Source: a virus
Taxonomy: Duplodnaviria; Heunggongvirae; Uroviricota; Caudoviricetes
Reading direction: 5' to 3' (one strand)
Virus record (IMG/VR): IMGVR_UViG_2740892209_000013
Length of the DNA stretch: 20,605 nucleotides
In this document: piece after piece, positions 1 to 20,605 of the stretch
Numbering within the stretch: the stretch's first letter is position 1
Layout: every line of letters begins with the position of its first letter
Notes under the pieces: model-generated
Told to the model about the DNA's origin: nothing
The model's database searches: none
The model's input: the letters and a program-made list of their open reading frames with translations, nothing else
Made by a program: the position numbers and the translations under genes

Positions 1-1284
1 CTACTTCTTCGCCTCTGCAACCACTTTGCTACCCACGCCGCGGTTATTGTATTCCCACATGCGGTTGTAGTTAGTGTCATTCAGATTGCGCTGTACTTCG
101 TCGTTATCATCAACGCTGCCGGTGTTACCCGCAAACGGACGGTTAGAGATCACCGCATCAGCCCACGGTTTGGCTGTGTTAAAACCTTCGTTGATGGCGC
201 TATCACGGATCACTACCTGACCGTTGGTATTGGCATCAACATCCAGCGAGCGGCCCAGTTGCGCCACGCCATCACCGGAAGCATTGAAACGGCTGTTTAC
301 GGCGAGGAAACCGTAGTAAATGTTGGACAGCGTAGCCGGTGCAAACACATACGCTTCTTGCTGGGTACGGGAGTTCACCACGCGGAATTCGGTGTTATCG
401 AACACCACTGCGCCGCGACCAGAAACGATATCCACATCCCCTTCAATATAGCTGTTGGTCACCAGCGTACGCGGCTGGCGATTCGTTTCCAGACGGTTCT
501 GCACACCGCTGTTGGTGACAAAGAAGGTGTTCTGACGACCGAGAATGTTGACGTTATTGATCTGCACTTTGTCGCCATCAGTACGCAGTGCCACCGCCGG
601 ATGGTTACCCGCATCTACGCTATCGCCCAGCGTGTTTTCGATGGTCAGGTTTTGCAGTTGCAGGCCATTGTTTTGTGACCAGAAGACCGCAGAGCAGAGA
701 ACACCGATACTGTCGCTGCGTTTACTCTGGCAGCTATCGTACATATACCACGCCGGTTTACCTGGCATATATTTGCCGCGCGGGTTGACGTCGTGACGCC
801 AGTCGGCAGGGCTCATGCCACCATCAAGGGAAAGCCCAATCTTCACATCAATCGGTTTTTCACCTGTACCGTACAGAGTAATTCCACCCGGAGCGGCAGG
901 GACATACACCGTTCCCTGATACTCACCAGGCATCACGGCAATATACTGGCGCTTGTTGGTACGCTTGATAATTGCCGCATCTACCGCCGCCTGAATCGTG
1001 GTATGCGTTACACCTTGAGTACCCGCCGGGCCGACAACAAAGTCAGGTTGCGCAGGCAGGGTAATCGGGGAAGGATTCCACGCTGCCGCACCTGGTGTCA
1101 GGGATGCAAAATAGTGTTGAGCATCGAAATTCTGCGCTTCTTTTGCCGACAGAATCGGGCGAGAAGAGGTACCAGGCGCGGTTTGATCAGAAGGACGTTG
1201 ATCGGGCGGTGTTGAGCTACAGGCGGTCAGCGTCACGCCAAAAGCCAATGCCAGCGCCAGACGGGAAACTGAAAATGTGTTCAC
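1..1284 (-). CDS. ybhC: YbhC, pectinesterase-family outer-membrane lipoprotein (acyl-CoA thioesterase); host gene flanking att-lambda
   Basis: 427-aa ORF with stop at 1-3; N-terminus MNTFSVSRLALALAFGVTLTACSS (lipoprotein signal) matches recalled E. coli YbhC; sits immediately outside the att core. Confidence 0.9.
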   Translation of the reverse strand: MNTFSVSRLALALAFGVTLTACSSTPPDQRPSDQTAPGTSSRPILSAKEAQNFDAQHYFASLTPGAAAWNPSPITLPAQPDFVVGPAGTQGVTHTTIQAAVDAAIIKRTNKRQYIAVMPGEYQGTVYVPAAPGGITLYGTGEKPIDVKIGLSLDGGMSPADWRHDVNPRGKYMPGKPAWYMYDSCQSKRSDSIGVLCSAVFWSQNNGLQLQNLTIENTLGDSVDAGNHPAVALRTDGDKVQINNVNILGRQNTFFVTNSGVQNRLETNRQPRTLVTNSYIEGDVDIVSGRGAVVFDNTEFRVVNSRTQQEAYVFAPATLSNIYYGFLAVNSRFNASGDGVAQLGRSLDVDANTNGQVVIRDSAINEGFNTAKPWADAVISNRPFAGNTGSVDDNDEVQRNLNDTNYNRMWEYNNRGVGSKVVAEAKK

Positions 1285-1330
1285 AGGTTGCTCCGGGCTA
1301 TGAAATAGAAAAATGAATCCGTTGAAGCCT

Positions 1331-1418
1331 GCTTTTTTATACTAAGTTGGCATTATAAAAAAACATTGCTTATCAATTTGTTGCAACGAACAGGTCACTA
1401 TCAGTCAAAATAAAATCA
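1331..1418. other. attL: attL (B-O-P'): lambda att core GCTTTTTTATACTAA at 1331-1345 followed by the P' arm with Int arm-type sites
   Basis: Exact 15-bp lambda common core; downstream sequence ...gttggcattataaaaaaacattgcttatcaatttgttgcaacgaacaggtcactatcagtcaaaataaaatcattatttg... matches recalled lambda attP P' arm; int follows directly. Confidence 0.9.
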
Positions 1419-2489
1419 TTATTTGATTTCAATTTTGTCCCACTCCCTGCCTCTGTCATCACGATACTGTGATGCCATGGTGTCCGACTTATGCCCGAGA
1501 AGATGTTGAGCAAACTTATCGCTTATCTGCTTCTCATAGAGTCTTGCAGACAAACTGCGCAACTCGTGAAAGGTAGGCGGATCCCCTTCGAAGGAAAGAC
1601 CTGATGCTTTTCGTGCGCGCATAAAATACCTTGATACTGTGCCGGATGAAAGCGGTTCACGACGAGTAGATGCAATTATGGTTTCTCCGCCAAGAATCTC
1701 TTTGCATTTATCAAGTGTTTCCTTCATTGATATCCCGAGAGCATCAACATGCAATGTTGTAGGGATGGCAATTTTTACGCCTGTTTTGCTTTGTTCGACA
1801 TAAAGATATCCATCTACGATATCAGACCACTTCATTTCGCATAAATCACCAACTCGCTGCCCGGTAACAACAGCCAGTTCCATTGCAAGTCTGAGCCAAC
1901 ATGGTGATGATTCTGCTGCTTGATAAATTTTCAGGTATTCGTCAGCCGTAAGTCTTGATCTCCTTACCTCTGATTTTGCTGCGCGAGTGGCAGCGACCGG
2001 GTTTGTTGTTATATGGCCTTCAGCTATTGCCTCTCGGAATGCATCGCTCAGTGTTGATCTGATTAACTTGGCTGACGCCGCCTTGCCCTCGTCTATGTAT
2101 CCATTGAGCATTGCCGCAATTTCTTTTGTGGTGATGTCTTCAAGTGGAGCATCAGGCAGCCCCCTCCTTATTGCTTTAATTTTGCTCATGTAATTTATGA
2201 GTGTCTTCTGCTTGATTCCTCTGCTGGCGAGGATTTTTTCGTAGCGATCAAGCCATGAATGTAACGTAACAGAATTATCACTGTTGATTCTCGCTGTCAG
2301 AGGCTTGTGTTTGTGTCCTGAAAATAACTCAATATTGGCCTGTATTGCTTCAGTGATTGCTATCCTCCTGTCTCGGCCTAAACCAAACTCTTTACCCGTC
2401 CTTGGGTCCCTGTAGCAGTAATATCCATTGTTTCTTATATAAAGGTTAGGGGGTAAATCCCGGCGCTCATGACTTCGCCTTCTTCCCAT
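1419..2489 (-). CDS. int: Lambda-type integrase (tyrosine recombinase)
   Basis: 356-aa ORF, MGRRRSHERRDLPPNLYIRNNGYYCYRDPRTGKEFGLGRDRR..., same length and near-identical to recalled lambda Int; adjacent to att. Confidence 0.97.
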   Translation of the reverse strand: MGRRRSHERRDLPPNLYIRNNGYYCYRDPRTGKEFGLGRDRRIAITEAIQANIELFSGHKHKPLTARINSDNSVTLHSWLDRYEKILASRGIKQKTLINYMSKIKAIRRGLPDAPLEDITTKEIAAMLNGYIDEGKAASAKLIRSTLSDAFREAIAEGHITTNPVAATRAAKSEVRRSRLTADEYLKIYQAAESSPCWLRLAMELAVVTGQRVGDLCEMKWSDIVDGYLYVEQSKTGVKIAIPTTLHVDALGISMKETLDKCKEILGGETIIASTRREPLSSGTVSRYFMRARKASGLSFEGDPPTFHELRSLSARLYEKQISDKFAQHLLGHKSDTMASQYRDDRGREWDKIEIK

Positions 2490-2685
2490 TTCTGATCCTC
2501 TTCAAAAGGCTACCTGTTACTGGTCGATTTAAGTCAACCTTTACCGCTGATTCGTGGAACAGATACTCTCTTCCATCCTTAACCGGAGGAGGGAATATCC
2601 TGCATTCGCGCACCCATCGACGAACTGTTTCAAGGCTTCTTGGGCGTCGCTGGCGTGCGTTCCACTCCTGAAGTGTCAAGTACAT
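2467..2685 (-). CDS. xis: Excisionase
   Basis: 72 aa, MYLTLQEWNARQRRPRSLETVRRWVRECRIFPPPVKDGREYLFHESAVKVDLNRP..., matches lambda Xis; 3' end overlaps int start as in lambda. Confidence 0.95.
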   Translation of the reverse strand: MYLTLQEWNARQRRPRSLETVRRWVRECRIFPPPVKDGREYLFHESAVKVDLNRPVTGSLLKRIRNGKKAKS

Positions 2686-2708
2686 CGCAAAGTCTCCGCA
2701 ATTACACG

Positions 2709-2733
2709 CAAGAAAAAGCCGCCATCAGGCGGC
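2709..2733 (-). terminator. Intrinsic terminator-like hairpin (GCCGCC-TGAT-GGCGGC then T-rich run on the minus strand) at the 3' end of orf55
   Basis: Perfect 6-bp GC stem and TTTTTCTT on the minus strand, read directly from the sequence. Confidence 0.4.
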
Positions 2734-2892
2734 TTGGTGTTCTTTCAGTTCTTCAATTCGAATATTGGTTATGTCTGCATGTGCTATCTGCGCCCATATC
2801 ATCCAGTGGTCATAGCAGTCATTGATGTTCTCTGCTTCGATAACTCTGTTGAATGGTTCTCCATTCCATTCACCTGTGACTCGGAAGTGCAT
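2725..2892 (-). CDS. Small conserved lambda early-left protein (orf55-like), function unknown
   Basis: Own translation: MHFRVTGEWNGEPFNRVIEAENINDCYDHWMIWAQIAHADITNIRIEELKEHQAA (55 aa); below the 60-aa cutoff of the ORF track; matches the recalled lambda ORF between xis and ea8.5. Confidence 0.65.
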   Translation of the reverse strand: MHFRVTGEWNGEPFNRVIEAENINDCYDHWMIWAQIAHADITNIRIEELKEHQAA

Positions 2893-3134
2893 TTATCATC
2901 TCCATAAAACAAAACCCGCCGTAGCGAGTTCAGATAAAAGAAATCCTCGTCAGTGCGAGGATGCTGTTCATTGCTGCTATACACTTTTTTGCTCTCAACG
3001 TAAGCGGTAGCTCATTCTGTTGGGTTGGTGCAGTTGCTTTTAGGAAATGCTATTTACCCCTTAAACGTCGGCTGAAAGAGCTAAAATCCATGCAAAAAAT
3101 TTACGCAATTTTGTGTATTATTGTGCAGTAAGTA

Positions 3135-3737
3135 ATGAGCTATTTTCTGCGCAAAAAATGGATGGTAAATTTGTCCGGGGCAGGAAAAATTTTATGGACG
3201 CTAAACATGAAAAAAGATTCGTATCCTTATTTGATTTGCATGACAGTTTCAGGCCTGATCTTTATTTTCCTTTTCTTCTGGTGGCGGGCAGATATTTACA
3301 GGGTCACGTTTCTTAATCAGAGTATATCCCACTATTACATTCTGTTTAGCATGGGAATAGCTTTTCTGTTATCTCTGTTTTGGGTTAAGAAGGGGATAGT
3401 AAAACAAAGCGGCTGGAAGAGTCTGTCAGCATACCTTAAGGTTTATGCAGGGATGTGCATATTTGCTGGATTTTTTCTGATTATACCCCTTACAACACTA
3501 ACTTATTTTTTGCCTGGAGAGACATCGTCTTATGTTGCACCGTATCGGTATACTTCCGGTAGTTCAAAAAGTTGTTCTGGAGCTGAGGTGGATGACCCCG
3601 ATCTACATGAGAATATTCGCATTTGCTATCCGTATGGCAATTATGAGTACGATAATATTATCTATGTTGAAAAGAAAATTAATACATTAGGTGCGGTAGT
3701 AACATATGCACAGACCGCGCGTGATGATACTGAATGA
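3135..3737 (+). CDS. Hypothetical membrane protein (about 3 predicted TM segments plus C-terminal soluble domain), non-lambda cargo replacing ea8.5/ea22; start uncertain (3135, 3162 or 3207)
   Basis: 200-aa ORF on the strand opposite the pL operon; hydrophobic stretches LICMTVSGLIFIFLFFWW, YYILFSMGIAFLLSLFWV, GMCIFAGFFLIIPLTTLTYFL; AT-rich; flanked by lambda homology that resumes at 3945. Confidence 0.6.
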   Translation: MSYFLRKKWMVNLSGAGKILWTLNMKKDSYPYLICMTVSGLIFIFLFFWWRADIYRVTFLNQSISHYYILFSMGIAFLLSLFWVKKGIVKQSGWKSLSAYLKVYAGMCIFAGFFLIIPLTTLTYFLPGETSSYVAPYRYTSGSSKSCSGAEVDDPDLHENIRICYPYGNYEYDNIIYVEKKINTLGAVVTYAQTARDDTE

Positions 3738-3771
3738 GATAGTATATAGCGGGCAAGTTTTAGTTAATTTA

Positions 3772-3800
3772 TCGAGGTAATATAATTTACCTCGACTCGT
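3772..3800 (+). terminator. Hairpin (TCGAGGTAA-tataat-TTACCTCGA) downstream of the membrane-protein gene, possible terminator
   Basis: 9-bp perfect inverted repeat 35 nt after the stop codon; following T-run is weak. Confidence 0.3.
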
Positions 3801-3947
3801 TTATTCTGGTATTAATATTTCGCTTTACGATCGATTTTTATCTGATGATATCATGCGGTTTTCATATACTGACTTACTGTCTTTTCTCCGTTAGCGATTT
3901 TCTCCTGCTCAGCGATGATTTTATCTTTGGCTTCTAGTTAATTTCGC

Positions 3948-4169
3948 TCACTTCGAACCTCTCTGTTTACTGATAAGTTCCAGATCCTCCTGGCAACTTG
4001 CACAAGTCCGACAACCCTGAACGGCCAGGCGTCTTCGCTCATCTATGGGATCGCCACACTCACAACAATGAGTGGCAGATATAGCCTGGTGGTTCAGGCG
4101 GCGCATTTTTATTGCTGTGTTGCGCTGTAATTCTTCAATTTCTGATGCTGAATCAATGATGTCTGCCAT
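3948..4169 (-). CDS. TraR/DksA-family C4 zinc-finger protein (lambda orf73-like)
   Basis: 73 aa with CxxC...CxxC (CCECGDPIDERRRLAVQGCRTCASC); stop overlaps the GTG of a 5-codon ea22 start remnant (GTGA); matches the recalled lambda early-left small ORF. Confidence 0.7.
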   Translation of the reverse strand: MADIIDSASEIEELQRNTAIKMRRLNHQAISATHCCECGDPIDERRRLAVQGCRTCASCQEDLELISKQRGSK

Positions 4170-4267
4170 CTTCCATTAATCCCTGAATTGTTGGTTAATA
4201 CGCTTGAGGGTGAATGCGAACAATAAAAAAGGAGCCTGTAGCTCCCTGATGATTTTGCTTTTCATGC

Positions 4268-4549
4268 TCACCGTTCCTTAAAGACGCCGTTTAACATGCC
4301 GATCGCCAGGCTTAAATGAGTCGGTGTGAATCCCATCAGCGTTACCGTTTCGCGGTGCTTCTTCAGTACGCTACGGCAAATGTCATCGACGTTTTTATCC
4401 GGAAACTGCTGTCTGGCTTTTTTGATTTCAGAATTAGCCTGACGGGCAATACTGCGAAGGGCGTTTTCTTGCTGAGGTGTCATTGAACAAGTCCCATGTC
4501 GGCAAGCATAAGCACACAGAATATGAAGCCCGCTGCCAGAAAAATGCAT
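4268..4549 (-). CDS. Small lambda early-left protein of unknown function (orf61 region homolog); alternative start at 4483 gives 71 aa
   Basis: ORF in conserved lambda-like sequence between the TraR-like gene and orf63; start not resolvable from sequence. Confidence 0.45.
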   Translation of the reverse strand: MHFSGSGLHILCAYACRHGTCSMTPQQENALRSIARQANSEIKKARQQFPDKNVDDICRSVLKKHRETVTLMGFTPTHLSLAIGMLNGVFKER

Positions 4550-4559
4550 TCAGTGGTTG

Positions 4560-4751
4560 TCATACCAGGTCTCTCTCATCTGCTTCTGCTTTCGCCACCA
4601 TCATTTCCAGCTTTTGCGAAAGGGATGTGGCTAACGTATGAAATTCTTCGTCTGTTTCTACTGGTATTGGCACAAACCTGACTCCAATTTGAGCAAGGCT
4701 ATGTGCCATCTCAATACTCGTTCTTAACTCAACAGGAGATGCTTTGTGCAT
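4560..4751 (-). CDS. Lambda orf63-like small protein
   Basis: 63-aa [66 protein letters not shown] in the lambda position upstream of orf60a and exo. Confidence 0.6.
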   Translation of the reverse strand: MHKASPVELRTSIEMAHSLAQIGVRFVPIPVETDEEFHTLATSLSQKLEMMVAKAEADERDLV

Positions 4752-4906
4752 ATCGCCTCCCGTTTATTATTTATCTCCTCAGCCAGCCGCTGGGCTTTCA
4801 GCGGATTTCGGATAACAGAAAGGCCGGGAAATACCCAGCCTCGCTTCGTAACGGAGTAGACGAAAGTGATCGTGCCTACGCGGATATTATCGTGAGGATG
4901 CTTCAT
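4724..4906 (-). CDS. Lambda orf60a-like small protein
   Basis: 60 aa from [24 protein letters not shown]...; stop overlaps exo start region as in lambda. Confidence 0.6.
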
Positions 4907-5583
4907 CGCCATTGCTCCCCAAATACAAAACCAATTTCAGCCAGTGCCTCGTCCATTTTTTCGATGAACTCCGGCACCATCTCGTCAAAACCCGCCATGT
5001 ACTTTTCATCCCGCTCAACCACGACATAATGCAGGCCTTCACGCTTCATACGCGGGTCATAGTTGGCAAAGTACCAGGCATCTTTTCGCGTCACCCACAT
5101 GCTGTACTGCACCTGGGCCATGTAAGCCGACTTTATGGCCTCGAAACCACCGAGCCTGAACTTCATGAAATCCCGGGAGGTAAACGGGCATTTCAGCTCA
5201 AGGCCGTTGCCGTCACTGCATAAACCATCGGGAGAGCAGGCGGTGCGCATACTTTCGTCGCGATAGATGATCGGGGATTCAGTAACATTCACGCCGGAAG
5301 TGAATTCAAACAGGGTTCTGGCGTCGTTCTCGTACTGTTTTCCCCAGGCCAGCGCCTTAGCATTAACTTCCGGAGCCACACCGGTGCAAACCTCAGCCAG
5401 CAGGGTGTGGAAGTAGGACATTTTCATGTCAGGCCACTTCTTTCCTGAGCGGGGCTTTGCTATCACGTTGTGAACTTCTGAAGCGGTGATGACGCCGAGC
5501 CGTAATTTGTGCCATGCATCATCCCCCTGTTCGACAGCTCTCACGTCGATCCCGGTACGCTGCAGGATAATGTCCGGTGTCAT
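4903..5583 (-). CDS. exo: Lambda exonuclease (Red-alpha), 5'-3' dsDNA exonuclease
   Basis: 226 aa, [65 protein letters not shown]..., matches lambda Exo; overlaps bet stop. Confidence 0.97.
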
Positions 5584-6365
5584 GCTGCCACCTTCTGCTC
5601 AGTGGCTTTCTGTTTCAGGAATCCAAGAGCTTTCACTGCTTCGGCCTGTGTCAGTTCTGACGATGCGCGAATGTCGCGGCGAAATATCTGGGAACAGAGC
5701 GGCAATAAGTCGTCATCCCATGTTTTATCCAGGGCGATTAGCAGAGTGTTAATCTCCTGCATGGTTTCATCGTTAACCGGAGTGATGTCGCGTTCCGGCT
5801 GGCGTTCTGCAGTGTATGCAGTATTTTCGACAATGCGCTCGGCTTCATCCTTGTCATAGATACCAGCAAATCCGAAGGCCAGACGGGCACACTGAATCAT
5901 AGCTTTATGCCGTAACATCCGTTTAGGATGCGACTGCCACGGCCCCGTGATTTCTCTGCCTTCGCGGGTTTTGAATGGTTCGCGGCGGCATTCATCCATC
6001 CATTCGGTAACGCAGATCGGATGATTACGGTCCTTGCGGTAAATCCGGCATGTACAGGATTCATTGTCCTGCTCAAAGTCCATGCCATCAAACTGCTGGT
6101 TTTCATTGATGATGCGGGACCAGCCATCAACGCCCACCACCGGAACGATGCCGTTCTGCTTATCAGGGAAGGCGTAAATTTCTTTCGTCCACGGATTAAG
6201 GCCGTACTGGTTGGCGACGATCAACAATGCGATGAACTGCGCATCGCTGGCATCGCCTTTAAATGCCGTCTGGCGAAGAGTGGTGATCAGTTCCTGTGGG
6301 TCGACAGAATCCATGCCGACACGTTCAGCCAGCTTCCCTGCCAGCGTTGCGAGTGCTGTACTCAT
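5580..6365 (-). CDS. bet: Red-beta single-strand annealing recombinase
   Basis: 261 aa, [82 protein letters not shown]..., matches lambda Bet. Confidence 0.97.
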
Positions 6366-6370
6366 CCGTT

Positions 6371-6787
6371 TTATACCTCTGAATCAATATCAACCTGATG
6401 GTGAGCAATGGTTTCAACCATGTACCGGATGTGTTCTGCCATGCGCTCCTGAAACTCAACATCGTCATCAAACGCACGGGTAATGGCTTTTTTGCTGGCC
6501 CCGTGGCGTTGCAAATGACCGATGCATAGCGATTCAAACAGGTGCTGGGGCAGGCCTTTTTCCATGTCGTCTGCCAGTTCTGCCTCTTTCTCTTCACGGG
6601 CTATCTGCTGGTAGTGACGCGCCCAGCTCTGAGCCTCAAGACGATCCTGAATGTAATAAGCGTTCATGGCCGAACTCCTGAAATAGCTGTGAAAATATCG
6701 CCCGCGAAATGCCGGGCTGATTAGGAAAACAGGAAAGGGGGTTAGTGAATGCTTTTGCTTGATCTCAGTTTCAGTATTAATATCCAT
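6371..6787 (-). CDS. gam: Gam, RecBCD inhibitor
   Basis: 138 aa, [61 protein letters not shown]..., matches lambda Gam. Confidence 0.97.
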
Positions 6788-6885
6788 TTTTTATAAGCGT
6801 CGACGGCCTCACGAAACATCTTTTCATCGCCAATAAAAGTGGCGATAGTGAATTTAGTCTGGATAGCCATAATTGTTTGATCCAT
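6742..6885 (-). CDS. kil: Kil, host cell-division (FtsZ) inhibitor
   Basis: 47 aa [47 protein letters not shown] inside the longer ORF-track frame 6742..7011; matches lambda Kil. Confidence 0.85.
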
Positions 6886-7018
6886 TTTTTGGGACTCCTG
6901 GCTGATTAAGTATGTCGATAAGGCGTTTCCATCCGTCACGTAATTTACGGGTGATTCGTTCAAGTAAAGATTCGGAAGGGCAGCCAGTAACAGGCCACCC
7001 TGCAATGGCATATTGCAT
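6854..7018 (-). CDS. cIII: CIII, inhibitor of FtsH-mediated CII degradation
   Basis: Own translation, below ORF-track cutoff: [54 protein letters not shown] (54 aa), near-identical to lambda CIII. Confidence 0.85.
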   Translation of the reverse strand: MQYAIAGWPVTGCPSESLLERITRKLRDGWKRLIDILNQPGVPKNGSNNYGYPD

Positions 7019-7090
7019 GGTGTGCTCCTTATTTATACATAACGAAAAACGCCTCGAGTGAAGCGTAATTGGTATGCGGTAACGCCGCGC

Positions 7091-7459
7091 TCAGGCGGCC
7101 TTGATAGTCATATCATCTGAATCAAATATTCCTGATGTATCGATATCGGTAATTCTTATTCCTTCACTACCATCCATTGGAGGCCATCCTTCCTGACCAT
7201 TTCCATCATTCCAGTCGAACTCACACACAACACCATATGCATTTAAGTCGCTTGAAATTGCTATAAGCAGAGCATGTTGCGCCAGCATGATTAATACAGC
7301 ATTTAATACAGAGCCGTGTTTATTGAGTCGGTATTCAGAGTCTGACCAGAAATTATTAATCTGGTGAAGTTTTTCCTCTGTCATTACGTCATGGTCGATT
7401 TCAATTTCTATTGATGCTTTCCAGTCGTAATCAATGATGTATTTTTTGATGTTTGACAT
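7091..7459 (-). CDS. ea10: Ea10 (lambda Ssb-like early protein)
   Basis: 122 aa, MSNIKKYIIDYDWKASIEIEIDHDVMTEEKLHQINNFWSDSEYRLNKHGSVLNAVLIMLAQ..., matches lambda Ea10. Confidence 0.85.
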   Translation of the reverse strand: MSNIKKYIIDYDWKASIEIEIDHDVMTEEKLHQINNFWSDSEYRLNKHGSVLNAVLIMLAQHALLIAISSDLNAYGVVCEFDWNDGNGQEGWPPMDGSEGIRITDIDTSGIFDSDDMTIKAA

Positions 7460-7477
7460 CTGTTCATATCCTCACAG

Positions 7478-7505
7478 ATAAAAAATCGCCCTCATCTTGG
7501 AGGGC
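7478..7505 (-). terminator. Intrinsic terminator-like hairpin (GCCCTC-n6-GAGGGC then TTTTTTAT on the minus strand) upstream of ea10 in the pL operon
   Basis: Stem-loop plus T-tract read on the minus strand; same element present in recalled lambda sequence. Confidence 0.4.
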
Positions 7506-7647
7506 AAAGAAGATTTCCAATAATCAGAACAAGTCGGCTCCTGTTTAGTTACGAGCGACATTGCTCCGTGTATTCACTCGTTGGAATGAATACACAGCGC
7601 TGTGTTTATTCTGTTGTTTGCGTGAAAATGAAATCCGCCTGAGCGGG

Positions 7648-8517
7648 TTATGACCACTTTTTGTTTGGGTTTCGTTGGTGAGCGTGGTTTACAGGATTAT
7701 TTGATATACCCCATAACTCTGACTCGCTTATCTCTACACGAGAGAAAGACCTGCTTTCTTTCAGTTCTTTTATAAACCTAGAACCTAAGATGACATCTAT
7801 TGTACCAGAAAGTTCTTGTAAAAGATCTTTGTTTTTTCTGAGGAAGAAAATATCTTCTTTATATTTAATTTTTACATAGAATTTATTCTGTATTTTTAAT
7901 ATATCAAAGCATGGCAGATATCTATATCCCTCATATTTTCGCCACTGCTTAACAATTATAACATCTTTTTCATTTACTGCATTAATCAGCCCAAGACAAA
8001 GTACAGGTATGAATATTCTATTGTCTGCCGAAAGCGTACAATTATCACCACCAGGCAAATATGTATAAATCATGTCGGAATTTTTATACGCATCAACGAA
8101 TGCACGTAAGAAGCGTACATATTTTTGCCATCCGTTTATACCGAATTTACCATATAAGTATTCTTTATTTGTTAGAAGAAAACTATTTGTATCAGGATCC
8201 TTATCTACAGACCTGTCGATAAGATCTCCAACTACGTTTACAAAGTCAAAGACAGAGTTTAATAAGAACAATTGTCTTTCAGTAGGGCGAATTTCAATTA
8301 TGTAGCCAGGATGAAGACGATATTGCATCTGCTTACGAAGTATACCGAACGCTTGGGTCCGAGCATCTGAAAGCAACTTCTTGTCGCCATCGCCGTGAGC
8401 ATTGTTTCTAATAAAACTGATATAATTTGCTAATTTTTCAGCCTCTTTTTTGTGTTTTTTTCGCTCTGATGCTGAGTCTATTGGTTTTGGTATGGACTTG
8501 TAATCAATCTTCTTCAT
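7648..8517 (-). CDS. Hypothetical 289-aa soluble protein, non-lambda cargo in the ral/sieB slot immediately downstream of N; no recognisable family
   Basis: 293-aa ORF (8529) or 289 aa from the second ATG at 8517, which has a GAGGT Shine-Dalgarno 6 nt upstream; first ATG overlaps the ancestral N stop (ATGA); very AT-rich relative to flanks; lambda homology breaks at about 7620 and 8530. Confidence 0.7.
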   Translation of the reverse strand: MKKIDYKSIPKPIDSASERKKHKKEAEKLANYISFIRNNAHGDGDKKLLSDARTQAFGILRKQMQYRLHPGYIIEIRPTERQLFLLNSVFDFVNVVGDLIDRSVDKDPDTNSFLLTNKEYLYGKFGINGWQKYVRFLRAFVDAYKNSDMIYTYLPGGDNCTLSADNRIFIPVLCLGLINAVNEKDVIIVKQWRKYEGYRYLPCFDILKIQNKFYVKIKYKEDIFFLRKNKDLLQELSGTIDVILGSRFIKELKESRSFSRVEISESELWGISNNPVNHAHQRNPNKKWS

Positions 8518-8525
8518 TACGTACC

Positions 8526-8849
8526 TCATGCCAATGGAATGGATTCCCCTTTAACCTTTTGTCTTCCTTGACAAGTTATACCGAACTCACCTGGCTTGCT
8601 ATACCAAACTCGATGATTCTTGCGCTCAATACGTTACAGGTTGCTTTCAATCTGTTCGTGGTATTCAGCCAGCACCGTAAGGTCTATCGGATTCAGTGCG
8701 CTTTCTACTCGTGATTTCGGTTTGCGATTCAGCGAGAGAATAGGGCGGTTAACTGGTTTAGCGCTTACCCCAACCAACAGGGGATTTGCTGCTTTCCATT
8801 GAGCCTGTTTCTCTGCGCGACGTTCGCGGCGGCGTGTTTGTGCATCCAT
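8526..8849 (-). pseudogene. N: Antiterminator N with in-frame ochre stop (TAA at 8634-8636, codon 72; lambda has CAA Gln); translated product would be 71 aa
   Basis: MDAQTRRRERRAEKQAQWKAANPLLVGVSAKPVNRPILSLNRKPKSRVESALNPIDLTVLAEYHEQIESNL then stop; the same frame continues RIERKNHRVWYSKPGEFGITCQGRQKVKGESIPLA, recognisably the N C-terminal region, to a TGA at 8526-8528. Confidence 0.8.
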
Positions 8850-9006
8850 CTGGATTCTCCTGTCAGTTAGCTTTGGTTGTGTGTGGGAGTCGTAGTCCTG
8901 AACGAAAACACCCCGCAATGGCACATTGGCAGCTAATCCGGATTCGCACTTCCGGCCAATGCTTCGTTTCGTATCACACACACCAAAGCCTTCTGCTTTG
9001 AATGCT

Positions 9007-9037
9007 GCCCTTCTTCAGGGCTTAATTTTTAAGAGCC
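9007..9037 (-). promoter_or_regulatory. nutL: nutL (boxA-like GGCTCTTAAAAATTAA and boxB hairpin GCCCTGAAGAAGGGC)
   Basis: boxB is identical to recalled lambda nutL boxB; boxA has one mismatch; lies between pL and N. Confidence 0.75.
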
Positions 9038-9082
9038 TCACCTTCAATGGTGGTCAGTGCGTCCTGCTGATGGCTTAAAATT

Positions 9083-9150
9083 ACAAGGAAGATTGTATGT
9101 TGTAAACAAGAAATATTGTAAAAAGGGGCGTGAAAAACAAACTCCATTGT
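9083..9150 (-). promoter_or_regulatory. Phage-434-type OL operators and pL: ACAAGGAAGATTGT (9083-9096), ACAAGAAATATTGT (9106-9119), ACAAACTCCATTGT (9137-9150)
   Basis: Three 14-bp ACAA-N6-TTGT sites, the 434 repressor operator architecture, read directly from the sequence; lambda homology ends at about 9070. Confidence 0.8.
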
Positions 9151-9200
9151 TTTTAAACGGAAAATAGTTTGTTTTTTTGTTATCGAGATTGAGGTGGGGA

Positions 9201-10553
<1,353 letters not shown>

Positions 10554-10561
10554 GACATTCC

Positions 10562-10593
10562 CGCTCTTACACATCCCAGCCCTGAAAAAGGGC
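10562..10593 (+). promoter_or_regulatory. nutR: nutR (boxA CGCTCTTACACA, boxB GCCCTGAAAAAGGGC)
   Basis: Lambda nutR boxA/boxB read directly, just downstream of cro. Confidence 0.8.
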
Positions 10594-10672
10594 ATCAAAA
10601 TAAACCACACCTATGGTGTATGCATTTATTTGCATACATTCAATCAATTGTTATCTAAGGAAATACTTACAT

Positions 10673-10966
10673 ATGGTTCGTGCAAACAAACGCAACGAGG
10701 CTCTACGAATCGAGAGTGCGTTGCTTAACAAAATCGCAATGCTTGGAACTGAGAAGACAGCGGAAGCTGTGGGAGTTGATAAGTCGCAGATCAGCAGGTG
10801 GAAGAGGGATTGGATTCCAAAGTTCTCAATGCTGCTTGCTGTTCTTGAATGGGGTGTCGTCGACGACGACATGGCTCGATTGGCACGACAAGTTGCTTCG
10901 ATTCTCACCAATAAAAAACGCCCGGCGGCAACCGAGCGTTCTGAACAAATCCAGATGGAATTCTGA
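10673..10966 (+). CDS. cII: CII transcriptional activator
   Basis: 97 aa MVRANKRNEALRIESALLNKIAMLGTEKTAEAVGVDKSQISRWKRDWIPKFSMLLAVLEWGVVDDDMARLARQVASILTNKKRPAATERSEQIQMEF, near-identical to lambda CII. Confidence 0.95.
   Translation: MVRANKRNEALRIESALLNKIAMLGTEKTAEAVGVDKSQISRWKRDWIPKFSMLLAVLEWGVVDDDMARLARQVASILTNKKRPAATERSEQIQMEF
10682..10695 (-). promoter_or_regulatory. pRE -35 region / CII binding site (TTGC-N6-TTGC on the minus strand)
   Basis: Reverse complement TTGCGTTTGTTTGC inside the cII 5' coding region, as in lambda pRE. Confidence 0.6.
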
Positions 10967-10988
10967 GGTTATTACTGGAACTATCAAC
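10910..10988 (-). ncRNA. oop: oop antisense RNA (about 77 nt, antisense to the cII 3' end)
   Basis: Plus strand aataaaaaacgcccggcggcaaccgagcgttctgaacaaatccagatgga...ctatcaac matches the complement of recalled lambda oop RNA, including its GC hairpin and U-tract terminator on the minus strand. Confidence 0.65.
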
Positions 10989-10998
10989 AGGAGTCATT

Positions 10999-11898
10999 AT
11001 GACAAATACAGCAAAAATACTCAACTTCGGCAGAGGTAACTTTGCCGGACAGGAGCGTAATGTGGCAGATCTCGATGATGGTTACGCCAGACTATCAAAT
11101 ATGCTGCTTGAGGCTTATTCAGGCGCAGATCTGACCAAGCGACAGTTTAAAGTGCTGCTTGCCATTCTGCGTAAAACCTATGGGTGGAATAAACCAATGG
11201 ACAGAATCACCGATTCTCAACTTAGCGAGATTACAAAGTTACCTGTCAAACGGTGCAATGAAGCCAAGTTAGAACTCGTCAGAATGAATATTATCAAGCA
11301 GCAAGGCGGCATGTTTGGACCAAATAAAAACATCTCAGAATGGTGTATCCCTCAAAACGAGGGAAAATCCCCTAAAACGAGGGATAAAACATCCCTCAAA
11401 TTGGGGGATTGCTATCCCTCAAAACAGGGGAACACAAAAGACACTAATACAAAAGAAAATAGAAAAGATTATTCGTCAGAGAATTCTGGCGAATCCTCTG
11501 ACCAGCCAGAAAACGACCTTTCTGTGGTGAAACCTGATGCTGCAATTCAGAGCGGCAGCAAATGGGGGACAGCAGAAGACCTGACCGCCGCAGAGTGGAT
11601 GTTTGACATGGTGAAGACTATCGCGCCATCAGCCAGAAAACCGAATTTTGCAGGGTGGGCTAACGATATCCGCCTGATGCGTGAACGTGACGGACGTAAC
11701 CACCGCGATATGTGTGTGCTGTTCCGCTGGGCCTGCCAGGACAACTTCTGGTCCGGTAATGTGCTGAGCCCGGCCAAACTCCGCGACAAGTGGACCCAGC
11801 TCGAAATCAACCGTAACAAGCAACAGGCAGTCGTGACAGCCAGCAAACCAAAACTCGACCTGACAAACACAGACTGGATTTACGGGGTGGATTTATGA
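10999..11898 (+). CDS. O: Replication initiator O
   Basis: 299 aa MTNTAKILNFGRGNFAGQERNVADLDDGYARLSNMLLEAYSGADLTKRQFKVLLAILRKTYGWNKPMDRITDSQLSEITKLP..., matches lambda O. Confidence 0.97.
   Translation: MTNTAKILNFGRGNFAGQERNVADLDDGYARLSNMLLEAYSGADLTKRQFKVLLAILRKTYGWNKPMDRITDSQLSEITKLPVKRCNEAKLELVRMNIIKQQGGMFGPNKNISEWCIPQNEGKSPKTRDKTSLKLGDCYPSKQGNTKDTNTKENRKDYSSENSGESSDQPENDLSVVKPDAAIQSGSKWGTAEDLTAAEWMFDMVKTIAPSARKPNFAGWANDIRLMRERDGRNHRDMCVLFRWACQDNFWSGNVLSPAKLRDKWTQLEINRNKQQAVVTASKPKLDLTNTDWIYGVDL
11345..11475. repeat. ori-lambda: four directly repeated O-binding iterons (ATCCCTCAAAACGAGGGA-type) plus adjacent AT-rich segment, inside the O gene
   Basis: Four tandem about 19-bp repeats each with an internal inverted repeat (tccctc...gaggga), followed by an A+T-rich run. 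Confidence 0.85.
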
Positions 11899-12596
11899 AA
11901 AACATCGCCGCACAGATGGTTAACTTTGACCGTGAGCAGATGCGTCGGATCGCCAACAACATGCCGGAACAGTACGACGAAAAGCCTCAGGTACAGCAGG
12001 TAGCGCAGATCATCAACGGTGTGTTCAGCCAGTTACTGGCAACTTTCCCGGCGAGCCTGGCTAACCGTGACCAGAACGAACTGAACGAAATCCGCCGCCA
12101 GTGGGTTCTGGCTTTCCGGGAAAACGGGATCACCACAATGGAACAGGTTAACGCAGGAATGCGCGTAGCCCGTCGGCAGAATCGACCATTTCTGCCATCA
12201 CCCGGGCAGTTTGTTGCATGGTGCCGGGAAGAAGCATCCGTTATCGCCGGACAGCCAAACGTCAGCGAGCTGGTTGATATGGTTTACGAGTATTGCCGGA
12301 AGCGAGGCCTGTATCCGGATGCGGAGTCTTATCCGTGGAAATCAAACGCGCACTACTGGCTGGTTACCAACCTGTATCAGAACATGCGGGCCAATGCGCT
12401 TACTGATGCGGAATTACGGCGCAAGGCTGCCGATGAACTGTCCTGTATGACCGCACGAATTAACCGTGGTGAGGCTATACCTGAACCAGTAAAACAACTT
12501 CCTGTCATGGGCGGTAGACCTCTAAATCGTGCACAGGCTCTGGCGAAGATCGCAGAAATCAAAGCTAAGTTTGGGCTGAAAGGAGCAAGTGTATGA
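11895..12596 (+). CDS. P: Replication protein P (DnaB helicase loader)
   Basis: 233 aa MKNIAAQMVNFDREQMRRIANNMPEQYDEKPQVQQVAQIINGVFSQLLATF..., matches lambda P; ATGA overlap with O stop. Confidence 0.97.
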   Translation: MKNIAAQMVNFDREQMRRIANNMPEQYDEKPQVQQVAQIINGVFSQLLATFPASLANRDQNELNEIRRQWVLAFRENGITTMEQVNAGMRVARRQNRPFLPSPGQFVAWCREEASVIAGQPNVSELVDMVYEYCRKRGLYPDAESYPWKSNAHYWLVTNLYQNMRANALTDAELRRKAADELSCMTARINRGEAIPEPVKQLPVMGGRPLNRAQALAKIAEIKAKFGLKGASV

Positions 12597-12883
12597 CGGG
12601 CAAAGAGGCAATTATTCATTACCTGGGGACGCATAATAGCTTCTGTGCGCCGGACGTTGCCGCGTTAACAGGCGCAACAGTAACCGGCATAAATCAGGCC
12701 GCGGCTAAAATGGCACGGGCAGGTCTTCTGGTTATCGAAGGTAAGGTCTGGCGAACGGTGTATTACCGGTTCGCTACTAGGGAAGAACGGGAAGGAAAGA
12801 TGAGCACGAACCTGATTTTTAAGGAGTGTCGCCAGAGTGCCGCGATGAAACGGGTATTGGCGGTATATGGAGTTAAAAGATGA
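12593..12883 (+). CDS. ren: Ren (Rex exclusion resistance)
   Basis: 96 aa MTGKEAIIHYLGTHNSFCAPDVAALTGATVTGINQAAAKMARAGLLVIEGKVWRTVYYRF..., matches lambda Ren. Confidence 0.9.
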   Translation: MTGKEAIIHYLGTHNSFCAPDVAALTGATVTGINQAAAKMARAGLLVIEGKVWRTVYYRFATREEREGKMSTNLIFKECRQSAAMKRVLAVYGVKR

Positions 12884-12907
12884 CCATCTACATCACTGAG
12901 CTAATAA

Positions 12908-12940
12908 CAGGCCTGCTGGTAATCGCAGGCCTTTTTATTT
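12908..12940 (+). terminator. tR2 intrinsic terminator
   Basis: Hairpin AGGCCTGC-tggtaatc-GCAGGCCT followed by TTTTTATTT between ren and ninB, as in lambda. Confidence 0.7.
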
Positions 12941-12956
12941 GGGGGAGAGGGAAGTC

Positions 12957-13397
12957 ATGAAAAAACTAACCTTTGAAATTCGATCTCCAGCACATCAGCA
13001 AAACGCTATTCACGCAGTACAGCAAATCCTTCCAGACCCAACCAAACCAATCGTAGTAACCATTCAGGAACGCAACCGCAGCTTAGACCAAAACAGGAAG
13101 CTATGGGCCTGCTTAGGTGACGTCTCTCGTCAGGTTGAATGGCATGGTCGCTGGCTGGATGCAGAAAGCTGGAAGTGTGTGTTTACCGCAGCATTAAAGC
13201 AGCAGGATGTTGTTCCTAACCTTGCCGGGAATGGCTTTGTGGTAATAGGCCAGCCAACCAGCAGGATGCGTGTAAGCGAATTTGCGGAGCTATTAGAGCT
13301 TATACAGGCATTCGGTACAGAGCGTGGCGTTAAGTGGTCAGACGAAGCGCGACTGGCTCTCGAATGGAAAGCGCGATGGGGAGATCGGGCTGCATGA
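12957..13397 (+). CDS. ninB: NinB (Orf family recombination mediator)
   Basis: 146 aa from MKKLTFEIRSPAHQQNAIHAVQQILPDPTKPIVVTIQERNRSLDQNRKLWACLGDVSRQVEWHGRW..., matches lambda NinB. Confidence 0.9.
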   Translation: MKKLTFEIRSPAHQQNAIHAVQQILPDPTKPIVVTIQERNRSLDQNRKLWACLGDVSRQVEWHGRWLDAESWKCVFTAALKQQDVVPNLAGNGFVVIGQPTSRMRVSEFAELLELIQAFGTERGVKWSDEARLALEWKARWGDRAA

Positions 13398-13921
13398 CTA
13401 TCAAATCAAATACGCCAGCACACGACAAGGACTGCTGGCAAACGCCGCTTTGGCTTTTTGATGCACTGGATATTGAGTTTGGATTCTGGCTGGATTCGGC
13501 AGCGAGCGACAAAAACGCTCTGTGCGCTCACTGGCTAACTGAGGCTGACGACGCGCTAAATTCTGAGTGGATAAGCCACGGTGCAATCTGGAATAACCCA
13601 CCGTACAGCAATATCAGGCCGTGGGTGGAAAAAGCCGCTGAGCAGTGCATACAACAGCGACAGACGGTAGTGATGCTTGTGCCAGAGGATATGTCTGTCG
13701 GATGGTTCAGCAAGGCTCTGGAGAGTGTTGACGAAGTTCGTATTATCACTGATGGACGGATTAATTTTATCGAACCATCGACAGGGCTGGAGAAGAAGGG
13801 AAACAGCAAAGGCTCCATGCTGCTGATTTGGCGACCGTTCATTAGTCCTCGACGGATGTTTACTATCGTATCCAAAGCGGCATTGATGGCGATCGGGCAG
13901 GGCGTCAGGAGGGCGGCATGA
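13394..13921 (+). CDS. Phage DNA N6-adenine methyltransferase (Dam-like, NPPY motif), orphan; occupies the lambda ninC/ninD position
   Basis: 175 aa from [26 protein letters not shown]...; catalytic NPPYS motif present; start overlaps ninB stop (ATGA); no adjacent restriction endonuclease ORF. Confidence 0.8.
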
Positions 13922-14100
13922 GGCGACAACGACGAAGTTTCACCGACATCATCTGCGAAAACTGCAAATACCTTCCAACGAAACGCTCCAGAAATAAACG
14001 CAAGCCAATCCCAAAAGAATCTGACGTAAAAACCTTCAACTACACGGCTCACCTGTGGGATATCCGGTGGCTAAGACATCGTGCGAGGAATACAAGGTGA
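13918..14100 (+). CDS. ninE: NinE
   Basis: 60 aa [60 protein letters not shown], matches lambda NinE. Confidence 0.85.
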
Positions 14101-14267
14101 TTGACCCAAATCGAAGTTACGAACAAGAAAGCGTCGAGCGGGCTTTAACGTGCGCTAATTGCGGTCAGAAGCTGCATGTGCTGGAAGTTCACGTGTGTGA
14201 GCACTGCTGTGCAGAGCTGATGAGCGATTCGAATAGCTCGATGCACGAGGAAGAAGATGATGGCTAA
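14097..14267 (+). CDS. ninF: NinF (probable GTG start overlapping ninE stop)
   Basis: [56 protein letters not shown], matches lambda NinF; start codon assignment is uncertain. Confidence 0.65.
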
Positions 14268-14871
14268 ACCAGCGCGAAGACGATGTAAAAACGATGAATG
14301 TCGGGAATGGTTTCACCCTGCATTCGCTAATCAGTGGTGGTGCTCTCCAGAGTGTGGAACCAAGATAGCACTCGAACGACGAAGTAAAGAACGCGAAAAA
14401 GCGGAAAAAGCAGCAGAGAAGAAACGACGACGAGAGGAGCAGAAACAGAAAGATAAACTTAAGATTCGAAAACTCGCCTTAAAGCCCCGCAGTTACTGGA
14501 TTAAACAAGCCCAACAAGCCGTAAACGCCTTCATCAGAGAAAGAGACCGCGACTTACCATGTATCTCGTGCGGAACGCTCACGTCTGCTCAGTGGGATGC
14601 CGGACATTACCGGACAACTGCTGCGGCACCTCAACTCCGATTTGATGAACGCAATATTCACAAGCAATGCGTGGTGTGCAACCAGCACAAAAGCGGAAAT
14701 CTCGTTCCGTATCGCGTCGAACTGATTAGCCGCATCGGGCAGGAAGCAGTAGACGAAATCGAATCAAACCATAACCGCCATCGCTGGACTGTCGAAGAGT
14801 GCAAGGCGATCAAGGCAGAGTACCAACAGAAACTCAAAGACCTGCGAAACAGCAGAAGTGAGGCTGCATGA
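14257..14871 (+). CDS. ninG: NinG / Rap recombination protein
   Basis: 204 aa [63 protein letters not shown]..., matches lambda NinG. Confidence 0.9.
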
Positions 14872-15533
14872 ATATCTACGAAAGAATTGATGGCAGCAAA
14901 TACCGAAATATTTGGGTAGCTGGCGACCTGCACGGATGCTACACGAACCTGATGAACAAACTGGATACGATTGGATTCGACACCAAAAAAGACCTGCTCA
15001 TCTCGGTTGGCGATTTGGTTGATCGCGGTACAGAGAACGTCGAATGTCTGGAATTAATCACATTCCCCTGGTTCAGAGCTGTGCGTGGAAACCATGAGCA
15101 AATGATGATTGATGGCTTATCAGAGCGTGGAAACGTTAATCACTGGCTGCTTAATGGCGGTGGCTGGTTCTTTAATCTCGATTACGACAAAGAGACTCTG
15201 GCTAAAGTTCTTGCCCATAAAGCAGAAGAACTTCCGTTAATCATCGAACTGGTGAGCAAAGATAAAAAATATGTCATTTGCCACGCCGATTATCCTTGTG
15301 ATAAATACGAGTTTGGAAAGCCAGTTGATCATCAGCAGGTAATCTGGAACCGCGAACGAATCAGCAACTCACAAGACGGGATCGTGAAAGAAATCAAAGG
15401 CGCGGACACGTTCATCTTTGGTCATACGCCAGCAGTGAAACCACTCAAATTTGCCAACCAGATGTATATCGATACTGGCGCAGTGTTCTGCGGAAACCTC
15501 ACATTGATTCAGGTACAGGGAGAAGGCGCATGA
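14868..15533 (+). CDS. Lambda-type Ser/Thr protein phosphatase (orf221 / NinI, PPP family)
   Basis: 221 aa with metallophosphatase motifs GDLHG, GDLVDRG, GNHE; matches lambda PPase. Confidence 0.9.
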
Positions 15534-15619
15534 GACTCGAAAGCGTAGCTAAATTTCATTCGCCAAAAAGCCCGATGATGAGCGACTCACTACTGGCCAC
15601 AGTTTATTGGTTTTCGTAA
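15530..15619 (+). pseudogene. Q: Remnant of lambda-type antiterminator Q (first 20 codons only, then unrelated sequence and stop after 29 codons)
   Basis: ATGA overlap with phosphatase stop as in lambda; [20 protein letters not shown] identical to the lambda Q N-terminus, then SLLATVYWFS-stop; lambda Q is 207 aa. Confidence 0.7.
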
Positions 15620-15744
15620 CTGAGTCATTTTATTATTTTATTGCAACTTTTAATCTTTTATAGTGCGAAATAAATGGAGCTGGCATTCATTTCGCACTTT
15701 ATGTTTTTGTTGGACTTATGTTATTTTGATTGAATTCAATTCAG

Positions 15745-16704
15745 TTAAAAAAAGAAGGTGATTGCTCCATTTATAAATGAATAGTCATCCCCTGTCTTGA
15801 ATTCTGATGTTACTTTATTAAATGCTAGTGTGAAGGCTACAGGTGCATACCCAATTGTTGCGCCAACTTGATATTCATCAACAGTTTTGTTTAGCGATAC
15901 TGTTGTTTGTTTCGTCTGTATTGTTTTTCCTTCGAGAGTATAGTTGCGATTGACATCTCGTCTTTCCATACCTGCAAAAATCTTGTATTTGAATCCGCTT
16001 GTATCGGACATATGCATTAAACCACGGGGAGCCAGCAGACCAAAGCCATTATCCGAATTGAAGGTTTTATCATTACCAATGGCAATGGTTGCGCCATATG
16101 CTACATATTGAAATAAGTTTCCAGTAACAGCAGAAACTTCAGGGTATAATCCAACATTAGCACCTAAAATATCCATACTTGGTGTCATGGATAGCATCCC
16201 TTTTACAGTATAACCGTAGCGATTCTCTATTTGATCATCCCATGCATGATATTTTTCTGCCCCAATAATCTCATGAGCTTTATTTTGTACTTTCTGACCG
16301 CCTGCGTCGGGGCCAACAACACCTATGTCAGTACCTAATCGATAGCGAATCCAGTCATTCGCAAGGGAGTTCCATTCAATACCAGTGTGAGTGTATGCAC
16401 TAAAAGCTCTGTCTCCAGTTACAGCTGTGTTGTGTCTTTTATTACTGCCTGATGGAGAGTAAATATCTTGCGCAATATGGAGAGATAATTGGCTCGAGTC
16501 TGAGATATCGTGGCTATATCCCAGAAATAAGCCTTGTGAGTAATCATCTCTGTTTTCATGTTTATTGCCATAAATATCATTAAGTATTGGTTGAAACTTC
16601 CCTGCATCATCATTTGCTAATGATAATGCAAGGCTGTTCGCGATAGCTGAACACGTGGTAAATGACAGAGCAATAAAGACGCCAGCGATGACACTTTTTT
16701 TCAT
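15745..16704 (-). CDS. Outer-membrane beta-barrel protein, probably an LpxR-family lipid A 3'-O-deacylase (cargo gene)
   Basis: 319 aa; signal peptide MKKSVIAGVFIALSFTTCSAIA; C-terminal aromatic ...GAITFFF typical of beta-barrel OMPs; length and motifs resemble LpxR as recalled (not searched); AT-rich with a long AT-rich 5' region. Confidence 0.55.
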   Translation of the reverse strand: MKKSVIAGVFIALSFTTCSAIANSLALSLANDDAGKFQPILNDIYGNKHENRDDYSQGLFLGYSHDISDSSQLSLHIAQDIYSPSGSNKRHNTAVTGDRAFSAYTHTGIEWNSLANDWIRYRLGTDIGVVGPDAGGQKVQNKAHEIIGAEKYHAWDDQIENRYGYTVKGMLSMTPSMDILGANVGLYPEVSAVTGNLFQYVAYGATIAIGNDKTFNSDNGFGLLAPRGLMHMSDTSGFKYKIFAGMERRDVNRNYTLEGKTIQTKQTTVSLNKTVDEYQVGATIGYAPVAFTLAFNKVTSEFKTGDDYSFINGAITFFF

Positions 16705-17177
16705 ATGTTATTGTCTTCCTTTTTTTTGAATGGTGCGCGTATTTTACATACATGAGTTTGTAATACAAGGTGCGTAATCAATATGATGTTTTATAATTGC
16801 GTGAGACAATTGATTTATTCGTTTTTTATTGCGGTTTTTATTATCTTTTAATGTAACGGTGTTTTTATTAAGTGTGTTTGCGTGGTGTTTTATGTTTTTA
16901 TAATTTTTATTTTATTAAATTTAAATGCATTAGTAATGGCTATTCTATATAGCAATATAAGAACTGTTACAAAAAAAGGGGGGCAATTACAGGTAGTTAT
17001 GGATGATGAGTGAAACAGATATTGGAGAACCGGGGAATGAATGATGTCTGAGTCTTATATATCAGAACTCCTTCGCTGTCGCTGGGGGCTCCTGTGCTTA
17101 TGTCGTTTCCCCGATTCGGTTTTGAACGATTACCGAATGTTGAAGAATTATGCCAAAATATAGAAAGGATTTACTGC

Positions 17178-17867
17178 ATGAATACCCAATATTTACAGTA
17201 TGTTCGTGAGCAACTTATGGCAGCTACTGCTGACTTGAACGGAGCAACGAAAGGCCAGCTCGAAGCCTGGCAGGAGCATGCACAATTTGATACTGGTACA
17301 TACAAACGAAAGAAGCCGCGCATTCTGGATGTGGTAACTGGCAAGATGATTACGCTGGATAATACGCCGACTTCCGGTAAGCAGTCGTACGCAAAAGGTT
17401 CATCCATTGCTTTGGTCAGCCCGGTTGAATTCTCAACCTCTTCATGGCGCCGCGCGGTTTTGTCTCTCGATGAACATCAGAAAGCATGGTTGCTTTGGTG
17501 TTACAGCGAAAGCGTTCGATGGGGGCATCAGGTCACCATAACGCAATGGGCATGGAGCGAGTTTAAAGATTTGTTAAGTAACAGAAAAATTGCAGGTAAG
17601 ACACTGGATCGCCTGAAGACGTTAATCTGGCTGGCTGCACAGGATGTGAAGAGCGAACTTGCAGGGCGTGAGGCCTATGAATACCAGACACTGGCATCAT
17701 TGGTGGGAGTGACAACAAAAAACTGGTCCGAGACATTTACTGAACGCTGGGTTGCAATGAAGCACATTTTTCTACAGCTTGATAGTGATGCTTTATTGCT
17801 TGTGACGAGAACACGTTCAAAACAAAAGGCAGCATTTTTACAGCAAAATATTGCAAAACTGGATTAA
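17178..17867 (+). CDS. Putative late-gene antiterminator of a non-lambda Q family (by position); start uncertain (17094 or 17178)
   Basis: 229 aa from the ATG with an AAGGA Shine-Dalgarno; no Cys4 zinc finger; followed immediately by a consensus-like promoter and a terminator, the arrangement expected of Q / pR' / tR'. Confidence 0.4.
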   Translation: MNTQYLQYVREQLMAATADLNGATKGQLEAWQEHAQFDTGTYKRKKPRILDVVTGKMITLDNTPTSGKQSYAKGSSIALVSPVEFSTSSWRRAVLSLDEHQKAWLLWCYSESVRWGHQVTITQWAWSEFKDLLSNRKIAGKTLDRLKTLIWLAAQDVKSELAGREAYEYQTLASLVGVTTKNWSETFTERWVAMKHIFLQLDSDALLLVTRTRSKQKAAFLQQNIAKLD

Positions 17868-17879
17868 AAGCCATATACT
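17851..17879 (+). promoter_or_regulatory. Candidate late promoter pR' (-35 TTGCAA, 17-bp spacer, -10 TATACT)
   Basis: Near-consensus sigma-70 hexamers with optimal spacing, overlapping the 3' end of the Q-like gene. Confidence 0.45.
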
Positions 17880-17914
17880 TCATGCAAATTTGGTATGTTG
17901 TAAAAAATGTATAA

Positions 17915-17940
17915 ACCCGCTGCCGAGTGGGTTTTTTTTA
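17915..17940 (+). terminator. Candidate tR' intrinsic terminator (ACCCGCU-GCCG-AGUGGGU then 8 U)
   Basis: 7-bp stem including one G-U pair, followed by TTTTTTTT, about 35-60 nt downstream of the candidate pR'. Confidence 0.55.
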
Positions 17941-18078
17941 TGCCCTGAGTTGTACTTGTACGGTAAACATGCTGGCTGCTATGTAATAGAGTTTTTTTAG
18001 CCTGTAACCTCTTGACGGCATTGAATTGCTTTTGTTATGAGTTGTAAGCCAATGTTATCATCTTGTATTGGGGTGGTT

Positions 18079-18795
18079 ATGAAGGATGGTGCGCTGCTCA
18101 GGAGTTCTTCACTTTTTATTGCCTACATGGGATGCCTTGGATGGGGGAGTGCTTATTTCTATGGATGGGGTACTTCTTTTTACTACGGCTTCCCATGGTG
18201 GATTGTAGGTGCAGGTGTTGATGATGTTGCCAGAAGTTTATTTTTTGCAGTTATCGTCATTGCTATATTTCTTATCGGTTGGGGTATTGGTGTTGTATTC
18301 TTTTTCGCAGTGAAAAGAAAACATTCTATGCAAGAGCTAAATGTATTTCGCCTTTATTTTGCTGTGGAATTATTGTTTGTGCCGGCAATTATTGAGTTTT
18401 CTATATTGAGACAGAAGATTCAGGTACCTCTTTTGCTACTGTCAGCAGCGATTGCGCTGGCGGTTACAATTTCGATAAGATCTTATGGGCGATTTTTATC
18501 GGTATCATGCTTCTATGATAAGCCATTTATAAAAAAACATTTTTTTGAGATTGTGATGATTGCTTTTGTGGCATATTTTTGGCTTTTTTCATTTCTGACA
18601 GGATATTACAAACCACAGTTTAAGAAAGAATATGAAATGATTAATTATAATGATGGTTGGTATTATGTTCTTGCTCGTTATGATAATTGTCTGGTTTTGT
18701 CTACTTCTTTCAATGCAGGTAGTAAAAGGTTTGTCATTTATCAATCAGCACAAGATAAGAATCTTCAGGTTGATATTGTAAGGACCAGAATTTAA
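18079..18795 (+). CDS. Hypothetical polytopic inner-membrane protein (about 4-5 TM segments plus C-terminal domain) in the Q-to-lysis cargo slot; start uncertain (18037 / 18052 / 18079)
   Basis: 252-aa ORF; ATG at 18079 has a GGGGTGG Shine-Dalgarno; hydrophobic segments FFAVIVIAIFLIGWGIGVVFFFAV, VPLLLLSAAIALAVTISI, FEIVMIAFVAYFWLFSFL; AT-rich. Confidence 0.6.
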   Translation: MKDGALLRSSSLFIAYMGCLGWGSAYFYGWGTSFYYGFPWWIVGAGVDDVARSLFFAVIVIAIFLIGWGIGVVFFFAVKRKHSMQELNVFRLYFAVELLFVPAIIEFSILRQKIQVPLLLLSAAIALAVTISIRSYGRFLSVSCFYDKPFIKKHFFEIVMIAFVAYFWLFSFLTGYYKPQFKKEYEMINYNDGWYYVLARYDNCLVLSTSFNAGSKRFVIYQSAQDKNLQVDIVRTRI

Positions 18796-19224
18796 TTGGC
18801 TGCATAAATAATATTTTAAGTTGCAAGTTGGCTATTCGTAGGAATAGAACCTTAGGCATGCTGAATGCGTTTTCTGAACATTGTTTTATAAACTGTGTCT
18901 GCTTGCTGTTGTGATCCTGCTTTTAGTGATGGTGATGATGGATTTCACCAGCAGGATAATGTTGGTACTGACTGATGGCGCTCTGGTCTGCGGCATTGTG
19001 GTATTGCTGTGGCCGATGATGAAAGAACAGAATGAATAATTCTTGACTTTTTTGTTTACTGTTTATTAAAAAATCAACCGCATGGTGAATCCTCCTTGGA
19101 GGGGCTAAATGATCGAGTTTTAAGGGCACGTAGCGAGTTCTGTTTGATCATTGCAGAACTTAGCGGGAGGCGCCATGCGTACATCACTAGTGTTATTCCT
19201 TTTATCATTTTCCTTGTGAGTTCT

Positions 19225-19251
19225 GGCTGCGCATTGCGCAGCCTTTTTTTT
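19225..19251 (+). terminator. Strong intrinsic terminator (GGCTGCGC-att-GCGCAGCC then 8 T)
   Basis: 8-bp perfect GC-rich stem plus TTTTTTTT, upstream of nanS-p. Confidence 0.6.
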
Positions 19252-19337
19252 ATGACCTGCCACTGGCAGATGGTCATCCTGTGATTTGATTCCGCTTCCG
19301 GCTTTTTAACTCTGTTCCTCTACACGGGAGAAATTCG

Positions 19338-20605
19338 ATGTCGATTAAACATTACGATGTTGTCAGGGCGGCNNNNNNNNNNNNNNNNNNNNNNNNNNNN
19401 NNNNGTCGCCGTCAGACCTTGCGGAAAAGCTGACACACAAACTGAAAGAGGGCTGGCAGCCATACGGCGGACCGGTTGCCATTACGCCGTACACACTGAT
19501 GCAGGCGGTGGCTATTGAAGGAGAGCCACAGGTCGGCCCTTCATCTGAGCCGGATTGGTACTACGTCATCGTACTGGCCGGGCAGTCCAATGCCATGGCT
19601 TACGGTGAAGGGCTTCCGCTGCCGGATTCATACGATGCTCCGGATCCGCGCATTAAACAGCTGGCGCGCCGCAGTACAGTGACGCCGGGCGGGGCTGCCT
19701 GCAGATATAACGATATTATTCCGGCTGACCACTGTCTGCATGATGTGCAGGATATGAGTACGCTGAATCATCCGAGGGCTGACCTGAGCAAAGGGCAGTA
19801 CGGCTGTGTCGGTCAGGGTTTACATATTGCCAAAAAACTGCTCCCGTATATCCCGAATAACGCGGGGATCCTGCTGGTACCATGCTGTCGTGGTGGTTCG
19901 GCATTTACCCAGGGCGCGGAGGGGACATTCAGCGAGTCCACGGGGGCCAGTCAGGATTCGGCACGCTGGGGGGTGGGCAAGCCGTTATATCAGGATCTGA
20001 TTTCCCGCACAAAAGCGGCATTGCAGAAAAATCCCAAAAACGTTCTGCTGGCCGTCTGCTGGATGCAGGGTGAGTTTGACATGAGCGCCGCCACCCACGC
20101 ACAGCAACCTGCGCTGTTTACAGCCATGCTGACACAGTTTCGTGCTGACCTCTCCGTGTTTAACGCGCAGTGCCATGGTGGCAGTGCTGCAGATGTGCCG
20201 TGGGTTTGTGGTGACACGACGTATTACTGGAAAAATACATACGCTACCCAGTACGACACCGTGTACGGCGGGTATAAAAACAGGGAGAGTGAGGGCGTTT
20301 ATTTTGTGCCCTTCATGACAGACGGTAACGGCGTCAATACCGCCACTAACGCGCCGGCAGAAGATCCGGATATTCCGGCATCAGGATATTACGGTGCGGC
20401 ATCGAGAACGAATGGAAACCAGGTATCATCAAACCGCCCGACACATTTCAGTTCATGGGCGCGCAGGAGCATTATTCCGGATCGTCTGGCAACCGCTATT
20501 CTGAACGCAGCCGGGCGCACCTCAGCCTTCATCAGTGGTAAGGCACCGGAAATCAAACCCTCGCCCGGCGGCAACACGCCATCGGGTCCGTCTGCAGATA
20601 CGTCC
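19338..20605 (+). CDS. nanS: Prophage sialate 9-O-acetylesterase NanS-p (SASA/SGNH-like, GQSN motif); 3' end beyond window; interrupted by an assembly gap
   Basis: Starts MSIKHYDVVRA, then after the N-run SPSDLAEKLTHKLKEGWQPYG...DWYYVIVLAGQSNAMAYGEGLP...; open to the end of the window; position matches the nanS-p gene that follows stx in Stx phages. Confidence 0.75.
19373..19404. other. Assembly gap (32 N) inside the nanS-p coding sequence
   Basis: Run of n characters; reading frame before and after differs by 2 if the gap were real length. Confidence 0.95.

What the first reader, a model, noticed from the sequence alone, without database searches (positions are those of the whole stretch)
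3135..3737. Opposite-strand membrane protein cassette replacing lambda ea8.5/ea22
Lambda-like sequence is continuous through xis and orf55 up to about 2955 and resumes at 3945, where only five codons of the ea22 start remain (GTGAGCGAAATTAAC then stop). The roughly 1-kb replacement is AT-rich and carries one gene on the plus strand, opposite to pL transcription. It encodes a protein with about 3 N-terminal TM segments and a Cys/Tyr-rich C-terminal domain, and is followed by a 9-bp perfect-stem hairpin. This is an independently transcribed cargo gene of unknown function.
Basis: partly seen in the sequence, partly recalled or inferred. Interest (0 to 1): 0.6.

Follow-up and report, generated by a model that had tools for sequence, protein, structure and literature searches.

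The report
Phage 434 membrane-protein moron gene
A self-contained cargo gene of the classic phage 434 encodes a small inner-membrane protein of unknown function; the same cargo sits in the anti-phage hotspot of P2-like prophages, so it most likely protects lysogens against other phages, but this has never been tested.

Summary
The window is a phage 434 prophage (99.8% identity). Lambda homology stops at 2962 and resumes at 3936. The 973 bp between are AT-rich (37.9% GC) and carry one plus-strand gene, followed by a 9-bp hairpin.

- The real start is almost certainly ATG 3207 (176 aa), not 3135.
- The ea22 remnant is five codons plus an out-of-frame central fragment.

The protein has three transmembrane helices and a roughly 70-residue beta-barrel domain. 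Its only family-wide invariant residues are two cysteines (C-x16-C), which implies a periplasmic disulfide. The gene is under strong purifying selection. The family is small, confined to Enterobacteriaceae, and absent from Pfam, NCBIfam, PADLOC and the PDB.

New finding: homologues 58-78% identical occupy the gpQ-gpA anti-phage hotspot of P2-like prophages, again next to a 3'-truncated ea22-like gene. The 434 cassette still carries about 59 bp of P2-type backbone, so the cargo moved between the two phage types.

GenBank already annotates the gene as "putative membrane protein", and the P2 copy is catalogued but was not among the systems reported as tested. No function is shown. My best guess is superinfection exclusion at the envelope (about 0.4). 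It is a new member of a known kind, of moderate interest.

The parts
2943..2962 (-). Terminator-like hairpin for leftward (pL) transcription. It is the last lambda-homologous element, and the left junction of the replacement lies at 2962/2963.
   Evidence: Scan hit: 7-bp stem then TTCTTTTATC. The fold gives -10.5 kcal/mol. GenBank M60848 annotates 't-L4' here. Lambda homology ends at 2962.
2963..3069 (.). 107 bp of junction DNA of unknown origin.
   Evidence: It matches neither lambda nor the P2-type cassette loci.
3070..3128 (+). Remnant of P2-like phage backbone, from the portal-proximal edge of the gpQ-gpA hotspot. It contains the TTGTG repeats that the 434 record annotates as a 'CII binding site' (3111-3124).
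   Evidence: It aligns with P2-like prophages both with (L034) and without (L035) the membrane gene. It matches phages Chuche and Citrobacter phiSM at 77%, about 390-450 bp downstream of their portal genes.
3143..3171 (+). Candidate promoter inside the mobile block: TTTTCT (3143-3148), TG (3163-3164), TAAATT (3166-3171). This is inferred, not mapped.
   Evidence: TGnTAAATT and TTTTCT are conserved in 434 and in the closer E. coli and Salmonella P2-type cassettes. The most divergent Salmonella type keeps a related TGATAATTT at the same place. Synonymous sites are saturated between these cassettes. The element lies within the 78 nt of cassette-specific DNA upstream of the ATG in L034. The consensus scan did not call it.
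3135..3206 (+). The 24-codon N-terminal extension of the RefSeq and first-reader ORF. It is probably not translated.
   Evidence: In six other lineages there is no in-frame start upstream of the conserved ATG. Homologues start at MKK. AF2 pLDDT is 47-56 over this stretch.
3207..3737 (+). Coding sequence of 176 aa plus stop. TM1 is about nt 3219-3287, TM2 about 3324-3389, TM3 about 3426-3515, and the C-terminal beta domain about 3516-3734.
   Evidence: ORF. Conserved start. Nonsynonymous divergence pN is 0.18-0.45 while synonymous sites are saturated, with dN/dS 0.08-0.16 where computable. Hydropathy. AF2 models with pLDDT 80.8 and 90.4. The two Cys are the only invariant residues across 27 diverse members.
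3772..3795 (+). Hairpin downstream of the gene, with a 9-bp perfect stem and a 6-nt loop. It is a candidate terminator.
   Evidence: -12.9 kcal/mol, z -3.45. The hairpin is retained in weaker form in the E. coli P2-type cassette, with one A-T to G-C compensatory pair. The T tract is weak.
3796..3844 (+). Right end of the block shared with the P2-type cassette.
   Evidence: blastn gives L034 4394-5166 = window 3070-3844 at 76% identity.
3893..3937 (-). Out-of-frame remnant of the central part of an ead/Ea22-like gene (LEAKDKIIAEQEKIA).
   Evidence: tblastn matches residues 84-98 of the P2-type Ea22-like protein, 73% over 15 aa. The DNA match is 3894-3916. About 235 bp are missing relative to L034/L035.
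3934..3951 (-). ea22 start remnant: GTG AGC GAA ATT AAC TAG.

Best explanation
What is shown.
- The gene (3207-3737, 176 aa) is a genuine cargo gene, a 'moron', of phage 434.
- It belongs to a small Enterobacteriaceae-only family of about 170-aa proteins with three transmembrane helices and a C-terminal five-stranded beta-barrel domain of about 70 residues.
- It is under purifying selection.
- The same promoter-region/gene/hairpin block also lies in the gpQ-gpA variable hotspot of P2-like prophages, convergent with a 3'-truncated ea22-like gene.
- The 434 copy retains about 59 bp of P2-type backbone and a fragment of such an ea22-like gene.

What is inferred about its history. The block moved from a P2-like hotspot into the lambdoid ea22 locus. 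Ea22 homology served on one side, and an illegitimate join next to terminator tL4 on the other.

What is inferred about topology and expression.
- The N-terminus and the TM2-TM3 loop are cytoplasmic, by the positive-inside rule.
- The C-terminal domain is periplasmic and held by a disulfide between the two invariant cysteines.
- The gene is transcribed from its own weak extended -10-type promoter in the repressed prophage. It is opposed by antisense pL transcription during lytic growth.

The mechanism I commit to (not shown). The protein sits in the inner membrane of the lysogen, and its periplasmic domain interferes with genome entry of superinfecting phages. This would be superinfection exclusion, as with HK97 gp15 and P22 SieA.
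For: Real gene:
- dN/dS is 0.08-0.16 with saturated synonymous sites.
- Homologues are 169-180 aa and share the same architecture down to 17% identity.

Moron anatomy:
- It is an insertion relative to lambda.
- GC is 37.9% against 46-50% in the flanks.
- A -10-like element is conserved within the mobile block.
- A hairpin follows the gene.

Topology:
- Three hydrophobic segments, with K/R-rich N-terminus and TM2-TM3 loop, and an acidic C-terminal domain.
- In the AF2 model a strand from the TM1-TM2 loop lies beside the C-terminal sheet.
- The only invariant residues in 27 members are the two Cys, 16 residues apart.

Hotspot link:
- Homologues 78%, 70% and 58% identical lie between portal gpQ and replication gene gpA in E. 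coli and Salmonella P2-like prophages.
- That locus carries old/tin and many validated anti-phage systems (PMC9122126).
- The E. coli copy WP_000711113 is listed there as 'hypothetical'.
- In the related P4 hotspot, 6 of 8 loci of unknown function tested gave protection (bioRxiv 10.64898/2026.02.27.708500).

Shuttling:
- L034 versus L035 indel.
- P2 backbone remnant in 434.
- Ea22-like remnants.

Precedents:
- HK97 gp15 is a moron-encoded inner-membrane exclusion protein with chromosomal homologues in Enterobacteriaceae (PMC3594210).

Prevalence: the cassette is present in at least 905 of 5426 complete E. coli genomes.
Against: - There is no experimental or homology evidence for any function. 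Pfam, NCBIfam and PADLOC give nothing, and PHROGs gives only phrog_1416, of unknown function.
- The P2 hotspot also carries non-defence cargo, such as ParM/StbB and Ea22-like genes.
- For P2 proteins of unknown function, machine-learning predictions called only 15-32% antiviral.
- In the Enterobacter cloacae complex the gene is a syntenic chromosomal gene outside any prophage. In Citrobacter and Klebsiella it is an isolated chromosomal gene. This fits a general envelope role as well as it fits defence.
- The promoter is not mapped, and the consensus scan did not call it.
- The terminator has a poor T tract.
- The direction of transfer (P2 to lambdoid) rests on a single 59-bp segment at 77% identity.
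Confidence: 0.4

Rival explanations
1. It is a lysogenic-conversion factor unrelated to phage defence. In this reading the envelope protein changes host physiology, stress tolerance or host interaction, in the manner of lambda Bor or Lom. It might do so by binding a periplasmic or membrane host partner.
For: - It has the same moron anatomy as the best explanation.
- Chromosomal orthologues are vertically inherited in the Enterobacter cloacae complex, and there are isolated chromosomal copies in Citrobacter, Klebsiella, Cedecea and Pseudescherichia.
- The 434 genome carries other envelope or virulence morons, such as LpxR lipid A deacylase and an NleC-like effector (PMC9119081).
- It is widespread in pathogenic E. 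coli serotypes.
Against: Three separate sequence types sit in the P2 gpQ-gpA hotspot, which is enriched for anti-phage cargo. There is no similarity to any known virulence or stress protein.
Confidence: 0.25
2. It is an orphan immunity protein. In this reading the membrane-anchored periplasmic domain neutralises a periplasm- or membrane-acting bacteriocin, or a contact-dependent or type VI toxin.
For: - The protein is small, membrane-anchored and carries a probable periplasmic disulfide domain. Colicin M immunity protein and pore-former immunity proteins have comparable layouts (my own knowledge).
- The gene is scattered as a single gene in mobile and chromosomal contexts.
Confidence: 0.12
3. 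It is a membrane effector of an abortive-infection system. It would depolarise or permeabilise the membrane on infection, alone or with a partner encoded elsewhere.
For: In known systems, transmembrane proteins in P2/P4 hotspots are often thought to be suicide effectors (PMC9122126). In some Salmonella loci a small HAD-like gene precedes it, an arrangement that recalls the validated 'Hydrolase + 3TM' system.
Against: - It is a lone gene in 434, in the E. coli P2 locus and in chromosomes.
- It has no homology to the validated 3TM effector or its hydrolase.
- A conserved folded periplasmic domain with a disulfide points to binding rather than pore formation.
Confidence: 0.08
4. It is a phage-cycle gene switched on by CII during establishment of lysogeny. 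The TTGT-N6-TTGT site that the 434 record annotates at 3111-3124 would be the CII site.
For: The motif matches the loose consensus ttgyN6ttgy that the annotators used.
Against: - The same repeat belongs to P2-like backbone DNA in phages without the cassette.
- I expect about six chance matches to this pattern per 48-kb genome (my own calculation).
- I found no suitably spaced -10 element by inspecting the sequence.
- The gene also lives in chromosomes without any phage.
Confidence: 0.05
5. It is a non-functional remnant or a spurious ORF.
For: No function is known. Truncated copies exist in decaying P2 prophages.
Against: - It is under strong purifying selection across genera.
- Architecture and cysteines are conserved.
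- The ORF is intact in hundreds of genomes.
- The AF2 models are confident.
Confidence: 0.02

Closest known systems
HK97 gp15 moron (superinfection exclusion; Cumby et al. 2012, summarised in PMC3594210)
   Same: Both are single-gene morons in a lambdoid phage. Both encode a small inner-membrane protein. Both have homologues restricted to Enterobacteriaceae, many of them outside prophages (compare).
   Different: There is no detectable sequence relationship, since only phrog_1416 matched. gp15 is a short YebO-like protein that sits in the tail operon. This protein has 3 TM helices plus a folded periplasmic domain and sits at the ea22 locus on the opposite strand. No exclusion has been shown for it.
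P22 SieA (inner-membrane protein that blocks the ejection-protein DNA conduit; PMC10883804)
   Same: Both are prophage-expressed, multi-pass inner-membrane proteins of similar size. SieA is sufficient on its own for exclusion and comes in several very divergent types.
   Different: There is no homology. The genome location differs. The target and phenotype of the 434 protein are unknown.
Cargo of the P2-like gpQ-gpA hotspot (old, tin and other anti-phage systems; Rousset et al. 2022, PMC9122126)
   Same: Homologues 58-78% identical occupy exactly this locus. One of them, WP_000711113, is in the paper's Table S5. The 434 copy retains P2 backbone from the edge of the hotspot.
   Different: The 434 copy lies in a lambdoid genome. 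The protein matches no PADLOC model, is unrelated to the validated 'Hydrolase + 3TM' system, and was not among the systems reported as tested.
Lambda bor and lom (lysogen-expressed envelope morons)
   Same: All are envelope proteins. Like this gene, bor lies on the strand opposite to the surrounding phage operon and is expressed from the prophage (my own knowledge; lom is mentioned in PMC3594210).
   Different: Bor is a lipoprotein and Lom is an outer-membrane barrel. There is no homology, and their roles are in serum resistance and adhesion.
Lambda ea8.5/ea22 (the genes replaced)
   Same: Same genome position. Remnants of an ea22 start and of an Ea22-like central segment flank the cassette.
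   Different: The strand is opposite, the protein is unrelated and the composition differs.

Membership tests
Moron (independent cargo unit in a phage genome; definition in PMC3594210) | Extra or replaced DNA relative to closely related phages | tested here: met
   973 bp replace lambda 29356-29355+1024 (that is, 29356-30379) between 97-98% identical flanks. A 712-bp indel separates sister P2-like prophages L034 and L035.
Moron (independent cargo unit in a phage genome; definition in PMC3594210) | Base composition differs from neighbouring genes | tested here: met
   37.9% GC against 45.7% and 49.8% in the flanks.
Moron (independent cargo unit in a phage genome; definition in PMC3594210) | Own promoter | tested here: inconclusive
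   A TGnTAAATT element 36-44 nt upstream of the ATG is conserved inside the mobile block in the 434 cassette and the closer P2-type cassettes. The most divergent Salmonella type has a related TGATAATTT. The consensus scan did not call it, and there is no transcript data.
Moron (independent cargo unit in a phage genome; definition in PMC3594210) | Own terminator | tested here: inconclusive
   A perfect 9-bp hairpin at -12.9 kcal/mol, z -3.45. The T tract is weak, and the hairpin is weaker in the P2-type copy.
Moron (independent cargo unit in a phage genome; definition in PMC3594210) | Expressed from the repressed prophage | not testable with these tools
   This needs 5' RACE or RNA-seq of a 434 lysogen.
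Anti-phage cargo of the P2-like gpQ-gpA hotspot (PMC9122126) | Located between portal gpQ and replication gene gpA of P2-like prophages | tested here: met
   This is true of the homologues, not of the 434 copy. WP_000711113 is listed in Table S5. The 434 copy keeps 59 bp from the hotspot edge.
Anti-phage cargo of the P2-like gpQ-gpA hotspot (PMC9122126) | Matches a known or candidate defence-system model | tested here: not met
   PADLOC gives 0 families. It is unrelated to the validated Hydrolase + 3TM system.
Anti-phage cargo of the P2-like gpQ-gpA hotspot (PMC9122126) | Confers resistance to phage when cloned | not testable with these tools
   No experiment was found in the literature searches.
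Inner-membrane superinfection-exclusion proteins (P22 SieA, HK97 gp15) | Sequence homology to a described exclusion protein | tested here: not met
   PHROGs gives only phrog_1416, of unknown function, at E 2e-50, and nothing else below E 0.6. tblastn of all phage records finds only 434, 2B8 and mEp332.
Inner-membrane superinfection-exclusion proteins (P22 SieA, HK97 gp15) | Prophage-encoded integral inner-membrane protein | tested here: met
   Prediction only: three hydrophobic helices, in a prophage context. Localisation has not been measured.
Inner-membrane superinfection-exclusion proteins (P22 SieA, HK97 gp15) | Blocks genome entry of superinfecting phage after adsorption | not testable with these tools
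   This needs plating, adsorption and K+ efflux or DNA-entry assays.
Lambda CII-activated promoters (pRE, pI, paQ type) | TTGC-N6-TTGC repeats flanking the -35 region, with a -10 about 12 nt downstream, in a phage that encodes CII | tested here: not met
   TTGT-N6-TTGT is present at 3111-3124. However, the repeat is P2-like backbone also found without the cassette, and I saw no acceptable -10 at the required spacing when reading the sequence.
Any curated protein family (Pfam, NCBIfam) or solved structure | Significant profile or fold match | tested here: not met

The most novel reading that the evidence does not exclude
The family is a new single-gene, envelope-acting anti-phage (superinfection-exclusion) protein. 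It is a 3-TM anchor carrying a disulfide-stabilised periplasmic beta-barrel that blocks genome entry. It travels as a promoter-gene-terminator unit between the P2 gpQ-gpA hotspot and the lambdoid ea22 locus by recombination within ea22-like genes, and it is present in about one in six complete E. coli genomes.
Probability: 0.35. Interest if true: 0.6.

Novelty: new member of a known kind. Interest (0 to 1): 0.4.

Why it matters
Phage 434 is one of the founding model phages, yet this gene has no known role. The cassette is present in at least 905 of 5426 complete E. coli genomes, including many Shiga-toxin and enteropathogenic serotypes.

If it excludes other phages, it would add a widespread, Pfam-less, single-gene envelope defence to the catalogue. 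That would bear on phage-therapy host range.

The anatomy also gives a concrete, sequence-resolved example of cargo moving between the P2 defence hotspot and a lambdoid phage. A shared ea22-like gene appears to have served as the recombination handle. Recent work says the underlying recombination process still needs to be elucidated.

Tried and rejected
Homology and fold searches that gave nothing:
- Pfam, NCBIfam and PADLOC scans of the protein and of 27 family members found nothing.
- PHROGs found only a 90-aa family of unknown function that covers the C-terminal half.
- The PDB profile search found nothing.
- Foldseek against BFVD found nothing below E 0.01.
- The AlphaFold database library was not available.

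Family breadth:
- An exhaustive profile search of 1.84 billion representatives returned only 61 hits. The full-length ones share the same architecture. One spurious hit was a 3074-aa repeat protein.
- The species-genome scan gave only 10 loci.

Literature searches found no study of the gene: by accession, phage 434, mEp332, 434 lysogen exclusion, and exo-xis defence.

Ideas rejected:
- The 200-aa (ATG 3135) and 188-aa (TTG 3171) starts.
- The upstream 56-aa ORF as a partner gene, because it is not conserved.
- The CII-site reading.
- Identity with Rousset's 'Hydrolase + 3TM' system.
- Relatedness to the 'memP' membrane protein in the phiSM hotspot.
- The 112-aa and 81-aa forms as a separate short isoform. 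The truncated copy I examined lies in a decayed P2 prophage.

Full report
**1. Where we are**

Window 1331-20605 is a phage 434 prophage, 99.8% identical to OL657226 over the whole stretch. It is integrated beside ybhC (1-1284, minus strand). The neighbours of the finding are all on the minus strand:
- int, 1419-2489
- xis, 2467-2685
- orf55, 2725-2892
- the TraR/DksA-like orf73, 3948-4169

The 1061 bp around the finding are 100% identical to phage 434. They are 98.8-99.9% identical to phages 2B8 and mEp332. At least 80% of that query is present in 905 of 5426 complete E. coli genomes.

GenBank annotates the gene as 'putative membrane protein' (CPT_434_36, 188 aa from TTG 3171). RefSeq calls it 'hypothetical protein' (WP_000120063.1, 200 aa from ATG 3135). 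The 1990 fragment M60848 had guessed an ORF in another frame, 'ORF-22+'. The genome announcement says only that the morons of 434 differ from those of lambda (PMC9119081).

**2. Checking the observation**

- blastn against lambda gives window 1331-2962 = lambda 27724-29355 and window 3936-5200 = lambda 30380-31645.
- So 973 bp replace the 1024 bp that hold ea8.5 and all of ea22 except 16 nt.
- The minus strand reads GTG AGC GAA ATT AAC TAG at 3951-3934.
- The cassette is 37.9% GC, against 45.7% and 49.8% for the flanks.
- The hairpin at 3772-3795 has a perfect 9-bp stem, -12.9 kcal/mol, z -3.45. The T tract after it is weak.
- The left junction (2962/2963) abuts the leftward terminator hairpin annotated tL4.

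**3. The gene and its true start**

Homologues from Salmonella, Enterobacter, Klebsiella, Cedecea and Citrobacter are 169-180 aa, and all begin at the residue aligned with M25 of the 200-aa reading. In six other lineages no in-frame start codon exists upstream of that ATG before a stop. The coding sequence is therefore 3207-3737, or 176 aa.

Between lineages synonymous sites are saturated (pS 0.69-0.88). Nonsynonymous divergence is 0.18-0.45, and dN/dS is 0.08-0.16 where it can be computed. This is a selected gene.

**4. The protein**

Hydropathy gives three segments, at aa 29-51, 64-85 and 98-127 of the 200-aa numbering. The N-terminus (MKK) and the TM2-TM3 loop are K/R-rich, and the C-terminal 73 residues are acidic.

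AlphaFold2 (pLDDT 80.8) gives three long helices and a short strand in the TM1-TM2 loop. These are followed by a five-stranded beta domain, and the domain alone models at pLDDT 90.4.

In an alignment of 27 members reaching 17% identity, the only invariant residues are two cysteines 16 residues apart. Together with the positive-inside pattern, this points to an N-in, C-out topology with a disulfide-bonded periplasmic domain. That is an inference.

'Cys-rich' is an overstatement, since the domain has 2 Cys. It is Tyr-rich, with 9 Tyr in 73 residues.

**5. What it resembles: nothing described**

- Pfam, NCBIfam and PADLOC give nothing.
- PHROGs gives only phrog_1416, of unknown function. It is a 90-aa profile covering the C-terminal half, which probably reflects truncated annotations.
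- There is no PDB sequence relative.
- BFVD finds nothing.
- An exhaustive profile search of 1.84 billion representative proteins returns only 61 hits. The full-length ones share this architecture.
- A scan of one genome per species returns 10 loci. All are Enterobacteriaceae except one evident contaminant contig.
- Every source names it 'hypothetical' or 'transmembrane protein'.

**6. Context elsewhere: the informative part**

Salmonella homologues 70% and 58% identical lie between the portal gene and the replication gene of P2-like prophages. So does an E. coli homologue 78% identical. This is the gpQ-gpA locus that holds old and tin in P2. Rousset et al. showed it to be a hotspot of anti-phage systems (PMC9122126). 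[quoted passage not shown] It is not among the validated systems in the part of Table S2 that I read.

Comparing two sister prophages is revealing:
- L035 has an intact 196-aa ead/Ea22-like gene at the hotspot.
- In L034, 712 bp carrying the membrane gene replace the 3' end of that gene, leaving a truncated pseudogene convergent with it.
- This is the same relationship to ea22 as in phage 434.

**7. Anatomy and origin of the 434 cassette**

blastn aligns L034 4394-5166 with window 3070-3844 at 76%. The first 59 bp of this block (3070-3128) lie outside the L034/L035 indel, so they are P2-type backbone. They occur in L035, which lacks the gene. They also occur at 77% identity about 390-450 bp downstream of the portal genes of phages Chuche and Citrobacter phiSM.

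To the right, window 3893-3937 on the minus strand encodes LEAKDKIIAEQEKIA. This matches residues 84-98 of the P2-type Ea22-like protein. It is out of frame with the five-codon ea22 start, and about 235 bp are missing in between.

The simplest history is as follows, and it is an inference:
- The unit of membrane gene plus truncated ea22-like gene, as seen in P2-like hotspots, recombined into a lambdoid phage.
- Ea22 homology served on the right, and an illegitimate join beside tL4 on the left.
- A further deletion then occurred inside the ea22 remnant.

This fits the report that P2 exchanges hotspot cargo with other mobile elements by recombination processes not yet understood (bioRxiv 10.64898/2026.02.27.708500).

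**8. Expression signals**

Within the cassette-specific 78 nt upstream of the ATG lie TTTTCT (3143-3148) and TGgTAAATT (3163-3171). These elements are conserved in the E. coli P2-type cassette and the closer Salmonella one. The most divergent Salmonella type keeps TGATAATTT at the same place. The upstream 101 nt are 64-65% identical between 434 and the closer Salmonella cassettes, although synonymous sites are saturated.

I read this as an extended -10-type promoter with a start near 3178. That would also exclude the 3135 and 3171 start codons. The consensus scan did not call it, and nothing has been mapped.

The 'CII binding site' annotated at 3111-3124 is part of the P2-type backbone repeat, so it is probably coincidental.

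In a lysogen pL is off. During lytic growth, N-antiterminated pL transcripts would run antisense through the gene to tL4. This is an inference from lambda biology.

**9. Other contexts**

- In the Enterobacter cloacae complex the gene is a syntenic chromosomal gene beside a GGDEF-HAMP gene, with flanks 78-95% identical across species.
- In Klebsiella and Citrobacter it is an isolated chromosomal gene.
- In Cedecea it lies next to an integrase fragment. In both Cedecea and Pseudescherichia it lies near an SBP_bac_5 solute-binding gene.
- A truncated copy I examined lies in a decayed P2 prophage with IS1.

This mix of phage and chromosomal homologues within Enterobacteriaceae parallels HK97 gp15 and its YebO relatives (PMC3594210).

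**10. Mechanism**

Shown: it is a selected, mobile, single-gene unit. It encodes a predicted 3-TM protein with a folded C-terminal domain and an invariant cysteine pair, and it recurs in an anti-phage hotspot.

Inferred: the periplasmic disulfide domain and expression from the lysogen.

Committed guess, about 0.4: superinfection exclusion at the inner membrane or periplasm, by analogy with HK97 gp15 and P22 SieA. This rests on guilt by association with the hotspot.

Rival readings:
- An envelope conversion factor unrelated to phages, 0.25
- An orphan immunity protein against periplasm-acting toxins, 0.12
- An abortive-infection membrane effector, 0.08
- A CII-controlled phage-cycle gene, 0.05
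- A dead remnant, 0.02

The validated 'Hydrolase + 3TM' system of Rousset et al. is not homologous.

**11. Verdict**

The gene is an already-annotated but functionally unknown moron. The added value here is fourfold:
- the corrected gene model
- the predicted topology and disulfide
- the definition of a small family that Pfam does not hold
- the sequence-resolved link to the P2 gpQ-gpA hotspot

It is a new member of a known kind, with interest 0.4.

Noticed in passing
window 2961-3131 (+): The 56-aa ORF annotated in phage 434 as a second 'putative membrane protein' (CPT_434_35) is probably not a gene. Its 3' third is P2-type non-coding backbone, and the rest has no counterpart in any related cassette.
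   Followed up: partly
window 3111-3128; L034 4425-4452; L035 4424-4451: A thrice-repeated TTGTGCA-like motif sits at the portal-proximal edge of the P2-like gpQ-gpA hotspot, exactly where cargo is swapped. It is conserved in E. coli, Salmonella and Citrobacter P2-like phages and was carried into phage 434. Its function is unknown. It could be a recombination or regulatory site, or part of the extended cos region.
   Followed up: partly
L034 5164-5534 and L035 4490-5080 (E. coli P2-like prophages): An ead/Ea22-like gene, a typically lambdoid accessory gene, is common cargo of the P2 hotspot. [quoted passage not shown] This gives lambdoid and P2-like phages a shared stretch of homology.
   Followed up: partly
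L005 5529-5888, L019 5472-5831 (Salmonella P2-like hotspots): A 119-aa HAD-like protein (DxDG motif; weak PHROG hits to phosphatase-type families) and an 81-aa protein precede the membrane gene on the same strand in several Salmonella loci. They are absent from 434, from the E. coli P2 locus and from L006. The arrangement recalls the validated 'Hydrolase + 3TM' system, but there is no homology.
   Followed up: partly
L024-L027, L031, L009 (Enterobacter spp.): The family has a vertically inherited chromosomal orthologue in the Enterobacter cloacae complex. It lies 17 nt downstream of a LysR-type regulator gene and is convergent with a HAMP-GGDEF gene.
   Followed up: partly
L022 (JARKOR010000073.1, 'Candidatus Nanosynbacter' MAG): A 3.5-kb contig in a Saccharibacteria metagenome bin carries a 98% identical copy of the 434-type gene. 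This is almost certainly a mis-binned E. coli prophage contig.
   Followed up: no
phrog_1416; proteins P0159 (112 aa), P0166 (81 aa): N-terminally truncated annotations of the P2-type gene are very common; the 112-aa form is seen on at least 1000 contigs. The PHROG profile covers only the C-terminal 88 residues. The one truncated copy I examined lies in a decayed prophage with IS1. The origin of the abundant 112-aa form was not resolved.
   Followed up: partly
window 15745-16704 (-): Another opposite-strand cargo gene in the same prophage is a 319-aa outer-membrane lipid A deacylase (LpxR-like). It lies between a truncated lambda-type Q fragment and the Q82-like antiterminator gene.
   Followed up: no
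window 7648-8529 (-): A 293-aa ORF lies immediately downstream of N in the pL operon. The 434 record annotates it as carrying an HK022 Nun-like C-terminal peptide, which suggests a possible transcription-termination exclusion factor.
   Followed up: no
L002 (M60848) 2550-2616 = window 3194-3260: The 1990 GenBank entry annotated 'ORF-22+' in a different reading frame from the real gene. The 2022 genome paper notes that the older fragments contain single-base errors.
   Followed up: yes

What the first reader, a model, noticed from the sequence alone, without database searches (positions are those of the whole stretch)
7648..8529. AT-rich 289-aa orphan gene directly after N, replacing ral/sieB
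Lambda homology runs up to about 7620 (ea10 side) and resumes at about 8530 (N side). The lambda ral/orf28/sieB segment between them is replaced by one 870-bp gene for a soluble 289-aa protein that I cannot place in any family. It is much more AT-rich than the flanks, sits in the same orientation as the pL operon, and its first ATG overlaps the ancestral N stop codon (ATGA). In lambda this slot carries anti-restriction (ral) and superinfection exclusion (sieB), so the same kind of function is the inference here. This is a hypothesis from position and composition only.
Basis: partly seen in the sequence, partly recalled or inferred. Interest (0 to 1): 0.78.

Follow-up and report, generated by a model that had tools for sequence, protein, structure and literature searches.

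The report
TnpB-like protein carrying Nun's arrest tail
The "orphan" gene after N in phage 434 encodes a nuclease-less TnpB/Cas12-type nucleic-acid-recognition domain joined to the 14-residue peptide that phage HK022 Nun uses to jam RNA polymerase, so it is probably a new kind of transcription-arrest (phage-exclusion) factor, not a gene with no relatives.

Summary
Window 7648-8517 (-) is an AT-rich 289-aa gene that replaces lambda ral/orf28/sieB. The window is phage 434 (99.94% to OL657226), where the gene is CPT_434_48, annotated "Nun C-terminal peptide-containing protein".

It is not unplaceable:
- **Tail.** The last 14 residues (VNHAHQRNPNKKWS) equal HK022 Nun 96-109, the part that enters the RNA polymerase cleft. 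The tail is the most conserved segment among homologues only 36-68% identical overall. 70% of its changed codons are synonymous, so it is under selection, not a recombination scar.
- **Position.** In an HK022-like phage the gene sits exactly in the nun slot.
- **Distant relatives.** These carry a different conserved tail (GGLPSLGKRR). Several lie between brxC and pglX in BREX operons or in other defence or mobile-element contexts.

Best reading: a Nun-type transcription-arrest/exclusion factor whose RNA-binding head has been replaced by a TnpB-derived module. The function is inferred and untested. The target, the timing of expression and any guide RNA are unknown.

The parts
7648..8517 (-). 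CDS of the 289-aa protein (phage 434 CPT_434_48, 'Nun C-terminal peptide-containing protein'); stop TAA at 7650-7648
   Evidence: ORF list; GenBank annotation of OL657226; homologues align from this start
8522..8525 (-). GAGG ribosome-binding site, 6 nt before the ATG at 8517
   Evidence: Sequence read; an RBS is annotated over this GAGG in OL657226 (L001 5124-5128 = window 8523-8527)
8308..8517 (-). aa 1-70: strongly basic N-terminal helical hairpin (H16-38, H43-65). Net charge is +6 to +12 across the family. It is specific to the Nun-tailed subfamily
   Evidence: AF2 model, pLDDT 83-96 over residues 11-70; charge count; most distant relatives lack an N-terminal extension and the rest carry an unrelated one
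7843..8307 (-). aa 71-225: TnpB/Cas12-like REC lobe. Strand beta1 (71-77) is followed by a REC helical insertion (80-145) and then the WED beta-barrel (152-219). No RuvC or TNB domain follows
7720..7842 (-). aa 226-266: helices plus the conserved motif ESRSFSRVEISES (aa 253-265). The motif is shared with the distant GGLPSLGKRR-tailed relatives (S.SYSRVDF)
   Evidence: Alignments A1/A2; AF2
7693..7719 (-). aa 267-275: variable, disordered linker (22% pairwise identity in the family)
7651..7692 (-). aa 276-289: VNHAHQRNPNKKWS, identical to HK022 Nun residues 96-109 (the RNA-polymerase arrest peptide)
   Evidence: PHROG 5632 hit; comparison with the nun genes of L002 and L055; selection analysis; role of these Nun residues from PMC5386594
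7581..7692 (-). Segment nearly identical to the HK022 nun 3' end and its downstream flank: 3 synonymous mismatches in the 42 tail nucleotides and 3 mismatches in the 67 nt after the stop. It includes a weak hairpin, CCCGCTCAGGCGGA at 7647-7634, followed by a T-rich run
   Evidence: Side-by-side 3' ends
7486..7507 (-). Intrinsic terminator of the early-left transcript, downstream of the gene. It lies in the part homologous to lambda
   Evidence: Terminator scan; terminator feature in OL657226
8526..8849 (-). N antiterminator gene directly upstream. Its full-length stop overlaps the first ATG of the ORF. In this window it is interrupted by TAA at 8636-8634 (Q72*)
9006..9022 (-). nutL boxB hairpin. 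pL transcription starts at about 9071, so the gene is the second cistron of the pL transcript, before the first annotated terminator
   Evidence: OL657226 features mapped to the window (offset 3399); hairpin also seen

Best explanation
The gene encodes a three-part accessory protein of phage 434.
- **aa 1-70:** a basic helical hairpin.
- **aa 71-225:** a TnpB/Cas12-type REC lobe (WED OB-barrel with inserted REC helices) that has lost the whole RuvC/TNB nuclease lobe.
- **C-terminus:** a flexible end whose last 14 residues are the RNA-polymerase arrest peptide of HK022 Nun.

The most likely mechanism is a Nun-type elongation-arrest factor. The folded head binds a nucleic-acid feature of particular transcription complexes, either nascent RNA or DNA at the upstream fork. 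This replaces the boxB-binding arginine-rich motif of Nun. The disordered tail then threads between the beta' lid and rudder, next to the RNA:DNA hybrid, and blocks translocation. The biological use is exclusion of competing phages or mobile elements. 434's own N-modified complexes are presumably immune, because lambda N occupies the same cavity.

**Shown here:** the domain architecture, the identity of the tail and selection on it, the fold, and the genomic slot.
**Inferred:** RNAP binding and arrest by this protein, the ligand of the head, the target phages, and self-immunity.
For: **Tail**
- The last 14 aa are identical to Nun 96-109.
- Nun 87-109 is the only part seen inside the elongation complex. 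It holds all known arrest determinants. A Nun lacking the last 13 residues neither binds RNAP nor arrests (PMC5386594).

**Selection on the tail**
- In seven long-family genes the tail has 83% pairwise aa identity. The core has 50% and the adjacent linker 22%.
- 70% of changed tail codons are synonymous.
- Invariant positions are N97, H98, H100, R102, K106, K107 and W108. Variable positions include N103, whose N103A mutant is wild-type in vitro.

**Fold**
- AF2 model: pLDDT 81 overall, core above 88, tail disordered.
- Foldseek against PDB and BFVD agrees.
- hhalign against 65 TnpB REC lobes gives collinear hits at beta1-alpha1 and at the LPKLG strand region, scoring 24.9 and 22.3. Sixty column shuffles gave 13.0 +/- 2.1, maximum 18.0.

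**Genomic slot**
- In L003 an HK022-like cI/pL region (72.6% identity over 1 kb) is followed by the long gene where HK022 has nun.
- Long and short (Nun-like) genes share the tail codons and the downstream hairpin or terminator, lineage by lineage.

**Context of remote relatives**
- Between brxC and pglX in three BREX clusters; beside DISARM-like and RelA/SpoT genes; near an ApeA HEPN gene.

**Basis for self-immunity**
Against: - There is no experiment on this protein.
- The tail lacks Nun H93 and R94. R94A strongly weakens RNAP binding, so the 14 residues alone may bind poorly.
- 434 uses lambda-type N and nut, so the target cannot be lambda nut as it is for Nun. The real target is unknown.
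- No sigma-70 promoter was found between N and the gene. Expression may therefore come only from pL, during lytic growth or after induction, which fits prophage-mediated exclusion less well.
- The wider family carries a different tail (GGLPSLGKRR) of unknown function. The ancestral activity of the head therefore does not require the Nun peptide.
- The PADLOC defence models do not hit it.
Confidence: 0.5

Rival explanations
1. Lytic-phase host (or competitor) transcription shut-off. The protein is made from pL together with N and arrests any unmodified RNA polymerase. N-modified phage complexes are protected. The N-plus-tail-protein pair then works as a poison and shield during 434 growth, not as a prophage exclusion function.
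For: - The gene is the second pL cistron, before the first annotated terminator. No separate promoter was found.
- An N gene sits immediately upstream, at or within a few bases of the start, in 434, L005, L132, L079, L096 and L123, with different N arginine-rich motifs.
- Lambda N occupies the cavity along the hybrid.
- The tail lacks the Nun residues 87-95 and has no recognisable boxB-binding motif.
Against: - L003/L071 phages carry the gene without any N, in the slot of the prophage-expressed exclusion gene nun.
- The folded, conserved head suggests specific targeting rather than general arrest.
- The gene is absent from lambda, and lambda imm434 carries lambda ral/sieB in this slot instead, so the gene lies outside the imm434 substitution.
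Confidence: 0.15
2. The head does the work. The TnpB-like REC lobe is a DNA- or RNA-binding regulator or defence sensor. The C-terminal peptide is not an RNAP plug here. It could serve as a protease, degradation or partner-binding tag, as the unrelated GGLPSLGKRR tail may do in relatives.
For: - The core 73-225 is conserved across a family whose other members have a different conserved tail.
- Nun itself is cleaved in vivo to remove its last 13 residues.
- The upstream motif S.S(F/Y)SRV(D/E) is shared by both tail types.
Against: - The conserved tail positions are exactly those that contact RNAP and nucleic acid in the Nun complex. The tolerated changes fall on non-contact positions.
- The tail and its flank are exchanged with bona fide nun genes.
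Confidence: 0.15
3. Positional analogue of lambda ral/sieB: an anti-restriction protein, or an abortive-infection toxin unrelated to transcription.
For: Same slot between N and ea10; AT-rich, moron-like composition.
Against: - No similarity to Ral or SieB, and no hit to any Pfam, NCBIfam or PADLOC model.
- No membrane segment, nuclease, NTPase or HEPN domain appears in the model.
- The only recognisable functional element is the Nun peptide.
Confidence: 0.08
4. RNA-guided arrest. Like its TnpB ancestors, the head binds a guide RNA (or uses nascent RNA) to recognise a complementary DNA target, and delivers the Nun peptide to polymerases arriving there.
For: - The fold derives from the RNA-guided TnpB/Cas12 family. 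Its WED/REC lobe normally holds the TAM duplex and the start of the guide-target heteroduplex.
- TnpB has repeatedly given rise to nuclease-dead transcription factors (abstract listed).
Against: - In TnpB much of the omega-RNA scaffold is held by RuvC (stems 2 and 3a, and the pseudoknot shared with WED), and RuvC is absent here.
- The BREX-embedded relatives have only about 20-35 nt of intergenic space on either side.
- No Rfam family and no conserved non-coding block is specific to the long genes.
- Each lambdoid copy is followed within about 30 nt by a hairpin or terminator that it shares with short nun genes.
Confidence: 0.07
5. Recombination scar. The Nun codons are a leftover of a cassette exchange in a shared linker and happen to be in frame, with no function.
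For: The tail and flank are a mosaic joint shared with HK022. Lambdoid module boundaries often lie at gene ends (general knowledge).
Against: - Every long-family member found by whole-protein homology, down to 36% identity, keeps the tail in frame.
- The tail is the most conserved segment and shows mostly synonymous change.
Confidence: 0.03

Closest known systems
HK022 Nun transcription arrest / exclusion factor (UniProt P18683; PHROG 5632)
   Same: - The C-terminal 14 residues are identical, including H98, H100, R102, K106, K107 and W108.
- The DNA of the tail and 67 nt of 3' flank is nearly identical.
- The operon position is the same (first or second pL cistron), and the gene occupies the nun slot in an HK022-like phage.
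   Different: - 289 aa against 109 aa.
- No homology to Nun residues 1-95, and no recognisable boxB-binding arginine-rich motif.
- A folded TnpB-like domain replaces an intrinsically disordered body.
- Nun H93 and R94 are missing.
- In 434 it coexists with a lambda-type N, so lambda nut cannot be the target.
TnpB / Cas12f / Cas12n RNA-guided nucleases (REC lobe = WED + REC domains)
   Same: - Same topology: beta1, then a helical REC insertion, then the WED beta-barrel.
- Collinear profile matches at the 'RLYP..Q...L...FG' and 'LPKLG' motifs.
   Different: - No RuvC, TNB or C-terminal domain: the protein ends about 60 residues after WED.
- No Pfam OrfB hits.
- Not in an IS200/IS605 element.
- No evidence of an omega-RNA.
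TldR, TnpB-like nuclease-dead repressors
   Same: TnpB-derived proteins recruited to control transcription, some prophage-encoded (own knowledge plus the abstract).
   Different: TldRs keep an inactivated RuvC fold and a guide RNA, and block promoters. Here the nuclease lobe is gone altogether and the effector is an RNAP-inserting peptide.
Lambda Ral, Orf28 and SieB (the genes in this slot in lambda)
   Same: Same location between N and ea10; accessory, AT-rich cargo.
   Different: No sequence or fold relationship. No evidence for restriction alleviation or SieB-type abortive exclusion.
Uncharacterised betaproteobacterial relatives ending in GGLPSLGKRR (P0010-P0035)
   Same: Shared core (434 residues about 73-225) and the S.S(Y/F)SRV(D/E) motif before the tail. 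They are found in defence or mobile-element contexts, including between brxC and pglX.
   Different: A different conserved C-terminal peptide. Most lack an N-terminal extension and the rest carry an unrelated one. They are not in lambdoid pL operons.

Membership tests
HK022 Nun family | C-terminal RNAP arrest peptide (Nun 96-109, with H98, H100, R102, K106/K107, W108) | tested here: met
   The last 14 aa are identical. The named residues are invariant across the long family.
HK022 Nun family | N-terminal arginine-rich motif that binds nut boxB RNA | tested here: not met
   The Nun-like PHROG matches only residues 274-293. The N-terminus is basic (+9) but shows no alignable ARM, and the aromatic equivalent of N W18 is not conserved.
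HK022 Nun family | Small (about 90-120 aa), largely unstructured protein | tested here: not met
   289 aa with a confidently folded 215-residue body.
HK022 Nun family | Arrests transcription on a heterologous phage and excludes it | not testable with these tools
   Needs in vitro elongation assays and plating tests.
TnpB/Cas12 (OMEGA / type V effectors) | WED + REC recognition lobe | tested here: met
TnpB/Cas12 (OMEGA / type V effectors) | RuvC nuclease domain with the D-E-D triad, and the TNB zinc finger | tested here: not met
   Only about 60 residues follow WED, as helices and a disordered tail. None of 28 family members hits PF01385 or PF07282.
TnpB/Cas12 (OMEGA / type V effectors) | Adjacent guide (omega) RNA and IS200/IS605 context | tested here: inconclusive
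   No Rfam hit. There is no spare intergenic DNA in the BREX copies. The 3' flank is shared with nun genes. An RNA embedded in coding sequence is not excluded.
TldR (nuclease-dead TnpB repressors) | Retained but inactivated RuvC fold plus a guide RNA | tested here: not met
   No RuvC fold is present.
Lambda Ral / SieB | Sequence membership in the Ral or SieB families | tested here: not met
   No Pfam, NCBIfam or PHROG hit other than PHROG 12139 and the Nun tail.
PHROG 12139 (unknown function) | Full-length profile match | tested here: met
   E=1.2e-204 over residues 5-293 of the 293-aa ORF, covering 289 of 289 profile positions.
Known anti-phage defence systems (PADLOC-DB 2.0) | Match to any catalogued defence protein model | tested here: not met
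   No hits for the 434 protein or for ten relatives.

The most novel reading that the evidence does not exclude
The head keeps the ancestral TnpB ability to read nucleic-acid sequence, through a TAM-like DNA motif, a bound guide RNA, or the R-loop-like upstream fork of the transcription bubble. The protein would then be a natural, sequence-programmed 'roadblock with a plug': a TnpB-derived module that delivers a polymerase-jamming peptide to chosen transcription units. The GGLPSLGKRR tail of the BREX-embedded relatives would be a second such effector peptide.
Probability: 0.1. Interest if true: 0.92.

Novelty: new variant of a known kind. Interest (0 to 1): 0.72.

Why it matters
Nun has been treated as a one-off curiosity of HK022. 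This gene shows that its arrest peptide is a portable module. Lambdoid phages attach it to at least two unrelated heads: short arginine-rich RNA binders and a roughly 260-residue TnpB-derived domain.

It also adds a new exaptation of TnpB, a free-standing REC lobe with no nuclease lobe. That lobe links a classical laboratory phage to uncharacterised genes inside BREX operons.

The host phage (434), the polymerase mutants that resist Nun, and the in vitro arrest assay all exist already. The hypothesis is therefore directly testable, and it could reveal how transcription arrest is targeted without nut RNA.

Tried and rejected
- **Family libraries.** Pfam, NCBIfam and PADLOC gave nothing for the 434 protein. 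Pfam gave nothing for all 28 family members and PADLOC nothing for ten relatives.
- **PDB sequence search.** An HMM search of PDB sequences with the family profile gave only a chance peptide hit.
- **First AlphaFold run.** With 4 sequences it was unusable (pLDDT 44). It became usable only after distant relatives were added.
- **Fold libraries.** The afdb50 library was not available.
- **Profile against one TnpB.** hhalign of the profile against a single TnpB sequence was weak (P 0.033). A 65-sequence TnpB profile with shuffle controls was needed.
- **Promoter scan.** No promoter was found between N and the gene, so expression in lysogens remains open.
- **Rfam.** Only the cIII thermometer was found in the window. 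Nothing relevant was found in four related loci.
- **Literature.** Searches for this gene, for Nun-like proteins, and for a gene between brxC and pglX found nothing on it. The 434 genome announcement does not discuss the gene.
- **Genome scan.** The scan with the whole distant family failed for lack of a conserved block. A narrower alignment returned only six loci.
- **Arginine-rich motif.** An alignment of the N-terminal helix to lambda N (ERKKHKKEAEKLANY against TRRRERRAEKQAQW) was considered. It was dropped because it needs an indel and the aromatic position is not conserved in homologues.
- **RuvC relic.** The idea that 'GTIDVILG' (aa 238-245) is a relic of RuvC motif I was noted, but it rests on a low-confidence region.

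Full report
**What the window is.** Window 3400-12900 matches Escherichia phage 434 (OL657226.1) over 9501 bases with six mismatches. The region reads int/xis side ... exo-bet-gam-kil-cIII-ea10 | target gene | N | nutL-pL-oL | hex-cI(434) | cro-cII-O-P-ren.

The finding corresponds to CPT_434_48 (UMO75312.1). The depositors named it "Nun C-terminal peptide-containing protein". The genome announcement does not discuss it. I found no open-access paper on it or on Nun-like proteins beyond HK022.

**Checking the observation.** The ORF, its strand, its low GC (0.30-0.35 against 0.45-0.52) and the borders of lambda homology (up to 7619, resuming at about 8530) are as described. Lambda carries ral/orf28/sieB in between.

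Two details need correcting.
- The 289-aa protein starts at the ATG at 8517, with GAGG 6 nt upstream. The ATG that overlaps the N stop (ATGA, 8529-8526) would give 293 aa.
- Relative to HK022 the mosaic joint lies inside the gene. From the codon for V276 through 67 nt past the stop (7692-7581), 434 is almost identical to the 3' end and flank of HK022 nun.

**The tail.**
- The last 14 residues, VNHAHQRNPNKKWS, equal Nun 96-109.
- In the cryo-EM structure of Nun on an elongation complex only residues 87-109 are ordered. [quoted passage not shown]
- H98, H100, R102, K106/K107 and W108 make the key contacts. N103A is wild-type. A Nun lacking the last 13 residues does not bind polymerase (PMC5386594).

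Whole-protein searches found only a handful of homologues with the same architecture, 36-68% identical. All of them keep the tail.

A codon-level comparison of seven such genes gives these pairwise amino-acid identities:

| Segment | aa identity |
|---|---|
| N-terminus | 38% |
| Core | 50% |
| Linker (267-275) | 22% |
| Tail | 83% |

In the tail, 70% of changed codons are synonymous. The invariant positions are the Nun contact residues, and the variable ones include N103. The tail is therefore maintained by selection on the peptide, not left over from recombination.

**Two heads for one tail.** A degenerate DNA scan for the tail in viral contigs returned 120 loci of two kinds.
- Short Nun-like proteins of 80-125 aa with diverse arginine-rich N-termini.
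- The roughly 290-aa family, including diverged members.

The two kinds share tail variants and the downstream hairpin or terminator, lineage by lineage. For example, long L096 matches short L034, and 434 matches HK022.

**The body.**
- With 28 sequences AlphaFold gave pLDDT 81, with the core above 88 and the last 30 residues disordered.
- Foldseek against PDB and against viral models gives the same family at weaker E-values.
- The topology is beta1 (71-77), then a helical insertion (80-145), then a beta-barrel (152-219). This matches the TnpB REC lobe, where REC (13-116) is inserted between beta1 and beta2 of the WED OB-barrel (1-12 and 117-176). That lobe binds the TAM duplex and the start of the heteroduplex (PMC10097598).
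- Profile-profile alignment to 65 TnpB REC lobes gives three collinear local matches. Two score well: beta1-alpha1 at 24.9 and the LPKLG strand region at 22.3. Sixty column-shuffled controls gave 13.0 +/- 2.1, maximum 18.0.
- Nothing resembling RuvC or the TNB zinc finger follows, and no family member hits the OrfB Pfam models.
- The first 70 residues form a confident helical hairpin. It carries most of the protein's positive charge.

**Genomic setting.**
- In 434, L005, L132, L079, L096 and L123 the gene directly follows an N gene, with differing N arginine-rich motifs, at or within a few bases of the N stop.
- In L003/L071 there is no N. An HK022-like cI/pL region (72.6% identity over 1 kb) is followed by the long gene where HK022 has nun. 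The long gene and nun therefore behave as alternative alleles of one slot.
- In 434 the gene lies upstream of the first annotated pL terminator. No promoter of its own was detected.

**Wider family.**
- An exhaustive profile search found about 20 remote relatives (17-26% identity). They share residues about 73-225 and the motif S.S(Y/F)SRV(D/E).
- They end in a different conserved peptide...G..V.GGLPSLGKRR.
- Three clusters lie between brxC and pglX of BREX operons.
- One lies beside NYN, RelA/SpoT and DISARM-like genes.
- Genomic copies occur in Dechloromonas, Burkholderia, Paraburkholderia and Neisseria. One is on an element with TrfA, ParB and a serine recombinase. Another has an ApeA HEPN gene about 1.7 kb downstream.
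- None of these is in PADLOC.
- The function of the alternative tail is unexplained.

**Interpretation.** The best-supported reading is a Nun-type arrest factor with a new head.
- The disordered residues 260-289 are long enough to reach the site that Nun 87-109 occupies. This would leave the folded head at the upstream DNA / RNA-exit side of the polymerase. Those are the nucleic acids a REC lobe or a basic hairpin could read.
[quoted passage not shown] This gives a plausible basis for self-immunity of N-modified 434 transcription, and for the recurrent N-gene pairing.
- These steps are inferences. Polymerase binding, the target and the timing of expression are untested.
- The absence of Nun H93/R94 (binding residues) and the pL-only expression signal are real weaknesses.

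**Rivals.** They are weighed in the rival-explanations section. The scar idea is the only one the data argue strongly against.

**Novelty and score.** The Nun tail was already noted in the GenBank record. I found no description of the TnpB-like REC lobe, of selection on the tail, of allelism with nun, or of the link to BREX-embedded relatives in the literature available here. I rate it a new variant of a known kind (a Nun-type arrest/exclusion factor with a TnpB-derived head), with interest 0.72.

Noticed in passing
window 8634-8636 (- strand codon 72 of N): N carries CAA->TAA (Q72*) relative to phage 434 OL657226. This truncates N to 71 aa and removes its polymerase-binding C-terminus. The phage in this window would be N-defective, and translation running up to the target gene's start is lost.
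   Followed up: partly
window 9110: A T->G difference from OL657226 falls inside the annotated oL2 CI-binding site (L001 5707-5720). Other differences are at 6988 (cIII / thermometer RNA), 12253 (P) and 12686 (ren). Together with the N nonsense this suggests a mutant or diverged 434 stock or prophage.
   Followed up: no
window 7998: A single difference inside the target gene changes Gly174 to Cys. The column is variable (G/S/N) in homologues, so the change is probably tolerated.
   Followed up: partly
window 6973-7031 (-): Rfam Lambda_thermo (cIII thermoregulator) is present at 81.9 bits. One of the SNPs (6988) lies within it.
   Followed up: no
L036, L039, L050, L051, L091 (viral contigs): 88-aa proteins combine a lambda-N-like arginine-rich N-terminus (MDAQARRREKRKEKQEEW...) with the Nun tail. 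They look like natural N/Nun chimeras, apparently aimed at lambda-type boxB.
   Followed up: no
L029 3257-3292 and 3556-3591: Two Nun-tail-bearing genes sit in tandem in one prophage.
   Followed up: no
L035, L058, L063, L102; L044 10904-11044; L143 7959-8090: Decayed copies occur. Several prophages have the long gene broken near its 5' end. L044 retains only a 46-codon 3' fragment. L143 retains a 43-codon fragment of a GGLPSLGKRR-tailed relative.
   Followed up: no
P0010-P0035; L138 8856-9530: Remote relatives end in a strictly conserved ...V.GGLPSLGKRR peptide of unknown function. In L138 the next gene (224 aa, no Pfam hit) ends in a similar ...VSGSYGSGKRR. The genome scan matched 97 stretches to its two search patterns (the tail and a core motif), and only 6 were relatives of the query, so the tail may also be portable.
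   Followed up: partly
L129/L130, L133/L134, L135: BREX-like operons (BrxB-BrxC-X-PglX) carry this family between brxC and pglX. In L129/L130 and L133/L134, where the contig extends past pglX, two unannotated genes, an Hsp70-like gene and a second MmeI-type methyltransferase follow.
   Followed up: no

Follow-up and report, generated by a model that had tools for sequence, protein, structure and literature searches.

The locus considered here raises the question of whether a lambdoid prophage can be expected to produce phage when its antitermination gene N is interrupted by a single in-frame stop codon, and whether this stop is a genuine property of the prophage. The window, that is, the whole stretch of 20,605 nucleotides that was analysed, is a 434-type prophage adjoining ybhC at the lambda attachment site of E. 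coli and matches E. coli chromosomes along its whole length, with genes in the order ybhC, int, xis, exo, bet, gam, kil, cIII, ea10, a gene for a 289-aa protein, N, hex, cI-434, cro, cII, O, P, ren, the nin genes, lpxR, Q and a SASA-family esterase gene. Translation of the minus strand from 8849 to 8526 gave 71 codons (MDAQTRRRERRAEKQAQWKAANPLLVGVSAKPVNRPILSLNRKPKSRVESALNPIDLTVLAEYHEQIESNL; 8637..8849), an ochre TAA as codon 72 (8634..8636), 35 further in-frame codons (RIERKNHRVWYSKPGEFGITCQGRQKVKGESIPLA; codons 73-107, 8529..8633), which are now untranslated, and the natural TGA at 8528..8526. The changed base is position 8636, which is A on the plus strand and T on the coding strand, corresponding to a G-to-A and a C-to-T change, respectively. 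Accordingly, the list of open reading frames closes the N frame at 8634, where it gives a 115-aa frame that starts at an upstream GTG and includes the 71-aa product starting at ATG. The original prediction had placed a TAA at codon 72, where CAA is found elsewhere, within a frame that runs on into C-terminal N sequence up to 8526-8528. Both observations were confirmed, codon 72 being CAA in phage 434, in lambda and in all E. coli prophage copies that were examined.

The interrupted gene represents the phage 434 allele of N, since all of its 106 other residues are identical to phage 434 N, including 71/71 residues before the stop and all of residues 73-107. Compared with lambda N, identity amounts to 70 of the 71 residues before the stop (residues 1-64 are identical and the one difference is K65E) and to 28 of the 35 residues after it. 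The description of the frame as matching lambda N for 71 codons was therefore close but not exact, and the allele is in fact that of phage 434. In line with these comparisons, residues 2-36 score 92.9 bits against the N36 family (PF11438; cut-off 25), an alignment of the restored protein with the lambda N chain (6gov_N) of the antitermination complex structure 6GOV runs the full length of residues 1-106, and the coordinates 8526..8849 are annotated as 'antitermination protein N' in relatives (RefSeq) and as N in phage 434. On sequence grounds, membership in the lambda/434 group of N proteins can be regarded as secure, and chance is no issue for the stop, which sets the window apart, by one defined base, from many sequences that are otherwise the same. 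With TAA at codon 72, the locus is an N gene by descent and is better not listed as a functional N. Among in-frame ATG, GTG and TTG codons after the TAA only a TTG at codon 106 was found, which offers no usable restart, so that no C-terminal N fragment can be made. N is the only one of the 35 coding sequences in the window with an internal stop, and the other 34 are intact. The window ends at 20605 and the lysis and structural genes lie beyond it, so the prophage may or may not be defective for other reasons as well.

The base-by-base comparison of a 701-base stretch around N with phage 434 and E. coli 2015C-3163 revealed a single mismatch, window position 8636, and the identity of this stretch was 99.9% to phage 434 (OL657226/OL657227) as well as to dozens of complete E. 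coli chromosomes. The suggestion that the stop arose by a point mutation is thus well founded, the C-to-T change at 8636 being the only difference within the 701 bases from phage 434 and the E. coli prophage copies. Codon 72 is CAA in the relatives L001-L006 and in the contig-end copies described below, and TAA only in L007, the window's own assembly. An exact-protein look-up led to BBUT01000006.1, a 196-kb contig of the draft GCA_001592525.1, to which window positions 1-18849 (18,849 bases) are identical with zero mismatches, and in which window position 8636 corresponds to position 185102. The proposed recent origin of the mutation also found support in three independent relatives that are otherwise identical to the window over 3.9-7.1 kb and differ from it solely at 8636, namely L022 (GCA_002459615.1) over 5.1 kb, L023 (a Logan contig from 7 samples) over 3.95 kb, and L027 (GCA_001592575.1, whose WGS prefix BBUV is close to the BBUT of the window) over 7.1 kb. 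A survey with 61 bases centred on the stop as the query located the site at 577 places in 530 complete E. coli genomes, and in 34 phage records. None of them carried the T allele, and matches reached 60/61 at best in every case. Likewise, exact-pattern scans of three contig collections, comprising 185,579 species-representative genomes, IMG/VR and JGI metagenome contigs, found no copy of this allele.

The window and its three nearest complete genomes are separated by seven shared differences. One of them is synonymous and lies in ybhC, four replace an amino acid in a prophage gene, one is the N stop, and one, at 20323, leaves the protein unchanged. The four sense differences (6988, 7998, 12253 and 12686) cause A11T in cIII, G174C in the 289-aa protein, L120Q in P and S32G in ren. 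Taken as 'private' SNPs, these seven differences, five of them non-synonymous or nonsense, might suggest general decay or poor assembly, but this explanation was rejected because G174C and P L120Q occur together with intact N: exact-allele look-ups located the window's alleles of the 289-aa protein and of P on many further contigs, all with full-length N. Since at least G174C, L120Q and S32G are common to many other contigs, they represent lineage polymorphisms and not strain-specific decay. Truly private to the window's assembly are only position 8636 and a 1-bp difference in the length of a T run at about 16889-16894, in the intergenic region between lpxR and ylcG, which is T5 compared to T6 in six relatives (L004, L005, L006, L017, L024 and L025). 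The shortened run could be real or a homopolymer error. With relatives differing at 8636 only and the allele absent from the other genomes and contigs surveyed, the substitution at this position is a single event and the most recent one in the lineage. The change from CAA (Gln72) to TAA thus appears to be a single, very recent C-to-T transition, the base itself resting on one draft assembly.

Public data hold a number of entries that resemble this truncated N. The exact 71-aa product is recorded on 19 contigs and the 115-aa version with the GTG start on 3 more, some of these entries being named 'antitermination protein N, partial'. The 19+3 contigs were rejected as independent carriers of the stop allele, because in all but two the sequence is wild-type and breaks off at 'CTG' or 'CTGCA'; in L008-L018 and L020 the frame stops at the contig end with the wild-type CA at codon 72. 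An internal TAA is present in the window and in L007, and since the sequence continues for about 8.6 kb and 10 kb past the stop, respectively, the TAA of the window is not a contig-end artefact. The assemblies that break inside N at the same base were made with different assemblers and carry different immunity regions. Their breaks at codon 72 probably mark a branch point between co-resident lambdoid prophages that share N up to this codon, the third base of which is polymorphic. A further contig, L019 (Logan SRR28272614), was rejected as a second stop allele, as it carries a different lesion, an IS3-family terminal repeat directly after codon 71. The lesion is found at positions 2375-2411 of L019, and the first three bases of the terminal inverted repeat, TGA, provide the stop; the 25 bases past codon 71 are identical (25/25) to the end of an IS annotated in L002 (about 5362-6671). 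The coincidence at residue 71 was largely forced by the query, which asked for products ending exactly at this residue.

The question of whether the T at 8636 might have been introduced into the draft assembly by faulty sequencing or consensus calling, the strain's N being intact, follows directly from the allele having been seen with certainty in only one assembly. This assembly is moreover a scaffolded draft with a short run of N letters (32 N, with 33 N in its sister L027), and its private T run at about 16889-16894, shorter by 1 bp, could itself be a homopolymer error. However, the rest of the window is clean, with all 34 other coding sequences intact, and its other differences from the complete genomes are common to independent contigs. 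Mixed reads from co-resident prophages would also not account for the base, because the other N alleles are either CAA or differ only in the third base of codon 72 and thus give no T at its first position. In addition, the contig is reported in 2 samples plus 3 similar places. Weighing these points, we consider an error at this base improbable.

Concerning the run of N letters itself, the 32 N at window positions 19373-19404 are inserted relative to every relative and their flanks are directly contiguous in L004, L005, L006 and L018, so that the run hides no missing bases. It lies inside the SASA-family esterase gene, the frame of which is intact once the N are removed, and L027 has its similar 33-N run inside ea10. 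Both runs resemble scaffold gaps whose length was misjudged.

The consequences of the truncation can be deduced from the well-studied organization of the lambda protein. As had been proposed, the 71-aa product retains the RNA- and NusA-binding regions and loses the C-terminus that binds RNA polymerase (RNAP): N(1-71) includes the boxB-binding arginine-rich motif (ARM; N36, residues 2-36) and the NusA-binding middle part, as judged from the N36 match and the identity to lambda and 434 N, with residues 1-64 equal to those of lambda N, and lacks the untranslated residues 73-107. NusA binding has been mapped to the central region of lambda N, at about residues 34-47 (Muteeb et al., 2012; PMC3526286). 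The C-terminal part binds RNAP (PMC3526286, PMC8632103) and, in the solved complex, enters the RNAP cavity and the exit channel (PMC8632103). When read-through at nutR/tR1 was measured in vivo, wild-type lambda N gave 38.0%, and deletions of residues 101-107, 91-107 and 81-107 gave 39.8%, 36.0% and 35.1%, respectively, while the deletion of residues 73-107 was nearly inactive with 7.3%, a value that lies among those of H-19B N point mutants unable to bind RNA (3.7-7.9%) (Muteeb et al., 2012; PMC3526286). By analogy, N(1-71) would be null for antitermination. Genetic, biochemical and structural work has already defined what residues 73-107 do.

An inactive N will matter only where the transcription circuit requires it, and the window carries all elements of such a circuit. 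N is the first gene of the pL operon, downstream of nutL, with a matching nutR after cro, a layout as in phage 434. On the minus strand, nutL (9007..9036) lies upstream of N on the pL transcript and consists of boxA at 9036..9030 and a boxB hairpin at 9021..9007; this boxB (GCCCTGAAGAAGGGC) has exactly the sequence annotated as Nutl in lambda, and nutL is annotated in phage 434. On the plus strand, nutR (10563..10593), with boxA at 10563-10569 and boxB at 10579-10593, was found by pattern match between cro and cII, and the phage 434 annotation (nutR, 'boxA right') has it at the equivalent place. The terminator scan detected a leftward, tL1-like intrinsic terminator (7486..7507, minus strand; an 8-pair stem followed by TTTTTTAT) between the 289-aa gene and ea10, at the very site where phage 434 has an annotated terminator (locus positions 4594-4623, equivalent to window 7478-7507). 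Past this terminator lie ea10, cIII, kil, gam, bet, exo, xis and int. The same scan detected a strong rightward intrinsic terminator (12909..12932, plus strand; an 8-pair stem with 6 GC pairs, followed by TTTTATTT) between ren and ninB, upstream of the nin genes and Q, which we take, by its position, to be lambda tR2. The terminators scored here are intrinsic ones, whereas tR1 is Rho-dependent. With the nut sites, the tL1-like terminator and the terminator at the tR2 position all present, the circuit of this prophage needs N. Downstream of the N-dependent terminators, the gene of the late antiterminator Q (17178..17867, plus strand) is an intact open reading frame, and the Pfam family Phage_antiter_Q matches the identical gene of L007. 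The 434-type cI repressor gene (9602..10234, minus strand), annotated as a LexA-like repressor in phage 434, shows no difference from its relatives and no internal stop, and immunity and lysogeny are expected to be maintained.

In summary, the best explanation of these observations, to which we assign a probability of about 0.8, is a real and very recent C-to-T stop in the N gene of a 434-type prophage, by which N-dependent expression is lost and no virions are to be expected. Upon inactivation of the repressor, pL would transcribe N, and translation would end after residue 71. The resulting N(1-71) should still bind boxB RNA and NusA, and would lack residues 73-107, the part of lambda N that reaches into the RNAP cavity and the RNA exit channel and renders the enzyme resistant to termination. 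Leftward transcription would consequently stop at 7507-7486, with no expression of cIII, kil, gam, bet, exo, xis and int, and rightward transcription would stop at tR1 and at 12909-12932, with little or no Q and no late gene expression. The prophage would keep its 434 immunity and stable inheritance, and would do so without efficient excision, kil-mediated killing of the host or virions. The suggestion that N is defective and the prophage possibly defective for lytic growth is therefore supported, the growth defect being inferred, and most likely the stop prevents phage production by this prophage. Exceptions would be expected if the stop reverts or is suppressed, or if N is supplied in trans. 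Lambda N mutants are slightly leaky, and N-independent variants are known.

Two further possibilities accept the stop as real and dispute its effect. Enough N to keep the prophage inducible could be supplied by a host ochre-suppressor tRNA or by natural read-through at the UAA-C context. There is nothing positive in favor of such a bypass within the scope of the window, to which the host tRNA genes do not belong, and the window itself contains no tRNA gene and hence no phage-borne suppressor tRNA. The surroundings of the stop are identical to the wild type except for the C-to-T change, so that no recoding signal has evolved there. Among the stop codons of E. coli, UAA is the one least prone to read-through, and natural isolates seldom carry ochre suppressors. 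A bypass thus seems most unlikely.

Alternatively, N(1-71) could have kept or gained a useful activity, either partial antitermination near nut or a dominant-negative effect on the N of superinfecting lambda- or 434-type phages, and the allele could have been selected for it. The fragment does keep the ARM and the NusA-binding region, N at nut can itself hinder Rho near the nut site (PMC3526286), and with the separate IS insertion right after codon 71 in L019, truncation at this point arose twice. However, the deletion of residues 73-107 allowed only 7.3% read-through even at the nut-proximal tR1, like RNA-binding-dead mutants (PMC3526286), and as the intact cI represses pL in the lysogen, the fragment would normally not be present to exclude an incoming phage. 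Moreover, the allele is confined to one assembly and shows no spread, and the agreement with L019 was, as described above, largely imposed by the form of the query. We therefore regard a retained or gained activity as very unlikely. In its strongest form, the truncation would be a selected 'grounding' allele or active fragment, with N(1-71) acting as a dominant-negative, Nun-like blocker of N-dependent phages that share the lambda/434 nut specificity. The independent IS3-family insertion in L019 would in that case mean that N had been cut short twice, by convergence, where the RNAP-binding segment begins; this reading is scarcely probable. A simple loss of N function by a recent nonsense mutation remains the preferred reading.

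The allele can be placed next to several known systems. The closest is N of phage 434 (OL657226, CPT_434_49) together with the E. coli prophage copies (WP_000340003.1), the DNA of which is identical over 701 bases except for one. The proteins agree at 106/107 positions, codon 72 being CAA in phage 434 and TAA in the window, and in both cases the gene occupies the same place after pL and nutL with the same neighbors, i.e. cI-434, hex and the gene encoding the Nun C-terminal peptide. Lambda N (P03045; 6GOV, 5LM7, 5MS0, 1QFQ) agrees in 70/71 residues up to the stop, and the nutL boxB sequence is identical. The differences are seven substitutions in the last 35 residues, which belong to the 434 allele, and the premature stop in the window. 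Premature stops in N are also known from the classical lambda N nonsense (sus/amber) mutants, e.g. Nam7 and Nam53, and from N-defective prophages in laboratory strains. In N nonsense mutants delayed-early and late expression is expected to fail, and the prophage to be non-lethal and to yield no phage, unless it is rescued by suppression or by N in trans. In contrast to the classical amber mutants, the stop described here is an ochre codon, affects another codon, and occurs in a prophage of 434 immunity in a natural isolate. The engineered deletion of residues 73-107 of lambda N, which leaves a product of residues 1-72 and is strongly defective (PMC3526286), corresponds almost exactly to the 71 residues made here, although it was plasmid-borne and derived from lambda N, whereas the window contains a natural nonsense mutation in the 434 allele within a prophage.

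The stop might also affect the neighboring 289-aa gene (7648..8517, minus strand), which starts 8 nt after the natural N stop according to the list of open reading frames and, as annotated in phage 434, has a ribosome-binding site that extends over the last bases of N. This gene is now preceded by 116 untranslated nucleotides and may lose translational coupling, or be subject to polarity, through the N stop. The 289-aa protein has no Pfam match. In a phage collection its last 50 residues matched only HK022 Nun and Nun-like termination factors (29/29 non-self matches, 36-54% identity, E values of about 1e-2 to 6e-2), in agreement with the depositor's label in phage 434, 'Nun C-terminal peptide-containing protein'. 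A gene for a large protein with an RNAP-arresting Nun tail is thus located right after N and upstream of the first leftward terminator.

Two other regions of the window deserve mention. The hex ('repressor protection') gene (9201-9605, minus strand) follows cI and encodes 134 aa in the phage 434 record and in metagenome gene calls, where it overlaps the end of cI, and a shorter product of 103 aa (9201-9512) in RefSeq; a disputed start codon is noted in the 434 record, and the hex product has no Pfam match. Between the nin region and Q, window positions 15530-16704 contain a 72-bp remnant of another antiterminator gene, which is annotated as a partial pseudogene in the relatives, together with lpxR. 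The latter encodes a lipid A deacylase, lies on the opposite strand, and constitutes a cargo gene inserted upstream of the replacement Q.

Taken together, our analysis describes an ordinary, textbook kind of prophage defect that is already known in kind, and since the role of residues 73-107 has been established before, nothing new is learned from it about N itself. Its value lies in the annotation: the prophage at the lambda attB site of one strain is identified as the carrier of an N pseudogene, and this prophage probably can make no phage but continues to provide 434 immunity and to express cargo genes of the lysogenic state such as lpxR. With one base changed and the rest of the window intact, this prophage would represent a clean example of the earliest step in prophage domestication.

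Follow-up and report, generated by a model that had tools for sequence, protein, structure and literature searches.

An lpxR cassette and a Q82-type antiterminator between the nin region and the late operon of a phage 434-type prophage

Genes and signals between the nin region and the late terminator

The DNA considered here, called the window below, is a stretch of 20,605 nucleotides (IMG/VR record IMGVR_UViG_2740892209_000013). Its part from 1331 to 20605 is a phage 434 prophage, which is 99.8% identical to OL657226 in alignment and 100% identical to E. coli O84:H7 Trh52. The prophage is inserted at the lambda attachment site, adjoining ybhC, and its int, xis, recombination, replication and nin genes are intact open reading frames. 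The features at the boundary between the nin region and the late operon are collected in Table 1; a search of Rfam at gathering thresholds gave no match inside 15530-17867.

Table 1. Features at the nin-to-late-operon boundary, in window coordinates
Feature	Position	Strand	Basis
NinI-type serine/threonine phosphatase gene	14868..15533	+	PF00149, E 3e-16; NCBIfam PRK11439, E 1e-81
Lambda Q 5' remnant	15530..15619	+	20 lambda codons, 9 unrelated codons, TAA; 29-aa ORF
Left junction J1 of the lpxR cassette	15590..15606		lambda homology fades, lambda Q codons 21-25
Strong hairpin (15662-15698) with T-rich tail TTATGTTTTTGTTG	15662..15712	+	fold energies; inverted repeat; function inferred
lpxR, outer-membrane lipid A 3'-O-deacylase precursor, 319 aa	15745..16704	-	PF09982; match to 3FID
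AT-rich lpxR upstream region, 29% GC	16705..17024		composition; regulation from literature on the identical Sakai locus
Right junction J2, in last ~16 nt of rus (rusA)	17025..17040	+	alignments to JJ1886 and phage 82; blastn
ylcG / phage 82 orf45 homologue, 40 codons	17041..17163	+	PGAP 'YlcG family protein'; 434 record 'YlcG-like'; alignment to phage 82 orf45
Q82-family late-gene antiterminator, 229 aa	17178..17867	+	PF06323; similarity to phage 82 Q
Perfect TTGC-N6-TTGC CII-type site, antisense at Q 3' end	17843..17856	-	paQ-like element in 434 record
Late promoter PR'	17851..17879	+	-35 TTGCAA, 17-nt spacer, -10 TATACT; predicted start near 17886 (promoter scan)
Extended -10-like element TGGTATGTT (17891-17899, about +6 to +14) with A/T-rich stretch	17891..17912	+	conservation
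Intrinsic terminator tR'	17913..17942	+	9-bp stem 17913-17934, T run to about 17941; annotated in OL657226

The phosphatase gene is the last intact lambda-type nin gene, and homology to lambda reaches about 15600. Its TGA stop overlaps the ATG of a Q reading frame as ATGA at 15530, and from there to 15589 the sequence matches codons 1-20 of lambda Q (NC_001416) in 60 of 60 nucleotides. Beyond 15589 the similarity decays, with 12 of the next 18 bases matching, and at about 15606 none is left; the frame ends at the TAA in 15617-15619. This is what the first-pass annotation had described: an intact lambda Q start overlapping the phosphatase stop, and 20 identical codons followed by unrelated and soon terminated sequence. 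According to a Pfam search, the domain of lambda Q (PF03589) covers residues 113-199 and is hence absent from the stub, for whose 29-aa product Pfam gives no match, and which is labelled as a Q N-terminal fragment both by PGAP and in OL657226. The 29-codon ORF is a pseudogene stub, that is, a gene fragment and not a member of the lambda Q family.

Placed 47 nt beyond the stop of lpxR is a hairpin with a fold energy of -16.4 kcal/mol (z -3.3) on the plus strand and -19.1 kcal/mol (z -6.3) on the minus strand. Judged from its sequence, it resembles an intrinsic terminator on the plus strand, and on the lpxR strand it is a stable hairpin at the 3' end that lacks a U tract.

The lpxR gene itself has a GC content of 39.4%, to be compared with 46.1% in the prophage to its left. 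Its product matches PF09982 with 137.4 bits (cut-off 26) and E 6.8e-40, residues 10-318 corresponding to positions 2-320 of the 323 in the profile, and it is identical to Salmonella LpxR (3FID) in 220 of 296 residues (74.3%; E 3.6e-153), with one gap of a single residue. Precursor residues N31, D32, S56, Q140, H144 and E150 align to the active-site and Ca2+-site residues N9, D10, T34, Q118, H122 and E128 (listed in PMC6863877 with reference to Rutten et al. 2009), so that all six positions are kept, with T34 changed to S. The identification of an AT-rich, oppositely oriented gene for a 319-aa outer-membrane protein as an LpxR-type deacylase, for which the first-pass annotation had proposed an alignment to the Salmonella protein and a check of the catalytic residues, is borne out over the full length of the family profile. 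A hydrophobic N-terminus, MKKSVIAGVFIALSFTTCSAIA, read directly from the sequence, precedes residue 24, the first to align to mature 3FID, which places the start of the mature protein near residue 23-24. The C-terminus is ITFFF, so that both a signal peptide and an aromatic beta-barrel signal for outer-membrane targeting are seen by eye. No NCBIfam model matches either LpxR or the Q protein; this reflects missing models, and Pfam and the direct comparisons are decisive. Base for base, lpxR is identical to ECs_0814 of O157:H7 Sakai and to CPT_434_65 of phage 434, and from its identity to the Sakai allele the protein is predicted to strip lipid A of its 3'-acyloxyacyl group.

From the ATG of lpxR (16704) to the ATG of Q (17178) there are 473 bp, in agreement with the divergent AT-rich intergenic region of 470 bp recorded in the first-pass annotation. 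This distance is, however, not intergenic throughout: it contains ylcG/orf45, the small gene located ahead of Q in modules of the phage 82 type, for whose product Pfam gave no match, and the non-coding part is reduced to 16705-17040, 336 bp with 29.2% GC.

The protein encoded by the 229-aa ORF matches PF06323, the Pfam family of the Q82 type according to PMC9388147, with 306.8 bits and E 1.1e-91, residues 4-219 corresponding to positions 1-216 of the 220 in the profile. PF06323 is the sole Pfam family found at E <= 0.01, and neither lambda Q (PF03589) nor Q21 (PF06530) is matched. In a gap-free alignment to phage 82 Q (CAA63332; X92588), 203 of 229 residues are identical and 213 positive (E 1e-153), and identity to phage 434 Q is 100%. 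The proposal of a late antiterminator different from lambda Q, together with the suggested HMM search against the Q families, has in this way led to the Q82 family and to no other, with E 1e-91 for the profile and 89% identity to phage 82 Q.

The sequence downstream of Q has the order that characterises Q82-type loci, in which Q is immediately followed by a promoter, a -10-like pause element and then a terminator. Both PR' hexamers are kept in an alignment of five Q82-type loci with Q proteins that are 48-100% identical, and since the homology to 88%-identical Q modules reaches ~17900, PR' travels with Q. In the same five-locus alignment T.TG.TAT is invariant, and by analogy the element TGGTATGTT is a predicted sigma-dependent pause element for the loading of Q, with a pause near +25 (~17910); for 82 PR', a pause at +25 and an A/T-rich backtrack element have been reported (PMC3326312). 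A hairpin and a T run are present at the position of tR' in every Q82-type locus compared, and tR', which the first-pass annotation had located at 17915-17940 and for which both the stem and the T run were recovered, is predicted to be the terminator that Q-modified polymerase must read through, with a terminated leader RNA of about 56 nt.

Overlapping the -35 of PR' is the CII-type site, one of only three perfect TTGC-N6-TTGC sequences in the window, all on the minus strand (2698, 10682 and 17843). The sites at 2698 and 10682 we take to be the lambda PI and PRE promoters. Downstream of the site at 17843-17856 no good -10 was found, and the relaxed form TTGYN6TTGY is not enriched in the window as a whole (8 sites, 5.2 expected), so that only the strict form is suggestive of the predicted paQ-like CII site.

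Mosaic structure and spread of the region

Two junctions delimit the cassette that carries lpxR. On its left side, at J1, the homology to lambda is lost within Q. On its right side, at J2, homology to phage 82 and to other prophages with the gene order rusA-ylcG-Q begins, and prophages without lpxR begin to match at window positions ~17027-17033. The flanks of the cassette gave no blastn match in the other sequences compared, and DNA similarity to other lpxR loci is confined to the coding sequence and about 46 nt upstream of it. A 12-nt direct repeat near the two junctions (GATGATGAGCGA at 15574 and GATGATGAGTGA at 17002) was considered as a target duplication or microhomology and rejected, because an estimated ~7 such pairs, matching in 11 of 12 positions, are expected by chance in 2.6 kb and neither copy lies at a junction.

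The mosaic consists of three parts. The left part is a lambda-type nin region that ends 20 codons into lambda Q. The middle part is a low-GC cassette of ~1.43 kb (about 15600-17025), carrying lpxR on the opposite strand together with its own AT-rich upstream region. The right part starts in the last ~16 nt of rus and comprises orf45/ylcG, the Q82-type Q, PR', the predicted pause element and tR'. The lambda Q stub is most probably a recombination scar without function.

The region is widespread in this form. Among 5426 complete E. coli genomes, 620 carry an lpxR with at least 99% identity, and the whole module, scored as the 2.7 kb at a coverage of at least 80% in complete E. coli genomes, occurs in an equal number and is there at least 99% identical throughout. 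The same 2.7 kb are contained in phage 434 virion DNA, which was sequenced independently, and across 15500-18050 the window, phage 434 and Sakai Sp3 are near-identical. Since 620 genomes and the independent virion DNA share these 2.7 kb, a chance pattern and an assembly artefact are ruled out. With high confidence, the region can be assigned to a lambdoid prophage of the phage 434 type, where it forms the boundary between nin region and late operon, built as a three-part mosaic with lpxR and a Q82-type Q, and this assignment meets no contradicting evidence.

Function of Q and of lpxR in the prophage

In the proposed scheme Q would be the only intact late activator of the phage. After induction, N-antiterminated transcription from PR would have to cross the whole lpxR cassette in the antisense direction before it reaches Q, and Q would then load onto RNA polymerase paused ~25 nt past PR' and cause readthrough of tR' into the late genes. 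For this readthrough and this pause we rely on the 89% identity to phage 82 Q, which has been studied biochemically, and on the conserved promoter, pause and terminator sequences, and activity of Q is inferred from the viability of phage 434 with this gene as its only full-length Q. A search of PDB sequences with Q gave chance-level matches only (E 0.12 and 0.4) and no structure of a Q82-family protein, and because no such structure has been solved, the molecular mechanism of Q82 is less certain than those of lambda Q and Q21.

It is conceivable that the prophage is defective, and that the 229-aa Q-like gene with its promoter and terminator are decaying relics without antitermination. The related Sakai Sp3 has indeed pseudogenised int, bet and portal genes, and the Q fragment close by is a sign of recombination damage to genes in the region. 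But plaque-forming phage 434, whose sequence comes from purified virions, has exactly the same Q, PR' and tR', the full-length ORF aligns to phage 82 Q with no gap, and the genes for integration, excision, recombination and replication, as well as the nin genes, are intact here, which makes decay of Q very unlikely. Still more improbable is that the 29-codon stub is itself a functional small gene, which either couples translation to that of the phosphatase or yields a peptide that interferes with the lambda-type Q of superinfecting phages. The stub still overlaps the phosphatase stop as ATGA and is kept in all genomes that bear the module; the near-identity of the entire 2.7 kb in those genomes does, however, make this conservation uninformative about selection. 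Moreover, the Q domain is missing, the last 9 codons are junction sequence, and both annotation pipelines treat the stub as a fragment.

The product of ECs_0814 in Sakai Sp3 has lipid A deacylase activity and weakens innate immune signalling (Ogawa et al. 2018, as related in PMC6863877 and PMC6393859), and the published data on Sakai lpxR, as far as they are recounted there, comprise 3'-O-deacylation, reduced TLR4 signalling and activation by Ler and Pch (Ogawa et al. 2018 Cell Microbiol). By the same secondary accounts (PMC6863877, PMC6393859), a role of LpxR as lysogenic-conversion factor, which the first-pass annotation had regarded as plausible, was already demonstrated with the identical Sakai Sp3 gene. 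LpxR has further been proposed as a candidate vaccine antigen, MC001 (PMC6863877).

In the prophage considered here, LpxR would be exported to the outer membrane and there, as a Ca2+-dependent hydrolase, take the 3'-acyloxyacyl group off lipid A, with less stimulation of TLR4 as the expected outcome. Transcription of lpxR would be independent of the lytic programme of the phage and switched on by Ler and Pch in LEE-positive hosts. These points have been shown for the identical Sakai gene, according to the accounts just cited. The region upstream of lpxR is presumed, by analogy with the Sakai locus, to contain the promoter of lpxR as well as the site at which H-NS silences and Ler and Pch activate the gene. 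A promoter scan for lpxR gave 7 sites when 7.5 were expected; this is not above chance, so that no promoter can be named, and the one weak sigma-70-like site upstream of the gene (minus strand, 16970-16942) is no better than chance.

This kind of control leads to a further reading, in which lpxR is a silent passenger in the present host, either silenced by H-NS when Ler and Pch are absent or latent in the membrane, and is of consequence only in LEE-positive backgrounds. The upstream GC content of 29% is typical of DNA bound by H-NS, expression of the identical Sakai gene is described in the same reports as needing both Pch and Ler, and across E. coli lpxR strongly co-occurs with LEE and pch. 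The LpxR of Salmonella is reportedly latent under standard growth conditions. Against silence stand the coding sequence, which is preserved in all 620 genomes with no sign of decay, and the intact active site. We hold a silent lpxR to be a real possibility for this host, somewhat less probable than its opposite, and it concerns the regulation and not another identity of the gene.

In E. coli, lpxR is found almost only in this prophage module, and being almost exclusive to one module it is a textbook lysogenic-conversion 'moron', situated between early and late phage control. Its product reduces the inflammatory potency of lipid A. The placement might also couple virulence regulation to phage development, though we consider this unlikely. 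As transcription from PR towards Q passes the hairpin at 15662-15712 and then ~1 kb of head-on lpxR, strong transcription of lpxR driven by Ler and Pch could delay or lower the expression of Q and thereby lysis; conversely, induction of the prophage could shut lpxR off through antisense transcription. Another, modest possibility is that for sixty years a gene that modifies lipid A has gone unnoticed in laboratory 434 lysogens of K-12.

Comparison with known systems

The elements described here, which the first-pass annotation had not recognised as those of phage 434 and Sp3, are already annotated in phage 434 and in Sakai, and the activity of lpxR and its control by Ler and Pch are published, so that they are not new; what the present analysis adds is the mapping of the two cassette junctions and the count of 620 in 5426 genomes. 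The closest known system is phage 434 itself (OL657226; Feiss et al. 2022, PMC9119081), where the genes CPT_434_63 to CPT_434_68 include lpxR and Q coding sequences that are 100% identical to those of the window, and where the Q N-terminal fragment, LpxR, the YlcG-like protein, the Q82-like activator, the terminator and the paQ-like site all have their annotation. The window differs by an 8-bp indel, ATTTTATT (15627-15634), and by one base and one homopolymer length in the AT-rich region. In the window the phage is integrated by ybhC in a natural isolate, whereas the DNA of the 434 record was packaged in virions.

In Sakai Sp3, lpxR (ECs_0814) likewise lies between a phosphatase gene (pphA) and Q (ECs_0815), at the same ybhC site. 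Sp3 is degraded, with int, bet and portal pseudogenes, while the copy in the window looks intact. Outside the coding sequences there are four differences between them, three in the AT-rich region (one base and two 1-bp lengths) and the fourth, one T fewer, in the T run of tR'.

A scan of species-representative genomes with LpxR, which as a single-protein query reaches close relatives only, gave a single locus, in Citrobacter, where the homologue is chromosomal and adjoins phoPQ. The lpxR gene of Salmonella is chromosomal and is not known to be prophage-borne. The LpxR of Salmonella Typhimurium (3FID; Rutten et al. 2009) has a precursor of the same length (319 aa), the same active-site residues and the same C-terminal FFF as that of the window, apart from the T at position 34, where the window protein has S; the identity of 74.3% extends over the mature protein.

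Phage 82 (X92588) has in common with the window the rus-orf45-Q order, with overlapping starts and stops in orf45-Q. It differs in that rus is lost here but for its last ~16 nt, with the lpxR cassette in its place, and in 26 amino acids of Q. Downstream, the layout of promoter, -10-like element and terminator would give a pause near +25, which is the position reported for 82 PR' (PMC3326312).

With lambda Q and Q21, the Q of the window shares genomic position and regulatory job, but no detectable sequence similarity, and the lambda Q, Q21 and Q82 families are regarded as analogues (PMC9388147). The first-pass annotation recognised the mosaic junction, the cargo gene and the exchange of one regulator for another from the raw sequence.

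Limits and setting of the lpxR cassette

The first 60 bases from the ATG of the lambda Q stub (20 codons) align identically with lambda, 12 of the next 18 (bases 61-78) match, and thereafter similarity is lost; by megablast, the homology to lambda stops at 15600. The alignment and the reading of the ORFs thus bear out the first-pass annotation, which had claimed a lambda Q remnant of 20 identical codons overlapping the phosphatase stop. Since the Pfam domain of lambda Q comprises its residues 113-199, the stub lacks the domain. It is named 'antitermination protein, incomplete' by PGAP and an N-terminal lambda Q fragment in the record of Escherichia phage 434, and it is the scar of a recombination event.

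Features of the region in which lambda Q is replaced
Feature	Position	Strand	Remarks
NinI-type phosphatase gene	end 15533		TGA overlaps ATG at 15530; ORF listing and direct reading
Lambda Q stub	15530-15619		29-codon frame opened by ATG 15530; ORF listing and direct reading
lpxR	15745-16704	minus	319 codons; ORF listing and direct reading
ylcG/orf45 homologue	17041-17163		precedes Q
Q	17178-17867		229 codons; ORF listing and direct reading
Predicted PR', sigma-70-type	17851-17879	plus	TTGCAA-17-TATACT; overlaps final Q codons
Extended -10-like element TGGTATGTT	17891-17899		about +6 to +14 if start is near 17886
tR' hairpin and T run	17913-17942	plus

On the left, lambda homology is lost across 15590-15606, and on the right, prophages with rusA-ylcG-Q but without lpxR start to match the window at 17027-17033, where alignments with E. 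coli JJ1886 and phage 82 identify 17025-17040 as the last ~16 nt of rus. From these limits follows a cassette of about 1.43 kb, flanked by what is left of two genes, the 5' end of lambda Q and the 3' end of rus. From 46% in the prophage left of lpxR, GC drops to 39% in the gene and to 28-29% in both its flanks. A strong hairpin (15662-15698; z of -6.3 for the lpxR strand) stands between the Q stub and the stop codon of lpxR, and a T-rich tail comes after it on the plus strand only. The hairpin may terminate lpxR transcripts, serve as an extra N-suppressible terminator ahead of Q, or both.

The window is 99.8% identical to phage 434 (OL657226) from 1331 to its end, while 1-1330 is the host gene ybhC, at the lambda attachment site; over its full length the window is matched with 100% identity by the chromosomes of two E. 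coli strains, O84:H7 Trh52 and Z1323HEC0016. When window, phage 434 and Sp3, a prophage of E. coli O157:H7 Sakai, are aligned over 15500-18050, the coding sequences of lpxR and Q show no differences. Elsewhere the three differ only by an 8-bp indel (15627-15634), a single T in the T run of tR' and, in the AT-rich region, a small number of changes of base or of homopolymer length. The 8-bp unit, ATTTTATT, occurs twice in the window and in Sp3 and once in sequenced phage 434, in the AT-rich spacer between Q stub and hairpin. The thermoregulator RNA element of lambda cIII (RF01804) is clearly matched at 6973-7031 (minus strand; 81.9 bits), in keeping with a lambda-type early left operon.

The LpxR protein and the distribution of its gene

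The outer-membrane protein, previously judged to be an LpxR-type lipid A 3'-O-deacylase, matches the LpxR family of Pfam over its full length (E 7e-40) and the crystal structure of Salmonella LpxR (3FID; E 4e-153; identity at 220 of the 296 aligned positions), so that the assignment stands. For EHEC LpxR six active-site residues are listed, N9, D10, T/S34, Q118, H122 and E128 in mature numbering (PMC6863877), and all six positions are kept, as N31, D32, S56, Q140, H144 and E150, with S56 at the position of T34. According to Ogawa et al. 2018, as related in PMC6863877 and PMC6393859, the identical Sakai allele deacylates lipid A at the 3' position, reduces phagocytosis and TLR4-dependent signalling, and reportedly requires Pch and Ler for expression. 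Transcriptome data place lpxR in the Ler-driven LEE modulon, and across strains the gene is found together with LEE and pch. As cargo the gene is self-contained: its expression would be from the prophage, in LEE-positive hosts under Ler/Pch, and its product would trim lipid A.

Among 5426 complete E. coli genomes, 622 carry lpxR, in 620 of them with at least 99% identity and usually in one copy. Exactly 620 complete genomes likewise have 80% or more of the 2.7 kb that extends from the end of the phosphatase gene to tR', and from these equal counts follows that lpxR in E. coli occurs essentially always within this single module. The remaining two genomes have a divergent lpxR on a plasmid amid IS fragments, representing another route, independent and rare, by which the gene entered E. 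coli. On the 101-kb plasmid pJNE23-001_1 (NZ_AP045065.1, 6001-6960, ~80-83% nucleotide identity), it is surrounded by IS/transposase fragments, with a gene for an M91 family zinc metallopeptidase a few kb away.

Similarity among lpxR loci ends with the coding sequence: it reaches just 46 nt farther upstream in the plasmid copy (80-83% identity) and has no extension in a chromosomal copy of Citrobacter (72% identity). In Citrobacter sp. ANG330 the gene adjoins phoPQ in non-phage surroundings, the homologue (3995-4960, 73% identical) lying directly upstream of the PhoP/PhoQ pair (5564-7701), an arrangement in which an enzyme that modifies lipid A is suggestively paired with the regulator of lipid A remodelling.

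The Q82-type antiterminator and the late operon

The Q82 (PF06323), lambda Q (PF03589) and Q21 (PF06530) families have no mutual sequence similarity (PMC9388147). The sole Pfam match of the 229-aa protein is to PF06323, over its full length (E 1e-91), and the profiles of the other two families are not matched. With 203 of 229 residues identical, gap-free, to Q of phage 82 (X92588, a short GenBank record), the proposal of an alternative late antiterminator is supported; a sequence search of the PDB gave no matching structure for it. In both phages Q follows a small gene that is known as orf45 in phage 82 and annotated as ylcG in E. coli. The very AT-rich 470-bp intergenic region described earlier is therefore not wholly non-coding.

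Q is the only intact late activator in a phage of known viability. Rightward early transcription would have to cross the cassette antisense to lpxR to reach it, and Q would then act at PR'/tR' in the manner of phage 82 Q. The assignments of PR', pause element and start are inferred from conservation. In an alignment of five Q82-type loci (window, E. coli JJ1886, coliphage 689R5, Klebsiella phage RothD and Cronobacter phage phiES15; Q proteins 48-100% identical to that of the window), both promoter hexamers (-35 and -10) are kept throughout, as is the T.TG.TAT core, and all five have a hairpin and T run shortly downstream. In the window TGGTATGTT is followed by an A/T-rich stretch and then by the terminator, which the first-pass annotation had located, at 17915-17940. 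At 82 PR' a sigma-dependent pause occurs ~25 nt from the start, with an A/T-rich backtrack element (PMC3326312), and the layout here predicts a pause at the same distance. In prophages with an 88%-identical Q, DNA homology reaches ~17900 and no further, which means that promoter and pause element move with Q, while the sequence from the terminator onward is exchangeable. Taken together, the predicted leader and tR' (17874-17943, plus strand) weakly match, at full length, a family of Salmonella sRNAs, STnc240 (RF02074; 28 bits, gathering score 55, E 0.4), which may itself represent a Q82-type late leader RNA that has been terminated.

The first gene past tR' (18037-18795, plus strand) encodes a 252-aa multi-pass membrane protein without a match in Pfam or NCBIfam, and 18881-19039 (plus strand) a 52-aa DUF3927 protein, TciB in the 434 record; both are late-operon cargo, with GC of ~36%. 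The stretch 19050-19254 (plus strand), which ends in a hairpin and U run, matches a family of prophage sRNAs, STnc100 (RF02076), at full length but below threshold (41.4 bits, gathering score 47, E 1.2e-6). A 2026 preprint describes Hfq-bound sRNAs of EPEC, PasD1 and PasD2, that are related to STnc100, with more than 98% of their genes at most 10 kb from lpxR and Q and a PasD variant carried by two phage genomes. The element is probably a PasD-type sRNA gene. Just downstream, after the small membrane-protein genes, lies a gene for a SASA family carbohydrate esterase, which contains a run of 32 masked bases (N) at 19373-19404.

Relation to known prophages

The interpretation of the region is correct but already known, and there is no novelty of substance, since the GenBank record of phage 434 (genome announcement PMC9119081) and RefSeq name each element. 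Minor additions are the coordinates of the two junctions, the remnant of rus, the layout of the PR' pause element as conserved across Q82-type loci, and the genome count, by which lpxR in E. coli cannot be separated from the module. What lpxR does in this prophage setting is published: from the Sakai work on the identical gene, in the accounts cited here, follows that the LpxR call and the idea of lysogenic conversion were right but not new. Sp3 has the same gene order as the window, pphA (ECs_0813), lpxR (ECs_0814) and Q (ECs_0815), the latter two annotated in Sakai as 'lipid A 3'-O-deacylase' and 'phage antiterminator Q'.

Follow-up and report, generated by a model that had tools for sequence, protein, structure and literature searches.

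A TfpB-family membrane protein gene in the late region of phage 434 as a candidate host-adaptation factor

Between the late antiterminator gene Q and the esterase gene nanS-p, in the interval that holds the toxin genes in Stx phages, the lambdoid phage DNA analyzed here (20,605 nt in total, referred to as the window) carries a gene for a polytopic membrane protein, which raises the question of what this protein is and what it does for the phage or its host. A preliminary description made from the sequence alone presented the gene as one without a recognizable family and by implication as new. The window is 99.9% identical at the DNA level to Escherichia phage 434 (OL657226.1), and the product of the gene is 100% identical to CPT_434_68 of that phage, annotated as "putative membrane protein"; the RefSeq label of the identical protein is hypothetical (WP_001302581.1). 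The implied novelty is therefore not upheld. The gene itself is no discovery: it is deposited, annotated in 434 and catalogued in protein families, though functionally uncharacterized. In the 434 record CPT_434_68 is followed by genes for TciB, a putative membrane protein, a SASA esterase and a class II holin, beyond which lie those for a SAR endolysin, spanins and an Iss/Bor-like lipoprotein. The features of the window that bear on the gene are listed in Table 1.

Table 1. Position of the TfpB-family gene and of the elements around it in the window.
Feature	Position	Strand	Remarks
lpxR, outer-membrane lipid A 3'-O-deacylase	15745..16704	-	
Q82-type late antiterminator Q	17178..17867	+	Pfam PF06323 E=1.7e-91; PHROG 304
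pR'-like late promoter, TTGCAA-17-TATACT	17851..17879	+	Consensus match only; overlaps Q end
tR'-like intrinsic terminator, 9-bp stem and T-run	17913..17942	+	Annotated terminator in OL657226 too
Candidate own-promoter region of TfpB-family gene	18012..18061	+	Weak sequence matches
Longest ORF of membrane-protein gene	18037-18795	+	252 aa
TfpB-family (PF27470 / PHROG 1521) inner-membrane protein gene	18079..18795	+	238 aa; Met15 start
DUF3927 / 'TciB' small membrane protein ORF	18881..19039	+	52 aa
Putative membrane protein ORF	19096..19284	+	62 aa
Terminator-like hairpin within 62-aa ORF	19225-19243		
nanS-p 5' part (DUF1737-SASA esterase)	19339..20605	+	Continues past window end

The AT-richness noted in the preliminary description is borne out, as the GC content of the longest ORF is 0.36 compared to 0.46 for the whole window. 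Because all 30 aligned full-length homologues (30/30) start at the position of Met15 of this ORF, the ATG at 18079, which is preceded by GGGGTGG, is very probably the true start codon, giving the product of 238 aa; the phage 434 record places the start at Met6 (18052). Comparison with alleles that are 94-97% identical, for which dS is unsaturated, gave a dN/dS of 0.06-0.08 for the gene and a dN of 0 for codons 1-60. Judged from these comparisons, the ORF is a real gene under strong purifying selection.

The Q-like gene and the promoter/terminator pair that had been described upstream of the gene were both recovered, the former by its PF06323 match and the latter as the pR'-like and tR'-like sites given in Table 1, the intrinsic terminator being called at 17913-17934. 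The mechanical ORF of Q runs from a GTG at 17094, and the start consistent with its family (MNT...) lies at 17178. Between the terminator and the TfpB-family gene, a candidate promoter of its own can be drawn as TTGACG (18012-18017), a spacer of 18 nt and TGtTATGAG (18033-18041), and a promoter scan returned TTGTTA-18-TATCAT at 18032-18061. A TTGAC box and the string TTTGTxATG are common to the DNA upstream of the 434, ETEC and ExPEC copies. A promoter belonging to the 434 gene itself is possible in view of these shared strings, although promoter-like matches in this region occur at chance level. Downstream of the gene, the DUF3927 ORF uses TTG as start codon and accompanies the 434-type tfpB allele only (loci L001, L010 and L017). 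In one phage record it is labelled 'TciB-like inhibition of cell division or resistance to colicin'. Within nanS-p, a run of 32 N at 19373-19404 masks some of the sequence coding for the N-terminal region.

The preliminary description had further placed the gene in the slot between Q and nanS-p that is occupied by stx in Stx phages. The slot is correct: in an Stx1a phage stx1A and stx1B lie between Q and nanS-p, and the DNA that this phage has in common with the window begins only at nanS-p. By position, from Q, pR' and tR' to nanS-p in a lambdoid late region, the 434 gene is a moron of the Stx slot. The gene does not directly adjoin nanS-p, as two small membrane protein ORFs and a terminator-like hairpin intervene. 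The absence of tRNA genes of the kind that accompany stx was seen again with ARAGORN, which found no tRNA gene in the window. The analogy of position does not make the TfpB-family protein toxin-like. Upstream of the slot, the 434 record annotates an N-terminal fragment of a lambda-like Q at window positions 15530-15620 (+), directly after the ninI phosphatase gene. This fragment suggests that a lambda-type Q region was replaced in 434, being displaced by the lpxR-ylcG-Q82-tfpB module.

The statement that the protein belongs to no recognizable family is contradicted by PHROG 1521, by PF27470 (TfpB) and by a homologue in Salmonella, STM1630. The match to PHROG 1521 has an E-value of 2.1e-154 and aligns protein residues 31-252 with profile positions 1-222 of 222; the category of this PHROG is unknown function. 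Membership of PF27470 follows, indirectly but consistently, from precomputed domains and from TfpB labels in gene tables: the domain is assigned to P0001, the cluster representative with 100% identity, and to all 103 homologues. The remote-homology searches placed the protein in a family (PHROG 1521 / PF27470), and no match in homology or in fold points to a function. Searches of NCBIfam, PADLOC and a Pfam-A copy that does not include the PF27470 model returned noise only, and a profile search of the PDB found nothing. The best Foldseek match in the PDB had an E-value of 0.7; the local matches were weak and SH3-like or MscS-like, and fold similarity to MscS-like channels was not significant. 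In BFVD the best match had an E-value of 0.04 and spanned 66 columns. The protein showed no match to O-antigen modification enzymes, the models for GtrABC and Oac acyltransferase_3 in Pfam and NCBIfam giving nothing at E<=1 except noise.

An exhaustive profile search among 1.84 billion representatives found 73 family clusters at 50% identity, and a search for related loci with close alignment gave 6 loci. Where a source is named, it belongs to the Enterobacteriaceae, the Pasteurellaceae (Avibacterium, Gallibacterium, Actinobacillus, Pasteurella and H. ducreyi) or Neisseria, all of which are animal-associated, and all TfpB-family genes are AT-rich relative to their own loci. Proteins of 237-238 aa with five transmembrane (TM) helices and a C-terminal beta domain are found throughout PF27470 / PHROG 1521, and the 434 copy is an ordinary member of the family with no feature that distinguishes it. 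One E. coli member carries the source annotation 'protein tfpB'. The name TfpB presumably derives from tfpB, a function-unassigned ORF of the Moraxella pilin-inversion region. Literature searches for TfpB returned papers on chemistry or anaesthesia, on type IVb pili or on the Acinetobacter TfpB ATPase, and searches by the RefSeq accessions of family proteins returned nothing.

Several strongly hydrophobic segments are seen in a Kyte-Doolittle plot. An AlphaFold model based on a diverse alignment reached a pLDDT of 83.9 and a pTM of 0.78; the model from a shallow enterobacterial alignment was poor (pLDDT 59). Helices are modelled at residues 10-36, 47-79, 84-111, 116-137 and 155-181 and are followed by a C-terminal five-strand beta domain of ~55 aa at residues 184-235. 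Hydropathy and model therefore agree with the polytopic protein of 4-5 TM helices described before, the number being five. In both alignments loops 2 and 4 hold 3.3-4.4 Lys/Arg residues, whereas loops 1 and 3 have no more than ~1, and this bias points to a predicted topology with a cytoplasmic N-terminus, five TM helices and a periplasmic C-terminal domain. The best conserved parts are TM1 (0.90), loop 1 (0.85) and the stretch right after TM5 (0.73). Loop 1 contains the conserved aromatic/Gly-rich motif GWGSAYFYGWG.SFYYGFPWW..G..DD.ARSL, and YKPQFKKEYEM is a further constrained stretch. Taken together with the predicted topology, these conservation peaks place the constrained surface of the protein, formed by the loop 1 motif and YKPQFKKEYEM, at the periplasmic leaflet of the membrane; the small beta domain, likewise among the most conserved parts, is on this face too. 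Near-invariant positions in the wider family are confined to Gly and Ala, and polar residues are nowhere invariant, which argues against an enzyme role.

Within E. coli, the TfpB-family gene is present at >=99% identity in 679 complete genomes, and the lpxR-ylcG-Q-tfpB block is found in 618 of 5,426 genomes (~11%), the carriers including O157:H7, O26, O103, O111, O121 and O145. Among phage records, tblastn identified the TfpB-family gene only in 434 and 2B8, and lpxR in two of 50,697 records (434 and 434B). A 3-kb contig binned with a Veillonella sp. MAG (JAIITD010000172.1, locus L010) carries a 100% identical tfpB together with the DUF3927 and small membrane protein ORFs, and almost certainly stems from an E. 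coli prophage, its binning being wrong. Phage 434B is a laboratory derivative with clear plaques in which the interval from Q to the holin gene is replaced by DLP12 DNA (Q, nmpC::IS5). The TfpB-family gene is absent from 434B, which was nevertheless propagated and purified as virions. The gene is dispensable for phage growth, because 434B grows without it.

Most members of the family stand alone in the genome, away from the late regions of prophages. In H. ducreyi the homologue lies between a sigma-70-family factor gene and mqo, and in Avibacterium between an M48 peptidase gene and an ABC-F gene. Homologues without nearby phage genes are also found in a two-gene islet of C. rodentium, beside sseJ in Salmonella and on plasmids. 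The neighbours of TfpB-family genes are virulence or envelope cargo (lpxR, pmrD, eltAB, sseJ, iro/bor and pINV). For Shigella pINV, 106 plasmid records contain the homologue, which is flanked there by virA and by the spa end of the entry region, and on porcine-type ETEC plasmids the homologue is divergent from eltAB. The ExPEC chromosomal copy (locus L022, region about 6830-7000) lies beside iroBCD, with a bor/iss gene downstream. A tR'-like terminator is retained upstream of it, indicating a lambdoid origin, and this part of the iro island looks like a decayed lambdoid late region.

The neighbour that recurs in the three TfpB clades nearest to the 434 copy is lpxR. The two genes are arranged as lpxR-ylcG-Q-tfpB in 434, with tfpB convergent with lpxR in P0019-type prophages, and as a two-gene islet in C. 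rodentium. In EHEC, lpxR has been reported as a Ler/Pch-regulated immune-evasion gene. A homologue of pmrD, the connector from PhoPQ to PmrAB, lies by lpxR and tfpB in the P0019-type prophages (9187-9504 in L027 and 9188-9505 in L028, both on the minus strand), so that in these prophages the Q-to-nanS-p slot holds a small cluster of cargo, pmrD, lpxR and tfpB, with lipid A as its theme. The lpxR gene of the C. rodentium assembly (5863-6823 in L021, minus strand) is frameshifted into ORFs of 164 and 175 aa and may be a pseudogene or the result of an assembly error.

The member of the family for which phenotypes have been published is that of Salmonella. It has the same length and architecture as the 434 protein, shares 46% identity with it and is likewise encoded by an AT-rich, horizontally acquired gene, of 717 bp, which lies between steB and sseJ and is divergent from sseJ. 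A published primer for the deletion of STM1630 matches this gene at 45 of 46 bases and the published promoter oligonucleotide at 70 of 70, confirming that the Salmonella family member is STM1630. No function was assigned to STM1630 by the authors who studied it (PMC6785131). The gene is absent from S. Typhi, and in transposon screens it seemed "essential" as a result of H-NS binding, with a clean deletion growing normally in LB (PMC6785131). Its own promoter drives expression in SPI-2-inducing medium and in macrophages and is broken in ST313 (PMC6785131). Mutants were attenuated in calves and chickens, and deletion in strain 4/74 resulted in more intramacrophage replication (PMC6785131). STM1630 is co-regulated with SPI-2 and PhoP-type genes, being listed with SPI-2, pagD, pagK, ugtL and lpxO (PMC2639726), and its deletion was scored as hypermotile in one screen (PMC4219756). 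STM1630 differs from the 434 gene in being a chromosomal islet gene with a mapped promoter of its own, which is silenced by H-NS and induced by SPI-2 conditions and in macrophages, and its expression comes from this promoter and not from phage late transcription; the 434 copy is set inside a phage late operon.

We favour, at about even confidence, the explanation that the 434 gene is a dispensable moron of the mobile TfpB family whose product is a host-adaptation factor at the periplasmic face of the lysogen inner membrane. The gene would be cargo without a part in replication, assembly or lysis, and the protein would act in the envelope of the lysogen, in an arm of the phage whose further cargo (lpxR, nanS-p and a bor/iss-like gene) is also directed at the envelope. 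It would probably bind an envelope component (a lipid, a glycan or a membrane protein) at the periplasmic leaflet and not act by catalysis, as the wider family lacks an invariant polar residue. From its position, the 434 copy should be the first gene transcribed after pR'/tR' on induction, by Q-modified polymerase, and by analogy with STM1630 it may also be transcribed from an H-NS-silenced promoter of its own. The gene resembles other lambdoid morons (bor/iss, lom, lpxR, nanS-p and stx) in being AT-rich, lytically dispensable cargo of the Q-to-lysis interval, flanked by a terminator and in envelope-directed company. These other morons have known activities and act at the outer membrane or outside the cell, whereas the TfpB-family protein is an inner-membrane protein.

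The best placed of the alternatives, though an unlikely one, is that the protein serves in superinfection exclusion, phage defence or a function like colicin immunity, and blocks the entry of DNA or toxin at the periplasmic face. Proteins of this kind are P22 SieA, T4 Imm and HK97 gp15, which are small, borne by prophages, encoded on their own and active in the inner membrane at this face, and the TfpB-family protein would be like them in size, independence and location. In agreement with this alternative, the family consists of single-gene, AT-rich, polytopic membrane morons on prophages, plasmids and islets, the conserved surface is predicted to face the periplasm, the gene is not needed for phage growth, and the next gene is TciB-like by annotation in one phage record. 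However, no similarity to SieA, Imm or gp15 was detected in sequence, profile or fold, there was none to known Sie/Imm proteins in PHROGs and no PHROG annotated for exclusion was matched, and none of the PADLOC families of anti-phage defence was matched. In contrast to those proteins, TfpB-family members are also fixed chromosomal genes in non-prophage contexts, such as the lone Pasteurellaceae copies among housekeeping genes. The family is confined to animal-associated taxa and is not broad, and it is under very strong purifying selection, arms-race diversification not being seen in the conserved N-terminal part. Furthermore, STM1630 is induced in macrophages along with virulence genes.

A function as partner of LpxR in lipid A remodelling is distinctly improbable and comes next. 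From the inner membrane the protein would adjust lipid A or LPS so as to let the outer-membrane deacylase work, or it would buffer the effects of the latter. This alternative draws on the adjacency of lpxR in three arrangements, on co-divergence of the two proteins (70-75% identity for LpxR and 66-68% for TfpB), on the presence of the block in E. coli at the frequency given above and on the aromatic belt that the model places at the periplasmic leaflet. It also draws on rarity, as lpxR and tfpB are each very rare among phages (2 and 3 of 50,697 phage records, respectively), yet both are present in 434.

We consider it very improbable that the protein is an accessory to toxins or effectors, aiding as a membrane protein the release or export of LT, of products of the Stx slot or of SseJ. 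The stx-equivalent slot would fit such a role, as would the divergent arrangement with eltAB on ETEC plasmids and, in Salmonella, with sseJ, but the homologue adjoins eltAB on only 19 of ~70 LT plasmids and is not found there on H10407 and other human prototype plasmids, phage 434 carries no toxin, and many family members have neither a toxin nor an effector as neighbour. The link to eltAB is thus lineage-specific, which makes the accessory role unlikely. The LT plasmids themselves differ in how much DNA they have in common around the toxin genes (L003/L019 compared to H10407): porcine-type plasmids share ~2.7 kb (eltBA and tfpB), and in human ETEC LT plasmids the shared DNA is only ~1.4 kb and stops ~250 bp upstream of eltA. 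This limit marks a boundary, due to recombination or an IS, between the porcine and human LT plasmid lineages.

A role in lysis, be it as holin, as antiholin or in setting the lysis timing of the late operon, to which only the position of the protein as a membrane protein encoded first in the late transcription unit would point, is barely conceivable and has been largely refuted, as the protein, which has 238 aa and combines five TM helices with a folded beta domain, lies beyond the range of holins (about 60-150 aa, 1-4 TM helices and a charged C-terminal tail), is neither needed for lysis nor encoded next to the endolysin, and matches no holin family in Pfam or PHROGs, whereas 434 has separately annotated genes for a class II holin, a SAR endolysin and spanins downstream of nanS-p, 434B lyses and propagates without the gene, and homologues are found without any lysis genes, all in agreement with the preliminary description, which had held that the protein is no lambda-type holin.

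Returning to the favoured explanation, a dispensable moron for host adaptation, the 434 copy is linked through STM1630 to a gene with infection phenotypes, and the phage thereby offers a tractable K-12 model of a conserved, virulence-associated membrane protein. The block in which it resides is present at >=99% identity in about one in nine complete E. coli genomes, major EHEC serogroups included. The cross-links between phage 434, EHEC prophages, pINV, porcine LT plasmids, STM1630 and lpxR form a useful lead and not a surprise. A wider proposition, which we regard as improbable, is that TfpB proteins are an unrecognized class of host-induced inner-membrane envelope modulators common to all carriers (EHEC prophages, Shigella pINV, porcine ETEC LT plasmids, Salmonella with STM1630, C. 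rodentium, Pasteurellaceae and Neisseria). These proteins would use the invariant aromatic/Gly belt on their periplasmic side to act on an envelope target that is itself conserved and may be lipid A/LPS, together with LpxR, and would affect gut colonization. Elsewhere in the window, a lambda cIII thermoregulator element (RF01804, 81.9 bits) lies at 6973-7031 on the minus strand and is the sole Rfam match in the window at the gathering threshold.
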